A stretch of 64,000 bases of DNA from an uncultured Planctomycetota bacterium. Lineage in GTDB: Bacteria; Planctomycetota; Planctomycetia; Pirellulales; Thermoguttaceae. The stretch covers positions 38,891 through 102,890 of the forward strand of contig ONGM01000143.1 of the NCBI GenBank assembly GCA_900317365.1, given 5' to 3'. Made by a program: the position numbers and the translations under genes. This document shows positions 1 to 64,000 of the stretch, in pieces. The notes beneath the pieces were generated by a model, which had not been told where the DNA came from, searched no databases, and saw only the letters and a list, made by a program, of their open reading frames with translations. Each line of letters opens with the position of its first letter. Positions within the stretch are counted from its first letter, which is position 1.

Positions 1-1388
1 CGTCCAATGGGCCAGTCGCGTTTTTCGGAAAGCCAGTCGAGGTATCCCTTGGCATAGCGCGCAGGCTTGATCTCGACTTCGCCGTTCGTCACAGCGTCCA
101 TCGCCGTTTGCGCAAGCATTTCCATTTTGACGAACCATTGATCGTTCAAATATGGTTCGATCGGCGTCTTCGAACGATCGGAGGTCGCAATTTCAATCTG
201 ACGATCTTCGACTTTAACCAGATACCCCTGCTCTTCGAGGTCGGCTAATACGGCTTCGCGAACCTTTTTAATCAGGAGTCCTTGGTATTTGCCTGCGTTT
301 TCGTTGTACGTTCCGTCCGGATTCAGAAGATTAATCATCGGCAGGTTGCGACGCTTACCAACTTCGTAGTCGTTCGGATCGTGCGCGGGGGTAATCTTTA
401 CGCAACCGGTTCCTTTATCGGGTTTCGCCCATTCGTCGGCCACCAACGGAATCTCGCGATTTTGTAACGGAAGAATCAACATGCGACCGTCGCGAGCCAT
501 CTCGGAAAGTTGAACGAGGGAAGCCATGAGCGTCTTGCGACGTTCTTGCAAAGCGTCAAGTTCTTGTTGCGCTTCTTCACGTTCGCGTTCCGAACTCTTG
601 GCGATTTTCTCGCGAAGCTCCGCTTCGACCTTTTCGAACGCGCCTTTGGGATCCGGGTGAACCGCCACCGCGACGTCGCCGAGCATTGTTTCTGGACGCG
701 TCGTCGCCACAGTTACAAACTGCGGTTCGCCTTCCTTTGGATTAACGACGGGGTACTTGATGTACCAAAAGTGTCCGGCGGTTGTTTCGTGGAAGACTTC
801 GTCGTCGCTAACGGCGGTTTGGAGCTTGACGTCCCAGTTTACCAGACGTTTTCCTCGATAGATCAGACCGTCGCTGAAGAGTTTGAAGAAGAAAGCGCGA
901 ACGGCCTTGGCGCAGACGCTGTCAAGGGTGAAACGGAGGCGCCGCCAGTCGCAACTGCACCCCATCGCTTTCAACTGACTGAGAATGCGCGCTTGGTACT
1001 GATCTTTCCAATCCCAAATACGCTGGACAAGGGCCTCGCGTCCGAGATCCCATCGAGTTTTGCCTTCTTGTTCAAGGAGTCGTTTCTCAACGATCGCTTG
1101 CGTTGCGATACCAGCGTGGTCGACGCCGGGAATCCAAAGCGCTTCGTAGCCTTGCATACGCTTCATGCGAACGAGAGAATCCTGCAACGAATCGTTCAGA
1201 GCATGCCCCAGGTGCAACGCGCCGGTAACGTTCGGGGGAGGAATAACAACAGCGTACGGCTTTTTGTTTGGATTGACGTCGCTATTGAAAAAGCCGTTTT
1301 CTTCCCAGAACTTTGTGTATCGTTCTTGAGCGGATAAGTGATCGTACTGCTTAGGAAGGTTGTTGACCAACTGCTCTTGATGTGTCAT
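1..1388 (-). CDS. valS: Valyl-tRNA synthetase, N-terminal ~462 codons (3' end lies beyond window start)
   Basis: Own minus-strand translation from ATG at 1388: MTHQEQLVNNLPKQYDHLSAQERYTKFWEENGFF..KPYAVVIPPPNVTGALHLGHALNDSLQDSLVRMKRMQGYEALWIPGVDHAGIATQ. PPPNVTG-LH-GHA is the ValRS class-I HIGH region. It is absent from the ORF track because it runs off the edge. Confidence 0.85.
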   Translation of the reverse strand, partial: MTHQEQLVNNLPKQYDHLSAQERYTKFWEENGFFNSDVNPNKKPYAVVIPPPNVTGALHLGHALNDSLQDSLVRMKRMQGYEALWIPGVDHAGIATQAIVEKRLLEQEGKTRWDLGREALVQRIWDWKDQYQARILSQLKAMGCSCDWRRLRFTLDSVCAKAVRAFFFKLFSDGLIYRGKRLVNWDVKLQTAVSDDEVFHETTAGHFWYIKYPVVNPKEGEPQFVTVATTRPETMLGDVAVAVHPDPKGAFEKVEAELREKIAKSSEREREEAQQELDALQERRKTLMASLVQLSEMARDGRMLILPLQNREIPLVADEWAKPDKGTGCVKITPAHDPNDYEVGKRRNLPMINLLNPDGTYNENAGKYQGLLIKKVREAVLADLEEQGYLVKVEDRQIEIATSDRSKTPIEPYLNDQWFVKMEMLAQTAMDAVTNGEVEIKPARYAKGYLDWLSEKRDWPIG

Positions 1389-1579
1389 GGTGGCAAAACC
1401 TGAATTGATACTCTCTGTATACTCAGTATAACGGAATCGCGCCGCAACCGCAGGCGTAACAGCCGACCGCGAGGTCGCAAAACGCTCAATTTGAATTGTA
1501 TCGATTTCTACGTTTTATCCAAGTCCCCCTCGAATGCGACCGCTATTTCCGGTAAAGGGTCTCACAAAACGCCCCCATT

Positions 1580-2128
1580 TCAAACGTCAATCTCGACAGG
1601 CGCCAAAACCAGAGCGTCTTCCGGAGCTCCGCGCCATTGAGGAACGGACTCTTTCTTAGCGATCCATCCGGCGTGAACGACAGTTCCTACAACTTTCTCG
1701 TCCCGAACGACCTGAGAAACGCGATAGCGCGCTTCGTTTCGAACGGTCTCGGCTGGTAGCGTGATCTTGTCGCCTTCCGCAACCTCGGAGACGTGCCGAA
1801 TTTCAAAGAGACGTTCAAGTGTAGCGGCGCATGCGTCATGAACGTTTCTTGCGACGGCGCCGATTTCAGCGTCGCCGTACGCCGTCAAATCTTCTTTGAT
1901 AAAATCCACGAATCGTGCGTCGCGTTGCAACGCGGCGAGTAATTCGATCGCAGGAGAACGATCTGAGACACGACTTTCAGTATGTTGAGTAGGTTCCGAT
2001 TCGTCGGATTTTTCTACCGGCCTATGGGGTGTTTGAGGGGAATCTTGCATGATCTTCACGACTTGGTTACCGAACGAAGAATCTGTAATAACGCCCCAAA
2101 ATGCCTTTAACGCCACGCTTAATTTCAT
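1580..2128 (-). CDS. DUF2760-like protein (hypothetical)
   Basis: 182 aa with an ATG start and GAGGTGA RBS. The N-terminal LSVALKAFWGVI and central LLAALQRDARFVDFIKEDLTAYGDAEIGAVARNVHDACAATLERLF match my memory of DUF2760 family sequences. No database check was possible. Confidence 0.5.
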   Translation of the reverse strand: MKLSVALKAFWGVITDSSFGNQVVKIMQDSPQTPHRPVEKSDESEPTQHTESRVSDRSPAIELLAALQRDARFVDFIKEDLTAYGDAEIGAVARNVHDACAATLERLFEIRHVSEVAEGDKITLPAETVRNEARYRVSQVVRDEKVVGTVVHAGWIAKKESVPQWRGAPEDALVLAPVEIDV

Positions 2129-2494
2129 TACGTGTTCACCTCGTTTTTAGTTGATCGATAATCGTCGCCACAACCTCTCGGTCTATACTTCACAACTAAG
2201 ACGACTCGTTAAGTATAACAATAAATTTGGCGCGGCGTACGCCTCGTTATTCACGAGAGGGAGAGAATGAGTAGACTCAAGTTCAGAACGGGGAATAATT
2301 ACTACATATAGCGTTGTGATTTGCAAAAACAACTAATCCTCTGTTCCCAGTTCGAGGCGCTTTTATCAAAAAACGCGTTTCTTCTTGATCATTATGATTG
2401 CGTTTTCTATAATGCACGACGGTCGCGTCCCTTAACAAGCGTGTCGAAAATGATTCTTAGTCGTCGTCCTGCGATGAGGTTTTAAGGTTCCCAT

Positions 2495-3947
2495 ATGAAA
2501 GACGAAACACTCTACGACGTACTTTACGATTATCAAACGCGCTTACAGGGCGTTTCAAACGGTCTAGGCGCAAAATTGAGGGAGATCATGCGCGCAACGG
2601 AAGAGGACTTTTTCTCCGTTTTGAAGCGCGCGCCTAGGTTCGTCCGCGATCAGAAAACGGCAAACGACCGCATAAACAATCTTGTTCAGAAGTTGGAAGA
2701 AACGCTAGCGCCACTATACGACGCTGCGCAGGAACTGATCGTCTCAACGTGTGTGACGGTCGTTGAAAACGCGACAAAGGAAACAGCTCTGGAAATTTCC
2801 ATAATTCTCGCCGAACTGCAACGTGAGCTTCCCGAGGGACGGATTATAAACGCGCTGACTCGGAAACAACGGAAGGCGGTTGTCGAGGAACAAGAAATCG
2901 ACGGCGCGACGATTAGAGAATGGTTTTGTCGTTGGAAGAGAGGGACTGAAAAAACTCAGCGCGCTCGTTCGGCGCTCATGGGTATTGTCGACTAATCCTT
3001 CGGAAATTGATGAAGCGGCGTTTGAAGCTACGGAAGTCGATTTTGTCGACGGCGTCTTCTTCGCTGGTATCATTTCGAGCGCCTTGCGTTTGGCGCACAA
3101 GTTGGTCAACGGCGTCTCCAATAATGCGCGAATCGAGACCATATGCCAGAACACGGACTTTATCGACTCCGTGAAGTTTATCGGAATGCTCGACGGAATG
3201 AAGCAACGCTCTTGCGCCGCCTATAACGGGCAGATTTGGCGCAAGGAAGAAATGAAGACGGCGCCGCGCCCTCCTCTTCACCCGAACTGTTGTTGCACGC
3301 TCATTCCCTGGATAGAACGCGAAGAGTCGGAAGAGGCGCGGTTCGAAGACGACGAGGCGAGGCTTTTTGCGAACGCCAATAATGATAAGTTTGAGGAGGA
3401 CGCCTACAACGCCGAGTCGCGCGCAAAAGGCTGGAACCGACTTCGAAACGATCTCTCGCCGACTTCGAAACAAAATTATAGCCGCGAAGCGCAAGTTGAA
3501 TTGTCGTCCGTTCAGCAATTCTCCGGTCCGACGACCTTCCGCCAATATTTCTCTAAACAGCCCGACGACTTTAAGCTCTCTTGGCTCGGCGCCGATCGCT
3601 TTGAACTCTTTAAAAGCGCTTCGCTCGACGATAAAGATCTCTTTACTCCAATTTCGACGTATACGGTTGAGCCTGATTCTCTCATCAGTTTCCCACAGAG
3701 AGCTGAGGCGGAACGCCTTGCGGAAATTTCAAGGGATTATCACTTGGTTGGTCCGGCTCACGTCTGGATTGAACCTGATTTCATGGGAGTCAGACTCGAC
3801 GCTCTCGACGAGTTTGCAAAGAAACTCAAAGGGCTATCTTCCGAGGAGTTCAAACGGCTTTTCGAGGAGTTTGAAGCGGCGGAAAAAGACTTCATGGAGC
3901 GCATTAAAAACGCAGAACCGAGACGTGAGGATTATACCGAAGAATAA
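2495..3947 (+). pseudogene. Phage MuF / SPP1 gp7-like head-morphogenesis domain protein, reading frame broken (two ORFs, 2495..2995 and 2880..3947)
   Basis: The second ORF carries the MuF signature ARIETICQ..GMLDGMKQRSCAAYNGQIW...PPLHPNCCCTLIP. The first ORF ends in a different frame, with a 116-nt overlap. Removing one A from the A6 tract at 2949..2954 fuses the frames (..WKRGTEKLSALVRRSW..). No other phage genes are nearby. Confidence 0.6.
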
Positions 3948-3959
3948 GTAAGTGTTCTG

Positions 3960-4199
3960 ATGATATTAAACATTGAGAATATTGGGCGCCCGTTCGATGA
4001 AGTCGCGCGACGAAACGAATGCGAACGCCTCCGCTTCAAATTGGCCGATCTCTCAAGACGGCAACGTGTGGGACTATTGACGAAAGCGTCGAGAAAGGGT
4101 CTGGCAGTGATCGACGAGACAAATAGCCACGTCTCACGAACTGAAAACTTGCAAAAGAAAATATTTTTCATTTGCACGGATCAAATGTCTCTGTTATAA
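3960..4199 (+). CDS. Small hypothetical ORF (79 aa) immediately after the MuF-like gene; coding status doubtful
   Basis: It is an ORF in the track with no clear RBS. Its 3' end overlaps the predicted promoter of the next gene. Confidence 0.2.
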   Translation: MILNIENIGRPFDEVARRNECERLRFKLADLSRRQRVGLLTKASRKGLAVIDETNSHVSRTENLQKKIFFICTDQMSLL

Positions 4200-4200
4200 T
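4172..4200 (+). promoter_or_regulatory. Sigma-70-like promoter TTGCAC-17 nt-TATAAT
   Basis: TTGCAC at 4172..4177 and TATAAT at 4195..4200 have an exact 17-nt spacer, about 94 nt upstream of the ATG at 4294. Confidence 0.45.
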
Positions 4201-4293
4201 CGGACAGGGAGTGAAAGATCGCGTGCAGAATTCGGCTGCATGCAGATTCGTCAACAAAATAAAAAGCGTTACCCGAATTAGAGAGGTATCATT

Positions 4294-5169
4294 ATGGATC
4301 GCCGAGCTTTCTTACAAACCGGTCTTTGCGCCGCTGTCGCCGCTACGCCGTTTGCGTCCGCGCTTGCTGAATACAAGAAGTACGAAAAACATATTCCGAT
4401 CGGGCTCGAACTTTACTCGCTTCGCGACATCATTAATCATGAAACGTTCCCGAAGTACCTGAAATGGGTTGCGGAAACCGGTTTTGAATTTGTCGAATTT
4501 GCCGGATATCACGGCTACAGCGCCAAGGAACTTCGCAAACTTCTCGACGACGTCGGACTCAAAGCTTCCAGCACTCACACCGGTTTGGATTCTATTCAGG
4601 GCGACAATCTGAAAGCGACCGCTGAATTCGCCAACGAAGTCGGTTTCAAGTATCTCATCGTTCCCGGCGGACTCGAAGGACGTATTCGGGCGAGTATCGA
4701 TTCTAATAAGCGCGCCGCTGAAGAGTTCAGCGAAATTGCTGAAAAGGCCGCCGAGTACGGTTGCTGCGTCGGTTTCCACGGGCACTCCGGCGACTATCAA
4801 AACATCAAAGACGTCAACGCTTCCGCTTGGGTCACGTTCTTTAACTTCTGCGATCCGCGCGTTATCTCCCAAATTGATATCGGTTGGTGCGATCATGCGC
4901 ACTCGCACGGCGCTCTCTTCACGCCTTCCCAAACGATGCAACTCCTTCCCGGTCGTTGCAAGGCTCTCCATATCAAATCCAATAACGTCGACGTCAAAGG
5001 TTGCGTCGTTGGCGATTCCGACGACCGTGTCGATTGGCAATCCGTCTTCGAAACCGCTCACGAAGTCGGCGGTACGGAATACTTCATTGTTGAACAAGAA
5101 CAGTGGAAAGTTTCCTCCTGCGATTCCGCTCGCGAATGCCTCGAAAACCTCAAGAAGATGGGTTGGTAA
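4294..5169 (+). CDS. Sugar phosphate isomerase/epimerase (xylose-isomerase-like TIM barrel), Tat signal
   Basis: 291 aa. The N-terminal MDRRAFLQTGLCAAVAATPFASALA contains the twin-arginine motif RRxFL. The body (IGLELYSLR, FEFVEFAGYHG, KYLIVPG, ALHIKS, YFIVEQE) is typical of the AP_endonuc_2/TIM-barrel family. Confidence 0.75.
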   Translation: MDRRAFLQTGLCAAVAATPFASALAEYKKYEKHIPIGLELYSLRDIINHETFPKYLKWVAETGFEFVEFAGYHGYSAKELRKLLDDVGLKASSTHTGLDSIQGDNLKATAEFANEVGFKYLIVPGGLEGRIRASIDSNKRAAEEFSEIAEKAAEYGCCVGFHGHSGDYQNIKDVNASAWVTFFNFCDPRVISQIDIGWCDHAHSHGALFTPSQTMQLLPGRCKALHIKSNNVDVKGCVVGDSDDRVDWQSVFETAHEVGGTEYFIVEQEQWKVSSCDSARECLENLKKMGW

Positions 5170-5293
5170 TTTCACCCAAAGAAAAGATGTGAACGAGGCG
5201 GGTTGACGCTAAGGACGTAGTCGCGTCGATTGTCTAAACCGATTCGGCGCTCTTGCGCTTTGAAACAGCGCTTCTAGTAACGTTGTTGCATTA

Positions 5294-5340
5294 GGGGTCG
5301 TTTTTCAATTTTCAATGAGAAACGCCCCCTATTCTTTTCT
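5294..5340 (+). terminator. Possible intrinsic terminator after the isomerase gene
   Basis: GGGG(T)CGTTT .. AAACGCCCC forms a 9-bp stem with one bulge, followed by a T-rich CTATTCTTTTCT. It lies 125 nt from the stop codon. Confidence 0.3.
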
Positions 5341-5740
5341 TGTCAAAATACGCAAGGTTGAAAGATCGCGTTTTTTAAAACGGGAACAAAACGGTTGCGA
5401 TCGAAAGAGTGAAACGTTCCCTAATGTTTTTTCACGATCCTTGACGCAATAAAAAAGTTGCCGAAAACATTGGTTCCGACAACTTCGCTAATCAAATTAT
5501 CTTGCAATCTTCATAACGTCTCGGAGCAAGTATGTTCCAAGAAAGGTTTGGCTTGTACTTGCCTGATTCGACGCCGTCGCTGCGTTCGTTGCGCGCCAAA
5601 ATTGCTCTTCAACTTTTACCGTCGGCTCTGACCGCAAGCGCAGAGCGTTGGACGCCTATGCAGGGCAAACGCAGATTCAAGCGTCGTCAGCTTTTTGACG
5701 TTTGTCGTCTTCCAAAGATTGGCGACGCGAAGAAATCCGA

Positions 5741-8629
5741 CTATCGTTCCAATAACGATTGAATGACGTAACGGCCTGATCCGAGATTTATCGTCTTCTT
5801 TGAGAAGTTGTCGCCGATCGACTTCTTGAAGGAACTTTCGACCTCGACGTCGGCAAATTCCTGATCGCCGATTAAGCGCTGGACGGAAATCTGAGCGGCT
5901 TCGTCGATCACGGGGACTTCGAGCGTTGCGACGACTCCCGTAGGAACTGTAACGTTCCAAATAAATTCTTTTGCCGAGGAAACTCGCCATTCCGAAACGA
6001 TCTTACCATAAGGCGACAGATAATCCCCTTTTGCGGATGAAATTTCGTTCAAGATAGGATTCGGTCTCAAAAGAGGTTTATTGAACGCAACAGAGTCGTC
6101 AAGTTGCTTGATTCCGACTATGTCGGACGAAAACCATTCTTGGATCGCGCCGAACATAAAATGGTTCATTGAACTACCAGGACCGTCCCACGTTTCTGAG
6201 AGCGTTTTCATTCCCCATTTCGTGAGCATATGGACGTATCCAGGCGCGTCCTCTCGTTGCAACATTTTCCATAATACGTCGTTGCGCCCAAATTCGGAAA
6301 GCGTTTTAATAACAAAAGGCCATGCCACTTCGCCGCACGAAGGACGGTAGTTCCAACTCTCAATGTTGTCGATCATATTTTGCAGGGCTTTTGCGCGACC
6401 CGCTTCGGGAACGAGTCCGAAATACAACGCAAAAGCGTACGCAGCCTGAGAACCTGTTGAAACGACGCCTGTTTCGGGGTTGTAATACGCTTTTTGGAAG
6501 TTTCGAATCGATTCGTCGCGGAGATTTCGATAAAACTCCGCGTCTTCCTTTTTCCCGAGGAATTCGGCGAAGAAAGCCATAATCCGCGCGTTATCGCACA
6601 AAAACGCTGTCGCCGTTAATTCGCCAGGCGTATGCTGGGAATAGCCTGCGTGTCGTTTTTCCGGCGACCAATCGTACCAATCTCCGAGTCCGGCTTTGAC
6701 CAACCCATTGGCGTCGCGGATCTGCGCCATATATCGCACGTAACGATCCATCGTTTCGTATTGTTGAGCAATAATCTCGACGTCGCCGTACCACTTGTAT
6801 AAGAGGTATGGTAATTGAACGGTCGCGGCGCTCCATTCCGCCGACCAGAAGAAGCCTTGAACAAATCGCGTGTATTCAGGCGCAATATCAGGAACCATAC
6901 CGTCGTCAAGTTGCGCTTCAGAGATATCGCGGCAAATTTTTCGGAACAGACTGTGCAGATCATATCGATATAGGATTGACGGTCCCATAAGGTGCGTCTC
7001 TTCGAGCCACCCTAACTTTTCTCGATGAGGACAGTCCGTCATAAGACTAACGATATTACTGCGAACGGAACGATCGATCATGAGATCAATGTCGTTCAGA
7101 TATTTGCCGTCGGACTCAAAAGAACCTACGCGTTCCAAGTCGGCGCCGATTCTTTCCGCCTCAATCTCGACGATTCGCGCCTTATCGGCGGGCGTTTTGT
7201 CTTGCTTCTCCGCGTCCGGTTGATAAACGGCGCCGTCAAAGTAAACGTACTGGAATCCCCAATAGCCGAAAACGGATCCAATTCTTTCCAAAGGAGTTGG
7301 CGCAAGATTTTCATTCGAAGTAGCAATTTCCGGCGACTTCATAATCTCAACGGCGTCGTTCAGGTTTAAAACAGAATCTTTGTTAAAAGCATAGCTGTCG
7401 TAGTGCCCGTTCCAAGGTTTGCCTTCCATTTCGGCGAGGCTAACGGTAACTTTTCCCGATTCCGCAGGCGGCGCGCAACGAAAGACAGGGCGTCCGGCGA
7501 AATTATAGCCGAAATTCGCTTCAACGACGCCGTTTTCGAGCGTTTTCACTTCGATCGGTTTCAGCGTTTCAATAACGACGACAGGCGGCTGGATTTGCGC
7601 TCGAAGTTTGCCTCCGGGAGAGGTCGTTTTAACGACAGGCTGAGGCTCGTTAGGCGCTAGGACGCGATCGCGAGTAATCACGCCTTTAGCAAAATCGACG
7701 TCGTCGCCGCCGTAGACGCATGAAAATGTAACAGGCGAGCTGAGGGAGAGCCAGGACTCGTCGGTGGAGACGGTCTGAGTCGACCCGTCTTTATATCGAA
7801 CGACTAATTGAGCAATAACTTTAGGAAGTCCGAAGGAACCGGTAAACTTAACGTAGCGTCCTCCGGGAACGTTGTACATACCGTTCCCGAGCATGACGGC
7901 AAGTCGGCGCGTTCCTTCGCGTTCTAAAAGTTCCTTTTTAACGTCAAAGGTAACGTAGAGGCAGGTTTTTCGGTAGTTGGTCCACCCGGGATCGATTGAC
8001 GTGCGATTTCCAAGAGGGCGCGAATTCAAAAAGACGAGTTGCTGCCCTAGCCCACAAATATGGAGAAAGGCGTCCTCGACGTCCACGTTTTTTTTCTGTA
8101 ATTCAAAATCACGAAAAAGAATCGGCAAAGGCTTCGAATCGTCGCGATCAGCGGTAATCCAATCGGCATTTTCCCAACCTTCGGTGAGACCGGTTACAAA
8201 CTCTCCGGTTCCCACTTCTTCCTTTTCGACAGATTCGCCGCGAGCGCTCATTCCGCGCCACACTGCGGTAACCTGCCAGTAATAGCGTCGTGAAGGTTCA
8301 AGTTTGGCGCCTTGATATTGAACGCCGTGAGATACAGGGGACTCGACAATTCCGCTATCCCAAACGATCTGTTGTGGGTTTTGCAACGCGTCGATCGACG
8401 GAGCGACCGTAATTCTGTATGAGATTTGTTTAGCGTCGAAGAAGCCCGGAGTTTCGAGAATCCAGGCAAATATGGGATTTTTCGAATCGACGCCAACGGT
8501 GGGGGTTGGACGCGCGTCGACGGTTAAACGTTTGATTTCCGCGCGGACGCCAGTTCCGTAAAACAGCGCGCAACAAAAAGAGGCGACGAATATAATTCGG
8601 GCAATACTTTTAAAATATAAGACGCACAT
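5741..8629 (-). CDS. Alpha-L-rhamnosidase, GH78, secreted
   Basis: 962 aa with a signal-like N-terminus. MTDCPHREKLGWLEETHLMGPSILY and the overall length and architecture are typical of Bac_rhamnosid N/6H/C. Confidence 0.85.
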   Translation of the reverse strand: MCVLYFKSIARIIFVASFCCALFYGTGVRAEIKRLTVDARPTPTVGVDSKNPIFAWILETPGFFDAKQISYRITVAPSIDALQNPQQIVWDSGIVESPVSHGVQYQGAKLEPSRRYYWQVTAVWRGMSARGESVEKEEVGTGEFVTGLTEGWENADWITADRDDSKPLPILFRDFELQKKNVDVEDAFLHICGLGQQLVFLNSRPLGNRTSIDPGWTNYRKTCLYVTFDVKKELLEREGTRRLAVMLGNGMYNVPGGRYVKFTGSFGLPKVIAQLVVRYKDGSTQTVSTDESWLSLSSPVTFSCVYGGDDVDFAKGVITRDRVLAPNEPQPVVKTTSPGGKLRAQIQPPVVVIETLKPIEVKTLENGVVEANFGYNFAGRPVFRCAPPAESGKVTVSLAEMEGKPWNGHYDSYAFNKDSVLNLNDAVEIMKSPEIATSNENLAPTPLERIGSVFGYWGFQYVYFDGAVYQPDAEKQDKTPADKARIVEIEAERIGADLERVGSFESDGKYLNDIDLMIDRSVRSNIVSLMTDCPHREKLGWLEETHLMGPSILYRYDLHSLFRKICRDISEAQLDDGMVPDIAPEYTRFVQGFFWSAEWSAATVQLPYLLYKWYGDVEIIAQQYETMDRYVRYMAQIRDANGLVKAGLGDWYDWSPEKRHAGYSQHTPGELTATAFLCDNARIMAFFAEFLGKKEDAEFYRNLRDESIRNFQKAYYNPETGVVSTGSQAAYAFALYFGLVPEAGRAKALQNMIDNIESWNYRPSCGEVAWPFVIKTLSEFGRNDVLWKMLQREDAPGYVHMLTKWGMKTLSETWDGPGSSMNHFMFGAIQEWFSSDIVGIKQLDDSVAFNKPLLRPNPILNEISSAKGDYLSPYGKIVSEWRVSSAKEFIWNVTVPTGVVATLEVPVIDEAAQISVQRLIGDQEFADVEVESSFKKSIGDNFSKKTINLGSGRYVIQSLLER

Positions 8630-8781
8630 AACTACAATACTCTTTATACCAGGCGAAAACGCCGTATTCTGTCCACCATAGAATTGTAAGGGAGGCGAAG
8701 ATAAAAGTCAATCTTTACAGTTAAGGGGTATCGACGACGATCATCTTACAAAAGCAACTTCGACGTACTTTGCGAAGAGAC

Positions 8782-8826
8782 AAAAGGCGAATCCCCGAAT
8801 TGCAATCACTCCGGGAGTTCGCCTTC
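8782..8826 (-). terminator. Intrinsic terminator closing the nitrogen supercluster (after nadE)
   Basis: On the minus strand, GAAGGCGAACTCCCG-loop-CGGGGATTCGCCTTTTGTCTC forms an 8-bp perfect stem plus a 5-bp extension, followed by UUUUGU. Confidence 0.5.
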
Positions 8827-8898
8827 GTGTGGCGCGCGCTTTCGGAACTTCGAACGCCTTGGTTATACCGTCGTCAAGACGTTGAAAAATGTTGGAAG

Positions 8899-9624
8899 CT
8901 ACGCAAATCTTTTCGGACTCTCAAGTTTATGGAGGCTTCTCTTGTGCATTCGCTCGATTTGTCTTTGCGCATCGAGATCAACGTTCCCGCCCAGAATGAA
9001 CGAATCAAGCGTCGCGTAACTAACCCCCATCTCCTTCTCGTCAGTCTGCCCGTCGAATAATGCAGCGGAAGGCGCCTTGTCAAGAATGCGTTTCGGAGCG
9101 TCTAGAAAGCGAAGGAACTCGTAAACTTCGGTTACCGTCAGATCAGAGATCGGATTGAAATCGTATGCGCCGTCGCCCCACTTCGTAAAATATCCGACGT
9201 AGGCTTCGCTCCGATTGCCGGTTCCCGCGACAAGACAATTCTCGGAAGCGGCGATTGCGTACAAGGTCGTCATTCTCAGACGCGGAGCAATATTGGCGAC
9301 GGCGGCGGCGCTGAGTTGAACGTTTTTTTGAAGAGCTTCCAGTTCAGCGTTTTTTACAGGCGACAAATCGATCGTTCGCGTTTCGATTTCGTATTGTTGA
9401 GCAAGTTGAGCGGCGTCGCTGGCGTCTTCTTCGTAATTACGTCGGGAAGTACACGGCATGATAACGCCGATCGTCTTCTTGCATGCCGCCTTGGCAAGAA
9501 TCCCGACTAACGCGGAGTCTTTACCGCCACTGTTCCCAAAGACAACGCCGTCGGAGTCTGCTTGAGCGACTGTTTCACGTATAAAGCGAACGCGTTCGCT
9601 AAACTCCTTTTCATAATTTCGCAT
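8899..9624 (-). CDS. nadE: NH3-dependent NAD+ synthetase
   Basis: 241 aa with the PP-loop VFGNSGGKDSALV. The short form lacks a glutaminase domain. Confidence 0.85.
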   Translation of the reverse strand: MRNYEKEFSERVRFIRETVAQADSDGVVFGNSGGKDSALVGILAKAACKKTIGVIMPCTSRRNYEEDASDAAQLAQQYEIETRTIDLSPVKNAELEALQKNVQLSAAAVANIAPRLRMTTLYAIAASENCLVAGTGNRSEAYVGYFTKWGDGAYDFNPISDLTVTEVYEFLRFLDAPKRILDKAPSAALFDGQTDEKEMGVSYATLDSFILGGNVDLDAQRQIERMHKRSLHKLESPKRFA

Positions 9625-9653
9625 TTTAATCGTCTTTCTTTAGCGACTGGTGG

Positions 9654-12600
9654 TTAGATTGTGGAGATTTTTGGAATGATTTCTTCTAGAACGTCCAACA
9701 CGATTCTCGCAGTGTCGAGGGACGTAAACATGGTAACCCCATTTTGAACCGCACAACTTCGTATGGCAATTCCGTCGTCGTCCCGGCCGCACGATATGAT
9801 CGGTCGCGTATTAATAATGTAGCTCACGTATCCCGCTCGAATGAAATTCAGAATTTCGTCGCTTCCTTCGCTGATCTTGGCGAGAACCTTTGTTCGAATA
9901 CCGCGTTCTTTTAAAAACGCCGCCGTCCCGCGCGTCGCTTGGATATTGAATCCTAATCGATAAAATCTTTCGACCAATGGGAAGGCTTCTTCTTTGTCTT
10001 CGTCCGCAATGGTTACGATAACGGAACCATAATCTTTCATTTTGATTCCGGACGCCTGCAACGCTTTGTATAAGGCGCGGTTGAGTCTGGAATCGTATCC
10101 GATCGCTTCGCCGGTTGATTTCATTTCAGGGGACAAGTACGCGTCCATACCCGACAATTTGGCAAAAGAAAAAGCCGGCGCTTTGACGTGCCAACGTGTC
10201 TTTGGCTTCGCTTCAAAGGAGAAGACGCCCTGTTCCTTTAAATTGTGCCCAAGCATAGCCTTCGTTGCGATTTGAACAAGGTTTTGCCCTACCGATTTCG
10301 ATAGGAACGGAACGCTGCGCGAAGCGCGAGGATTGACTTCGATCACATAAACATGATCGTTTTTATCGACGATGAATTGAATATTGAAAAGTCCGACAAT
10401 TCCGAGACCGAGTCCGAGCTTTCGCGTATAGTCCGCGATTATATCCTTAACGATTTCAGAAATGGAAAACGGCGGGTAAACGCTTGTGCTGTCGCCGGAG
10501 TGAACGCCGGTTCTTTCGACCAATTCCATGATTCCGGGAATAAGAACGTCCGTTCCGTCGCAGATCGCGTCGACTTCAACCTCTTTTCCCATAATATATT
10601 TATCAATTAAAACGGGCTTGTCTTTATTGACTTCCGCCGCGTTTTTGAGGTACCTGCGCAACGCGCTTTCGTCGGCGACGATTTCCATTGCACGTCCCCC
10701 GAGCACAAAACTTGGACGAACAAGGACGGGAAAGCCAAGGTCTTCGGCCGAACGAACGCCCGATTCAACGTCGAATACGGCGACCCCTTTCGGATTGGGA
10801 ATATTCAGGGAATGAATAACGTTGTCAAACGCGTCGCGATTTTCCGCGCGATTGATCGCTTCACAGTCTGTTCCGATAATCTTGACGCCGCGAGCGGATA
10901 GCGGCGCGGCAAGATTCACCGCCGTTTGCCCGCCAAGAGTCGCAATCACCCCTTCTGGACGCTCCAACTCAATAACGTTCATGACGTCTTCGACGGTCAG
11001 CGGCTCAAAGTAAAGCTTATCCGCTACGGAATAATCGGTCGACACGGTTTCCGGATTATTATTGATCACGATAGCTTCGTAACCTAACGCTCGAATCGCG
11101 TGAACGGCATGGACGGTCGAGTAGTCAAATTCGACGCCTTGCCCAATGCGAATCGGACCGGAGCCAAGCACAACAATCTTTTTGTTATTCGATGGAGAAG
11201 ACTCGTTTTCTTCCGCGTAAGTCGAATAGAAGTACGGCACGTAACTTTCAAATTCACTTGAGCACGTGTCGATCATTTTATACGCGGGGAAAATTTGATT
11301 CTCTTTTCGCAGAAGATAAATATCATCTTCCGTCGTTTCCCACAACTCGGCGACATACGAGTCTGAAAACCCCATTCTTTTGGCTTCGCGCAAATGTTCG
11401 AGGGAATTTTTATTATCTTGAAGCTCCTTTTCAAAATCGACGATCTTCTTGATTTTGTCGATAAAGAACATGTCGATTTGCGTAATATCGCTAATACGCG
11501 ACGCGTCGACGCCAAGCCATAAAAGTTGAGAAATCGCGTAAATTCGGTCGTCCGTTCCCTCTTTCACATAATCGAGAAGATCGTCGAGCGTCATGTTTTG
11601 CGAATCAAACTTTTCGAGATGGATGTGGTTTTTACCGTCTTCAAGCGAACGAATCGCCTTTAGTAAACTTTCCTCAAAAGTGCGGCCAACGCTCATCGTT
11701 TCCCCGGTCGCCTTCATTTGGGTTGAAAGAACGTTTGAGGCGTCTGGGAATTTGTCAAATGGGAATCGCGGCGCTTTGGTAACGACGTAGTCGAGCGCAG
11801 GCTCAAAACATGCCGGCGTATTCGCAAGTTGGATTTCGTCAAGGTTTAAACCGACGGCGATTTTAGCGGAGACGCGCGCTATTGGGTATCCCGAGGCTTT
11901 CGAAGCCAGCGCTGAAGACCGAGAAACTCTCGGGTTTACCTCGATCACATAATATTTAAAAGAGTGAGGATCCAAAGCAAATTGAACGTTGCATCCCCCT
12001 TTTACTTTTAAGGCGCGGATTATTTTTAACGCGGAATCTCGTAGCATATGGTATTCTTTATTGCTCAACGTCTGACTTGGCGCCACCACAATTGAATCGC
12101 CTGTGTGAATACCTACAGGATCGAGATTCTCCATATTGCAAACGACGAGCGCCGTATCGTTGGCGTCGCGCATTACCTCGTATTCGATCTCTTTATAGCC
12201 CTTCACGCTCTTTTCAACGAGAGCTTGACCGACCGGTGAATTTGCCAACGCGGTCTTCATTCTCTCTCGGAGTTCCTCCGGCGAATAAGCGAAACCTCCG
12301 CCAGTCCCGCCGAGTGTAAACGCAGGTCTGACAACGACCGGATACCCGATTTCGTTTGCCGCGTCGAGCGCTTCTTCGATCGAGTATGTGATTCGAGAAG
12401 GAATCGTGGGTTCCCCAATCTCTAAGCATAGCTCCTTAAACAACTCTCGGTCTTCCGCGCGTTCAATGCTTTTGGCGTCGGTTCCGAGAAGTTCGATACC
12501 GCACTCTTCCAAGACGCCTTTCTTAGCCAATTGTACGGCGAGATTTAATCCAGTCTGTCCGCCGATTCCCGGCACAATGGCGTCGGGTCTTTCAAACCGA

Positions 12601-12833
12601 CAAATTCGCGCGAGGTATTCCAGCGTTAGCGGCTCCATGTAGACCTTATCCGCGACAGTCGTGTCCGTCATGATCGTCGCAGGGTTAGAGTTAACTAAAA
12701 CGACCTCGAAACCTTCTTCTTTGAGCGCCAAGCAAGCCTGCGTGCCTGCGTAATCAAATTCTGCCGCTTGACCGACGACAATGGGACCGGATCCGATAAC
12801 CAACGTCTTTTTGATATCTGTTCGCTTAGGCAT
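9654..12833 (-). CDS. carB: Carbamoyl-phosphate synthase large subunit
   Basis: [33 protein letters not shown] with duplicated ATP-grasp halves. I place the start at ATG 12833, which gives an 8-nt ATGCCTAA overlap with the carA stop, rather than at the track's 12953. Confidence 0.95.
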
Positions 12834-13920
12834 TTTCTTTACTCTCGGCCATGTAATGTGTGAAACGGCTGAAAAGATACAAACTGTCTTGCGGTCCCGG
12901 CGCGCTTTCTGGGTGATACTGAACGCTAAAAACGCGATCGTCGGAACATTCAACGCCTTCGACCGTGTTGTCGAGAAGGTTGATATGCGTAATCTTTAAA
13001 TTCGTGCATTCCAAGCTTTCTGCGTCGACTGCGTAACTGTGGTTTTGCGACGTTATTTCGATCCTATTCGTCAAGAGATTTTTAACCGGATGATTGCCGC
13101 CGCGATGTCCGAATTTCAACTTATACGTCTTGGCGCCGTATGCAAGAGATATGATTTGGTGCCCTAAACAAACTCCGAAGACAGGAACGGAACCTCGTAA
13201 ACGCTTGACTGTGTCCACGACTTCCGGCACGTCCGTCGGATCGCCAGGTCCGTTCGAAACGAATACGCCGTCGGGTCTCATAAAGAGAATCTCTTCGGCT
13301 GGCGTGTTATAAGGAACGATCACGACGTTACACGAAAATCTCTTTAGTGAACGAACGAGATTAAGTTTCATTCCACAATCGATCGCAACGACGTTAAAGA
13401 TAGGATCCGCAGTGCGAGAATAACGCTTTTTTTTGCAAGAGACTCGCGACACGGCGTCGTTAGGGATCGGCGTCGACTGAATGCGCGCCAGGGCGACGTC
13501 GAGCGGCGTGTCGACGCCCGTCATAATTGCTCGTCTTGATCCGTAATCGCGAATGCTTCTCGTTAGTCGCCTTGTGTCGACCCCCGTGATCCCAGGCGCG
13601 TTGCAATCCTCAAGAAGCTCGCTCAACGTTTTAACGGCGCGGAAGTTTGAAGGAGAATCGTTATAGTCCCCCACGATCATTCCGCCGATACTTGGATTGA
13701 CGCTCTCGAAATCGTCGTCGGTAATTCCATAATTACCGATGAGCGGATATGTCATCGTGACGAATTGATCCGTATACGACGGATCCGACGCAATCTCCTG
13801 ATATCCGACAGGAGAGGTGTTAAAAACGACTTCGCAAACACGTTCAACGCTTGCGCCAAAACCGTAACCGTAAAATTCTTTACCGTCTTCCAGCACCAAC
13901 TTTCGATCTTTTTTTCTCAT
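12826..13920 (-). CDS. carA: Carbamoyl-phosphate synthase small (glutaminase) subunit
   Basis: 364 aa with the class-I GATase motif VFGVCLGHQ and HRGGNHPV, ending [11 protein letters not shown]. Confidence 0.95.
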
Positions 13921-14007
13921 GATTTTCTCCGTCGCATGGTGAGGCGCGTCGGCAAGCAGGGCTTCATTTTTCGCTTGCTGTATGGCGTGTCGTTCCGGGT
14001 CGAGCGC

Positions 14008-14691
14008 TTAATCTCGACGCATGGCTATAATGGTTTCCGCTATTTCCTTTTTGGTTACGCAACGATCCATCGCTTGCTTTTCAATATAACGGTGCGCTTC
14101 TCCTTCCGTCATTTTCAATTGCTCGACAAGAAGCAACTTCGCATGATTGATTATGCGAATTTCTTTCATTTTTTCCTCAACAGTAGCCGTCTTTTTCTCC
14201 AGCATACGCAGTCGTTCTCGAACGCCGCATAGAAACGAAAGGTGTTGAAGAACGACCTGTCCCGCCGTTGGCTTCGAGAGAACGCACACCCCTCGAGGAG
14301 TCGCTTTCGCGTTGACTTCGGCAAAGACTTCCTGATACACAAAGATCATTGCGCACGCTCCGTGCTCGTCGCAGACGTCGAAAGCGAATTCTACGCCAAA
14401 TTCGTCCGGCAAAGGCGCGTTTACAACGATAACGTCATAGCTTCTTTCAAGGAACTTCCTTTTAGCGTCCGCAGCGGTCGTTACAGTCGTCGGGCGATAC
14501 TTGGGTTTAGGAAGGATCATGACGAGCGAGTTTGCAAAAGCGGCGCTCGCCGACACAATGAGAATCGAATAAGAACGGTCGAGATAAAAATCGTCGTCTC
14601 GACGTTTCGCCCTTCTTCCTCCTAATACGCCGTCGATTCCTCCGCGCGAAGATCGGCGCTCATGAGTTGTGCTGAAACCTTGCGATTCCAT
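14008..14691 (-). CDS. ANTAR-domain RNA-binding antiterminator with N-terminal pseudo-receiver
   Basis: The C-terminus IRIINHAKLLLVEQLKMTEGEAHRYIEKQAMDRCVTKKEIAETII fits ANTAR. The receiver-like part has ILIVSASA in place of the DD pocket and VIVVNAPLP in place of the phospho-Asp, while LSKP is retained. Confidence 0.8.
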   Translation of the reverse strand: MESQGFSTTHERRSSRGGIDGVLGGRRAKRRDDDFYLDRSYSILIVSASAAFANSLVMILPKPKYRPTTVTTAADAKRKFLERSYDVIVVNAPLPDEFGVEFAFDVCDEHGACAMIFVYQEVFAEVNAKATPRGVCVLSKPTAGQVVLQHLSFLCGVRERLRMLEKKTATVEEKMKEIRIINHAKLLLVEQLKMTEGEAHRYIEKQAMDRCVTKKEIAETIIAMRRD

Positions 14692-14721
14692 AGCGCGTCC
14701 TCTCTGTTTTTCTAAACGCGT

Positions 14722-15945
14722 TTATTCTTCGTCGGCAAGCGCAATGTAGTGGTTCGCGATTTGTTGTGGTATTTTTTCGTTAATTAAGGAACTGCTTTTA
14801 GTTGCTTCGGCGGCTTCGCGAAGGGACAACGGCACGCGCTCTTCGACAATGCGTTCAGACTCTTGATTCGCGCCGGGCTCAATCGGAAGCGGCGGTTGTA
14901 CTTCGTTGTCGATCCCGTCGAGAGCCGACCAAATAAGCAACGCGTTCGCCAAATACGGATTGCAGGTAGAATCAGGAGTTCCGAGTTCTACCGTCTTTCG
15001 ATCGGCGCCGTCGTTTGAGAGACGAACGATCTGTTCGCAACTCTCGCGAGACCATGCGACTTTTTTGGGCACGTTGCTTTCTCTCAATCTTTGATACGAA
15101 TTCGCCGTCGGATTAAAAAAGAGCGTCATTGCGCAAATATTCTTCAAAAGACCGCCAATTGCGTAACGCCAATACTCGTTATTGTTACCGTTATTCTGTT
15201 GGATGCGAAATTTCAATCTCATCGCGTTTCCAGGTTGATTCGCCATTGGCAGAGGGGAAAAATCTGCGAAAAGTCCGTGCGCCGCAGCGATCGTATTAAC
15301 GACAAAGCGAAACGTTACCGCCGCGTCCGCCGCCGCGAGAGGATCTAGCGAACAAAAATCTATTTCATTCTGTCCCGGTCCAACCTCGTGGTGAGAACTC
15401 ACCGGTTTGACTCCCATTTGCTCGAGACTCAGACATATTTCTCGGCGAATGTTTTCACCTTTGTCGTCAGGTGACACGTCCATATATCCTGCGGAGTCGA
15501 AAGGTTCCCGCGTTGGTAAGCCGTTCTCGTCGCGACGGAAAAGATAGAATTCCATTTCGGAACTAATAGCAAAGGAAACGCCCTTAGATTCAGCTTCTTG
15601 AATCGCTCGAATTAAAACCGACCGCGAATCGGACTCAAAAGACGTTCCGTCGGGATAAGAGATCGAGCAAAACATTCGAATAACTCTTCCCCGTTCCGGA
15701 CGCCACGGTAAGACCGCGATCGTCGACGTGTCCGGACGGAGTAAAAGATCAGAGTTTGCGCGCGTTTCAAACCCGCGAATTGCCGAAGATTTAATTGGAA
15801 CGCCGCACTCGAACGCATTTCGCAATTCGTCCGACATGATCGACGTATTCTTCTTGCGACCAAAAACGTCCGTAAACGCGAGACGAATGAATTTAACGTC
15901 TTCTTCGGCTACGTACTGCTCAATTTCATTGATTGTATATTTCAT
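14722..15945 (-). CDS. Glutamine synthetase type-I-like protein, divergent and possibly non-catalytic
   Basis: The GS N-terminus (VKFIRLAFTDVFG), EMEFYLF, HHEVGPGQNEIDF and NPTANSYQRL are present. However, GSGMHxHxSL is replaced by GNAMRLKFRI and E-V-R-x-PD by E-L-G-T-PD. I prefer the start at ATG 15945 over TTG 15966. Confidence 0.8.
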   Translation of the reverse strand: MKYTINEIEQYVAEEDVKFIRLAFTDVFGRKKNTSIMSDELRNAFECGVPIKSSAIRGFETRANSDLLLRPDTSTIAVLPWRPERGRVIRMFCSISYPDGTSFESDSRSVLIRAIQEAESKGVSFAISSEMEFYLFRRDENGLPTREPFDSAGYMDVSPDDKGENIRREICLSLEQMGVKPVSSHHEVGPGQNEIDFCSLDPLAAADAAVTFRFVVNTIAAAHGLFADFSPLPMANQPGNAMRLKFRIQQNNGNNNEYWRYAIGGLLKNICAMTLFFNPTANSYQRLRESNVPKKVAWSRESCEQIVRLSNDGADRKTVELGTPDSTCNPYLANALLIWSALDGIDNEVQPPLPIEPGANQESERIVEERVPLSLREAAEATKSSSLINEKIPQQIANHYIALADEE

Positions 15946-15998
15946 TTGCGTCTTTCTATCTTCCAACGATCAATCATCTCGTGATCGTAGACAAAGCG

Positions 15999-16721
15999 TC
16001 AGTTCGCGACGTACATTTGCTTATAAGGATTAGCGACGTTCGGCGTGACCAGAGTAAAAGGTTCGTCAATAATCTTGGCAAAATCGTATCCAAACGTTTC
16101 ACAGAACTTTGCGATCAATGGACGAATTTCAGCCAAGTCTTCAGGATTTGCTATTTTTACCGTTGTTTGCTCGGGAAAAGAAACGGTTCCGAGCCCGCCT
16201 CGAACGAAAAGCTTTCCGCCGTGCATACCCGCGCATGGGAACGCTCCTAACGTTTCCTTGTCGTCCTTATGCAGACCAAGAGCTACGATCAGTCCACCCG
16301 CCTGATATTCTCCTAAAAAGCTACCGACACGTCCGCCGATGACGATCGCAGGCTTTTTCTCTTTGTATTCCTTCATATGGATGCCGACGCGATAGCCGGC
16401 GTTTCCTTGAACGAGTATTATTCCACCGCGCATCGCGTATCCGACCGCGTCGCCAACATTTCCATGAATCACAATCAAGCCGTCGTTCATCGTGTCTCCG
16501 ACCGCGTCTTGCGCGTTCCCTTCTACGATGATTTCCGAGCCGGCAAGGTAAGCGCCGAGCGCGTTGCCCGGAACGCCGGAAATCACAATTCGCTTGCCGC
16601 GAGATCCCGACGCGATGAAACGTTGTCCGAGACACTCGACGATTTTCAGTTCGTCGCCCGACTGATAAATCTCGTCGTTCAAAACGTCAAAACTCTTATT
16701 TTTGGCTTCTATCACTCTCAC
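15999..16721 (-). CDS. Glutamate synthase GXGXG-domain subunit (GltB C-terminal domain homolog)
   Basis: Repeated G-x-G beta-helix motifs (ISGVPGNALGAYLAG, VEGNAQDAVGDTMNDG, IHGNVGDAVGYAMRGG, VQGNAGYRVG). I prefer the start at GTG 16721, 5 nt after a GGAGG, over the track's TTG 16769. Confidence 0.8.
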   Translation of the reverse strand: MRVIEAKNKSFDVLNDEIYQSGDELKIVECLGQRFIASGSRGKRIVISGVPGNALGAYLAGSEIIVEGNAQDAVGDTMNDGLIVIHGNVGDAVGYAMRGGIILVQGNAGYRVGIHMKEYKEKKPAIVIGGRVGSFLGEYQAGGLIVALGLHKDDKETLGAFPCAGMHGGKLFVRGGLGTVSFPEQTTVKIANPEDLAEIRPLIAKFCETFGYDFAKIIDEPFTLVTPNVANPYKQMYVAN

Positions 16722-16790
16722 TTTTGCCTCCGAACGTCGATGAATGCACACCTGTTGCGTTGCGATCAAACCAAGGAACAGAACTGCTCG

Positions 16791-18296
16791 TTACTCGCCT
16801 GCGTGTTTAATTCCTAAAATGTCCAATTCCTTTTCGGTCATACCGATACCTCGCAACATCAACCGATTTCCTCGAAGCGTTTCTATGGAGTTAATTCCCA
16901 TGCCGCCCATGAGTTCTTTAATTTCATGGCGCCACGCGGACAGAAGATTTACAAGTCTTCTGGCGCCGACGTTAGGATCAAGTCTTTGAACAAGTTCCGG
17001 TCGTTGAGTGGCGATTCCCCAATTGCATCGACCCGTCTGACATGAACGACATAGTCGACATCCCAACGCGATCAACGCAGCCGTGGCGATATAACATGCG
17101 TCCGCGCCCAATGCAATCGCTTTAACGACGTCGGCCGCGTTACGAATACTCCCGCCGACAACGAGGGAAACGTTGTTTCGTATACCTTCCGCACGAAGTC
17201 GTTCGTCTACCGCAGCGAGCGCTAGTTCGACGGGAATTCCAACGTTGTCGCGAATACGCGTCGGCGCCGCGCCTGTTCCACCTCGAAAACCGTCGATCGC
17301 GATAATATCCGCGCCGCTACGCGCCACTCCGCTAGCGATCGCGGCAATGTTATGTACCGCTGCAACTTTAACGATGATCGGCTTAGTGCGCCTGGTCGCT
17401 TCTTTCAGAGAGTAGACCAATTGGCGGAGATCCTCGATCGAATACACGTCGTGATGCGGCGCCGGCGAAATGGCGTCGACTCCTTCTGGGATCATTCTCG
17501 TTCTCGACACGTCGCCTACAATTTTGGCGCCCGGTAAGTGCCCGCCGACTCCCGGCTTTGCTCCCTGCCCCATCTTGATCTCGATCGCCGCTCCTGCGTT
17601 GAGATAATCCTCGTGAACGCCAAAGCGCCCGGAAGCGACCTGCACGATCGTATTTGCGCCGTATCGATAGAAGTCCTCATGAAGACCGCCTTCACCGGTA
17701 TTATAGAAGACCCCGAGTTCCTGAGCCGCGCGCGCTAAACTTTCATGCGCGTTGTAACTGATCGAGCCGTAGCTCATCGCCGAAAACATGACCGGCGTCT
17801 CCAGGACAAGTTGCGGCTCCATCGACACGTCCAACGAGCCGTCCGAAGCCCGACGAATTTGCTCAGGCTTTTTGCCCAGAAAAACGCGCGTTTCCATTGG
17901 TTCGCGCAGTGGATCAATCGAGGGGTTGGTTACCTGCGACGCGTTGATCAGTATTCGATCCCAATAGACCGGAGTCGGTTTAGGCGCCCCCATCGACGAG
18001 AGCAAAACCGCGCCGGTATTCGATTGTTTGACGATCTCGCTGATCAAATCGGCGGACCAATTGGCATTCTCTTTGAACGAATTCTCATTCTTGACGATTT
18101 TGAGCGCGCGCGTCGGACACATCGCGACGCAACGCTGACAGTCGACGCATTTGCTTTCGTCGACGACAAGCTTTCGCGAGCGCTCGTCAATTCGATGAAC
18201 TCCATTGGCGCATTCGCGAACGCATAAATTACACGACACGCACCGTTCGAGATTTCTTACAACGTCAAACTCAGAGGAAAGGTACTGGACGGACAT
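16791..18296 (-). CDS. Glutamate synthase FMN/Fe-S subunit with N-terminal 2x[4Fe-4S] ferredoxin domain (archaeal type)
   Basis: CVSCNLCVRECA and CVDCQRCVAMCP, then GEGG, KMGQGAKPGVGGHLPG and the GGTGAAP FMN-domain motifs. Its ATG shares one base with the upstream stop (TAATG). Confidence 0.85.
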   Translation of the reverse strand: MSVQYLSSEFDVVRNLERCVSCNLCVRECANGVHRIDERSRKLVVDESKCVDCQRCVAMCPTRALKIVKNENSFKENANWSADLISEIVKQSNTGAVLLSSMGAPKPTPVYWDRILINASQVTNPSIDPLREPMETRVFLGKKPEQIRRASDGSLDVSMEPQLVLETPVMFSAMSYGSISYNAHESLARAAQELGVFYNTGEGGLHEDFYRYGANTIVQVASGRFGVHEDYLNAGAAIEIKMGQGAKPGVGGHLPGAKIVGDVSRTRMIPEGVDAISPAPHHDVYSIEDLRQLVYSLKEATRRTKPIIVKVAAVHNIAAIASGVARSGADIIAIDGFRGGTGAAPTRIRDNVGIPVELALAAVDERLRAEGIRNNVSLVVGGSIRNAADVVKAIALGADACYIATAALIALGCRLCRSCQTGRCNWGIATQRPELVQRLDPNVGARRLVNLLSAWRHEIKELMGGMGINSIETLRGNRLMLRGIGMTEKELDILGIKHAGE

Positions 18297-19387
18297 TAGA
18301 GCGCTCCTTTCTGAACCTTGAAAATCACCGGTTCGCCCCCTGCCGGAGCATAGACCTTTTCGGCGTTTGGCGCCATGATTCGTATCGCGGCTTCTTCGCT
18401 TGCGACGTAACGCATGTCGTCCTTTTCCGCAACAACCATCGAGCGCAACTTCAGTCGATCGTTGAGCGCCATAAGTCCCCCGTCAAATCCTAAAACAATC
18501 GAAAAAGGCCCCGTTAAAAGGAGACTCGGAAAAACCTTGCGAAGGTAAGAAAGCTGCTCCGATTCTTTTTGCGGGAGACTGTCGACAACGCTCCAAAAGG
18601 GAGCGGCTATTACGGCCGCAGTCTCTTCGAGCGTCAGCTTTTGTCGACGCAAGAGGTAATCGGCAATATACGCGATGACTTCCGTGTCCGTCTGAAGCGA
18701 ACATTTGTATCCAAACATCTCGATAAACCGTCGATTGGCGTCGTAAGAGGAAATCTCCCCGTTATGTACAACAGTGTAATCGAGGATTCCAAACGGATGG
18801 GCGCCTCCCCACCATCCAGGCGTATTCGTGGGGTAACGTCCGTGCGCCGTCCAAGCGTATCCTGCGTATTCTTCCAATCGATAAAACCGTCCAACGTCTT
18901 CCGGAAACCCGACCGCCTTAAAGGCGCCCATGTTTTTCCCGCTAGAAAAAACGTACGAACCTTGAAATTGCGAATTGATTTTTATGACGGTTCGCGCGAC
19001 AAATTCTTTTTCATCGAGCTGAAGACGAGAAAGAACAGACTGCAACGGCGCGACAAAATAGCGCCATATTATCGGTACGTCGGTAATTTCAGGGATCTTG
19101 CGAATTGGTATCGGTTCCGACTTGACGATCTCGTAGCCTTCTTTGAGGTACTTTTCGCACTCTTTTTGCGCGGCGACGTCGTCAAAAAAAACATGAAAGG
19201 CGTAGAAGTCTTGAAAATCCGGATAAATCCCATACCCTGCGAATCCGCCCCCGAGACCGTTGGATCTGTCGCGCATGGGAACCATACTCTTGGTAATGGC
19301 CTCGCCTGTTGTCGCCGCGCCCTTGAGCGAAATCATCGCTGAAATCGCGCATCCTGAAGGAATACGAACCTGTCCTTCCCTTTGCAT
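18296..19387 (-). CDS. Class-II (Ntn) glutamine amidotransferase subunit of split glutamate synthase
   Basis: 363 aa containing RIPSGCAIS..., HGRYPTNTPG and VHNGEISSY. The catalytic Cys is residue 13. Confidence 0.85.
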   Translation of the reverse strand: MQREGQVRIPSGCAISAMISLKGAATTGEAITKSMVPMRDRSNGLGGGFAGYGIYPDFQDFYAFHVFFDDVAAQKECEKYLKEGYEIVKSEPIPIRKIPEITDVPIIWRYFVAPLQSVLSRLQLDEKEFVARTVIKINSQFQGSYVFSSGKNMGAFKAVGFPEDVGRFYRLEEYAGYAWTAHGRYPTNTPGWWGGAHPFGILDYTVVHNGEISSYDANRRFIEMFGYKCSLQTDTEVIAYIADYLLRRQKLTLEETAAVIAAPFWSVVDSLPQKESEQLSYLRKVFPSLLLTGPFSIVLGFDGGLMALNDRLKLRSMVVAEKDDMRYVASEEAAIRIMAPNAEKVYAPAGGEPVIFKVQKGAL

Positions 19388-19413
19388 AGACTCTCACCCT
19401 TTCTGCTGACGCC

Positions 19414-19467
19414 AAAAAAAAAAGCGCCCACTCGCGGAAGTACTCTACGTGCTTCGCGAATGAACGC
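19414..19467 (-). terminator. Leader (attenuator) terminator of the glutamate-synthase operon
   Basis: Minus-strand RNA reads GCGUUCAUUCGCGAAG-cacguagagua-CUUCCGCGAGUGGGCGC followed by U10. That gives 16 bp including 3 GU pairs and one bulged C. It ends 26 nt before the ATG at 19387. Confidence 0.7.
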
Positions 19468-19477
19468 CTTTGCTCAT
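19460..19477 (-). promoter_or_regulatory. Hexaloop hairpin (candidate ANTAR-binding antiterminator element)
   Basis: AUGAGC-AAAGGC-GUUCAU is a 6-bp stem with a 6-nt loop carrying A at position 1 and G at position 4. Its 3' arm is part of the terminator's 5' arm, so the two structures are mutually exclusive. Confidence 0.5.
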
Positions 19478-19574
19478 CGGTGAAACATTTTAGCGCCTCT
19501 TTCGAAAACGTCAAGGAAAAAGAATGAAAAAATTTAAGAAAAGGTAATCTTTTAACAGACGTTTCAACAGATTT

Positions 19575-19604
19575 ATTATACCATTGAGACGCGTCGATGC
19601 TTAA
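19575..19604 (-). promoter_or_regulatory. Candidate promoter of the glutamate-synthase operon (TTAAGC-18-TGgTATAAT)
   Basis: An extended -10 TGGTATAAT (-10 hexamer at 19575..19580) and a weak -35 (19599..19604). This implies a leader of about 180 nt. Confidence 0.4.
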
Positions 19605-19690
19605 AAACAAGTAGCATTCTTGCAAGTATTAAACTTATGACAACATATTTTGACTTCTTTTCCTAAACTTATAAAATCGCATATTCGAGT

Positions 19691-19753
19691 CAAAGGCGAG
19701 AAAAACCGATTCGATTTCCCTCGCCTTTGCGAGAAAAACGGCGACTCCGTTTC
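19691..19753 (-). terminator. Nested hairpins downstream of asnB (probable terminator region)
   Basis: On the minus strand, AAACGG-agucg-CCGUUUUU lies directly after the asnB stop. It is followed by CAAAGGCGAG-19 nt-CUCGCCUUUG (10 bp), with the alternative CUCGC-AAAG-GCGAG. Confidence 0.4.
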
Positions 19754-19759
19754 AGCCCC

Positions 19760-21340
19760 TTAAATTCCGCTCGCTCCGTAGTTCGAAAGAACGCGCGCGG
19801 AAGGATCGTTGACGTCGCAACCTTTCCAGCTCTTATTCGGCATCCAGAAGTCGACGATCATTTGACTTTGTTCAGGATAATACTTCTCAAAGATCTCACG
19901 ATACAACAACGATTCCTTCGTGAATGGAGTCGCATGCGCGAACTTGCCGCGTTTCGAATCAAATTCGGCGTCGGAATAGCGACTTTCGGCAAACTCTTTC
20001 AAGTAATCGACCATGGAATGACCGACGGCGTCGGAAAACGCCGCTTTTTCCCGATACAAAATCTCAGGAGGAAGGTATTCGCCGTCTTCAAAAGCCTTTC
20101 GCAACAAGTATTTTCCTTTGTTGTAGACGTTCATTTTCTTGTGCGGATCAATTGACAAGACGTATTTAACGAAATCAAGATCGCCGAACGGTACGCGCGC
20201 TTCGAGCGAGTTCACTGAAATACAGCGGTCGGCGCGCAAGACGTCGTACATATGAATCTCGCGAATACGTTTCTCGGACTCGAGTTGGAACTCTTCGGCA
20301 GAAGGTGCGAAGTCCGTGTACTTGTAGCCAAAAAGCTCGTCGGAAATTTCTCCCGTGAGCAGAACGCGAATATCGGTGTTTTCGTGAATCCATTTGCAAA
20401 GAAGATACATTCCCATGCTGGCGCGAATTGTCGTTATATCGAACGTGCCGAGCATTCTCACGACAAAATCGAGAGAGTCGAGAACTTCCTCTTTCGTCAT
20501 GTACACCTCGGTATGAACGCTTCCAATATAGTCGGCGACCGTTTTTGCGTATTTTAAATCGATGGCGTCTTCGCTCATGCCAATGCCAAAGGTTTTTATC
20601 GGCGTTCTCAATTCCTTTTGCGCTATCGCGCAGACAAGGGACGAGTCGAGACCGCCGGAAAGAAGAAACCCGATTTTCGAATCGGATTCCAAACGTTTTT
20701 TGACGCCTGCGATCAACTTTGATTTGATCTTGGAAAAAGTCGTAGGAAGATCGTCTCTCGAATACGTCTCGACTTTAGCGATATCGCAATAGCAAAAGAA
20801 GCGACCGTCTTTATAGTAATGCCCCGGCGGAAAAGGGAGCGTTTTTTGACACAGTGAAACGAGGTTTTTCGGTTCGCTGGCAAAAACGATGGCGCCCGAC
20901 TCCGTATACCCGTAGTACAGCGGTCGAATCCCGACGGGATCGCGCGCCGCTATCAGGGTCTGCGCTTCCGCGTCGTATAATATCAAGGCGAACTCGGCGT
21001 CAAGTTCCTTAAACATCTCGACGCCTTTTTCTCGATATAGAGGGAGCAGTATTTCGCAATCGGATCCGCTTTTAAAGCGATACGTTTTGGACAGTTCACG
21101 CTTGAACTTTTGGAATCCATAGATTTCTCCGTTACATACGAGCCAATTATCACCGAGCTGGAAAGGCTGCATACCTTCCGGAGTCAAGCCCATAATTGAA
21201 AGGCGATGAAACCCGAAGTATCCGTTCCCGACTTTTACAATGCGAGAATCGTCAGGTCCCCTCGAAACCGTTTCAGAAAATCCTTTTTGAAAATCCGCAA
21301 GCGAAACGCTCGCGCTATCGCAACCCATAATAGAACACAT
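19760..21340 (-). CDS. asnB: Asparagine synthase (glutamine-hydrolysing)
   Basis: The start is set at ATG 21340 so the protein begins MCSIMGC (Ntn Cys2), with a GAAAGGA RBS. FLLSGGLDSS is the PP-loop. The track ORF start at 21412 is too long. Confidence 0.9.
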   Translation of the reverse strand: MCSIMGCDSASVSLADFQKGFSETVSRGPDDSRIVKVGNGYFGFHRLSIMGLTPEGMQPFQLGDNWLVCNGEIYGFQKFKRELSKTYRFKSGSDCEILLPLYREKGVEMFKELDAEFALILYDAEAQTLIAARDPVGIRPLYYGYTESGAIVFASEPKNLVSLCQKTLPFPPGHYYKDGRFFCYCDIAKVETYSRDDLPTTFSKIKSKLIAGVKKRLESDSKIGFLLSGGLDSSLVCAIAQKELRTPIKTFGIGMSEDAIDLKYAKTVADYIGSVHTEVYMTKEEVLDSLDFVVRMLGTFDITTIRASMGMYLLCKWIHENTDIRVLLTGEISDELFGYKYTDFAPSAEEFQLESEKRIREIHMYDVLRADRCISVNSLEARVPFGDLDFVKYVLSIDPHKKMNVYNKGKYLLRKAFEDGEYLPPEILYREKAAFSDAVGHSMVDYLKEFAESRYSDAEFDSKRGKFAHATPFTKESLLYREIFEKYYPEQSQMIVDFWMPNKSWKGCDVNDPSARVLSNYGASGI

Positions 21341-21390
21341 TTTGCATTCCTTTCTCGATGATCCTTTGATAATCTTTTGTGTAATGGCAT

Positions 21391-21436
21391 AAAACCCGCC
21401 CGCAGACGACAAGCCCTGGAAATCGTCGCGGGCGGG
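21391..21436 (-). terminator. GC-rich hairpin plus UUUU between amt-PII and asnB (terminator or partial terminator)
   Basis: Minus strand: CCCGCCCGCGACGA-13 nt-UCGUC(U)GCGGGCGGG followed by UUUUA. Confidence 0.5.
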
Positions 21437-21490
21437 CGCCAGACACGCGCGTCTGGCTTATTTCATTGGCGGACAGTTTTCCGTGTTTGA

Positions 21491-23236
21491 TTACGCTTCC
21501 TCGTCTTGCAACGCGTCGTAACCTTCCTCGCCTGTCCTCACTTTGATCGCGTTTTCAACGTCGTAGACGAAGATCTTGCCGTCTCCGATTCTGCCGGTGT
21601 ACAATGTCTTTTTAACCGTGTCGATTAGATCGCTCACAGGTATCTTGCTAATAACGACGTCAACTTGAACCTTTGGTAAAAGATTCGTTTCAACTTGTAC
21701 CCCGCGGTAATACTCCGGGCGTCCGCGTTGAACGCCGCAGCCTAAAACGTGCGAGACGGTCATTCCGGTAACGCCGAGCGCCGACAAAGCCTCTTTCAAC
21801 GCGTCGAACCTTGATTCTTTGCATATAATCTCGACCTTCGTGAGTTTCCGCGTTCCCTGACTAGTAGTCGTTGCAAAGATTGGTTCACGTTTAACAGGGA
21901 TAGCCTCGGCAACGGGAACGTCGCCTTGAACTACCTGAACGCCGCCGATCGGCGCAAAATCGGAGAACCGATTGACTGCCGGTGCAAAATCAGGATACGC
22001 CGACGGAAGTCCGTGTTCAGTCTTGTCCAAACCGAGAATCTCATCTTCAGCGTTGACGCGCATTCCGACTGTAAGATCAATCAGCTTGAAGGCAATACAA
22101 AGGACGACGAGGGCGTAGGCGGCAACGCTAGCAATGCCGAGGCATTGAATCTTTAACGCTGAGAGGTCGCCGGTGTAAAAAAGACCAGAAATTCCAGCCG
22201 GCGCGTCGGGATTAGCAAAAAGTCCAACCGCAAACGTTCCCCAAACGCCGCACGCTAGATGAACGCCAACGGCGCCGACCGGATCGTCAATGTGAAATCT
22301 CAGATCGAGCTTTTCGACGATGAAGACGACGAGAAAACCTGCGACAATTCCGATAATGATCGAACCGATCGCGTCAACCGCGTCGCAACCTGCCGTAATT
22401 CCAACCAAGCCGGCGAGAGACGCGTTTAGGCACATCGAAACGTCGGGTTTGCCGTTTTTCACCCAGGTATAAACCAGCGCGGCGCACGTAGCGAACGCAG
22501 GAGCTAGGGTTGTTGTGAGAAAGATTGCGGAGAGTTCGGACGCAGACGTTGCCGCCGCGCCGTTAAAGCCGTACCATCCTAGCCACAAAATGAACACTCC
22601 CAACGCGCCAAGCGTGATTGAATGTCCAGGAATCGCGTTGATCTTTGAAACCTTTCCGCGATCGTCGCGACGATATTTCCCAATTCGCGCTCCGAGCAGG
22701 ATCGCGCCGATCAGAGCGGCGAATCCGCCGACCATGTGAATCGCGCAAGAACCGGCGTAATCGTGAAAACCTCGTTGCGCAAGCCAACCGCCGCCCCAAA
22801 TCCAATGCGCCTCGATAGGATAAACGAGGAGCGAAAGAATGATCGAATACAAACAGTAGGCTGAGAATTTCGTTCGTTCAGCCATGGCGCCGGACGCGAT
22901 CGTTGCGGTCGTTGCACAGAAGACAAGGTTGAAGACGAACGTCGAAGCCGGAGTGAACTCGTCGGCGGAAGGATTCGTTATGAACAATTTGAAATTGGTG
23001 AAAATCTCGAAATTTGGTCTTCCAATCAGCCCGAAAAAAGAATCGGCGCCAATGAGAAGAGAGTATCCAAGCGTGGAAAACGCCACCGCGCCTAGACAAA
23101 AATCCATGAGATTCTTCATGACGATATTACCGGCGTTCTTCGAACGAGTAAATCCGGCTTCAACCATCGCGAATCCCGCTTGCATCCAAAAGACTAACGC
23201 CGCGCCAATTAAAAACCAAAACTCAACGGTAATCAC
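21491..23236 (-). CDS. Ammonium transporter (Amt) fused to a C-terminal P-II (GlnK/GlnB) domain
   Basis: The Amt core has FWMQAGFAMVEAGF, AIHMVGGFAAL and VHLACGVWG. The last ~118 aa (21494..21847) are KVEIICKESRFDALKEALSALGVTGMTVSHVLGCGVQRGRPEYYRG...GDGKIFVYDVENAIKVRTGEEG, which is P-II. The start is probably GTG 23236, 7 nt after an AGGAG that overlaps the glnN stop; the track's TTG 23242 is too close to the RBS. Confidence 0.9.
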   Translation of the reverse strand: MITVEFWFLIGAALVFWMQAGFAMVEAGFTRSKNAGNIVMKNLMDFCLGAVAFSTLGYSLLIGADSFFGLIGRPNFEIFTNFKLFITNPSADEFTPASTFVFNLVFCATTATIASGAMAERTKFSAYCLYSIILSLLVYPIEAHWIWGGGWLAQRGFHDYAGSCAIHMVGGFAALIGAILLGARIGKYRRDDRGKVSKINAIPGHSITLGALGVFILWLGWYGFNGAAATSASELSAIFLTTTLAPAFATCAALVYTWVKNGKPDVSMCLNASLAGLVGITAGCDAVDAIGSIIIGIVAGFLVVFIVEKLDLRFHIDDPVGAVGVHLACGVWGTFAVGLFANPDAPAGISGLFYTGDLSALKIQCLGIASVAAYALVVLCIAFKLIDLTVGMRVNAEDEILGLDKTEHGLPSAYPDFAPAVNRFSDFAPIGGVQVVQGDVPVAEAIPVKREPIFATTTSQGTRKLTKVEIICKESRFDALKEALSALGVTGMTVSHVLGCGVQRGRPEYYRGVQVETNLLPKVQVDVVISKIPVSDLIDTVKKTLYTGRIGDGKIFVYDVENAIKVRTGEEGYDALQDEEA

Positions 23237-23247
23237 GACCAATCTCC

Positions 23248-25344
23248 TTATCGAACGCTAAACAGGATCTTTTCATAGGTCGGGAACGGCCAATATTTTT
23301 CAGCGACGAGTGTTTCCGCTTCGTCGCACACTAGGCGCAACTCCGTCATTCGCGGCAAGATCTCGTCGCGAATCATAACGGACGCCTCGGTAACGTCGCC
23401 AATCGTTTTGAGTTGTACGAGCGATACGTCTAGTCTCTGGGTCGCGGCGTCAATTTCGTCAACGATACGTGAAAGCTTTGCGAGGAGGTTCTTTTCATAC
23501 CGTCCTGATACTTCCGGCGCAATGGCGTTTTTGGCGACGGCCGTTTCCGCAATGTCTTTAACATAGGATTCGACGGCCGGCAAAATATCCTTGCGCGCCA
23601 TATCCACCATCGTTAAGCCTTCGATCGTTACCGTCTTGCAGTAATTGTCCAACGTGATTTCGTATCGGGATCTAATCTCAGAAACAGAATAAATCCCGAG
23701 AGAGACGAGCAAATCGACGTTCTTTTTATTGAGAAGGGCCGGCAGAGCGTCCGGAGTCGTGCGGAGATTGAGAAGCCCGCGCTCTTCCGTCGCCTCTTTA
23801 ATCCATGCGTCGTCGTATCCGTTGCCGTTGAATACGACTCGACGATGGTCTTTGAACGTCTTTTTAATCATCTCGTGAAGCGCCGTCTCAAAATCGGTTG
23901 CGTTTTCCAAACGATCGGCGTAAATCTTGAGGGACTCGGCGACTGCGGCATTCAGCATGATATTGGCGCACGCAATGCTGTTTGAAGAGCCGAGCATACG
24001 GAATTCAAACTTATTGCCGGTAAAGGCAAAAGGAGACGTCCTGTTGCGATCCGTCGAATCGCGATTGAAATTCGGCAATACGTTAGCGCCCAGTTTCATA
24101 ACCGTCTTTTCCGCGCCGACGTAAGGAGCGTCGTTTACGATCGCGTCCATAATGGCGGTCAGTTCGTCCCCGAGGAAAATCGAAATCACCGCAGGAGGGG
24201 CTTCGTTCGCGCCAAGTCGATGGTCGTTGCCCGCCGTCGCTACCGATAGTCGAAGAAGATCTTGATAGTCGTCCACCGCCTTAATTACGGCGCAGAGGAA
24301 AAGGAGGAACTGCGCGTTCTCGTACGGCGTTTCACCAGGAGTCAAAAGGTTGACGCCTGTGTCCGTAGCCATCGACCAGTTGTTGTGCTTACCGGAACCG
24401 TTGACGCCTGCAAAAGGCTTTTCATGCAACAAGCAGACGAGACCGTGCCGAGAGGCAACCTTCTGCATGATCTCCATCGTTAATTGGTTGTGATCCGTGG
24501 CAACGTTCGTCGTCGTATATATCGGAGCGAGCTCGTGCTGAGCCGGCGCCACTTCGTTGTGTTCCGTTTTAGCGAGGATCCCAAGTTTCCACAACTCTTC
24601 GTTGAGGTCCGCCATATAGGCGGCGACGCGCGGCTTAATGACGCCGAAGTAATGATCCGACATTTCCTGCCCTTTCGGCGGTTTTGCGCCGAAGAGGGTT
24701 CGACCGGTCATGATCAAGTCTTTGCGTTCAAGAAAAACCTTTTCGTCGATCAGAAAATACTCTTGTTCCGGACCAACCGAAGTGCGAACGCATTTGACGT
24801 CCGTTTTGCCAAAGAGTTTTAAGATCCGCAACGCCTGAACGTTGAGCGCTTCCATCGATCGAAGGAGTGGCGTCTTTTTGTCCAACGCTTCGCCGCCGAA
24901 GGAACAGAACGCCGTCGGAATGCACAGCGTTTTTCCCTTAATGAACGCGTACGACGTCGGATCCCACGCCGTGTATCCCCGCGCTTCAAAGGTCGCGCGC
25001 AAACCGCCAGACGGAAAAGACGACGCGTCCGGTTCGCCTTTAATGAGCTCCTTACCGGAAAACTCCATAATGACGCGTCCGTCAGGGGACGGCGTAATAA
25101 AGCTGTCGTGTTTCTCGGCAGTTACGCCGGTAAGGGGCTGGAACCAGTGTGTAAAATGCGTCGCGCCGCGAGCAACCGCCCAATCCTTCATTGCAGCCGC
25201 CACCGCGTCGGCGACCCCGCGATCAAGGGGAGCGCCTTCGTCAATCGTTTTTTTCAGCGAGCGATAAACGTCGTCGGAAAGGGACGCCTTCATGACGCGG
25301 TCGTCGAACACCATAGAACCGAAATACTCGGGAACAGAACTCAT
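23248..25344 (-). CDS. glnN: Glutamine synthetase type III
   Basis: 698 aa. The N-terminus [20 protein letters not shown], plus [11 protein letters not shown] and GSGKHNNWS, are characteristic of GSIII. Confidence 0.9.
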
Positions 25345-25364
25345 CTCATTACCCCTTCATGCAC

Positions 25365-25407
25365 AAAAAAAGGCAACGACGTTTTGGAAAACCAAGACGC
25401 CGTTGCC
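25365..25407 (-). terminator. glnN leader terminator 2
   Basis: GGCAACGGCGU-c-UUGG-uuuu-CCAA-a-ACGUCGUUGCC followed by U7. It has 15 bp and ends about 20 nt before the ATG at 25344. Confidence 0.65.
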
Positions 25408-25410
25408 TCG
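25393..25410 (-). promoter_or_regulatory. Hexaloop hairpin H2 overlapping terminator 2
   Basis: CGAGGC-AACGGC-GUCUUG has a 6-bp stem (2 GU pairs) and a loop with A1/G4. It shares nucleotides with the 5' arm of terminator 2. Confidence 0.45.
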
Positions 25411-25420
25411 TTTTATCGAT

Positions 25421-25469
25421 AAACAAAAAAGGGGTCTCAGAAAAGAATTTTCATCTTTTCCGAGACCCC
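25421..25469 (-). terminator. glnN leader terminator 1
   Basis: GGGGUCUCGGAAAAG-9 nt-CUUUUCUGAGACCCC forms 15 bp and is followed by UUUUUUGUUU. Confidence 0.7.
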
Positions 25470-25478
25470 TTTGCCTCA
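25461..25478 (-). promoter_or_regulatory. Hexaloop hairpin H1 overlapping terminator 1
   Basis: UGAGGC-AAAGGG-GUCUCG has a loop with A1/G4. Its loop and 3' arm form the 5' arm of terminator 1. Confidence 0.45.
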
Positions 25479-25489
25479 TTCGATCGCTG

Positions 25490-25517
25490 ATTCTATACCA
25501 TGTCGCCGAATAGTCAA
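25490..25517 (-). promoter_or_regulatory. Sigma-70-like promoter of glnN operon (TTGACT-16-TAGAAT)
   Basis: -35 at 25512..25517 and -10 at 25490..25495 on the minus strand. Confidence 0.5.
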
Positions 25518-25566
25518 TAGGTTTTTGAAAAAATTTTTGAAATTCTCGCTCGAGATATTCTCAAAC

Positions 25567-25872
25567 CTACTCCAGCCAGAACGCTTCTTCCAACGATTCT
25601 GGAACGTCGTTTTCGCCGAGGTAAATCAGGGGGCGCATATAATCTTCCCACTTCTGCCGAACCTCGCTTGCTTCAAGCGTAGGAAGCAAACGGTCGGGGT
25701 CGTCCACTTCGTAGTACGCGAAAATGTCGGTTCCGGAAAGCCAAATCGAATAGTTTTTGTATCCAGCCTCTTTGAGAAGAGCCTTCATTTCCGGCCAAAT
25801 CTCGCGATGTCGTCTGATATACTCCTCGCGCGTCGAGGGATCCTTTAAAATCCATCTTTGTGCAACTCTCAT
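25567..25872 (-). CDS. rhaM: L-rhamnose mutarotase
   Basis: MRVAQRWILKDPSTREEYIRRHREIWPEMKALLKEAGYKNYSIWLSGTDIFAYYEV fits the RhaM/DUF718 family. I prefer ATG 25872 with a GGAGA RBS over the track's TTG 25887. Confidence 0.8.
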   Translation of the reverse strand: MRVAQRWILKDPSTREEYIRRHREIWPEMKALLKEAGYKNYSIWLSGTDIFAYYEVDDPDRLLPTLEASEVRQKWEDYMRPLIYLGENDVPESLEEAFWLE

Positions 25873-25942
25873 AGCTAGCTTCTCCAATTTGATTCTGTGT
25901 GTAAAGGTTAGCGTTCGCGAGACGACGTCTCTCCGAATTCGT

Positions 25943-28900
25943 TTATTTGCGATCGCGGCGGATTTGATAGTCTCCCCAGAGCGGAACGTTTAGATCAATC
26001 CAACATTTGATCGCCTGCTCTTCTTCGGGGCTTAAATTGACGCCGTCGTGTTGCGCCTCTTTAAGAACGTCGAATAGTCGACTCTTGGCGACGCCAAAGG
26101 TATACGGCGCGGCCTTCGTCGTTTTTCCGCCGCCCCATGTGTAGTCAAAGTAATGAATCGTTCCGCTTTGAATTAACGAGCGATATGAGTTCGGGATCTT
26201 GTTCGCGTCACGGTCGCCGGTCAAATCGATAATTCGTGAAGCTAGCGCCGCCGTATCGGCGTTATGACACTCGACGCAATGTTTGTTCAGAATCGGTTGA
26301 ACGATTCGTTCATACCAAAACGGGCCGGCTCCCCACGGCGGCGCGACCAGCCGTTGCGGATCGCCTGCCGACGCCTTCGTAAGTCCGCCTTCCGGGGCGC
26401 TCAATCGATTTTCATGACATCCTACGCACGAACGCCGTTCGCCAGGTCGGAGTTGGACGACGGAGCGCATGCGTTGAATCTCATTGTAATTCTCGTCCAA
26501 CAGTTCGAAAAAGAGAACTTTTTCCGCCGGAACGAGAAAATCGACGGAGCCGTCTTCTTCAATTTCTACCGTGCCGAGAACGCCTTTCGCAACGTACGAG
26601 GGCCACCCGTAGGCGCCTTGTAGAACGTCGACGGGCGAAGCGTAGTACTCCATGAAGGGTTCGTGATCGGCTTGATAGGTTCCGTCGTCGAGTTGAATGA
26701 GATTCGTCGGAAGCTCTTGGCACACGCGCAAGTACTTTGCGGCGCCCGGTTTGACCTGACCCTCTAGCCCTCGATAGACGTTGGCGACGGAAAAATAGCC
26801 AAGTTTCTGATCAGCAAGGGTCGGATCCGCCGAAGCGCCTGTGACCGGCGGCGTCTCGCGCGGCGCGAAAGGTTGGGGACAAATCGTGTCGATTTCGGGA
26901 TCAATCGTCAGTAACTCTCGATTGCCAAAGCGATCGATTAAGTAAACTCCAAATCGATCAAAATGTGCGTGCGAGACGAGAATAATATCCCTCGAAATAG
27001 GAGTCGGTTCGCGAAACGTTTCCGAGCGCGCCCAGTAGCCGGGCCAAGGGACCTCCGGCGTAATCGACCGAATAGCCGACGGATCGTGCGGTCCTTTCGA
27101 CAGATCGATCAGGGCAACCGGTCCGTTGAGGTCGCCAAAGTGTGAAATCATAACGCAACAGACTTCATTGGAATCGGGAACGCGTTTACCGTTCGCGTAA
27201 CCTTGCGGCAAGTTAATCGTGTTTCCAAATGTCAGCTCAGGCGACGTCCCGTCCGCGCGAATAGTCCACAACGTGTGCCCGTAATCCGCTCCTTTATCGA
27301 CGTATTCCGAACGCGTCCACATAATTCTCCCGTCGTCGCACACCGACGGCGCAAACTCGGAAAGATTGGCGTAGGAAAGAGGTTCCAAGCCCGTTCCGTC
27401 CATATCCATTCGATGAAGAACAAAAGCTTGCGGACGCCAACAGATGAATTTTTTCTTACATCTCGTCGATACGAACGCAAGACCTCCGTCGGGAAGTTCC
27501 GTAGGCCAAAAATCATGGAACGGTCCAGGCGGGCTTATGCGTCGCTCGACGCCGGAAGTCAGATCGAGTTCGAAGATGCGATAGTACTCGTTTTGACTGA
27601 TTCGTTTTGCATAGTAAATCTTTTGTGCATCAAAGCTTTGCGACGGATTTCTAATAACGCCGTCCCCTGCCTCGACAAGATTTCGAGCGGTTGCTTCTTC
27701 CGGGGCAAGCCGACCGTCTTTAAACGGTATGTCGATCATAACGACGGCGCCGCCGGGATTCCAGGTTGAATCAAAGAGGTCGCTATAGTTGTGCGACGGC
27801 CAAAATGGATTTCGCTTGTTGGCGAGAATGTGAGAAAGGGATTCTAATTCCGGATTGGAGAGGAAGAGATCGCGTTTTAAGAGTCTCACGCGTAGGAAAA
27901 GATTACGCGTCGCCAGTAGACTTTCACGGCGGCGCTGAGAATCTTCGTCGCGCGCTGAGTTTTTCAATGAGTCAAGGAAAAGTTGCCAACACGCAAGAGC
28001 TTCAGTCTCGACAGAAGAAAGCTCCGGACGCTTTTGAAGGTCGTTGAAATACTCAATCAGAGCTTCTGCTTCGCCTTGGTCTCCCAATTTAGCCAGAATT
28101 GCTTTTGAATCGACATATCTCGGATTAACGCTCCCGTTCCACCGAACCTGTTTTGCGAAGTCACGTTCGTCAAGCTCGGTCGAACGACTTTCGGAACGCT
28201 CGAGCATATCTTTGAGTTGACATAACGGACGATACGACGGGTTGTATTTCAATCCAACAACGCGAAATTTATCCCCAGACTTTTGATCAACGATCGAACA
28301 GACAAGTTCAGGACCGGCGTAGCCCCACTCTCCCTGAACCTTTGTAATCGTAGTTTTTCCCGGCTGAACGGAGACGTCTTCCGCATTGATCGAGAAAACG
28401 CGATCCTCGTCGGAAGTTCCGACAAGACGTATTTCGAAATCCGCTGAAAAATCATTCGGAGGAGCGAGTTCAAGCGCAAAAGGCGCAGGCTTAAAATGGA
28501 CAGGTCTCCCGCCTGGCATGACGCGTCGCGCGCCTATGCCTAACCCTACGTAAAATCCACGTTCTTTTACGTCAGGCAGAAATTGTAAGGGAATTTTCAC
28601 CTGAAGAGTGTTGGCGTCAGGATTAAAGCAACCGTCGAGTTCCGTTTCGGAGCCGGCGTCCCGTTCGTCGAGCGGATCGATCTGTTTCCAAAGAACTTTC
28701 GTTTCAACCTTTCCCTCACAAACGTCGTCGCGAAGCGTAATGAATGCGCGATCAGGTATGTTTTCAGTCCCGATCATCGCGATATTTTCGGAGAGAAACC
28801 GATCGCCTGAAATTCTAAGCAAAAGCGCGTCTGGCGTAAAAACTGCGCTCACGGTTTGCTCCAGAAGCCCCCCCAAGAAGAAGGAGCCGCCGTTAAAGAC

Positions 28901-29818
28901 GCGTTCTGTTCCCGAAGACGAACTGAGCCATAGCTCCGTGTTATCAGCCGAAGGGTCAAACGTCGGAACATCTTTGATCGAAGGAACAGGGAGAACGTTT
29001 TCCGGCTTACGCTGGGGTTCCACAAACTCTGGATAATGACGCTGAAGAAGCCATGGTTCAATATCGGCAAAACCGGCGACCTTTAAAACGGCGTTCTCTT
29101 CCCCTAAAAACGCGTCTTGGAGCGCGAGTTCGTAAGCGGAAAACGCTTCGTTGGAAAGGGACTCAGGCGGAATAATTGAACGCAGTTTGGCGGCGCCGAT
29201 CGGAGCATTGGCAATCCAAGGCGAACCATAAGAGACAAGTTGATTCCCGTCGATCGTCGCCGAAGTTCCGCGAACTTTTGCAAGGCTATTCCAGTTTTCG
29301 CCGTTGATAGAAGCAAAAATCTCGACTGCGAGCGGCATGCGGTCGGAATAAGTTCCTTCTCTATCGCGCGAATAAACGACCTTCACGACTTCAACCGGCT
29401 CGTCCCATTCGTACAAGAGCCATTGGGGATTATCGCGCGACGGGATATCGGCGGCGACCCAAGCGGAAGAATTGCCAAACTTACCGTCGTTGATATTTTC
29501 AATCTTGTGAATTTCATACCCGGAAATACACGACGATGCGGCGACTTGTTTAACGTGCTTTCGCGCGAGATTCTGAGAATTGTCCTCGCCAAAAACAAGT
29601 AACTCGTCGATCGCAGGCGCGCCCGACTGTGAACTGTAGATTGCGAATTTGAGAAAACGAACGGAGGTTTTTTCAAATGCAATTTCGTTCTCTTTCTCCG
29701 CGAAAACCTGTCTAAACGTCGTTTCTTCCGCAAAGCACGCGAGCGCGAAGATAAGCGGGAAAAGAATTCCAAAGGCGCGGACAGCGATCGCGTAAATTAC
29801 ATCCAGTTGATTTTTCAT
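25943..29818 (-). CDS. Large secreted multidomain protein: N-terminal discoidin-like modules, beta-propeller-like middle, two C-terminal CxxCH motifs
   Basis: 1291 aa counted from ATG 29818, with the signal-like AIAVRAFGILFPLIFALACFAEE. IENINDGKFGNSSAWVAAD..WLLYEWDEPVEV looks like an F5/8-type-C domain. The repetitive region DGG..F.S / DG..MWTRSEY / WTIRADG resembles a TolB/PD40 propeller. CVGCH lies at 26414..26428 and CVECH at 26264..26278. Confidence 0.7.
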   Translation of the reverse strand: MKNQLDVIYAIAVRAFGILFPLIFALACFAEETTFRQVFAEKENEIAFEKTSVRFLKFAIYSSQSGAPAIDELLVFGEDNSQNLARKHVKQVAASSCISGYEIHKIENINDGKFGNSSAWVAADIPSRDNPQWLLYEWDEPVEVVKVVYSRDREGTYSDRMPLAVEIFASINGENWNSLAKVRGTSATIDGNQLVSYGSPWIANAPIGAAKLRSIIPPESLSNEAFSAYELALQDAFLGEENAVLKVAGFADIEPWLLQRHYPEFVEPQRKPENVLPVPSIKDVPTFDPSADNTELWLSSSSGTERVFNGGSFFLGGLLEQTVSAVFTPDALLLRISGDRFLSENIAMIGTENIPDRAFITLRDDVCEGKVETKVLWKQIDPLDERDAGSETELDGCFNPDANTLQVKIPLQFLPDVKERGFYVGLGIGARRVMPGGRPVHFKPAPFALELAPPNDFSADFEIRLVGTSDEDRVFSINAEDVSVQPGKTTITKVQGEWGYAGPELVCSIVDQKSGDKFRVVGLKYNPSYRPLCQLKDMLERSESRSTELDERDFAKQVRWNGSVNPRYVDSKAILAKLGDQGEAEALIEYFNDLQKRPELSSVETEALACWQLFLDSLKNSARDEDSQRRRESLLATRNLFLRVRLLKRDLFLSNPELESLSHILANKRNPFWPSHNYSDLFDSTWNPGGAVVMIDIPFKDGRLAPEEATARNLVEAGDGVIRNPSQSFDAQKIYYAKRISQNEYYRIFELDLTSGVERRISPPGPFHDFWPTELPDGGLAFVSTRCKKKFICWRPQAFVLHRMDMDGTGLEPLSYANLSEFAPSVCDDGRIMWTRSEYVDKGADYGHTLWTIRADGTSPELTFGNTINLPQGYANGKRVPDSNEVCCVMISHFGDLNGPVALIDLSKGPHDPSAIRSITPEVPWPGYWARSETFREPTPISRDIILVSHAHFDRFGVYLIDRFGNRELLTIDPEIDTICPQPFAPRETPPVTGASADPTLADQKLGYFSVANVYRGLEGQVKPGAAKYLRVCQELPTNLIQLDDGTYQADHEPFMEYYASPVDVLQGAYGWPSYVAKGVLGTVEIEEDGSVDFLVPAEKVLFFELLDENYNEIQRMRSVVQLRPGERRSCVGCHENRLSAPEGGLTKASAGDPQRLVAPPWGAGPFWYERIVQPILNKHCVECHNADTAALASRIIDLTGDRDANKIPNSYRSLIQSGTIHYFDYTWGGGKTTKAAPYTFGVAKSRLFDVLKEAQHDGVNLSPEEEQAIKCWIDLNVPLWGDYQIRRDRK

Positions 29819-30271
29819 AACCGGTTCATCGTCCTTTCTGCATCTTGGAAAACGCACTCTCTCGCTGGCAAACTACGCGCGCAATTCAAATCTGATATTC
29901 GGCGTTCATGGCGTCATTGTAATCGGTCGCGCTAGGAATTTAAAGCATAGAGAAAAGAATTTCTCTATTTGTGGTCGGAGTCTTCACGATATCGGGTTCG
30001 CGCCATGTGCACGACGTGGAGGTTCTCGGGACGCTCTACGAAGAATTCGCGAGCGTGGCCTTCAATTTCAAGCCATTCTACTCTGAATCGCCCGTTTTTC
30101 ATTCTTAGCAAAACCTTTGAAAAGTTCACAAAGCTAAGCGACAGCCAAGACCGCTACAAACAGGAAAGATCGTCTAAGATAGAGTCGTCTAGAATGAGAA
30201 AGATGTGCCGAAATGATCATAGGCGACTCGAAAGCAACCAAAGCAAATTGCATTGCAAGGTCGAAAGCGAC

Positions 30272-30306
30272 GTTTTTAGGAAGCGTTCGAACTATCCTAA
30301 AAACGC
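30272..30306 (-). terminator. Perfect 10-bp inverted repeat just downstream of GH2 gene
   Basis: CGTTTTTAGG-15 nt-CCTAAAAACG, with the loop containing the palindrome GTTCGAAC. There is no clean U-tract outside the stem. Confidence 0.35.
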
Positions 30307-30329
30307 CGCTCCGATGTGAAACGTCGACA

Positions 30330-33017
30330 TTAGTCGGGAATTCGGATCTCGCATGCGGCGTCAGGAAGTTTATCCGACAAAAGCTTAACCTTAACGGTTC
30401 CTCCTCGCGCGCCTTTATTCGAGCGAAGGATTAACGTTGCGGATCCGTAAAACAGCCGATGCGACGCGTCGGCGAAGGAATCGAGATCGATCGGATTGCC
30501 GTTTCCTAGTCCTGCGAGGGTCGCGGCGCCGTTCACTTGCACCGTAATCTGATTCCTTGCCCAAGGACATGGGCGTCCGTCTGTGTCGACCGCCTGAATA
30601 TTGATATAAACGAGGTCGTCGTCGCTTTCGAAAGCGTCTTTCTCGGGGCTTACTTTCAAGGCGGCGACGTCCCCTGCCGTACGAACAGTCGAACGCCCTA
30701 TTTCAACGTCGTTCTGATAGGCGACGACCTCCAAAACGCCCGGTTCGTAAGGAACGTCTTCCCAACGAATACGGTATTTGTCGACGATCCAGTAGTAATC
30801 AGGTAAGTCAAACTCGACTCCTGACGGTTTTTCGAGAGTACGACTCGGATCTTTAGCTCGACGTCCTAACGATTTTCCATTGAGGAAAAGTTCGGCAGAA
30901 TCCCCGCTCGTGTAAACATAGACGGGAACGGTCTCCGGCGTCTTGCCTTCCCAATTCACTTCAGAATTGGAGATTGGAATAATATGGGAGCGGTCTTTTG
31001 GAGTCGGCTTGTAGTCCCAGTTCCAATGCGGGAGAATATGGACGGTCGTATCGCGGCGATTCCAGTAACTTCGATAAAGATAAAAGCGATCCTTGGGCGT
31101 TCCGCATAGGTCGACGATACCGAAATAGCTCGATTTTGCAAAGCGTTCGAAAGGCGCCGGCTCGCCAAGGTAGTCGAAACCAGTCCACACAAACTCGCCG
31201 GCAACGTATCGATCTTGTTCCATTCGATAGAAGTCATAGTCGGGAATGTCGCGCGGACCATTTGCGGATATCAGGTCGTAGCTGTCAACTTGCCAGGAGC
31301 GTTCGTCATATTGGTCCTTTTTTTCCGGATGATTTAGGACGTAATGACCACGCGTAGAAAAAGCGGAAGAGGACTCCGTGTAAACGACGGGAACGTTCGG
31401 ATAACTCTTTCTTCCCTGCCGATATTTAGCGCCATAGTTCCAGCCCATTATGCTCAATGGGGACAGCGAATCGACTTTAGGCGGATTATCGCCTAAAACG
31501 TTTTCCACATAGCAGCCGAGTCCGATGAGGCGCGTTTGATCGTATTTTTTAACCGCTTCACAGAGATGAGCGACGCGTTTTTTGGCGTCTTTGTCAGGAT
31601 TCGAGGCGTCCGCATAGTTGGCTTCAATAGACGCGATTTCATTGCCGATCGACCACGCGCACACGCTCGGACGATTTCGATCTCTGCGGACGAACTGAGC
31701 GGCTTGGCGTTCAGAGAAGTCGAAGAAATCGTCTTTGACAGGGCGCAGACCTGCGGTTCCGTCCCACTTGTCAAAGAGTTCGTCCCAAACAATAAATCCC
31801 ATTTCGTCGCACAGATCCATAAAAGCGGACGAATTCGGATTATGGCTCGTTCGGATAGCGTTGGCGCCCATGTCGCGCATGATTGAAAGCTGACGGCGAA
31901 TCGCGGCGGGATGAGAAGCCGCGCCGATAAGTCCTTGATCATGGTGAAGATCGACGCCGTAAAGTTGGACGCGTCGACCGTTCAGGTAAAATCCGTCGTC
32001 TACGGTGAATTCCGCTTTACGAAAACCAAATGGAATTTGGACGGAATCAATTTCAGCGCCGTCTTTATTGAAAATTATAACGTCAACAAGATACAAATTC
32101 GGTTCGTCGACGTCCCAAAGACGAACTTTGTCAAGTTGCGCAGTCAATTCGAATCGAGGCTCATTGTAAGTTGGCCCGCTGTACTGAACGAATTTCTCTG
32201 CGTCGGAGTCTTGGAGTCGACCAGTACGAAAAGTTACTCCGTCGACTTTCTTTTCGAAAATCGTCTCGCCATTCTCTCTCTTCTCCGTAATGCGAATACC
32301 AACGCTAGCGTCTTTGTACGCGTCTTCGAGGTCGGGGCTCAATCTTATCAGAAGGTCTGCAGAACCTGAAGTTGTGGTCTCCGGTTGAACGTCCGCTACA
32401 ATCCAAACGCTTCCTTCCGGAAGCCACAGTTCGCGGGAGGTTACGATCAGATCAACGTTGCGATAGATTCCGGCGCCAGGATACCAGCGTGAACGATGCT
32501 CGCGCGTATCGCAACGGACTTTGATCAGATTCTCGCCTTCATGAAGGAATGGCGTCGCGTCGACTTGAAATCCGAGGTATCCGTAATCCCAGCCTCCAGC
32601 ATAAACGCCGTTAATCGTTACTTCTGGAAAAGCCATGACTCCGTCAAAGGAAAGAACGTAACGATTCTTCAAATCTTCAGCCGAAAGAGTAAGCGTTTTC
32701 GAATAGACGCCAATTCCGCGCCATGGCAATTTTCCCGTGTGCCCGTCTATAACGGCGTTGAATCCTAATTCTATCGCCCAATCGTGCGGGAGACGAACCG
32801 TCTTCGATTCTTCCGTTTGCTCTGTTGGAGGAACGTCGCCTACTTTAAACGTACGAATCGGTTCCGAACGATAGTTTTTAGGAATAACGCGAGCGAACGT
32901 CCAGTCGTCGTTAAAATTGCGTGTTTCACGTCCGAAAAGATCGCTCGAGAGAGTGAGAGCGCCTATCGACGTCAGGAGTCCTAACCAAAAGAACTTAACA
33001 AATTGTTTCATTACCAT
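30330..33017 (-). CDS. Glycoside hydrolase family 2 (beta-galactosidase/glucuronidase-like), secreted
   Basis: 895 aa with a signal peptide. NFNDDWTF, VRLPHDW, NAIRTSHNP and WSIGNE are clan GH-A/GH2 hallmarks. Confidence 0.85.
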   Translation of the reverse strand: MVMKQFVKFFWLGLLTSIGALTLSSDLFGRETRNFNDDWTFARVIPKNYRSEPIRTFKVGDVPPTEQTEESKTVRLPHDWAIELGFNAVIDGHTGKLPWRGIGVYSKTLTLSAEDLKNRYVLSFDGVMAFPEVTINGVYAGGWDYGYLGFQVDATPFLHEGENLIKVRCDTREHRSRWYPGAGIYRNVDLIVTSRELWLPEGSVWIVADVQPETTTSGSADLLIRLSPDLEDAYKDASVGIRITEKRENGETIFEKKVDGVTFRTGRLQDSDAEKFVQYSGPTYNEPRFELTAQLDKVRLWDVDEPNLYLVDVIIFNKDGAEIDSVQIPFGFRKAEFTVDDGFYLNGRRVQLYGVDLHHDQGLIGAASHPAAIRRQLSIMRDMGANAIRTSHNPNSSAFMDLCDEMGFIVWDELFDKWDGTAGLRPVKDDFFDFSERQAAQFVRRDRNRPSVCAWSIGNEIASIEANYADASNPDKDAKKRVAHLCEAVKKYDQTRLIGLGCYVENVLGDNPPKVDSLSPLSIMGWNYGAKYRQGRKSYPNVPVVYTESSSAFSTRGHYVLNHPEKKDQYDERSWQVDSYDLISANGPRDIPDYDFYRMEQDRYVAGEFVWTGFDYLGEPAPFERFAKSSYFGIVDLCGTPKDRFYLYRSYWNRRDTTVHILPHWNWDYKPTPKDRSHIIPISNSEVNWEGKTPETVPVYVYTSGDSAELFLNGKSLGRRAKDPSRTLEKPSGVEFDLPDYYWIVDKYRIRWEDVPYEPGVLEVVAYQNDVEIGRSTVRTAGDVAALKVSPEKDAFESDDDLVYINIQAVDTDGRPCPWARNQITVQVNGAATLAGLGNGNPIDLDSFADASHRLFYGSATLILRSNKGARGGTVKVKLLSDKLPDAACEIRIPD

Positions 33018-33039
33018 ATCGTACCCTTCACTAAGTCGT

Positions 33040-33927
33040 TTACGATTTCATCGCGCAAGCGGAGTCCTGTTTTGCCTTCCACAAAGGTTCTACGATAACG
33101 CCGAGTAAGATCAGGAAACCGCCAAGGACGTTCGCGACGGTAAAACGTTCTCCTAGCAGTATTACGCTGAATAGCGCGCAAAAAACCGGCTCCAACGCTC
33201 CCATAATCGAACCGATCGTCGATCCGGCGCGACGTATTCCGTAACAAACGAGCGCAAAGGCGGCGTAATTCGTAAGCACGGCGCAAAAGACGTGAATCGA
33301 CCACGCTTTTGCGCCAAGCGTTGGAAGAAGGTACCCTCGCGTTGTTAGACAGTATACGCACAACGTCGCGGATGCAAAGAGAAAGGAGTAGAATTGCGCT
33401 TGAAAAGTCGCGACATTTTTTACAGCGCTATGCCCTGCCAAGAGCGTAACGGCGCCATAAGTCACGCCGGAAAACAGCGCTAAAGCAACGCCGAAAATTG
33501 ACGCGGTCGTCCGTTCGCCGGTCAAGGAAAAAATTCCTATTCCGGAAAGAGCGAGCGCTAATGCGAGCAACGTGCCGATACGCGGGGGTCGACGTTCTAG
33601 CGCCGCTTCTCCGAATGACGCCACGACGGAGTGGCTCATATGTAGAACGGTGCCTATTCCCGCGCCTATCAGCACGTAGGAACCGTTCAATGTAAGCGCC
33701 GTCAAACCTGCGCACAGACCGAGCGCAGAAGCCGCGACGAGAGGACGTAAGCCAATACGGAAACTCTGACGCGTTGCGACCAAAGTTCCCGCAATGAAAG
33801 GAAGAGGAATAACGCAATTCAAAAGAGCAAGCGTCGTCGAATCGCTTCCTAAACGAAAAGCAAGGGGCCCTGCGGCGTCGGACAATCCGTAAAGAAAATA
33901 CGACGTTATCAAAATCAGGTATCCCAT
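33040..33927 (-). CDS. EamA/DMT-family permease
   Basis: About 10 hydrophobic segments with two EamA-like halves, ending GERFTVANVLGGFLILLGVI. The start is set at ATG 33927 (GAAAGGGA RBS) to avoid overlapping the ATPase gene. Confidence 0.75.
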   Translation of the reverse strand: MGYLILITSYFLYGLSDAAGPLAFRLGSDSTTLALLNCVIPLPFIAGTLVATRQSFRIGLRPLVAASALGLCAGLTALTLNGSYVLIGAGIGTVLHMSHSVVASFGEAALERRPPRIGTLLALALALSGIGIFSLTGERTTASIFGVALALFSGVTYGAVTLLAGHSAVKNVATFQAQFYSFLFASATLCVYCLTTRGYLLPTLGAKAWSIHVFCAVLTNYAAFALVCYGIRRAGSTIGSIMGALEPVFCALFSVILLGERFTVANVLGGFLILLGVIVEPLWKAKQDSACAMKS

Positions 33928-34006
33928 TGCGACGTCCCTTTCACAAACGTTAGCGCTCCAAATCGAGTTTCGAATACAGACGATTATAAGAGCGCCAGAC
34001 ATTTGC

Positions 34007-35899
34007 TCAAGACGTTGTTTCCTCGACTCGTCGTCCTTCAATCAACCGCAATGAATTAAGGACAACAAGGAGCGACGACGCATTGTGAACGATCGCGCCG
34101 TAAACAGGGGACAGCGTTCCCGTTAAGGCAAGCGATATGGCGACGGCGTTGACAACGCATGAAAACGTTAGGTTGACTTTAATCGTCCGATAGGTCTTAC
34201 GCGCAAGCTGAATTACATAGGGGACGTCGACAATTCGAGCTTGCGAAAGAACGATATCCGACGCGTCCAGCGCGACGTCCGAACCTACGCCGCCTAGTCC
34301 TGCTCCAACGTCGGCGCATTTTAACGCTAAAGCGTCGTTGACTCCGTCGCCGACCATACAAACGGATTTACCTGCTCTTTGGTACGCTTGAATTTCGCGG
34401 ACTTTCTCCTCTGGTAAGAGTTCGCCGCGAAACGCGTCAAACCCGAGCTTTTCACTGAAAACTCGAACGATCTTTTTCGAGTCTCCTGAAAGAACGACAG
34501 TATCCAATCCAAGAGCTTTAACGGCGTTGATCGTCTTACGAGCCTCTGCGCGTTCTACGTCGATAAGCGCGATAAAACCGACGAGCTTGCCTTCAGTCGC
34601 AACGTAAACGACGCCCTTTCCGATATCGACGCGTTGGAAGTCGGAATCGTTTCTAGCAGGCGTCAAGTCGACTCGTAACGTGTTCATATACCGTTCCGAT
34701 CCAATTTGGTACAAAGCGCCGTTTACGACGCCTTCAACGCCGTTACCGGGCAAATAGGAAAATTTGTCGACGGTCGGAAATCGTAGACCCATTTCCTTCG
34801 CGCGCTGATTTATGGCGCGACCAACGGGATGCTCGGAAAAAGATTCCACGCTTCCCGCTAAGGCGAGAATTTCGGAATCGTCGAAAGCCGAATCGAGGCT
34901 TTTAAACGCGGCGACGGATAACTTTCCCTGAGTTATCGTTCCAGTCTTATCAAAAGCGACAATTTCCACCCTAGCCAAATGCTCAAGCGTGTCGCCGGAT
35001 CGGAATAAAACGCCGCGCCGAGCGGCGGATCCCAACGCGGCGGCGATCGCCGTAGGCGTCGCAAGTACGAAGGCGCAAGGACAAAAAACAATCAACACCG
35101 TCGCCGCTCGCTTTAACCCAAGCCCGCATGCAAAAGCTAGGATCGCTATTGAAACAGCTAAACAGACCAACCAAGCCGCCCAGCGATCCACCAATCGCCC
35201 AACGCGCGTTCGAGTTGGCTCGACTTCTTGCAATAATCGCACAATGCGCTGAATAGAACTGTTGGAATCAACCTTCTCCGCCGTCATATCGAAGCTTCCA
35301 CAACGACTGATACCTCCGCTCAAAACCGGATCGCCTACTCCTTTGTCGACGGGAAAAGACTCGCCGGTCAAAGCTTGCTCGTCGACCGCTCCGTTCCCGC
35401 GAATAATTTTGCCGTCGACCGGTATCGTTTCGCCGGGTAAAACACGGATAATGTCGCCAACTTTGACCTCCGAAGCGTCTACGAGAATCTCTTCGCCCCC
35501 ATTACGAAGTATTCGCGCGCGGCGCGGAGCAAGTTTCGCAAGGTTTTCTATAACGGAACGAGTTTTACGCGTCGTCCTTTTTTCTAGCGTTTCGCCAAGT
35601 CTCATGATGAAGGCGACTTCTCCAGCGGCTAAATATTCGCCGATATACAACGAGGCAATAATAGCAACTAACACTAAAAGCTCTGCGGAGAAAGTGTGAC
35701 TTTTCACCAGTGTTTCAACGACTTCGTGAACGATATAATACGCGCACAATATGGTGGCGACCCATGCGAAATTAAACGACGCGTCTTCTCCTTGGAAAAG
35801 ACTAACGACCAAGGAAATCGCCGAGACGGTCAAGACAACGCCGTCTCTACTCGCGATGAACTCCGAAAGATTTTTAACGATAGAGTAAAGTTTCGTCAT
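34007..35899 (-). CDS. P1B-type heavy-metal P-type ATPase without N-terminal metal-binding domain
   Basis: 630 aa with the TM CPC motif (VFCPCAFVLATP), DKTGTIT, TGES and MVGDGVNDA. The last TM segment reads HNASSLLVVLNSLRL. Confidence 0.9.
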   Translation of the reverse strand: MTKLYSIVKNLSEFIASRDGVVLTVSAISLVVSLFQGEDASFNFAWVATILCAYYIVHEVVETLVKSHTFSAELLVLVAIIASLYIGEYLAAGEVAFIMRLGETLEKRTTRKTRSVIENLAKLAPRRARILRNGGEEILVDASEVKVGDIIRVLPGETIPVDGKIIRGNGAVDEQALTGESFPVDKGVGDPVLSGGISRCGSFDMTAEKVDSNSSIQRIVRLLQEVEPTRTRVGRLVDRWAAWLVCLAVSIAILAFACGLGLKRAATVLIVFCPCAFVLATPTAIAAALGSAARRGVLFRSGDTLEHLARVEIVAFDKTGTITQGKLSVAAFKSLDSAFDDSEILALAGSVESFSEHPVGRAINQRAKEMGLRFPTVDKFSYLPGNGVEGVVNGALYQIGSERYMNTLRVDLTPARNDSDFQRVDIGKGVVYVATEGKLVGFIALIDVERAEARKTINAVKALGLDTVVLSGDSKKIVRVFSEKLGFDAFRGELLPEEKVREIQAYQRAGKSVCMVGDGVNDALALKCADVGAGLGGVGSDVALDASDIVLSQARIVDVPYVIQLARKTYRTIKVNLTFSCVVNAVAISLALTGTLSPVYGAIVHNASSLLVVLNSLRLIEGRRVEETTS

Positions 35900-35914
35900 T
35901 GTTTATCTCCAATC

Positions 35915-35964
35915 TATACCCTACCAGGGTATAGTATATTATACGTCGATCAAAAAATTGACAA
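35915..35964 (-). promoter_or_regulatory. Promoter (perfect TATAAT) with a perfect 8-3-8 palindrome operator TATACCCT-ACC-AGGGTATA over the predicted TSS
   Basis: The palindrome is at 35915..35933, the -10 TATAAT at 35938..35943 (minus strand), and a candidate -35 TTGTCA at 35959..35964 with a short 15-nt spacer. The palindrome resembles CsoR-type operators as I remember them. Confidence 0.5.
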
Positions 35965-36179
35965 GATAAAAAAGACAAATCGACTGATTTTTTGCGAAAA
36001 CGCTTCAGATCAGCTTAAGTCCGATCATGCGCAGTTGCACGACAAATCAACATGTTGAATAGAATCGCCATATTCCTTATAATAACCGCTGGGTCGTTTG
36101 GAGCGTTTTCGCGGCGCGCGACGATTCATAGACCCGATTACTCGCTTTGTCATTGCATGAATCAATAAACGAGGAACTG

Positions 36180-37613
36180 ATGAGCGCAAAATCACAAATT
36201 TCCGTCGGTTTGTACGGTATTGGACTCGATACCTATTGGCCGCAATTTGAAGGACTCCACGACAGGCTTGTTGGTTATCAGTCTCGAGTTGAGCAAAAAT
36301 TACGGGCGTTAGGCGCCAACGTCGTCAACGTCGGACTCGTTGACTCTCCTCAGAAAGCAAATGAAGCCGCCGCGATTTTCCAAAAAGAAGACGTCGAAAT
36401 CATCTTTCTATACGTCTCGACGTACGCGCTCTCATCGACCGTCTTGCCGGTCGTCCAGAAACTAAAGAAGCCTGTCGTCGTGTTGAATTTGCAACCGACC
36501 TCAAGAATAGACTACAAGACCTTTAACTCTCTTGGCGATCGCACAAAAATGACCGGAGAATGGCTCGCCAATTGCCAGGCGTGTAGCGTTCCCGAAATTG
36601 CCAACGCCTTTTTGAGGGCGGGAATCAATTTCTTTCAAATCACCGGAGTCTTGGAAGACGACCCCATTGTCGACGCTAAAATGAACGATTGGATCGACGC
36701 CGCTCGAGTCGCCGTAACGATGAAATCGAGTCGCGTCGGCCTAGTCGGACATTACTATAACGGTATGCTCGACGTCTATTCCGATTTGACGAAACTCTCC
36801 GCTCAAATAGGTTCGCACTTTGAGATCCGCGAATTTGGAGAGATCCTTGAACTCCGCAAACAGGTCAATGAATCGGAAATTGACGAGCGCGTAGAACTCA
36901 TTCGCGAGGAATTTGACGTTCAGCCCGACTGCTCAACCTTTGAACTCCGTCGAGCGGCTCAAACGGCGGTGGCGCTCTCAAAGTTCGTCTCGATTCATGA
37001 TCTGCAAGCGCTCGCTTATTTCTACAACGGACACGGGGACGAAGAGTATCAAGACCTCATTGCGTCCGTTATTATTGGCAACTCGCAACTCACCGCTCGC
37101 AACGTGCCCGTTGCCGGCGAGTATGAAGTTAAAAATTGCCTCGCGATGAAGATTATGGACACGTTTGGAGTCGGCGGGGCATTTTCCGAATTTTACGCGC
37201 TTGATTTCGACGACGACGTCGTTATGCTCGGGCATGACGGTCCATGCCATCCGAAAATCGCGCAAGGTAAGACTAAGATCAAGCCGCTTCTCGTATACCA
37301 CGGTAAAGTCGGCGCCGGACTAAGCGTCGAGACGTCTGTAAAGCACGGCGACGTTACGCTCCTCTCCGTTGTCGACGCGCCCGACGGGAACGTCAAACTG
37401 CTCGTTGCGGAAGGCGTCTCCGTTCCGGGGCCGATTCTTGAGATCGGCAATACGAATAGTCGCTATCGCTTCTCGATCGGCGCGCGAGAATTCGTCGACG
37501 CCTGGTCGAAGCGCGGACCGTCGCACCATTGCGCAATCGGCGTAGGACACATCGCCGACAAACTTCAAATCTTGGCGAATATTCTCGGCGTTGAATTTAT
37601 TCGCGTTTCATAA
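36180..37613 (+). CDS. L-arabinose/L-fucose isomerase superfamily sugar isomerase
   Basis: It is collinear by eye with E. coli AraA: VGLYGIG...FLYVSTYA..VLNLQP...AGEYEVK...LGHDGP...GPSHHCAIGVGH. The start is set at ATG 36180 after a GAGGA. Confidence 0.65.
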   Translation: MSAKSQISVGLYGIGLDTYWPQFEGLHDRLVGYQSRVEQKLRALGANVVNVGLVDSPQKANEAAAIFQKEDVEIIFLYVSTYALSSTVLPVVQKLKKPVVVLNLQPTSRIDYKTFNSLGDRTKMTGEWLANCQACSVPEIANAFLRAGINFFQITGVLEDDPIVDAKMNDWIDAARVAVTMKSSRVGLVGHYYNGMLDVYSDLTKLSAQIGSHFEIREFGEILELRKQVNESEIDERVELIREEFDVQPDCSTFELRRAAQTAVALSKFVSIHDLQALAYFYNGHGDEEYQDLIASVIIGNSQLTARNVPVAGEYEVKNCLAMKIMDTFGVGGAFSEFYALDFDDDVVMLGHDGPCHPKIAQGKTKIKPLLVYHGKVGAGLSVETSVKHGDVTLLSVVDAPDGNVKLLVAEGVSVPGPILEIGNTNSRYRFSIGAREFVDAWSKRGPSHHCAIGVGHIADKLQILANILGVEFIRVS

Positions 37614-37639
37614 TTACGAAAGGTCGAAGAGGTTTCACG

Positions 37640-39046
37640 ATGAAAAGATTCCTTGTATCGATCGCTTTCCTCGCGATCTTGGCAACGGCGTTTAGTAGCG
37701 TTCACGCAGTTGAATCCGACGCGATCTATTCCGTCGACTTCTCTAAACCTACGGGAAAAATCAAACCCGTCAACGGCGTAAACTTGTGGGCAAAGTTTTC
37801 GCGCGTTACTCTCGAAGATCGTCGTGTGTTTGCCGAAAAATGTCATTTTTCGACGGTAAGACTTCACGACGCGCCTTGGGACAACGAGGGTATGCGTCTC
37901 GTTGACGTTCACCAGATCTTCGGAAATCTCGACGCCGATCCGAATGATCCCGATAATTACTTCTTCGAACCAACCGACGACTACATTGCCGACATTCTCA
38001 ACGGCGGTTCCGTGCCCGTTTATCGTTTGGGAACGAGCATAGAGCATACGGCGAAGAAGTATTTCGCTAAAAAGCCGAGTGACGCTAATCATTACGCCGA
38101 TATCTGCGCCGGTATTGTTCGACACTATACCCAAGGCTGGGCCAACGGTTTCAAATGGGATCTTCCATACTGGGAAATTTGGAACGAACCCAATTTGATT
38201 CCGCAAATGTGGGACGATCCCGATTGGAATTCCTACGTTGAATTTTACGTTACCGTTGCTAAACGTCTTCGTTCCGAATTCCCGACGATCAAAATAGGCG
38301 GTCCGGCTCTCACGTTCGCCGATCTTGACAAAATCCGAATCCTTGCCGAACGTTGCAAAAAGGAAAACGCGCCTCTCGATTTTGTCTCCTGGCACTGCTA
38401 CGCGAAAACTCCGGAACAGCTCCTCGATCCGCCTTACAAGGTGCGCGCTCTCCTTGACGAGTTGGGGTTTGAGAAAACGGAACTTCACCTCAATGAATGG
38501 CACTATTTTCCGACTGAATGGAGCGTCGTTCACGGAGTTAACGGAGGATGGGAAGCGAAACGAGAATTGAGCGTCTCTCCGGAAGGTCTTCACGGCGCGG
38601 AAGCCGCCGCTTTTATCGATCTTGTCTTGACCAGATGGCAAGACGGACCGTTGGACATGGGCAATTACTACGCTTTTGGACTCGACACTTGGGGGGTAAT
38701 TGACATTGTTGGCAAACTTCGCCCCACATATTACGCCTTCCTGATGTTTGGCGAAATCACGTCTCAAACGCCCATCCGCGTCGAAACGACCGATCCCGGA
38801 GACAACGTATCGTTACTCGGGTCCGTCAACGAATCAGGGGACGTCAAAAGACTGCTCGTTTCGTGTTATAAACAGTCGGATCCCCAGACTATTCAAATTA
38901 AACTCGGCGGCGTTCCTACGGAAGGGGAAGCGGAAGTCGCGCGAATCGACTATGACGTTGATTATGAGGTCGAAAAGGTTCAATACAGCGACGGCATTCT
39001 TACTTTGAACCCGCAAAAATCCTCCTCGTTCCTTATTCGTTTTTGA
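37640..39046 (+). CDS. Clan GH-A glycoside hydrolase (GH39-like), secreted
   Basis: Signal peptide, YWEIWNEPN (acid/base region), FVSWHCY and LHLNEWH (nucleophile region). Confidence 0.6.
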   Translation: MKRFLVSIAFLAILATAFSSVHAVESDAIYSVDFSKPTGKIKPVNGVNLWAKFSRVTLEDRRVFAEKCHFSTVRLHDAPWDNEGMRLVDVHQIFGNLDADPNDPDNYFFEPTDDYIADILNGGSVPVYRLGTSIEHTAKKYFAKKPSDANHYADICAGIVRHYTQGWANGFKWDLPYWEIWNEPNLIPQMWDDPDWNSYVEFYVTVAKRLRSEFPTIKIGGPALTFADLDKIRILAERCKKENAPLDFVSWHCYAKTPEQLLDPPYKVRALLDELGFEKTELHLNEWHYFPTEWSVVHGVNGGWEAKRELSVSPEGLHGAEAAAFIDLVLTRWQDGPLDMGNYYAFGLDTWGVIDIVGKLRPTYYAFLMFGEITSQTPIRVETTDPGDNVSLLGSVNESGDVKRLLVSCYKQSDPQTIQIKLGGVPTEGEAEVARIDYDVDYEVEKVQYSDGILTLNPQKSSSFLIRF

Positions 39047-39099
39047 TTCGCTTGATAATCAGTGCGATCATGTGAGCACAAGCCTAACGAGAAACCAAA

Positions 39100-41346
39100 A
39101 TGAAATTCAGACTAGTACGAATATTCCTGACGGGCGCTCTTGCTTTGCTTCTTTCAAGCGCCGTTTTCTCGCAAGAAGGACCTAAGAAAAGCGATGGCTC
39201 GACTTCGCTAGATCAGGAAAAGTCAAGCGACGTCGCTCCTATTTTCAATTTTGCCAAGGGGTTTTCGAATATGCTCGGAGCCCCTAAGACAACCGCCGCA
39301 ACGCCAAACGAAGAAAGAAAAGCCGTTCGAACGTCCGGAAAGTTGATGATTCCGCAAGGCGTCGACGCATACGCAAAATTTACTTCTTTAAGCAAATTGG
39401 ATGAAGAAATCGGCGTCTTCTTTGAACAGACCGGCGGGGATGCGTTCAGCGTTTTGAGCGCTTTAAAATTAACGGATTATCGTCAGGCGATCGCCTTGGT
39501 CGATCTCAACGCGCCTGTTGCGGTTCTCGTCTTTTTCAATTCGACGACCCCGCAAATCGCCGTTGAAATTCCCGTTGCCGAAGGAAATCTCAAGCCCTTT
39601 GTCGATAGACTCGTTAAGGCTTCAAAAGGAAAGATAGGCACAGTTTCCAAGGATCAAAAGACTATAGACTTTACCCTCGGACTCCCCAACGCGCCTTCCC
39701 TGCGCGCTCGCCAGATCAACTCTGGCTATGCCCTGCTAACGAACGGAAACGACGAACCGGTCGCCGAGCTCTTTGCTTCTGACGCAAATCAGCTTCCGGA
39801 ACCGCCCAACGCGTTTCGGGAATCCGTCGTTCGCCTCGTCGTTACGCCTCAAGGTGTGCGGCGAATTGCGGAGCCTAGTCGCCCTCTCTGGCGTGAACTG
39901 GCGCCTCTCTTTGACAATTTAAAATCGTCGGCGCCAACGTTGGCAGACGTTCAAATTGACGACGTTCGTCAGTATATTGCCGACAACATTCTCAGCGTCG
40001 AATGGGAACTTGCTTTAGACGACTACGGATGCTATCCCGCGTTGACTGTTCGACCAACGCCTAATTCGCCCAACGCCAAACGTCTGGCTTTTTATCGAAG
40101 TCTGACGCCTATTAACTTTGAGGCGGATCGCTTCTTTGGCGTGTTGCCTGACGTCGAGTCGGCGCTCGGCGGACAGATCGAACTTCCGAAAGAACTCGCG
40201 AAAACCTTGCCTGAGCCTTTTAACCGAATTCAGTTCGTCGAATACAATTTTGGCTTGCCTGCCGACGGCGAGTACGCGGCAGAATCCTGGCTTTTCTACC
40301 TAGAAGTTGACGACGCGGAAGAATTTGCTCGTGAAATGATTGTTCCACGAGCAAGAGAGATCGGTCGTTACGTTGGTTCCAAACAAGCGGAAAACGCCGC
40401 CTCTCAAATCTTTGGCAACGTTGCGGAACGCGCTCGCGAACGCCAGCTCAATCGTCGCCGACCTCCAAGACGAATTGCCGATCCTGAACGCGCGTCCGCA
40501 ACCGGCGCAGCCCTTGGTTCCCTTATCGGCGGAATGATCGGAGAATCTTCCGGCGAAGAATCCGCTATGAAGGAATTTCGTATCAACGGATTCAAGACTT
40601 ACGTATCTGACATCGAGACCTTTACGCGCCAAAGCGCTCTCATGAAGGCTGAAAAAGAAGGAACCTACGTTTCCGAAAGAAAGTCTCTCTTTTCGGACGG
40701 TAGTCTTTCGATAGTCGACGCGGCCATTTCGGTTATTAACGGGGGCGATCAATTGCAACGCGCGCTTCTGCAACAAGCGAATAACGAAGCTCTAAACGTT
40801 GACGATTCGCCGCTAATTGCGTCAAAAGGTTACCTAGTTATCCTCGACAAGAACACCATTCTCTACTCCATGGGCAATCAACAATTGCTCAGGCTCGGGA
40901 TTAACAACTATCAGGCCTCGCGAAGACCAAACGTGCGGTATCAAACGCTCGTTAATGAAACGGATTCTATTCAATCGTTGAACAAGCTCGCGTCTAACGT
41001 CGCCGATTTTTCTAAAGTCAACGTTGTCGGAACAACAAGATTTGATCTCGCAAACGCGCAAGCTTACTATCGCTGGTTGCGGGAGTATTACGTTCCGAAC
41101 GCTCCCACCATCTCCGGGGCTTCGTTGCCATCCGACACGCCTAAACCCGTACTGCTCTCGAGCGTCGACGCCGGCGCGCAAGTTCAGCGCATGGCCATTC
41201 CATATAAGCTCGTTTCCAATATAACCGCCACTTACGCAGACGGCGCGAATCCACTTGAGTTAGTCTTAAAACTCACACAAAAGAAAGATCAAGAATCGAA
41301 CGACGCGCCTGACGGTGAAGTTGAATTTGGTTTCGACGAAGAATAG
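39100..41346 (+). CDS. Secreted hypothetical protein (748 aa), no recognised domain
   Basis: Signal peptide LTGALALLLSSAVFSQE. It is a long uninterrupted ORF co-directional with its neighbours, with an acidic C-terminal tail ..ANPLELVLKL..GEVEFGFDEE. Confidence 0.6.
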   Translation: MKFRLVRIFLTGALALLLSSAVFSQEGPKKSDGSTSLDQEKSSDVAPIFNFAKGFSNMLGAPKTTAATPNEERKAVRTSGKLMIPQGVDAYAKFTSLSKLDEEIGVFFEQTGGDAFSVLSALKLTDYRQAIALVDLNAPVAVLVFFNSTTPQIAVEIPVAEGNLKPFVDRLVKASKGKIGTVSKDQKTIDFTLGLPNAPSLRARQINSGYALLTNGNDEPVAELFASDANQLPEPPNAFRESVVRLVVTPQGVRRIAEPSRPLWRELAPLFDNLKSSAPTLADVQIDDVRQYIADNILSVEWELALDDYGCYPALTVRPTPNSPNAKRLAFYRSLTPINFEADRFFGVLPDVESALGGQIELPKELAKTLPEPFNRIQFVEYNFGLPADGEYAAESWLFYLEVDDAEEFAREMIVPRAREIGRYVGSKQAENAASQIFGNVAERARERQLNRRRPPRRIADPERASATGAALGSLIGGMIGESSGEESAMKEFRINGFKTYVSDIETFTRQSALMKAEKEGTYVSERKSLFSDGSLSIVDAAISVINGGDQLQRALLQQANNEALNVDDSPLIASKGYLVILDKNTILYSMGNQQLLRLGINNYQASRRPNVRYQTLVNETDSIQSLNKLASNVADFSKVNVVGTTRFDLANAQAYYRWLREYYVPNAPTISGASLPSDTPKPVLLSSVDAGAQVQRMAIPYKLVSNITATYADGANPLELVLKLTQKKDQESNDAPDGEVEFGFDEE

Positions 41347-41378
41347 TCCGAGATCCAACGTTGCGTAGTGAGTTTACA

Positions 41379-43970
41379 ATGACACTAAAAGGAATCATGA
41401 AAACGATAGCGACGGCGTTCGCTGTCTGTTGCGCCTTATCCGTTGCTGATTATAAAGGCGCATTAGCGGCAGAAGAAAACGTTTCGACTGTTTTCTCGTG
41501 GGATTTCAACGATCAACAACAGGTGGATCAATGGGGACGAAACTGCTTTCAAGACGTCGTTTGCGACGCCGACGCGGTGAAAGCGCGCCCTACCTCTTGG
41601 GATCCCTTTCTCGTGAGTCCGCATTTCGCGTTAAAACCGAAAGTCGGACAATATGTTGAAATTCGCATGAAGTCTCGATACTCCGGAAAAGGCGAGCTAT
41701 TTTACGCTTCGTCTGACGAAGGAAAGTACAACGGGTTTAGCCAAGATAAATCGGTCTCTTGGTCGATCAACAGCGACGGGGAGTTTCACACTTATCAAAT
41801 TATGCCGTCTTGGCTCAACGAGCCTCAAATCATTAAAATCCGCGTTGATCTTGGCGCTCCGTTAGCCGATGAGATCGGGAAAAATGGAACTATTGACGTC
41901 GATTATATTCGTATTGTCGACTTCAATCTCGATCAGGCGCAAGAAACGCAAACCGCCGACTGGCAAGCGGAAGATCTCAGGGAGTTTTTAAGCAGTTCAA
42001 ACTTCGACGGCAATCTTTGGATCAGTCCCATTCGGAAGATTGACCCGCAAAAAGTCGGCGGAAATCTCTATCTCGAGTGGAGCGTCGATTCGACGTCGGA
42101 GGATTTGCCCCTACCGATCGCATCGTTGCGTTGCGTTTCCGACGACTCAAACGGCTCCGTTAGTTTGGAGATTCCGTTATTCAATCTTTCAACCCCTGAG
42201 GGCGGGGTCTATTCCAAGAACATCGATCTTTCCGCTTTGAGCAATTGGGGCGGCATGATCTATCGGTGGGAAATCTCAACGCCAGGCGCCGTTTCGCTCA
42301 AACGCGTCGCCCTTTCCAAAACGCCTTTAGGCGTAGGCGCAATCGAGTACCTTGACGGTTATCAAACGTATCCTCAACGTTTCCACAACGGGAAGGCGAC
42401 CATAGAGCTTGAAACGACGATACGTAACTCAGGCGGAGAAGATCTCAACGATTTCGAAGTTGTGCGACTATCGTCAAGCAAAAGCCTGACGACTAAATTT
42501 TGCGCGACGCAGAAGATCGACGTTGATCCCTTTTTAGGAACGAATCCGACAGGCGACAGACTGACGACGCAGTCTCGCCCAACCACGTCGAACACAGAGA
42601 CGACGGAATACCTATTTAACGCTCAAGGCGTTGCTCGGCGCGCCGAAACAGACGTTTTGAGTCCAGGCGAAGGCATGCGCGTCCGTATCGTTTGCGAAGT
42701 GCAAGACGTTGATTTGAAATCCGTCCGATTCCAAATCAACGCAAGGTCGACCGAGAGCAATGAAACGGTTCAGACCTCGCCGATCGAAGTTCCGTGCGTC
42801 CTTTTACCGGAGGGAACGTTGCCGCAAAACGTCAAATACGCTCCTGAACCGACGCCTGTTCATAGCGCCTATGAAATTGGCGCTTACTATTTTCCCGGCT
42901 GGTCAAAGCGCGCAGGATGGGACAAAATTGAAGACGCGGCGCCAATTCGAAAACCTCTGTTGGGTTACTACGACGAAAGCTCTCCTGAAGTTGTCGATTG
43001 GCAAATTAAATGGGCTTCGGAAAACGGTATTCAATTCTTTCTCGTCGACTGGTATTGGCGACATGGTCAAATCCATTTAGACCACTGGATCAACGCGTTT
43101 CAACACGCGCGTTATCGTTCCTATCTCAAATGGGCGGTTATGTGGGCCAATCATACAGGTTCCGGCACGCATTCGTCGGAAGATTGGGAAGCCGTTACAA
43201 GGTACTGGATTGACCATTATTTCAAGACGCCTGAGTACTATACGATCGACGGCAAGCCGGTTGTCGTCATTTGGGATCAGTCGATCGTCGACAACGATAT
43301 GATCGCTGAAGCCGCAAAGCGCGGCGAAACCCTAAAAAGAGGGGAAGGTTGCGCTCGAGCGTTCGAGATTTCGCGGAATATCTGTCGCGAAGCGGGACTA
43401 CCCGGCGTCTACTTCATCGCGATCAAGTGGCCTGAACACGCAACCGACGAAGGTACGATCGCTAATCTGAAAAACGGTTCTTTTGACGCCACGACAATTT
43501 ATCACTTCATGTATCCCGGCGACGAGGCTAAGAATAAAAAACTCTATTCTTTCCGCCAGATTGTCGAGGCTTCAAAACCTAACTGGGAAGCTCGTGCAAA
43601 GACCGGGATCCTGCCGTTCATGCCGAACATTTCAACAGGCTGGGATTCTCGACCCTGGCATGGTTATCGCCAAATCGTCGCGTATGATCGTTCTGTTGAG
43701 GAGTTCCGCCGACTGCTCGAGGAATACAAAGAGTTTGCAGATGAAACCGGCGTGAAACGCGTGGTTCTCGGACCCGTGAACGAATGGGGAGAAGGTTCTT
43801 ACATCGAACCGAACGCCGAATTTGGTTTCGGTATGTACGAGGCAATTCGCGACGTCTTATGCGATAAACCTAAAAACGGTTTCCCGATGAATTACACTCC
43901 TCATGAAGTCGGACTTGGTCCATACGATCTTCCTAAAGATCAAATTTTAAAACCGGAAGACCATTTCTAG
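41379..43970 (+). CDS. Secreted protein with C-terminal WbsX-like (GH99-like fold) domain
   Basis: The C-terminal ~370 aa (YEIGAYYFPGWSKRAGWD..PLLGYYDESSPEVVDWQIKWASENGIQFFLVDWYW) match my memory of the Glyco_tran_WbsX family. The N-terminal ~480 aa are unknown. The start is uncertain (41361 TTG, 41379 ATG or 41397 ATG). Confidence 0.6.
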   Translation: MTLKGIMKTIATAFAVCCALSVADYKGALAAEENVSTVFSWDFNDQQQVDQWGRNCFQDVVCDADAVKARPTSWDPFLVSPHFALKPKVGQYVEIRMKSRYSGKGELFYASSDEGKYNGFSQDKSVSWSINSDGEFHTYQIMPSWLNEPQIIKIRVDLGAPLADEIGKNGTIDVDYIRIVDFNLDQAQETQTADWQAEDLREFLSSSNFDGNLWISPIRKIDPQKVGGNLYLEWSVDSTSEDLPLPIASLRCVSDDSNGSVSLEIPLFNLSTPEGGVYSKNIDLSALSNWGGMIYRWEISTPGAVSLKRVALSKTPLGVGAIEYLDGYQTYPQRFHNGKATIELETTIRNSGGEDLNDFEVVRLSSSKSLTTKFCATQKIDVDPFLGTNPTGDRLTTQSRPTTSNTETTEYLFNAQGVARRAETDVLSPGEGMRVRIVCEVQDVDLKSVRFQINARSTESNETVQTSPIEVPCVLLPEGTLPQNVKYAPEPTPVHSAYEIGAYYFPGWSKRAGWDKIEDAAPIRKPLLGYYDESSPEVVDWQIKWASENGIQFFLVDWYWRHGQIHLDHWINAFQHARYRSYLKWAVMWANHTGSGTHSSEDWEAVTRYWIDHYFKTPEYYTIDGKPVVVIWDQSIVDNDMIAEAAKRGETLKRGEGCARAFEISRNICREAGLPGVYFIAIKWPEHATDEGTIANLKNGSFDATTIYHFMYPGDEAKNKKLYSFRQIVEASKPNWEARAKTGILPFMPNISTGWDSRPWHGYRQIVAYDRSVEEFRRLLEEYKEFADETGVKRVVLGPVNEWGEGSYIEPNAEFGFGMYEAIRDVLCDKPKNGFPMNYTPHEVGLGPYDLPKDQILKPEDHF

Positions 43971-44055
43971 GAAGCAACGAAGGCGGTTTTCTGCCGCCTT
44001 CACGACCTCCATTACTGCATTCCAAACCGATCGACAACTTTCAAATCAAGAGATC

Positions 44056-46029
44056 ATGTTAATTTTTCAACGCGTCATAACGACGGCGAGTTTCCTCCTG
44101 TGCGGCGTATTATCGTCGTTCCTTTATCTTCCTACTTGCTTGGCAGGGGAGCGCGATTCATCGCCTTTTTACGTCTTTGATATTAGGTCGCTCCGCGAAG
44201 TTGATCGTTCCAATCTCGACGACGTTCGACGCGTTTGGGATGAAACATTGCTGATTTCAGCGCTTCAAGGTCTTGCCAATCGCGACGAGGCCGCGTTGTA
44301 CCTATTCTATGTCAACGGCTTTGGGCATGAGACCGATGAGTTTTGGCTCGAACGCTTTTCTCAGCCGATCCCCAATTCTAATCCTATCCGAAAAGGGTGG
44401 TTGCAGGATCGCGAGCGACGCCAAATCGCCAATTTAAACGACGCGCTCGAAGTTTTTCACGACAAATACGACGGCGTCGTGCTCTATGACGAAAAAGTCC
44501 CGGCAACCGTCAACGTTGCGCTTACGATCTGCGGCGTCGAGAATCTTCTTCCATTGCGATACGACGAAGCCCCGGAGTCGTTGTACAATAGGCTTGTCGT
44601 TTCTGAAAACGGTTTGAAACTTCCCGTCAAAGCCCGCCTGATCAATGAAGACGGTTCGTCTCTTTTTACAGGCGAAGGGAATATTCCAGGGACCAACCAA
44701 CCGTCCTCCGGTTCGGCAAAGACTGACGCCTACCTTTGGATGATTGAGAATTACATTAACGCTCGGCGCGTCAACGCTGCGGAAGGCGGATATTACATCG
44801 ACGCGTTCTGGATTTCTCATCCGAACGGCGCGGTGCAGAATCATTGCCTAACGAATCGAGACTTTGTCGTTGCCAATCGCGGTTTTTTCTTCGATCTATC
44901 GCCTTGGGAGGACGAAGCGCCTAACGACGATCCAACCCAACCGTTAGGCGCCGACTTCAAAACCTTCAACGCCGTTATGAAAGCTGCGTATGACGCGACT
45001 GGCGGAAAAAAGATCATTCGTGTCGCCGGTTTTACGCCGTGGGATACGAAATACACCGACCACGGTAACTGCGGAGGAAAACACGGCGGGGTGGACACTG
45101 AATGGCGACACGCAGAAATTCTTTCAAGCTACAACGGATATCTCGACGCGGACGCGCTCGGAGTAGGCGCAATGGCAAACGCTTCCTTCTATCGGCATTT
45201 TCCGCTCGACGATTTTTACCCTCAAAAGAAACCGACCAAAGAAGATCTCCGAAAACGCGGATTAGTCGATTCAAACGATCGTCCGATCGACAAAACGTTC
45301 GTGGCGATTTACGTCGGGGATTACGATTCCGCAGCGTGGGTTTATCAATCTGCGCCTGCTTTTTGGCACGACGATGCGCGGGGAACCGTTCCGATCAGTT
45401 GGGCGTTCAATCCCAACCTTGCCGACCGCTTTGCGCCTGGATTCGATTATTTTCGACGAACCAAGAGCGATCTCGATTTCTTTATTTCCGGAGACTCCGG
45501 CGCCGGATACGTGAATCCTACGTGTTTTGAGGAACCGAGACTTTCCGGGCTTCCCGACGGTCTCGACGTTTGGATTGAGCATTGCAAAAAATACTTTAAA
45601 CGATGGGATATTTCGGGCGTTGGTTTCCTCATCGACGGTTCCGCGCGAACGAGTGATCGAAATACGCTCGCAAGACTCTCGGAATATGCTCCAAGCGGAA
45701 TCACCACGCATCGCGGTTCAACGATGGGCGTCGTCTCCAACCCATACGGAAGCAAGACGCCTTACCGACCGATGAACTTCGATCTCGCAAATCCTGAACA
45801 GGGGAAAAATATTATTCTCGGCGACGTTCGTCATAATCTCGGTCCTCAATTCAATATGTACAGAACGATATTATGGTCCCCTACCCAATTAAAAAGCCTT
45901 TACGAAATGGTAAAAGCCGACCCTGATCGAGGCGACAGAGTAGAATTCGTCGATGCGTATACGTTTTGGACGCTCTTGAAGCTCGAAGCAAGCGCAGTCG
46001 GGAAAGAGGAACTTGAAATTCGATTGTAG
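44056..46029 (+). CDS. GxGYxYP-family putative glycoside hydrolase
   Basis: 657 aa with a signal-like N-terminus. It contains the family-name motif in FISGDSGAGYVNPT. Confidence 0.6.
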   Translation: MLIFQRVITTASFLLCGVLSSFLYLPTCLAGERDSSPFYVFDIRSLREVDRSNLDDVRRVWDETLLISALQGLANRDEAALYLFYVNGFGHETDEFWLERFSQPIPNSNPIRKGWLQDRERRQIANLNDALEVFHDKYDGVVLYDEKVPATVNVALTICGVENLLPLRYDEAPESLYNRLVVSENGLKLPVKARLINEDGSSLFTGEGNIPGTNQPSSGSAKTDAYLWMIENYINARRVNAAEGGYYIDAFWISHPNGAVQNHCLTNRDFVVANRGFFFDLSPWEDEAPNDDPTQPLGADFKTFNAVMKAAYDATGGKKIIRVAGFTPWDTKYTDHGNCGGKHGGVDTEWRHAEILSSYNGYLDADALGVGAMANASFYRHFPLDDFYPQKKPTKEDLRKRGLVDSNDRPIDKTFVAIYVGDYDSAAWVYQSAPAFWHDDARGTVPISWAFNPNLADRFAPGFDYFRRTKSDLDFFISGDSGAGYVNPTCFEEPRLSGLPDGLDVWIEHCKKYFKRWDISGVGFLIDGSARTSDRNTLARLSEYAPSGITTHRGSTMGVVSNPYGSKTPYRPMNFDLANPEQGKNIILGDVRHNLGPQFNMYRTILWSPTQLKSLYEMVKADPDRGDRVEFVDAYTFWTLLKLEASAVGKEELEIRL

Positions 46030-46356
46030 TGGGAAAGACGTCCGATTTTATCAATCAACCCCTGGACAAATTGGAATCCGCTTATACAATACCGACGTGG
46101 TTTTTTCGACGGAGAGAAAATTTCGTCGATTTACCGCGTGAATAAGCACATCGTTCCCGTTGGGTTCGACGGGATCAGTTTTAAAGTCGCGATCGAATAA
46201 TCGCGCTTTATCAAACGACGAGGTCCTTTTCAAAATTCGTCATTACGCGTTAAGCGCAGGGCCTTCTCAAAGGTCGGCGCGTCGTGAGTCGATATCGGCG
46301 TGTGGCTCGATTTTGAATTTGGAACGTCTTTTCATTTGACTAGTGAGGAATAAAGA

Positions 46357-46554
46357 ATGGTCAAGCTAACGTTGCGTGATAAAGAAACTATCCAAGACGC
46401 GGTGCATCGTTTCCGCAAACTCGTAGAACGTTCCGGCATCAAAAAGGAGATGCGTCGTCGCGAGCGCTATGAGAAACCGAGTGAAACCAAACGTCGCGCC
46501 AGACTTCGCGCCGAACGCCGAGCTTTCCGCGCTTCTAAAATGGCCGCTCGCTAG
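46357..46554 (+). CDS. rpsU: 30S ribosomal protein S21
   Basis: [49 protein letters not shown]. The RBS is GAGGAA. Confidence 0.9.
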
Positions 46555-46610
46555 TCTTCCTTAAAGGAGATCCGTTGATCGCTCACGTTAGTGAGATGAT
46601 TGCGATATAG

Positions 46611-46644
46611 AAACCGCGTTCGACAAGGGCGCGGTTTTTGTTTT
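46611..46644 (+). terminator. Intrinsic terminator of rpsU
   Basis: AAACCGCG-11 nt-CGCGGTTT followed by TTGTTTT. Confidence 0.7.
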
Positions 46645-46787
46645 AACCCCTCGTGTCGACAGTTCTCTTTAGCTTTTCGTTCGACAAAAAACGCTCTTGT
46701 CTCAAGAAGGATATTTGATTAACATTCCCTCCGATTGCCGAAAGTATCGGCAATTTGAAAGTGAATTGAGCGGAACAATTCGTTTCG

Positions 46788-47702
46788 ATGTCGCAACGTA
46801 TGGTCGCACGGATGCTAAAAATGGATTTGCAAACTCGTCTGTCGTCGAGAACTCAAATCGGTAAACGATTGGGAAGAATCGAACTTCTTATGTTCATGAC
46901 GTTTCTCTCATCGTTCGCGATCGGTTGCGCGACCCCGTTCTTTTTTACCGACAACAAGGTTCTTCTTTATTTGCCCGGCACAGGACGGCGAAGCGACGAA
47001 ATTCCCGGAGTTTTGCGACCGTGGGAACGGGTTCAACTCATCGAAGAAAAGGGAAAAAAAGGCGCTAAGGCGTCCGTTGAAGAAAAAGACGTGCTATTGG
47101 CGCAATTGTCCGACGAGTACGACAAAACGGATAGTCCCAATATTAAACGTTCCGTAATCGACGCGATGGCGCGCATTTCCAAAAACTACGCCAACCCCGC
47201 CGCAGAAATTTATTTTCAAAAGGCTCTTGACTCTGAAGTCCTTGAGCTCAACTTATCGGCGTGCAACGCATGGAGCGCATACTGTTCCGAAATTGCCGAC
47301 AACCATGCCAAGGAACGCGGTATGGCAATCGAAGTTTTAGCGTTTCGCTATCGAAGTCTTCCATATTCTATTGAACCTGGCTCTGAAGAAGAGAACTCCA
47401 AGCGAAAAGACGTGAGAATTGCCATTTTGCGCGCGTTGAGCTCATTCAAACCGGAAGATTCCGACACGCTACTGGAAATTCTGGAATTCGGACTGAACGG
47501 TGAAAAGCTCGACGACGGAGCGCTCATGGTCCAAGCCGCCAAGACTCTGCACGAGGTTACAGGAAAAGATTACGGAACGGACGGTGAAGCATGGCTCAAT
47601 TACCTGGCGTATCGTCGCGGCGATTCACCGACCGAACCACAAGAAAAGAATTTTATGTCGAGGCTACCGCAAATTTCAAACGAAACCGGCATTTTTAAAT
47701 GA
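46788..47702 (+). CDS. Putative lipoprotein with HEAT-like repeats
   Basis: Lipobox-like FAIGC after a hydrophobic stretch. Helical repeats (NIKRSVIDAMARI, DVRIAILRALSSF, LMVQAAKTLHEVTGKDYG..W) are present. The exact start is uncertain because there are several in-frame ATGs. Confidence 0.5.
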   Translation: MSQRMVARMLKMDLQTRLSSRTQIGKRLGRIELLMFMTFLSSFAIGCATPFFFTDNKVLLYLPGTGRRSDEIPGVLRPWERVQLIEEKGKKGAKASVEEKDVLLAQLSDEYDKTDSPNIKRSVIDAMARISKNYANPAAEIYFQKALDSEVLELNLSACNAWSAYCSEIADNHAKERGMAIEVLAFRYRSLPYSIEPGSEEENSKRKDVRIAILRALSSFKPEDSDTLLEILEFGLNGEKLDDGALMVQAAKTLHEVTGKDYGTDGEAWLNYLAYRRGDSPTEPQEKNFMSRLPQISNETGIFK

Positions 47703-47757
47703 AATGATTTGCTACGTCTCCCTGAATTAAAAGATAAAGTCAAAAGCAAGGTGTAGA

Positions 47758-48309
47758 ATGACGCGCCTAACCGCTCAGAACGCAACGGCTCTCATCGTCG
47801 ATCTTCAGGAAAAAATTGTGCCGGCAATGTCAGATTCAGAGGCGCTTCTGACAAGATCGAAGTTTTTCCTTGGCGGTTTGCGCGCCTTTGACGTTCCAAG
47901 CGTTTCCACAAGGCAGTATCCTAAAGGACTTGGCGATACGATAATCGAAATTAAAAGCTTATTTGGCGACGTCAAGGTGTTCGACAAAACGTCTTTCAGT
48001 TGCCTCGACGCTCCGGAAATTCGGAACTACTTCGTACGCGATTCGCGACCGAACGTGTTGCTCGCTGGTATAGAAACTCATATTTGCGTGCTACAAACGG
48101 CTCTTGACCTGGTAGAGTTAGGGAAAAAAGTCTACCTTGTTCGCGACTGTGTTTCTTCTCGTTCACCACTCGATACGGAAACCGCGCTACTAAGACTGTG
48201 GAACGTCGGCGTTGTTCCAACAACGTCAGAAGCCGCGCTATTCGAGATTGCGCGCGTTGCCGGAACGCCTCAATTTAAAATTCTCAGCAAGCTTGCGACT
48301 GGTCGTTAG
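47758..48309 (+). CDS. Isochorismatase-family hydrolase
   Basis: ALIVDLQEK..., KTSFSC and LLAGIETHICVLQTALDL, the last containing the catalytic Cys region. Confidence 0.8.
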   Translation: MTRLTAQNATALIVDLQEKIVPAMSDSEALLTRSKFFLGGLRAFDVPSVSTRQYPKGLGDTIIEIKSLFGDVKVFDKTSFSCLDAPEIRNYFVRDSRPNVLLAGIETHICVLQTALDLVELGKKVYLVRDCVSSRSPLDTETALLRLWNVGVVPTTSEAALFEIARVAGTPQFKILSKLATGR

Positions 48310-48320
48310 CGTTCGATCGA

Positions 48321-48596
48321 TTACTGCATATTGGCAAATCGCTTAATGGCTTCAGTAAATCGAGCGATCGACTCCTCCGCATTGCCCTTTTCTACGCTTT
48401 CGAGAATACAGTGATTCATGTGTCCCTCAAGGATAATTTGCCCTACCTTATTTAACGCCGATTTTGCGGCGCTGATCTGCGTAAGAATATCCTCGCACGG
48501 AACGTCCCCGTCGATCATACGGTCAATCGCCTGAACCTGACCGATAATTTTCTTTAACCGCGCGTGCACTTTCGCGGAATCTATATGTTGTGTCAT
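48321..48596 (-). CDS. csoR: CsoR-family metal-sensing repressor (C-H-C ligand set)
   Basis: 91 aa. RLKKIIGQVQAIDRMI, PCEDILTQISAAKSAL and EGHMNHC give the Cys / His-x3-Cys pattern typical of Cu(I) CsoR. Confidence 0.8.
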   Translation of the reverse strand: MTQHIDSAKVHARLKKIIGQVQAIDRMIDGDVPCEDILTQISAAKSALNKVGQIILEGHMNHCILESVEKGNAEESIARFTEAIKRFANMQ

Positions 48597-48903
48597 AAGG
48601 TCGCCTTCTATTCCATTCAGTTTTGAATCGAATCACTTCTACGTTATTCTATCGATTCCTAAGTAAAGAACAAGATTTCTTTCTCGGTTTCGGGACAACG
48701 ATAAGGGCAAAATCCCGCCATTCCGCAATAATATTTCTCCGAAAGGATCTCAAATTGAGGAAAAAAGATTGACGCCGCCGAAGTCTGTTCTTAGAATATT
48801 CCTCGTTCGGACGAACCGACGAAATGCGGTCGAAACAATATTCCGCCGAGGGTGATTACAGTCCGTCAGCACATAACATTGTTCGAGAAGGAATCGCACT
48901 ATA

Positions 48904-50457
48904 ATGACTAGCTCGTCGACTAATTCGCGACGTCTACCAAGCGCGTTTAATCAATCGATGCGCGCGGCGCTCTTAACGGCGTTCTTCGTGACGGCGCTCG
49001 CTATCCTAACCTTTGGCGTTAAGACGAACGTTCTCGCTCAAACGGTAAGGTCGAATTCGAAGGCGCCTGCGACAGACTCCGGTCTCGCCGCCATAAAGCA
49101 GTTTGTTAATCGCGACACCCTTTTGGTCGCGCGATTAGACCTTAGTCGCGTCGACTATCAAAAGCTCAGCGTTACCTTTGAGTCTCTCTTCAGTCAGACG
49201 CTTGATCTTGCAAATCTACCGAAGGAATCGAAGGACGCTTGTTGCGCTGAATTCCACAAAACGGCGATCGCGCTTGCGGACGCGCTCAAAGAGTCGAACG
49301 GTTCCTTGCAAGAATCATACGGGACGACCGTGTGTTACTATGTTATGCAGACGCCTCGAGCCGACGGGGAGTGCTTTATTATTCCGATTAATGACGTTGA
49401 ACCGGCAAAAGTCGAGAAACTTAAGACGCTCGCACAGAGACTCAAGTTATCTTGCGCCGTCTATCAAAAGGAATATTTGATAGCGTCGCAAACTCCGTTA
49501 AAAGAGATCGGCTCTTTCTACAAATCTTTTACTCCAGCGACCAATAAACAACTTGAAGACTTTTTCAAGTCGCATTCAGACAAGGCGTTCGCCGTTCGTT
49601 TCGGAAGAATTAAGATTCGTCCTTTATTCCACGCTTCGCAACAAGACGACGGAGCCAAAACGGCGCGCGTGCGTCAGTACGATCCCTTTTCTAACTCGCC
49701 ACGTTCAGTAAAAGATATCGTTGAACTCATCGATTCGACGCTCGTCGACGGTTTCGCCTATTTTGACGCGTCAGACCTTCGATTGTACGCTAAACTCAAA
49801 TTCTCCGCTCCGATCAACGCTGGGTCTTGCCGAGACAAACTCTCCGACGCGTTCGACGAATTTAACGCGTACTATTTCAAGCTCCTTGAAGCTTCGTCTA
49901 AATCGGCAAAAATAAATAAGTACGCGCCCGGCGCAAGCCTTACCTATTTTTCAGACAAAGTTCTTGAGAAATACCATATGTATTCGTGGGTACGCGAACT
50001 GTATGCCGGCAATCTCAACCAGCTTTTACCAACGCAAGAAGGCGCCGATCTCGTACTTGACGTCTCGGCGCTCGGTGAGCTTAAGAAGATTGGTTGCAAT
50101 ACGCTGACTGTTTCGTATTTCGCTAACGATCAAGTTAAAATGGCGGCGCAACTCGTCGAAAGAGCGACAAAAATCGCTGAAGAAGACGAATCGGCAATTA
50201 ACCCGTTTGTTCCTGCGTTAAAAAGTTATGAGTCTAGCGACGAATCGACGGCGGTAGGCTCGAACCCGTTTGAAGAATTTCTTACCGACGCAGACTTCAA
50301 TGACCAAGACTCGAACGCCGAATCGGCGGATTCTAAGTCGAACCCGTTCGACGAATTTCTCGTTGAGGACGGTTCGGAAGACCAAGAGTCGGAAGACTCG
50401 CAACAAACTCAGGAAACTCAGTCGGACGACGAAGATGAAATTGAATTTGATCAGTAA
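48904..50457 (+). CDS. Secreted hypothetical protein with acidic C-terminal tail containing three NPF motifs
   Basis: 517 aa with a signal/TM segment LLTAFFVTALAILTFGV. The tail carries INPFVPAL, SNPFEEFL and SNPFDEFL and ends DDEDEIEFDQ. Confidence 0.6.
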   Translation: MTSSSTNSRRLPSAFNQSMRAALLTAFFVTALAILTFGVKTNVLAQTVRSNSKAPATDSGLAAIKQFVNRDTLLVARLDLSRVDYQKLSVTFESLFSQTLDLANLPKESKDACCAEFHKTAIALADALKESNGSLQESYGTTVCYYVMQTPRADGECFIIPINDVEPAKVEKLKTLAQRLKLSCAVYQKEYLIASQTPLKEIGSFYKSFTPATNKQLEDFFKSHSDKAFAVRFGRIKIRPLFHASQQDDGAKTARVRQYDPFSNSPRSVKDIVELIDSTLVDGFAYFDASDLRLYAKLKFSAPINAGSCRDKLSDAFDEFNAYYFKLLEASSKSAKINKYAPGASLTYFSDKVLEKYHMYSWVRELYAGNLNQLLPTQEGADLVLDVSALGELKKIGCNTLTVSYFANDQVKMAAQLVERATKIAEEDESAINPFVPALKSYESSDESTAVGSNPFEEFLTDADFNDQDSNAESADSKSNPFDEFLVEDGSEDQESEDSQQTQETQSDDEDEIEFDQ

Positions 50458-50522
50458 AGTCCGACTTCTGAAATTACGGTAGACTTGAACGCAAAGGCCT
50501 CGTATCGAAACGGCGCAGTCCT

Positions 50523-51641
50523 ATGAAAAACAAATTTTCTACTCTCCTGGTCACATTCGTTTGCGTCGTCTTAACCGTCGGGTTGACCTATGGGCAAGAC
50601 GCAAAAAAAGTTGAGAAGCGATCTATTTCAACGTCGGCAACGGATCGTATCGCGCCTTTTATTAGCAACGACGTATTCCTTGTCGTGCGTTTCGATTTCG
50701 ACGCGCTCGATTCGGAACAAATAATCAATACGGTCGACTCAATTTTTCTAGGTTATCTGAAAGAGCGTGGATTTGATTCAAAACGATCTCTTCAAACAAA
50801 CCGCGAATTTAAACGGGGTCTTGAAGAGCTTCGCTCCCAAATCGACGCGATTCTCGACTTGCGCCAAACGCTGTCGGTTCGTGAACTCTTCATAATCGTT
50901 CAAAATCAGACGGACAATTCGGCTAGGTTCTTTATTCCTATGAGCGCGTCGAAAAAATCGATCGTTCAATCGGCCCTTTTAGAAGATTTTCCCGCTCTGA
51001 AATTTGTCGATCTACCCGGCGGCATAGGTTTTGTTTCCGATCCCGACAAAGATAAAGCGATTTATCGCAAGTTTGAACCGCGCCCGAATCCTCGCTTGAA
51101 AAAGTTTTTTGAAGAGTCCGCCGGTTCGACTATTCAGATTTACTCCTCCTCTATCAATTTCAGCTCCTTATCCGGATCGTTTGGTTCCGAAATCAAAGAG
51201 AGCTTCGCGCAACTTCCTCCTGAAACGAGTAAAGCGTTCGCTTCTCTCGACTCTTACTTCCAAGAGTTGCGCGTCTCCGTAGATCTTAATAAACTCACGA
51301 TCAACGTCGCGATTGTTTTCACAACCGCTGAACGAGCTGAAGAATTCCGAAAAAGCCTCGATAAACTCTTTAACTTCCTTGTGGACGATTACTTCAAAAA
51401 TCATCCGGAACTTATGCGAGACTTCTTTCCGAATCTTACCAATGAAGAGATTGAGAAATACAACCTTCACAACTTAGCGCGCGAAATAACGCGCGCGGCG
51501 GTTCTTAAAATGGTTCCCGAAAGGGACGGCGCGACCTTATCGTTGCGATTTACTTCAGACTCAAAGGACGCGTTACGAAATAGTTGTCTTCTTCAAGTTC
51601 CTCTCGTTCCGGCATTGATAGATCAATTGTCAAGAATTTAA
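50523..51641 (+). CDS. Secreted hypothetical protein, distant paralog of the preceding gene
   Basis: Signal peptide present. RIAPFISNDVFLVVRFDFDALDSEQIINTVDSIF aligns with AIKQFVNRDTLLVARLDLSRVDYQKLSVTFESLF, FFIP with FIIP, and the C-terminal PLVPAL with PFVPAL. Confidence 0.6.
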   Translation: MKNKFSTLLVTFVCVVLTVGLTYGQDAKKVEKRSISTSATDRIAPFISNDVFLVVRFDFDALDSEQIINTVDSIFLGYLKERGFDSKRSLQTNREFKRGLEELRSQIDAILDLRQTLSVRELFIIVQNQTDNSARFFIPMSASKKSIVQSALLEDFPALKFVDLPGGIGFVSDPDKDKAIYRKFEPRPNPRLKKFFEESAGSTIQIYSSSINFSSLSGSFGSEIKESFAQLPPETSKAFASLDSYFQELRVSVDLNKLTINVAIVFTTAERAEEFRKSLDKLFNFLVDDYFKNHPELMRDFFPNLTNEEIEKYNLHNLAREITRAAVLKMVPERDGATLSLRFTSDSKDALRNSCLLQVPLVPALIDQLSRI

Positions 51642-51735
51642 CGTGTTTCGCAAAGACGCAAGCCTTGGAAAAGTAAGAACCGAACGACGGACAAATTCGA
51701 TTTGTCCGTCGTTCGCAGGTCTTAAAGAAATACTT

Positions 51736-53163
51736 ATGACGGAATTAACTAACAGCTTAACGGCGACGCATAAGCGTAAGATCGTCGCCGAAATCATTTC
51801 TATCGGCGACGAAATTTGCTCAGGCGCCATTTTAGACACAAATTCGCAGTTCATTAGCGCGTCGCTCTCAGAAATCGGCGCGCAACCGCTTTATCACACG
51901 ACTGTCGCCGATAATGAAGAGGCGATGCTCAACGCCTTCGCGCTCGCGTTTCGTCGCGCCGACGTCATCGTTTGTACCGGCGGTCTCGGACCTACGCAAG
52001 ACGATTTAACGAGAGTCGTCGCCGCAAAAACGCTTGGCGTTGAATTGCGACTTGATCCCGATTCGCTCGAACACACCAAAAGTCTTTTTCTCAAACGAGG
52101 ACGAGTTATGCCTGAATCAAATCTGATCCAGGCATATTTCCCTGAAGGTTCGCGCGTCATTTTCAATCCCAATGGAACTGCGCCGGGGTTCATTATTGAA
52201 GAATCGCGCGACATTTTAGCCCCTTTGTCGACCGAAACCGCTCAATTCAAGGCAGGTTCTGAAATCCGAGGAGACTTTATCGCGCTCTTCTTCCCAGGCG
52301 TTCCGGCGGAATTAAAGGAAATGTGGGTTGGAGATAATGGTCGCGAGGCAATTCGTCGGTTCATTTCTAAGGTTACTCATGGCGCGCCGACTTTTTATCG
52401 AACGAAAAAAATTCATTCTTTTGGCTTAGGCGAAAGCGCCGTCGAAGAGAGACTCCCCAACCTAATCGCCCGCGATCGGTTCCCTCTCGTTGGAATAACG
52501 GCGAAAGACAGCGTGATCACACTGAGAATTTTCGCCGAGGGAAAATCGGAACAAGAATGCGACGAGCAGATTGCCGATATTTCTAAGATCATTTATGACC
52601 GCGTCGGCGAGTACGTCTTTGGTGAAGACGACGAAACCTTTCCTCAGGTTTTTTCTCGGAATTTGCGCGCGCAAGCGATAAAGGTCGGCGTCTTTGAATG
52701 GGGTACTCAAGGGGCGTTCGCTAAAAGACTTGATTCGGAGGTATTAGGCTTTGGGCACGTCTTCGGAGACGGGGAGCGAGATTTATTTCATAAACTTTTC
52801 GGGGATTCCTCTCCATCGGCGTCAACTTCCGCTCAGCGCGCCGACGCCTCGACCTTCAGCGCCTCAAGCTTTGAAGAAACGACGTTGATTTCGCCGCTTT
52901 TAAAGCAAAAACTCGCGGAGTTTTCGCAAGACGAACGTCTCCTCTTCTGTCTTGCGATCGGACCGTATCCGCGTGAAGAGGAACTACGTGAAGCAGCTAA
53001 AAAAAATCAGCCGGCTCCTTCAGTCGACGTTGTGTTTCTGGACTTGCGAGACGCCCAAGCTCCGAAGCAACGCCGCGAGCGGTTTGTTTTTGGCGGTCAG
53101 CCTGCAATGATCGACGCGCTGTTTTGCAATCGCGCTATGGCGGAACTTTTGAATAACCAGTGA
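51736..53163 (+). CDS. cinA: CinA-like protein (MoCF-biosynthesis/CinA N-terminal domain; degenerate C-terminal domain)
   Basis: IVAEIISIGDEICSGAILDTNSQFIS...VIVCTGGLGPTQDDLT. The start is set at ATG 51736. Confidence 0.75.
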   Translation: MTELTNSLTATHKRKIVAEIISIGDEICSGAILDTNSQFISASLSEIGAQPLYHTTVADNEEAMLNAFALAFRRADVIVCTGGLGPTQDDLTRVVAAKTLGVELRLDPDSLEHTKSLFLKRGRVMPESNLIQAYFPEGSRVIFNPNGTAPGFIIEESRDILAPLSTETAQFKAGSEIRGDFIALFFPGVPAELKEMWVGDNGREAIRRFISKVTHGAPTFYRTKKIHSFGLGESAVEERLPNLIARDRFPLVGITAKDSVITLRIFAEGKSEQECDEQIADISKIIYDRVGEYVFGEDDETFPQVFSRNLRAQAIKVGVFEWGTQGAFAKRLDSEVLGFGHVFGDGERDLFHKLFGDSSPSASTSAQRADASTFSASSFEETTLISPLLKQKLAEFSQDERLLFCLAIGPYPREEELREAAKKNQPAPSVDVVFLDLRDAQAPKQRRERFVFGGQPAMIDALFCNRAMAELLNNQ

Positions 53164-53229
53164 GCGCTTCCAGACGCCGGTTGAAGATTTAAGTTCTAAA
53201 TGCGCGCTCAATAGGGTCTAAAACTTAAT

Positions 53230-53262
53230 AAGGGCGACGTCGAGTTAATTGACGTCGCCCTT
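53230..53262. terminator. Perfect 12-bp hairpin between convergent genes (bidirectional terminator candidate)
   Basis: AAGGGCGACGTC-9 nt-GACGTCGCCCTT. The flanks are A/T-rich but there is no long U-run. Confidence 0.5.
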
Positions 53263-53301
53263 ACTCTATGAGCTAAACTCTTTCAGGAACTCTTGGACGA
53301 A

Positions 53302-55122
53302 CTATTGGACGATTTCGATCTCCTTGGGCGCGTCGACCTTTGTCTTAATCGTGCCGTCCGCCTGTTTGTCGCAACGAATCTTAATTTGTCCGTACGGAGT
53401 TGGAACGGAACCTTCAATCCAATCCAGGTCGCCAAGGAACGGTTTGACAAGCGTCTTTTTGAAGCCTGGCTCGATAGGCGTTACGCCGAGAATATGCGCG
53501 CTGATCCACGCGGCGGGTCCGGACGCCCAACCGTGACAAAGAGAATGTCGCAAACCAATGTAGCAGTACGCGCCGCGATCACCATGAAGACTCTCAAGTC
53601 CCTCCGGAGTCGGTTCGTCAATTCGTCCTGCGTTCTCGAGCCATTTTAGATCGAAATCTTCCCAGAACGTCGTTGCGCCGCGATCAATCATAGCGCCCCA
53701 GTATTCGCGCGCAACGTCGAGCGCCACTTGGTCTTCCCCGCCTTTGGAAAGCGCTTCGAGCATATAGTAGCCGTAAAAAGTCGAGAAGTTCTCGGGACCG
53801 TTCTTCGCGACCGTCGCTACGTTCGACTCGCCTTCCTTCTCAATTCCAGCAAGTTCGAGGAGCGCGGCAGCTTGCTTATTGCCAACGTTGGACGGGGCGT
53901 AAGTTCGAACAAGCGCGGCGGTCTCCTTCGCGAGCTTTTCCATCTCCGAGTCGCCGACGACCTGAGCCATTTCCGCGACTCGATCAAATCCGAGCGCAAA
54001 CATAGCGTGAGTTCCAGCTTTCAGCGCTTCTGGCTTATCGTTCGTCGGCCAATCGAGGAACGGATTCGGGAAGCCAGCCTTCCCGTCTTTGCCGACGTAA
54101 GGCAAAAGTTGCTCAACGAGTCCGGTTACATACTCCCACTGTTCTTTAACGAGTTCCGGATCGCCGGTGTGACGATACAGATCGCCGATCGTAATTAGCC
54201 ACCACAGTGAATAGTTCGGCATACCGTTCATCCATTGCGGCAGTTCCCACGTTTCCCGCGCGTAATATCCGAGCGTGTCCCGCAACACTTTGGAGTCTCC
54301 GTATACGCGGAGCGCGGTCATCGTCTGAGGCGTGAAGTCGCCGTACCAAACCAAGCGGTCGCGTTTAGCCCCTTCAAAAACGTACTGCTGCATCGTGAGG
54401 AGCATCGTTCGTGCGGAAACGTCCCAAACTTTATTGAGTCGTTCGTCGGAGGATTTAAACTGTCCCAGTCGTGGAAGATCGCGATAGATGAAGATCGCAC
54501 GCGCAGAATCAAAGAGAATTTCCGCGTCGTCGTCAACTAGATCGATTCGAACGAAGCGGAACGCGGATTCCCCGCATTCAACAGCGCCGAGCCACGGAAC
54601 GGCGATAATCTGATCGCGCGTTGAATGTTCGTTCACCGCGCCTTTCTGCCCTACTTCGGAATTAGCTTCATCAACGGATTCACCAAAGCGCACACGCAAC
54701 TGAACCGTGCGTCCTACGCTCGATTTACCCGGCTTGAGATCGCGCGCTTCGACTCGGAAGCTACCGTGAATCTCGCATCCAAAGTCGAGCAAAACGTACC
54801 CGCCTTTACTTAGCGTGCAAGCGCGCGACTGATCGCTCATATGAGACGTCGAGGTCTGTCCCAAGACAGGCTTCAAAAGAAGTTCTGCATTCTTTACGCC
54901 GGTCTGAGAGGTCGCCACAATACGTTTAGGATATAGGTATTGTCGAACGCGCTGATCTTGCACGGCGTTTGGAGCCAAATCGTCGGCGAAGCCTTCGGGC
55001 AACTCTAATTTCGCCGCAGGATCAACCGATTGGGCGCGCGCGACGCGCGCCTGCCCCATCGTCGCAATGAGTGTCAGTACGGCAAGCGCTCCGAAAAGAG
55101 CGTAAGCGAATCTTGATTTCAT
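53302..55122 (-). CDS. GH78-like six-hairpin glycosidase (alpha-L-rhamnosidase-related), secreted
   Basis: Signal peptide from ATG 55122 (MKSRFAYALFGALAVLTLIA) after a GGAGAAAGAA RBS. GAKRDRLVWYGDF and SLCHGWASGPAAWISAHILGV resemble rhamnosidase catalytic-domain motifs. Confidence 0.55.
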   Translation of the reverse strand: MKSRFAYALFGALAVLTLIATMGQARVARAQSVDPAAKLELPEGFADDLAPNAVQDQRVRQYLYPKRIVATSQTGVKNAELLLKPVLGQTSTSHMSDQSRACTLSKGGYVLLDFGCEIHGSFRVEARDLKPGKSSVGRTVQLRVRFGESVDEANSEVGQKGAVNEHSTRDQIIAVPWLGAVECGESAFRFVRIDLVDDDAEILFDSARAIFIYRDLPRLGQFKSSDERLNKVWDVSARTMLLTMQQYVFEGAKRDRLVWYGDFTPQTMTALRVYGDSKVLRDTLGYYARETWELPQWMNGMPNYSLWWLITIGDLYRHTGDPELVKEQWEYVTGLVEQLLPYVGKDGKAGFPNPFLDWPTNDKPEALKAGTHAMFALGFDRVAEMAQVVGDSEMEKLAKETAALVRTYAPSNVGNKQAAALLELAGIEKEGESNVATVAKNGPENFSTFYGYYMLEALSKGGEDQVALDVAREYWGAMIDRGATTFWEDFDLKWLENAGRIDEPTPEGLESLHGDRGAYCYIGLRHSLCHGWASGPAAWISAHILGVTPIEPGFKKTLVKPFLGDLDWIEGSVPTPYGQIKIRCDKQADGTIKTKVDAPKEIEIVQ

Positions 55123-55315
55123 TTCTTTCTCCGTTTGAGATCTCATAAAGTCGCGCTCAATCGCCGCGACGCGTTCATTATACAACGATATTACGCCTGT
55201 GCAAGAAAATAATGAGGAGAACTATCGGCGGCAAAAGTCGCTTGTTGTTTTCGGAGCAAGAAAGTCCCAATATCTTTTTGACTAGCACGAAATACCGAGA
55301 AGCATAATATAATCG

Positions 55316-56121
55316 TTAAAAATCATATTGTCTTGATCGTTTATGGTATCCCACTTTAATTTTCCACTTTTTCAAATGATCACCATGCAAGTGTCGAACG
55401 GCATTGTTCCTTCTATAACTGAACTTTCCCAATTTGTCAATGTGATCTAACCTTGCGATTTTCCTCGGAGGAATGACTGGAATAATGTTGTGTTCTTCTG
55501 CCTTACGGTATACCTTTGCTTTGTCGTATCCACCGTCCCCGCAAAGTTTCCTTATCGGATTTCTGTATCTTTTCCTGACTTGATCGATCAGGCGAACGCA
55601 TTCTGTCGCGTCGTCGACTTTCTCGGAGGTTACGTAGACGCCGCAAACTTAGAAACTATCGCGGTCGATGATAATATGAACTTTCTTCCATTCGCGCCTC
55701 TTGGATTTGTCATGTGCGCAAACCTTCCATTCTCCCTCTCCGTAAACCTTCAATCGAATCAACAAGTAAATGTAACGGTTCGTGGTTCAGGAATGTTCGA
55801 ACCTGAATCGAAAGCGTTTTAGCTCGTTTACATATCAAAGTATAATCGGGCGCGCGTTTGTATGAGAGTTTGAGCAACTCAAAAAGCGACGCGGCAAATC
55901 CTGCGACACGTCTATGTGTAAGGTGAAAAAGTTCGCGTAGCGTTAAGAGCGTCTCGATCGCTCCGTCGCTATACTCTTGCGGACGACCGCGACGTCCCGG
56001 AGACTTTGGACTGCGCCATTCCGCCAGCGCTTCAGGCGTCAGCACAGTTGAATTTTCCCCTGGTTAACTTGAGCCTTATTATACTCGGATCAGTTGCGTT
56101 TTTTTCCTGTGTGGGTTCCAT
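55316..56121 (-). mobile_element. Decayed IS5-family transposase gene (at least 3 frameshifts, one in-frame stop, C-terminal truncation)
   Basis: My translation of the minus strand gives MEPTQEKNATD / SEYNKAQVNQGKIQL / LTPEALAEW..GRRGRPQEYSDGAIETLLTLRELFHL..PDYTLICKRAKTL..HLLVDS / VYGEGEWKVCAHDKSKRREWKKVHIIIDRDSF* / ..VDDATECVRLIDQ..GDGGYDKAKVY..IIPVIPPRK..WKIKVGYHKRS. The pieces sit in different frames but are collinear with IS5-family DDE transposases. Confidence 0.7.
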
Positions 56122-56394
56122 CGTGTTTCTCCTTTGTATCCGTTGGGGGATCGATGAACTTCAAGGTTCACCTCGCCGTCTTAATACGCTCCTTTCACAC
56201 AAAACACTAGCTTTTTCAGGAATTTTCAACAACGCCAAGCTAATCAAAATTCTCCAATATTCTTTCTTTAAGAAACCCTACTCCATGATATAATTTCAAA
56301 ACGCAGTCTAGTAGCGTAATGGACGCTGGTAACGCACGCTTTGTCGCAACGCGCGTCTGAAGTATACCACGAAGGTCAATTAGGAGACGACGAC

Positions 56395-57075
56395 ATGAAA
56401 AGAACGTATTCACTCGAAGAACTCGCCGTCGCGCTGAAACGCACGACGAAAGAGTTGCAGAAGCTCGCGGAAAAGGGAATTCTGACCGGAAGAAAAGTAC
56501 AAGGCAAATGGACCTTTGCCGCGCCTGACGTCGTCGATTGGCTTGAACACGAAATGACGAAAGGCGAAATGGAACGGGCTGAGAATCTTCCAGAAATCGC
56601 CAACGACGCTGAGTCGTCAAGGGATCAGCCCCTCGGCTCTTTTTTCAAGCCCGGTCTGATCGACGTCAATTTTTCCGCCAAGACGAAGGCTTCGGTCTTC
56701 GTTGAACTCACCAATATGGCGACGAACGCAGGATACCTTTGGGATCCCGACGCCATGGCCACCGAATTGCGGAAACGAGAGGAAATGGCGTCGACCGCGC
56801 TTGAATACGGCGTAGCAATTCTGCATCCGCGACGCCCTCGTCCTGAACTCATCGCCGAAGATTTTCTCGCGCTTGGAATAGCCGGTAGAGGCGTGCCGTT
56901 TGGAGACGCCGATCTTACGCGCTACTTCTTCTTACTCTGTTGCGGCGACGATTCGACTTATCTCAAGACTCTTTCCAAACTCGCAAAATTAGTTCGCACT
57001 CCTGAATTCCTCGACGAACTCCAGGAGTGCGATTCAGAAAAGACCGTATTAGAGCTTTTTGTTCGCTATGATTAG
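56395..57075 (+). CDS. HTH (excisionase/MerR-like) domain fused to PTS EIIA(Ntr)-type domain
   Basis: The start ATG 56395 follows a TAGGAG RBS. The N-terminus YSLEELAVALKRTTKELQKLAEKGILTGRKVQGKWTF is HTH-like. The C-terminus has KASVFVELTN..STALEYGVAILHPRRP, with the EIIA-2 active-site His context. Confidence 0.7.
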   Translation: MKRTYSLEELAVALKRTTKELQKLAEKGILTGRKVQGKWTFAAPDVVDWLEHEMTKGEMERAENLPEIANDAESSRDQPLGSFFKPGLIDVNFSAKTKASVFVELTNMATNAGYLWDPDAMATELRKREEMASTALEYGVAILHPRRPRPELIAEDFLALGIAGRGVPFGDADLTRYFFLLCCGDDSTYLKTLSKLAKLVRTPEFLDELQECDSEKTVLELFVRYD

Positions 57076-57100
57076 TTCAAACGTCCCTCACACGTCTTCG

Positions 57101-58336
57101 TTAGAGGAACAATGAGACCGTAACTTGCGCAAGCACGATTCGCAAAAACATAGTGAGCGGATAAACTGTCGCGTATCCAATGAGTGGACGACTATTCCCG
57201 GCGAGTTCTGCGGAATACGCAAGGGCAGGAGGATTCGTATAGCTTCCGGAAATCAGCCCAATTAAAGTAAAGTAGTCGATTTTCAGGAATCGGAACGAAA
57301 GTAACCCAATAATCAAGATCGGGACGATTGTAATTATGGATCCAAGCGCAGCCAGTTTTAAGCCGCCGTGCACAATGGTTTCATAGAAAGTTGATCCGGC
57401 GCCAAGTCCGACGGAAGCGAGAAATAGTCCGATTCCTATTTCGCGCATCGACAACAGAGAGTTCGGCGGCAACAGCGTGTTCGCATGGAACTTGTGATTC
57501 AACGCCCCAATTAAAATTGCAACGACAAGAGGACCTCCTGCCAATCCCAATTTCAACGGTTGAGCCATTCCCGGCGCCGGTATTGGGATACTTCCGAGTA
57601 CGACGCCGAGGAGCATTCCGAAAAAGGCGCCTCCTACTGTCAAGGAACTAACGCGCGGTTTGACTTCTGGCGTCGTACTCTCTTTTTTCTCTGATTCCTG
57701 AGCGGCAAAACGCTTTCTCTCTTTTTCAAGATCAACTTTGAAGAAAAAACGGAGAAAAATAAAAACGAGTATCGTGCCGATCACGCCCATCGGATATGCG
57801 GTGGCATACGCATTGGACAGCGCAACGTCATCAAATCCGGCGGACGCGTACACTGATTGCGCGGCTCCCAAACCCGGCGTGTTTGTAATTGCGCCTGACA
57901 TGACGCCAATCATTACAGGATAAGAAACTCCGGAAAGGTAGCCAAGCGCAAGCGTTAACGCAACGCCGGAAAGAACTATCGAAAGCGCTACGATATTCGC
58001 TTTAACGCCGCCTTTCTTAAATGAAGAAAAGAAATTGCCCCCAACCTGAAGTCCGATCGCGTAAACAAAGAGAATCAGACCGTAGTCCTTGACGAAATGC
58101 AAAATGCTCGGATCGACGAAATGTTTAATGCCGTTCGCGTCGGCAAATAGGTTTTGAGGATATTTAGTTCCAAAGTGACTAACAGCAATTCCAACGAGAA
58201 GAACGAACGTTGCTCCAAAAGAAATCCCGCAGATTTTAACGCGCCCAAGGCACAGACCCAACGAAATGACAAAAGCAATAACAAAAAGATTATGTCCGGC
58301 GCCGCTTCCAAGAAGCAAATCCATAAACCACTGCAT
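57101..58336 (-). CDS. AAE-family (YidE/YbjL/AspT-like) transporter lacking the central TrkA-C domains
   Basis: LGLCLGRVKICGISFGATFVLLVGIAVSHFG and the second-half repeat LLGVVLGSIPIPAPGMAQPLKLGLAGGPLVVAILIG resemble the duplicated Asp-Al_Ex domains. At 411 aa it is shorter than the ~550 aa typical of the family. Confidence 0.7.
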   Translation of the reverse strand: MQWFMDLLLGSGAGHNLFVIAFVISLGLCLGRVKICGISFGATFVLLVGIAVSHFGTKYPQNLFADANGIKHFVDPSILHFVKDYGLILFVYAIGLQVGGNFFSSFKKGGVKANIVALSIVLSGVALTLALGYLSGVSYPVMIGVMSGAITNTPGLGAAQSVYASAGFDDVALSNAYATAYPMGVIGTILVFIFLRFFFKVDLEKERKRFAAQESEKKESTTPEVKPRVSSLTVGGAFFGMLLGVVLGSIPIPAPGMAQPLKLGLAGGPLVVAILIGALNHKFHANTLLPPNSLLSMREIGIGLFLASVGLGAGSTFYETIVHGGLKLAALGSIITIVPILIIGLLSFRFLKIDYFTLIGLISGSYTNPPALAYSAELAGNSRPLIGYATVYPLTMFLRIVLAQVTVSLFL

Positions 58337-58379
58337 GTCGATATATCTCCGAATTGCCGAGTTAATTTCAAAACTTTTT

Positions 58380-58434
58380 TATCGATAACAAAATATCGAT
58401 AAAAGCATTTTATACTATTCTCACTATTTGTCAA
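58380..58434 (-). promoter_or_regulatory. Promoter TTGACA-16-TAAAAT followed by tandem palindromes TTATCGATA-N5-TTATCGATA
   Basis: -35 at 58429..58434 and -10 at 58407..58412. The two palindromes (58394..58402 and 58380..58388) cover the predicted TSS and early leader of the AAE transporter gene. Confidence 0.4.
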
Positions 58435-58738
58435 TGGATAAAAATCAAATAGATAGTTCGGTCTTTCGAAACGCCAAACAAAAACCGCCGAGTCTTACTC
58501 CATCCAAAAGAAAGTTTCAAAACCGCCGAGCGTTCTCTGGAGCAAATGAGAAAGAAAAGATGGTGAAATGCTTGGAAACAACACCTTGAGACAACTGAAG
58601 CGTTACATACGTCAAGAGCGTCGAGTTTCTATGACCACTCGACGCTCCACTAACAAAAACTACTTGAGAATACCTCTGTTATCGATTGTTCCGCGATCCT
58701 TTTCGCAACCCAAACCATTCTTAACAGACTAAAAGTCG

Positions 58739-59515
58739 CTATTCGCAAGGAATCACTTCGATAAGTTCGGCGTCTTCCAACGGCACTGTAAATATCAAAT
58801 CGTCAATCTTCACTTTAACGCTTTCGTCGTCGCCGGAATTTTCGTCTTTCACAATATGCAACGTCTTATGAGAACTCCAGTAGGTAACGGGATATTCCGG
58901 ACGATCTTGGAGTTCGTCGCCAATCTGCACAAGAATCAGCGAATCATGATCGTTGCGCAATTCAACCAGCGTTTTCGCCTCGCGATGAACGTCCGTTAAA
59001 TCAACGGTTCGCCCAGAATGAACGATCTCGTCCAGGCACCCGTGAATACACATCGCGCAATAATGATCGTTATTCTTTTCGCGACAATGGTAATCGGAAC
59101 GTCTGAACAACGACGCGCCGATTCTCGGACAGCTATCGACAAACTCGACAAACTCAACGAGCCTCGTCGTCACTTCACCGCTCATTGCGTGCTCGAGGCG
59201 ACAGGCCGACTCGTGCGATTCCTTTCCGTCGACCCCTAGTATTTTCTCCAGAAAAATCTCCATTGCCCTGTGCCGTCGAATGATTTTCTCTGCTTCTTGC
59301 TTACCCAAATCGGTCAGAGTAATCGGAACATAGGGCGAATAGACGACCAGACCCTTATCCGCCAAAGAACGCAACGCGCTGGTAACCGAAGGTCTTTTGA
59401 CGTTCAGTCGATCCGCAATACTACTGCAACGTACGTTCTTTACTTCCTGCATGAGTTCGTAGATCGCTTCGAGGTAATCCTCCAAGCTTTGCGTTAATTC
59501 ATGATGATCGTCCAT
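58739..59515 (-). CDS. DtxR/MntR-family metal-dependent regulator with Cys/His-rich linker and FeoA/SH3-like C-terminal domain
   Basis: SLEDYLEAIYELMQE..VRCSSIADRLNVKRPSVTSALRSLADKGLV..RRHRAMEIFL. A linker follows: DSCPR..HCREKNNDHYCAMCIHGC. Confidence 0.8.
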   Translation of the reverse strand: MDDHHELTQSLEDYLEAIYELMQEVKNVRCSSIADRLNVKRPSVTSALRSLADKGLVVYSPYVPITLTDLGKQEAEKIIRRHRAMEIFLEKILGVDGKESHESACRLEHAMSGEVTTRLVEFVEFVDSCPRIGASLFRRSDYHCREKNNDHYCAMCIHGCLDEIVHSGRTVDLTDVHREAKTLVELRNDHDSLILVQIGDELQDRPEYPVTYWSSHKTLHIVKDENSGDDESVKVKIDDLIFTVPLEDAELIEVIPCE

Positions 59516-59595
59516 CGATCTTTCCCTTTCTGCACGGAGTCAGACGGCGCGTTGACAAACAACCCGAGCGTCCTATGGACTCAGATTCGACGCTA

Positions 59596-60495
59596 TTATT
59601 TCACTCGACTACGAAGAACCCCTAACTTCTCTATTTCAACCTCAACGATATCCCCTGAATGGAGGTAAAGCGGCGGACGGCGCGCGTCCCCTACCCCGTT
59701 TGGCGTGCCGGTAAAAACCAAGTCGCCCGGTTGTAACGTCATAACGCCGGAAACGTACGATATAATTTCCGAGACCTTAAAAATCATCCGACTCGTATGA
59801 GAACTCTGAACGGTAACGCCGTTGAGGCGCGTTTCGATTTTCAGAGAGTTCGGATCGCCAACCTCGTCAGCGGTAACAATCATTGGACCAATCGGGGCAA
59901 ATGAGTCAAAGGATTTACCTAAGAACCATTGTCCGCCAGGTTTGCCCTTTTGCCAATCTCGCGCGGAGACGTCATTGCCGCAACAGTAACCAAATACGTA
60001 GTCCAACGCGCTTTCAACGGAGACGTTCCGACACGTCTTGCCTATGACCGCGACCAACTCGCCTTCATAGTCTACTCGCGAAGAGGTCTCTGGCAAGACG
60101 ATATCGCCGCCGCTATGATTAATCGCCGAACTCGCTTTGCAGAAAATCAACGGTTCCGTCGGGTACTCGTCTCCAAATTCGTCCGCATGATCGCGATAAT
60201 TCAAACCAATCGCGACAATTTTGCGTTTGGAGTCGAACAAATTGGCGTCTTCCAACTCGCCGCTTTTATATGTATGCGCCCCTAAGAAGGCAATGCGCTC
60301 AGGCAATCTCTCCGTAAGCTTCCGAAGCGTTTCTTCGTCGAACAATTGAGACCAAAGACCGTTTCCGTATGAATCTTCTGATTCACAAAGAACCGGAACC
60401 TCGAGCCAACAATCAGAACCCTCGCCCAAACGTTCGACATATACGAGGGTCATCGATCTGTTAGTATTAGGTTTTCGAACGACGGTAAAACGCAT
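59596..60495 (-). CDS. Fumarylacetoacetate hydrolase (FAH) family protein
   Basis: KIVAIGLNYRDHADE, DYEGELVAVIGK, GYCCGNDVSARDWQ and GTPNGVG. Confidence 0.85.
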   Translation of the reverse strand: MRFTVVRKPNTNRSMTLVYVERLGEGSDCWLEVPVLCESEDSYGNGLWSQLFDEETLRKLTERLPERIAFLGAHTYKSGELEDANLFDSKRKIVAIGLNYRDHADEFGDEYPTEPLIFCKASSAINHSGGDIVLPETSSRVDYEGELVAVIGKTCRNVSVESALDYVFGYCCGNDVSARDWQKGKPGGQWFLGKSFDSFAPIGPMIVTADEVGDPNSLKIETRLNGVTVQSSHTSRMIFKVSEIISYVSGVMTLQPGDLVFTGTPNGVGDARRPPLYLHSGDIVEVEIEKLGVLRSRVK

Positions 60496-60647
60496 TTGAT
60501 ACCTCGCTTTGCCAAAAATACCCTATAACCATTCCTCCGAACGCCTGTTCGTCGGCGTCTCCTTGCGTCAAGACGCCGGACGAGCAAAGGAAGGCTCGTT
60601 CGGCGTCTTTTCGTCGTTATGCGCAGTACAAACGACTCTCGAGTCGA

Positions 60648-61835
60648 TTACGCTTCGTCGAGAAGTTCGACCGCAACAAATTTCTTACCTTCGAGCATTT
60701 CGAGACTGGCGCCGCCGCCCGTGCTAACGTGCGAAACCTTGTCGGCAAAACCGAGCTTTTGAATCGCAGCCGCGCTGTCGCCGCCGCCGATAATCGAGAT
60801 GGCGTCGCTCGCCGCGATCGCTTCGGCAACGGTTCTCGTTCCAAAGTCGAAGGGCGGCATTTCAGAAACGCCCATCGGACCGTTCCAAACAACCGTCTTC
60901 GCGTCTTTAACGATATCCGCGTACTTCGCGGCGGTTTTAGGACCAATGTCAAGACCTTCGAAGCCGTCAGGAATCTCGCCGGACGCGACAACAACTTTAT
61001 TGCAGTCGGAAGAGAACGCGTCGCCGCAATGAACGTCGAGCGGCAAAACGAGCTTGTCGCCGCCTTCTGCGAGAAGTTCTTTGGCGAGATCGACCTTATC
61101 AGGCTCAACGAGGCTCGAACCAACTTTTCCGCCCTTGGCGAGCGAAAAAGTATACGCCATAGCGCCGCCGATGAGAACCTTGTCGCAAATACCGAGCAGG
61201 TTCTTAATGACCATGATCTTGTCGGAAACTTTGGCGCCGCCGAGAATCGCAATGAACGGACGTTGAGGAGCGCTAATCGCGTCGGTCAGATACTTAATTT
61301 CCTTCTCGACGAGGAAACCGCAAACGCGCGGCTTGCCGGACATGGCGTTGGGGACGGCGACCATCGAGGCGTCGGTACGGTGGCATGTGCCGAACGCGTC
61401 GTTGACATAAACGTCGGCGAAAGAGGCGAGTTTAGCGGCAAATTCCGCATCGCCTTTCTTTTCGCCCGGTTGGAAGCGAAGATTTTCGAGCACGACGACG
61501 CCGCCGGCTTGGAGGGCGGCGACTTTCGCTTGCGCGTCGTCGCCAACCGTATCGGTCGCGAACTCGACTTTGACGCCAGGAAGAAGTTCAGCAAGTCGCA
61601 CGGCGGCCGGTTTCAAGGTAAATTTCGGATCCGGCGCGTCTTTCGGACGACCAAGGTGACTCATAAGAATAAGGCTACCGCCGCGTTCGAGAACGGATTT
61701 AATCGTCGGCAAAGCCATACGGATACGACGGTCGTCCGTGATATTGCCGTTTTCATCGAGCGGAACGTTAAAATCGACGCGAATCAAGACTTTTTTGCCG
61801 GCAACGTCAACATTAGCGATCGTTTTTTTCGCCAT
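60648..61835 (-). CDS. pgk: Phosphoglycerate kinase
   Basis: [38 protein letters not shown] and [17 protein letters not shown]. Confidence 0.95.
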
Positions 61836-62119
61836 TGAAAAACCTTCCCATTACATATAAACTACGAAGGAACACGATTCCGCGCGTGAGGAAACGGCGT
61901 TTCCCGGCGCTCCGAAATCGGGAAAATTTCTCCCAAAAGCGGGTTTTCTTCGTTGTTTTCCAACCTCCGACTGTTAAAAAACAACGAACCGCATACAATT
62001 GCATTATACTAAAAGCATCGGCGAATGAAAGGGGGCGCGCCTTCAGCCGAAGAACGGCAGTTCCATTTCGCGTAGCGCGTCCCGCCCCTCGCCTTTTCAG
62101 TAACAAAGAATAAGCAATC

Positions 62120-63244
62120 ATGGCGCCATTAGTAAGCAAATTGATCATTACCCGGAGTTTTATCGTAGCGACCGTCGTGATCGTCGCGTCATTTGGCGCG
62201 CTTGTTCAGAACGAGTTGACGTCTTTTAACGTCGGCGTTGCCTTTGCGCAAGACGCCCCTTTAGATCTATCCGCGCTCGACGACGACCTTCCGACCTATG
62301 ACGGTGAGGAGCAGCAATCGCCGCCAGACGTCCCGGCGAACGCGACGAGCGGTAGTGAATTAAACGAGCCTTCTCATACCGCACAAACGGGAAAAACGTT
62401 TCAACTTGTCGCCGCCAGCGGATGGATTGGCGTTATTCTTCTCGTAGCCTCAATCGTGGCCGTTACGCTGATTATTCGCCTCCTTTTAACAGTCCGCCGC
62501 GTTGTCTTTATTCCTCTAGACGTCAAAGAAAAACTTGCCGATCACATTGGTCGAGGCGACTATGAAGGAGCCCTCAACATCGCTCTCCACTCCGAATCTT
62601 TCCTAGCGCGCGTCGCGTCCTTTGGACTCGCAGAAGCCGATCGAGGATGGAACGCGATTGAAAAAGCGCTGGAAGACGCGGCGGCTGAAGAAACGGCGAA
62701 AATATATCGCAAAACCGAATTGCTCGCCACAATCGGGAACGTTGCCCCTATGTTAGGTCTTTTGGGAACCGTGCTCGGCATGGTCTCCACCTTCGGCGAG
62801 CTCGCCGTTTCCGACGATTCCGGACGCAACCTCGCCAACGGAATTTATTTTGCTCTCGTTACGACAGTCGACGGACTTATTGTCGCGATCCCCGTCTTGG
62901 TCGCACGATCGCTAATTAACGCGAAAATCGCCTCCCTCGTCTCCGAAACAGTCGAGACGTTAAATCGCGTTTTTGCGCCTCTTAAAAGGGAGATCCAAGC
63001 GGAACGTACGTCGCTCGCTCCCGAAAAAACCGCCTCGTCGTCGCCTTCTGCGACGGCTCGATCAAGAAGTTTAAACGCCGCGTCAAACTCGTCTGCCCGT
63101 CCTCAGACTCCTTCTGGCGGCTTGCGCGAAATACCGAAACCCGCCGAAGTTCAGCCTGTCGTACCTCAACGCGAGTCCGCGCGACAAACATTGTCGTTAC
63201 GCCCTGAAAAACGAGAATCGACGCTACCGTCAGACCCGCATTAA
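62120..63244 (+). CDS. MotA/TolQ/ExbB-family proton-channel protein with long N- and C-terminal extensions
   Basis: LATIGNVAPMLGLLGTVLGMVSTF and YFALVTTVDGLIVAIPVLVA. The C-terminus is Ser/Pro-rich. Confidence 0.8.
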   Translation: MAPLVSKLIITRSFIVATVVIVASFGALVQNELTSFNVGVAFAQDAPLDLSALDDDLPTYDGEEQQSPPDVPANATSGSELNEPSHTAQTGKTFQLVAASGWIGVILLVASIVAVTLIIRLLLTVRRVVFIPLDVKEKLADHIGRGDYEGALNIALHSESFLARVASFGLAEADRGWNAIEKALEDAAAEETAKIYRKTELLATIGNVAPMLGLLGTVLGMVSTFGELAVSDDSGRNLANGIYFALVTTVDGLIVAIPVLVARSLINAKIASLVSETVETLNRVFAPLKREIQAERTSLAPEKTASSSPSATARSRSLNAASNSSARPQTPSGGLREIPKPAEVQPVVPQRESARQTLSLRPEKRESTLPSDPH

Positions 63245-63295
63245 ACGCCGCCTATTCGCCTATACCTCACCCTTAGTACCTGACAAAACGTCGTT

Positions 63296-64000
63296 ATGGC
63301 AAATTCGTTCAACGCGCCCCGCATGGGATTGGGACTTTCAGAAGAGCGAAGAGCGACTCTCCAACGTGAGAATCGGCTCAAGCAGGAACTTTATGCTCAG
63401 CAAAAGAAAATTCAGTTCTCCAATCTCCTTGAACGCTCCAATCAAGACGTCGACGCGTATATTGAGTCTCAGAATAACGTTTTCATACCTCATCGGAACG
63501 CAGGAGAATCCGCTGGTCACAATGTAAACGGCGCCCCATCGGGCGGTTCGGCCGCTAGCGCCGATAATCCGTCTCAAATCGAACCGGACGACCTCGACGG
63601 CGCGGACTTTTTTTCTCGACAATTTTTCCGAACGCGCGACAAAACTGTTTCCAAACGACGAGCACAGTTTATGGCGCTTGACGATGAAGAACTGGACTTC
63701 AACCCTGAAGCGCCCGTTCAAAAGACGTTGCCGGAATATCTCACGGAACAAATTAATCTGGACGTGAAGTTTGAAGGACTCAATCCGGAAGTCAAAGATT
63801 TATGCTACAAGATCATCGATTCACTTGATCCCGCCGGTTACTTCAAAGTGACCGACGACCAAGCCAAAATTCTTGCGACTGAAAATCTTGTCGCGTATCC
63901 GGATGAAGACGACGACGAATTGCTCGCCATTAACGATTTTGACAATCTTTTCGATCTCGTTTCCACACGCGATCTCCGAACGCGCGCGAAGAAAGCTCTC
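63296..64000 (+). CDS. rpoN: RNA polymerase sigma-54 factor, N-terminal 235 codons (continues past window end)
   Basis: My translation from ATG 63296 gives a Q/L-rich N-terminus, then an acidic region, then TLPEYLTEQINLDVKFEGLNPEVKDLCYKIIDSLDPAGYF. The last stretch matches the conserved RpoN region-III entry (..eyL..Ql......iiD.LD..GY). Region I is atypical. Confidence 0.6.
   Translation, partial: MANSFNAPRMGLGLSEERRATLQRENRLKQELYAQQKKIQFSNLLERSNQDVDAYIESQNNVFIPHRNAGESAGHNVNGAPSGGSAASADNPSQIEPDDLDGADFFSRQFFRTRDKTVSKRRAQFMALDDEELDFNPEAPVQKTLPEYLTEQINLDVKFEGLNPEVKDLCYKIIDSLDPAGYFKVTDDQAKILATENLVAYPDEDDDELLAINDFDNLFDLVSTRDLRTRAKKAL

Follow-up and report, generated by a model that had tools for sequence, protein, structure and literature searches.

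Serial single-hairpin units of predicted ANTAR type in the leader of a type III glutamine synthetase operon

The leader of glnN, the gene of a type III glutamine synthetase (GSIII), raises the question of how two hexaloop hairpins with the loop signature of ANTAR targets, carried one after the other on the same transcript, relate to each other: do they form one regulatory site or two? The locus lies in a 64-kb stretch of DNA that was analysed at its full length and is called the window in the following. In an earlier note on this DNA, a TTGACT-16-TAGAAT promoter was described upstream of glnN, followed by two 15-bp terminators with U6 and U7 tails, each overlapped by a hexaloop hairpin of its own, with about 68 nt between the two hairpins.

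The glnN leader and its gene cluster

In the order of transcription, the leader contains the following elements:

25490 to 25517, minus strand: sigma-70-type promoter TTGACT-16-TAGAAT (TTGACT at 25517-25512, TAGAAT at 25495-25490)
25462 to 25477, minus strand: hexaloop hairpin H1, GAGGC-AAAGGG-GUCUC, with A1 and G4 in the loop, at about +7 of the transcript
25425 to 25472, minus strand: terminator 1, stem 25472-25428 with a 7-nt loop, then U6 at 25430-25425
25412 to 25423, minus strand: linker between both units, holding the perfect palindrome TTTATCGATAAA
25394 to 25409, minus strand: hexaloop hairpin H2, GAGGC-AACGGC-GUCUU, with A1 and G4 in the loop, 68 nt after H1
25365 to 25409, minus strand: terminator 2, stem 25409-25370 with a UUUU loop, then U7 at 25371-25365

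The promoter, both terminators and both hairpins were thus found before glnN as claimed, all on the minus strand. The promoter matches 10 of the 12 consensus positions, is the sole promoter-like site within 24800-26200 and ends with its -10 box 12 nt before the stem of H1. Folding gave a stability of -6.0 kcal/mol for H1 and revealed 19 pairs for terminator 1 in the MFE structure (8 of them G-C; -29 kcal/mol, z = -7.2) and 17 pairs with one C/A mismatch for terminator 2 (-26.8 kcal/mol, z = -6.3); of the earlier description, the U-tracts stood, and the stem length of 15 bp had to be replaced by these values. Because of the C/A mismatch in terminator 2, a simple terminator scan caught terminator 1 only. 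Both structures agree with the definition of an intrinsic (Rho-independent) terminator, a G+C-rich stem-loop with a U-tract directly after it, and the same applies to the terminator of a third unit with its U10 (see below). The overlap of each hairpin with its own terminator was also found, with the amendment that it goes beyond a mere overlap: the loop and the 3' arm of H1 are contained within the 5' arm of terminator 1, and the whole of H2 is contained within the 5' arm of terminator 2, each hairpin lying almost wholly inside that arm. The distance of 68 nt was confirmed, and a complete terminator stands between H1 and H2, so that each hairpin is tied to a terminator of its own.

The whole leader folded to an MFE of -67.6 kcal/mol compared with -35.6 ± 3.8 kcal/mol for shuffled sequences (z = -8.4), none of the 200 shuffles being as stable. 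Exactly two sites in the 64 kb match the pattern GAGGCAANGGNGTCT perfectly, both in the glnN leader. The same leader sequence, together with the same GlnN protein, was recovered from six independent metagenome assemblies and is therefore no assembly artefact. Among the contigs of the same species (L081-L086), five leaders equal that of the window and one (L085) differs by a single base just after the -10 box; being near-identical to the window, these contigs carry no information for covariation. The search against Rfam families gave no match in the whole window at the gathering threshold, and a search of the leader at E values up to 10 yielded sub-threshold chance matches only, with no family covering the hairpin element.

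A second promoter between the two units of the window is ruled out by the linker length of 15 nt from terminator 1 to H2. In the relatives L073 and L010, the gaps between units are longer and contain weak promoter-like strings, where a second promoter is possible. Leader-peptide attenuation was considered for a 40-codon ORF (25479-25357) which spans both terminators, its first codon lying some 5 nt away from the start of the transcript, and was rejected; a Shine-Dalgarno sequence is missing, and the ORF is not kept in relatives, the equivalent ORF of L009 stopping after 6 codons.

Downstream of the leader, a nitrogen assimilation cluster follows on the same strand:

23248 to 25344, minus strand: glnN, type III glutamine synthetase of 698 aa, with its ATG at 25344
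21491 to 23242, minus strand: ammonium transporter (Amt) fused to P-II
19760 to 21412, minus strand: asparagine synthase (glutamine-hydrolysing), asnB
19414 to 19514, minus strand: third unit, heading the glutamate-synthase (glt) operon, with promoter TTGACG-16-TAAAAT at 19514-19487
19478-19459, minus strand: hairpin H3 of the third unit, GAUGAGC-AAAGGC-GUUCAUU, with the terminator reaching to 19424 and U10 at 19423-19414
15999 to 19387, minus strand: split glutamate synthase with GATase_2, Glu_synthase and GXGXG subunits
14722 to 15966, minus strand: glutamine synthetase-like (GS-like) protein of 414 aa, below the GlnA equivalog cut-off
14008 to 14691, minus strand: ANTAR RNA-binding regulator of 227 aa with a predicted pseudo-receiver

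The Shine-Dalgarno-like AAGGGG of glnN is located at 25357-25352. Upstream, rhaM (25887-25567) is read in the same direction as glnN, and the stretch from its stop codon to the glnN promoter contains no terminator. Past the ANTAR gene, carA, carB and the gene of an NAD synthase follow on the minus strand. The third unit occupies the gap of 373 nt between the asparagine synthase gene and the glutamate-synthase operon and heads the operon within which the ANTAR gene itself sits; 8-10 nt separate its -10 box from H3.

A covariance model of the hexaloop hairpin (R1), built from 98 examples, scored H1 with 24.9 bits (E = 3e-5), H2 with 23.9 bits (E = 7e-5) and H3 with 14.9 bits. These are the only three sense-strand sites of the model in the 64 kb, and all of them lie in 5' leaders of the ANTAR-encoding nitrogen cluster. 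A further match on the plus strand at 25366-25389 was discarded as the mirror of the 3' arm of terminator 2, which makes it no independent site. Hairpins orthologous to H3 (AUGAGC-AAAGGC-GUUCAU) were present in L001, L003, L009, L010, L021, L052 and L053.

Hairpin units in related glnN leaders

For comparison, 80 glnN loci from species-representative genomes and 80 from metagenomes were fetched, with GlnN proteins sharing 62-83% identity with that of the window. Most of them stem from Clostridia/Oscillospirales MAGs of gut and rumen, which also provided the best GlnN relatives (77-83% identity). Many relatives share the cluster genes of the window, with the glt-GS-like-ANTAR operon often being divergent from glnN. 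With at least 250 nt available upstream of glnN, 154 loci were usable. Of 205 matches to model R1, 120 were located in sense orientation at most 350 nt upstream of glnN, a region making up about 2% of the search space, and the others were mostly terminator mirrors or belonged to leaders of glt, amt, asnB and carA.

The hexaloop hairpin was found in 95 of the 154 glnN leaders, 24 of which carry two or three in series; by number of units, 59 leaders lack them, 71 carry a single one, 23 carry two and L113 alone carries three. The hairpin is not obligatory for glnN control, as evident from its absence from 59 leaders, and no known Rfam cis-regulator was found near glnN in ten leaders without it. 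A terminator-like hairpin of its own, with a median of 18 pairs, using the 3' arm of the hexaloop hairpin and ending in a U-rich tail, accompanies 115 of 122 units, some of the U-tracts accepted as tails in relatives being weak. Every unit has a terminator in 22 of the 25 multi-unit leaders, the window's own included, and tandem units also occur upstream of amt (L014, L016, L018, L019). The comparison of orthologous glnN leaders hence revealed the same structures to be kept.

Conservation of the stem was assessed at sites picked by the string CAAnGGnG alone. In glnN leaders, stem positions 2-5 were paired in 93, 91, 87 and 67% of the sites, compared with 42-46% at control sites elsewhere. Compensatory changes were found at four of the six stem pairs, with 83 both-side cells versus 34 ± 4 in shuffles, and sliding the stem partners by 1-3 columns lowered pairing from 86% to 36-51%. 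The loop consensus of the family is AAnGGC, the loops of the window being AAAGGG, AACGGC and AAAGGC. A1 and G4 are present in 98 of 98 seed hairpins, for which they had been selected; A2, for which no selection was made, is conserved in more than 90%.

The units stand at the extreme 5' end of their transcripts. A promoter of the form TTGACn-16..18-TAnnnT was detected just upstream of the first hairpin in 81 of the 95 leaders, and in 76 of these 81 a distance of 7-14 nt separates the end of the -10 box from the stem (mode 10-12 nt; window 12 nt; glt leader 10 nt). As the first hairpin starts only a few nt from the 5' end, there is no room for an upstream recruitment hairpin (P1) of the dual-hairpin model. 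Another A1/G4 hexaloop within 45 nt upstream was seen in only 3 of 71 single-unit leaders, compared with a background of 11.6%, and an A1/G4 hexaloop at the apex of the terminator in only 1 of 115 terminators (L006). The 5' arm of the terminator begins at or before the 5' arm of the hairpin in 76 of 115 units and within its loop in 38, from which it follows that the whole hairpin is embedded, beyond its 3' arm. The contrast that the earlier note had drawn with the published model of adjacent P1 and P2 hairpins is thereby borne out: an upstream P1 is not possible, and the terminators carry no second ANTAR-like loop.

Measured against the canonical site, the window has the hexanucleotide loops with A1 and G4, and the two adjacent stem-loops P1 and P2 with a short, constrained linker are absent. 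A hairpin that is mutually exclusive with an intrinsic terminator was found in 115 of 122 units, with an overlap more extensive than in the canonical case. On the RNA side, the units fit the minimal single-hexaloop definition (Walshe 2022), contact with an ANTAR dimer being a prediction. The unit thus appears to be an undescribed P2-only type, 5'-terminal, terminator-embedded and used singly, doubly or triply. A search of the open literature for ANTAR attenuators of glnN with a tandem or single-hairpin layout yielded nothing beyond Ramesh 2012 and Walshe 2022.

The 5'-terminal position also bears on the proposal that terminator 1 mainly ends or insulates rhaM transcription, with H2 and terminator 2 alone regulating glnN and the likeness of H1 being a by-product of duplication. 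This would account for a co-directional rhaM without a terminator before the glnN promoter. Against it, H1 follows the promoter at the canonical 12 nt, in line with 76 of 81 relatives, which makes H1 the standard 5'-terminal unit and H2 the extra one. Furthermore, H1 scores as high as H2 on the family model, and the genes upstream of tandem units vary considerably among relatives, a divergent glt operon being frequent. We regard this proposal as the least probable of the alternatives considered. Insulating and regulatory roles of terminator 1 can coexist.

A different explanation would treat H1 and H2 as the P1 and P2 of one cooperative ANTAR site, the dimer being handed from H1 to H2 and terminator 1 serving as a structured linker. 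Paired hairpins in the relatives are 51-179 nt apart, with a mode at 66-71 nt that accounts for 13 of 23 two-unit leaders and into which the 68 nt of the window fall. In the Walshe 2022 model, recruitment takes place at a first hairpin and antitermination at a second, and a forced fold of H1 plus H2 joins both through a weak 5-bp AUCGA/UCGAU helix. Such a hand-over is difficult to reconcile with the breadth of that spacing range, with the occurrence of a single unit in 71 leaders and in the window's own glt leader, and with the full terminator owned by H1, which would be superfluous for a pure recruitment hairpin. Moreover, EutV antitermination is abolished when the P1-P2 linker is extended by 20 nt (Walshe 2022, PMC8934654), and the mode of 66-71 nt corresponds to the length of a terminator plus a short linker. 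We consider a single cooperative site improbable. Instead, H1 and H2 are taken to belong to independent units without a distant P1-P2 pair, because units occur singly, their spacing is variable and each has a private terminator; the peak at 66-71 nt could hint at cooperation instead of independence.

The ANTAR regulator and the proposed mechanism

Analysis of the 227-aa protein revealed an intact ANTAR domain (PF03861, E = 2e-15), and the protein could be aligned to Rv1626, AmiR and EutV across the coiled coil and the ANTAR domain. Where EutV stacks a Tyr on G4 (Walshe 2022), this protein has a His, as does AmiR (EAH motif). The receiver is degenerate, with VIVVN-A replacing the acceptor Asp and VSAS replacing the DD/DE pocket; the acceptor Asp and acidic pocket that characterise a phosphorylatable receiver were not found. 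In the acceptor column of 35 sequences (34 relatives and the window's own), 18 have Asn and 3 have Asp. Judged by these residues, the receiver is a pseudo-receiver family-wide, as in AmiR.

The ANTAR gene always adjoins the gene of the GS-like protein, an arrangement conserved across relatives. The GS-like protein scored 272 bits compared with the NCBI GlnA cut-off of 429 bits and is, by analogy, a candidate sensor partner of the ANTAR protein. The presence of the ANTAR gene and that of the hairpin were associated: the glnN leader contains the hairpin at 32 of 34 loci whose fetched flanks include an ANTAR gene versus 63 of 120 loci whose flanks do not (odds ratio 14.5, p = 2.7e-6). Together with the conserved tandem units and the ANTAR gene in the same cluster, this association supports the suggestion of the earlier note that tandem attenuators responding to one factor precede glnN.

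Alternatively, the reader of the hairpins might be no ANTAR protein but, for example, a different RNA-binding protein, the GS-like protein or a small ligand, or the hairpins might be parts of plain, unregulated tandem terminators. The element has no Rfam family, and the view of the genome is that of the 64-kb window, beyond which other ANTAR or RNA-binding proteins may exist. What argues for an ANTAR reader is the loop with its A1/G4 signature and the conserved, unselected A2, as well as the strong association with ANTAR genes. For a ligand pocket, a 16-nt hairpin is too small, and unregulated tandem stops after the promoter would silence an essential assimilation operon. The 40-codon leader ORF, given its properties described above, likewise does not favour another reading. 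We judge these possibilities very improbable.

We conclude that the glnN-amt/PII-asnB operon is probably under the control of two independent serial ANTAR antitermination units served by one NitR/AmiR-like regulator. In the default state, the terminators would fold and transcription would end at U6 or U7, yielding RNAs of about 60 or about 120 nt, respectively. Under nitrogen limitation, an active ANTAR dimer would capture the hairpin during a period of about 12-25 nt of synthesis. The hairpin thus held would leave only an apical stub of the terminator, away from the U-tract, and RNA polymerase would read through. That the operon would be switched on under nitrogen limitation and that the GS-like protein would exert control are suggested by analogy with NitR, AmiC-AmiR and the C. 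thermocellum cluster.

In an equilibrium folding series, H1 was the MFE structure at transcript lengths of 23 to about 47 nt and H2 at 92 to about 104 nt; beyond these lengths, each terminator displaced its hairpin as the MFE structure. Holding the hairpin against the terminator costs about 18 kcal/mol for H1 and about 21 kcal/mol for H2. With H1 held, an 8-bp, A/U-rich stub remained, ending 11 nt before the U-tract.

Since both terminators are on one transcript and the linker is too short for a promoter, readthrough into glnN would need two successes, i.e., antitermination of both units on the same RNA molecule. The leak rates of the two units would then roughly multiply to give the basal leakage, and with rising amounts of active regulator, induction would climb more steeply; we infer a steep, multiplicative response of the tandem units on this basis. 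Single units predominate among the relatives, and one is found in the window's own glt leader, which implies that one unit would work alone. EutV antitermination requires both hairpins at fixed spacing (Walshe 2022, PMC8934654), and a single-hairpin unit must therefore work differently, for example by tighter binding of the regulator, an extended kinetic window or assistance by the 5' end.

A wider proposal is that Clostridia-type nitrogen operons use a distinct class of single-hexaloop ANTAR attenuator, which would be 5'-terminal, terminator-embedded and without a recruitment hairpin, would be read by a non-phosphorylatable ANTAR protein set by the adjacent GS-like sensor, and would occur in stacks of two or three in glnN and amt leaders, thereby setting leakiness and steepness. 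We see this proposal as evenly poised. Its control step would parallel that of AmiC-AmiR, or that of feedback-inhibited glutamine synthetase acting on TnrA/GlnR in Bacillus. If it is true, P1 would be dispensable for co-transcriptional ANTAR antitermination, against the expectation from EutV.

The literature defines ANTAR antitermination by a dual-hairpin RNA, and searches based on that model would miss single-hairpin units. As predicted from sequence, such units challenge the generality of the dual-hairpin requirement, and the 95 of 154 glnN leaders, together with the glt, amt, asnB and carA leaders, offer a natural test of the need for a recruitment hairpin. As an aid to locating the GS-like/ANTAR regulon in gut and rumen Clostridia, the units provide a compact consensus that consists of a promoter, about 10 nt, RGC-AAnGGC-GYY and a long terminator. 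Leaders with one, two or three units represent a natural series on the leakiness and steepness of serial attenuators, at genes (GSIII, Amt and GOGAT) which set ammonia assimilation in gut and rumen Clostridia.

Comparison with known systems

Regulation on this theme is already established, as is the notion of stacking attenuators; the function of the window's units is a prediction. As early as 2012, the genes of glutamine synthetase, glutamate synthase, Amt and P-II in Firmicutes were predicted to be under ANTAR control (PMC3369931). The same study lists, in Table S2, paired terminator-overlapping ANTAR elements of Desulfotomaculum that are 99-251 nt apart (Ramesh 2012, PMC3369931). Like the window, these loci have two terminator-overlapping ANTAR elements before the same kind of nitrogen genes (amt-PII, nif, urea), so that serial ANTAR attenuators are not new in principle. 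The Desulfotomaculum elements, each 44-60 nt long, were detected with a dual-hairpin model and were not treated as tandem attenuators in that study, whereas each unit of the window has one hairpin.

The eut cluster of Enterococcus faecalis with EutV/EutW (PMC3369931, PMC8934654) shares with the window the A1/G4 hexaloop, an ANTAR regulator, the mutual exclusivity of hairpin and terminator, and several attenuators placed serially along one cluster. The eut sites consist of adjacent P1 and P2 hairpins at strict spacing, only the 3' arm of P2 overlapping the terminator, whereas in the window there is one hairpin per terminator, lying wholly in its 5' arm at the extreme 5' end. A EutV dimer makes contact with a single hexaloop at any one time, and the minimal motif has been redefined as a single hexaloop (Walshe 2022, PMC8934654). 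The regulators differ as well, with a phosphorylatable receiver in eut and a predicted pseudo-receiver in the window.

The physiological theme is shared with the nitrogen clusters represented by NitR and Clo1313_2030-2036. In C. saccharobutylicum, NitR induces the GS/GOGAT genes by antitermination (PMC6316151), and in C. thermocellum an ANTAR/GS-I/GOGAT cluster is co-expressed with GSIII (PMC4676874). The neighbourhood of a GS-type gene, an ANTAR gene and GOGAT genes, as in the window, is seen in glnA-nitR-gltAB of Clostridium saccharobutylicum and in Clo1313_2030-2036 of C. thermocellum, whose GSIII gene (Clo1313_2303) is co-expressed with that cluster; antitermination is the mechanism proposed for these systems. 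An RNA target architecture for NitR, a tandem leader or a single-hairpin unit was not found in the open papers (PMC6316151, PMC4676874).

The regulator of the window resembles AmiR of the AmiR-AmiC system of Pseudomonas aeruginosa, with which it shares the pseudo-receiver as predicted here, the coiled coil, the ANTAR domain and the His at the loop-stacking position. In both systems, the regulator is presumably under the control of a partner protein and not of phosphorylation. AmiC is an amide sensor resembling periplasmic binding proteins, whereas the partner in the window would be the GS-like protein, and the amiE leader is filed as a dual-hairpin site, in contrast to the single-hairpin units described here.

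Two attenuators in series on one leader are also known from tandem TPP and glycine riboswitches and from the T-boxes of thrZ, where the arrangement lowers leakage and makes the response more switch-like. These tandem riboswitches and T-boxes sense a ligand or tRNA directly, whereas a protein is proposed as the reader of the serial units before glnN.

Position and number of units in the glnN leaders of relatives

In the fetched glnN loci of relatives (L001-L166), the stem of a leader's first hairpin followed the -10 box after 7-14 nt in 76 of 81 leaders, and given this tightly fixed spacing, we conclude that the first hairpin sits essentially at the 5' end of the RNA. Leaders with several units, a unit being typically a hexaloop hairpin that overlaps its own terminator, were also found. 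Locus L113 (1795-1922) carries three successive hairpin-terminator units ahead of glnN, spaced by 51 and 53 nt and with weak U-tracts. Two dissimilar units, CAGC-AAGGGN-GCUG followed by AUACAC-AAAGGG-GUGUAU, precede the amt-glnN operon in L014, L016, L018 and L019 (~2240-2540).

About 460 nt into glnN, a conserved stretch reads GAAGC-AACGGN-GUUUU followed by a U-run on the antisense strand, scoring 15 bits against the hairpin covariance model in several loci:
L001, ~3404-3428, antisense to glnN
L045 and L066, 6465-6488, antisense to glnN
No equivalent model match was present in the window. Conservation of the encoded peptide probably accounts for the stretch.

Further features in and around the leader

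An open reading frame and one of two copies of a palindrome lie in the glnN leader of the window; the other copy lies ahead of a permease gene:
25357-25479, minus strand, 40-codon ORF (MRQRGLGKDENSF...), starting within H1, the first hexaloop hairpin, and spanning both terminators
25413-25422, palindrome TTATCGATAA, copy 1, in the linker from terminator 1 to the second hairpin, H2
58379-58388, palindrome TTATCGATAA, copy 2, ~45 nt upstream of the permease gene
58336-57101, minus strand, Asp-Al_Ex family permease gene

The ORF probably does not encode a leader peptide, since it lacks a Shine-Dalgarno sequence and relatives do not share it. The palindrome occurs exactly twice in the window versus 0.11 copies expected, with copy 2 lying directly after a promoter-like site and a further ATCGAT close by. 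Either chance or use as an operator by a DNA-binding regulator could account for it.

Upstream of rhaM lies a separate gene:
25943-29857, minus strand, 1304-aa protein
The protein combines a hydrazine-synthase-alpha middle domain (PF18582) with an F5/8 type C domain, is neighboured by rhamnosidase and GH2/GH39 genes, and is probably a carbohydrate-active surface protein.

The downstream operon and its putative regulator

Four features lie downstream of the glnN operon:
~19690-19735, minus strand, 10-bp hairpin (CAAAGGCGAG, 19 nt, CTCGCCTTTG) directly past the asnB stop codon
19414-19514, minus strand, third promoter-hairpin-terminator unit (GAUGAGC-AAAGGC-GUUCAUU, then U10)
14722-15966, minus strand, divergent GS-like protein gene
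14008-14691, minus strand, ANTAR protein gene

The hairpin after asnB has no U-tract and shares the GCAAAGGCG core with ANTAR-type hairpins, though the register differs; it may represent a decayed unit or serve RNA stability. The third unit, whose hairpin has orthologues in at least seven relatives, heads the glutamate-synthase/GS-like/ANTAR operon, and the regulator encoded there would therefore be autoregulated via this predicted element.

The receiver of the ANTAR protein is a pseudo-receiver, in which the acceptor Asp is replaced by Asn and the acidic pocket is absent, a state common to most orthologues. Its invariable partner is the divergent GS-like protein, and this pairing suggests a sensor-partner arrangement of the AmiC-AmiR type.
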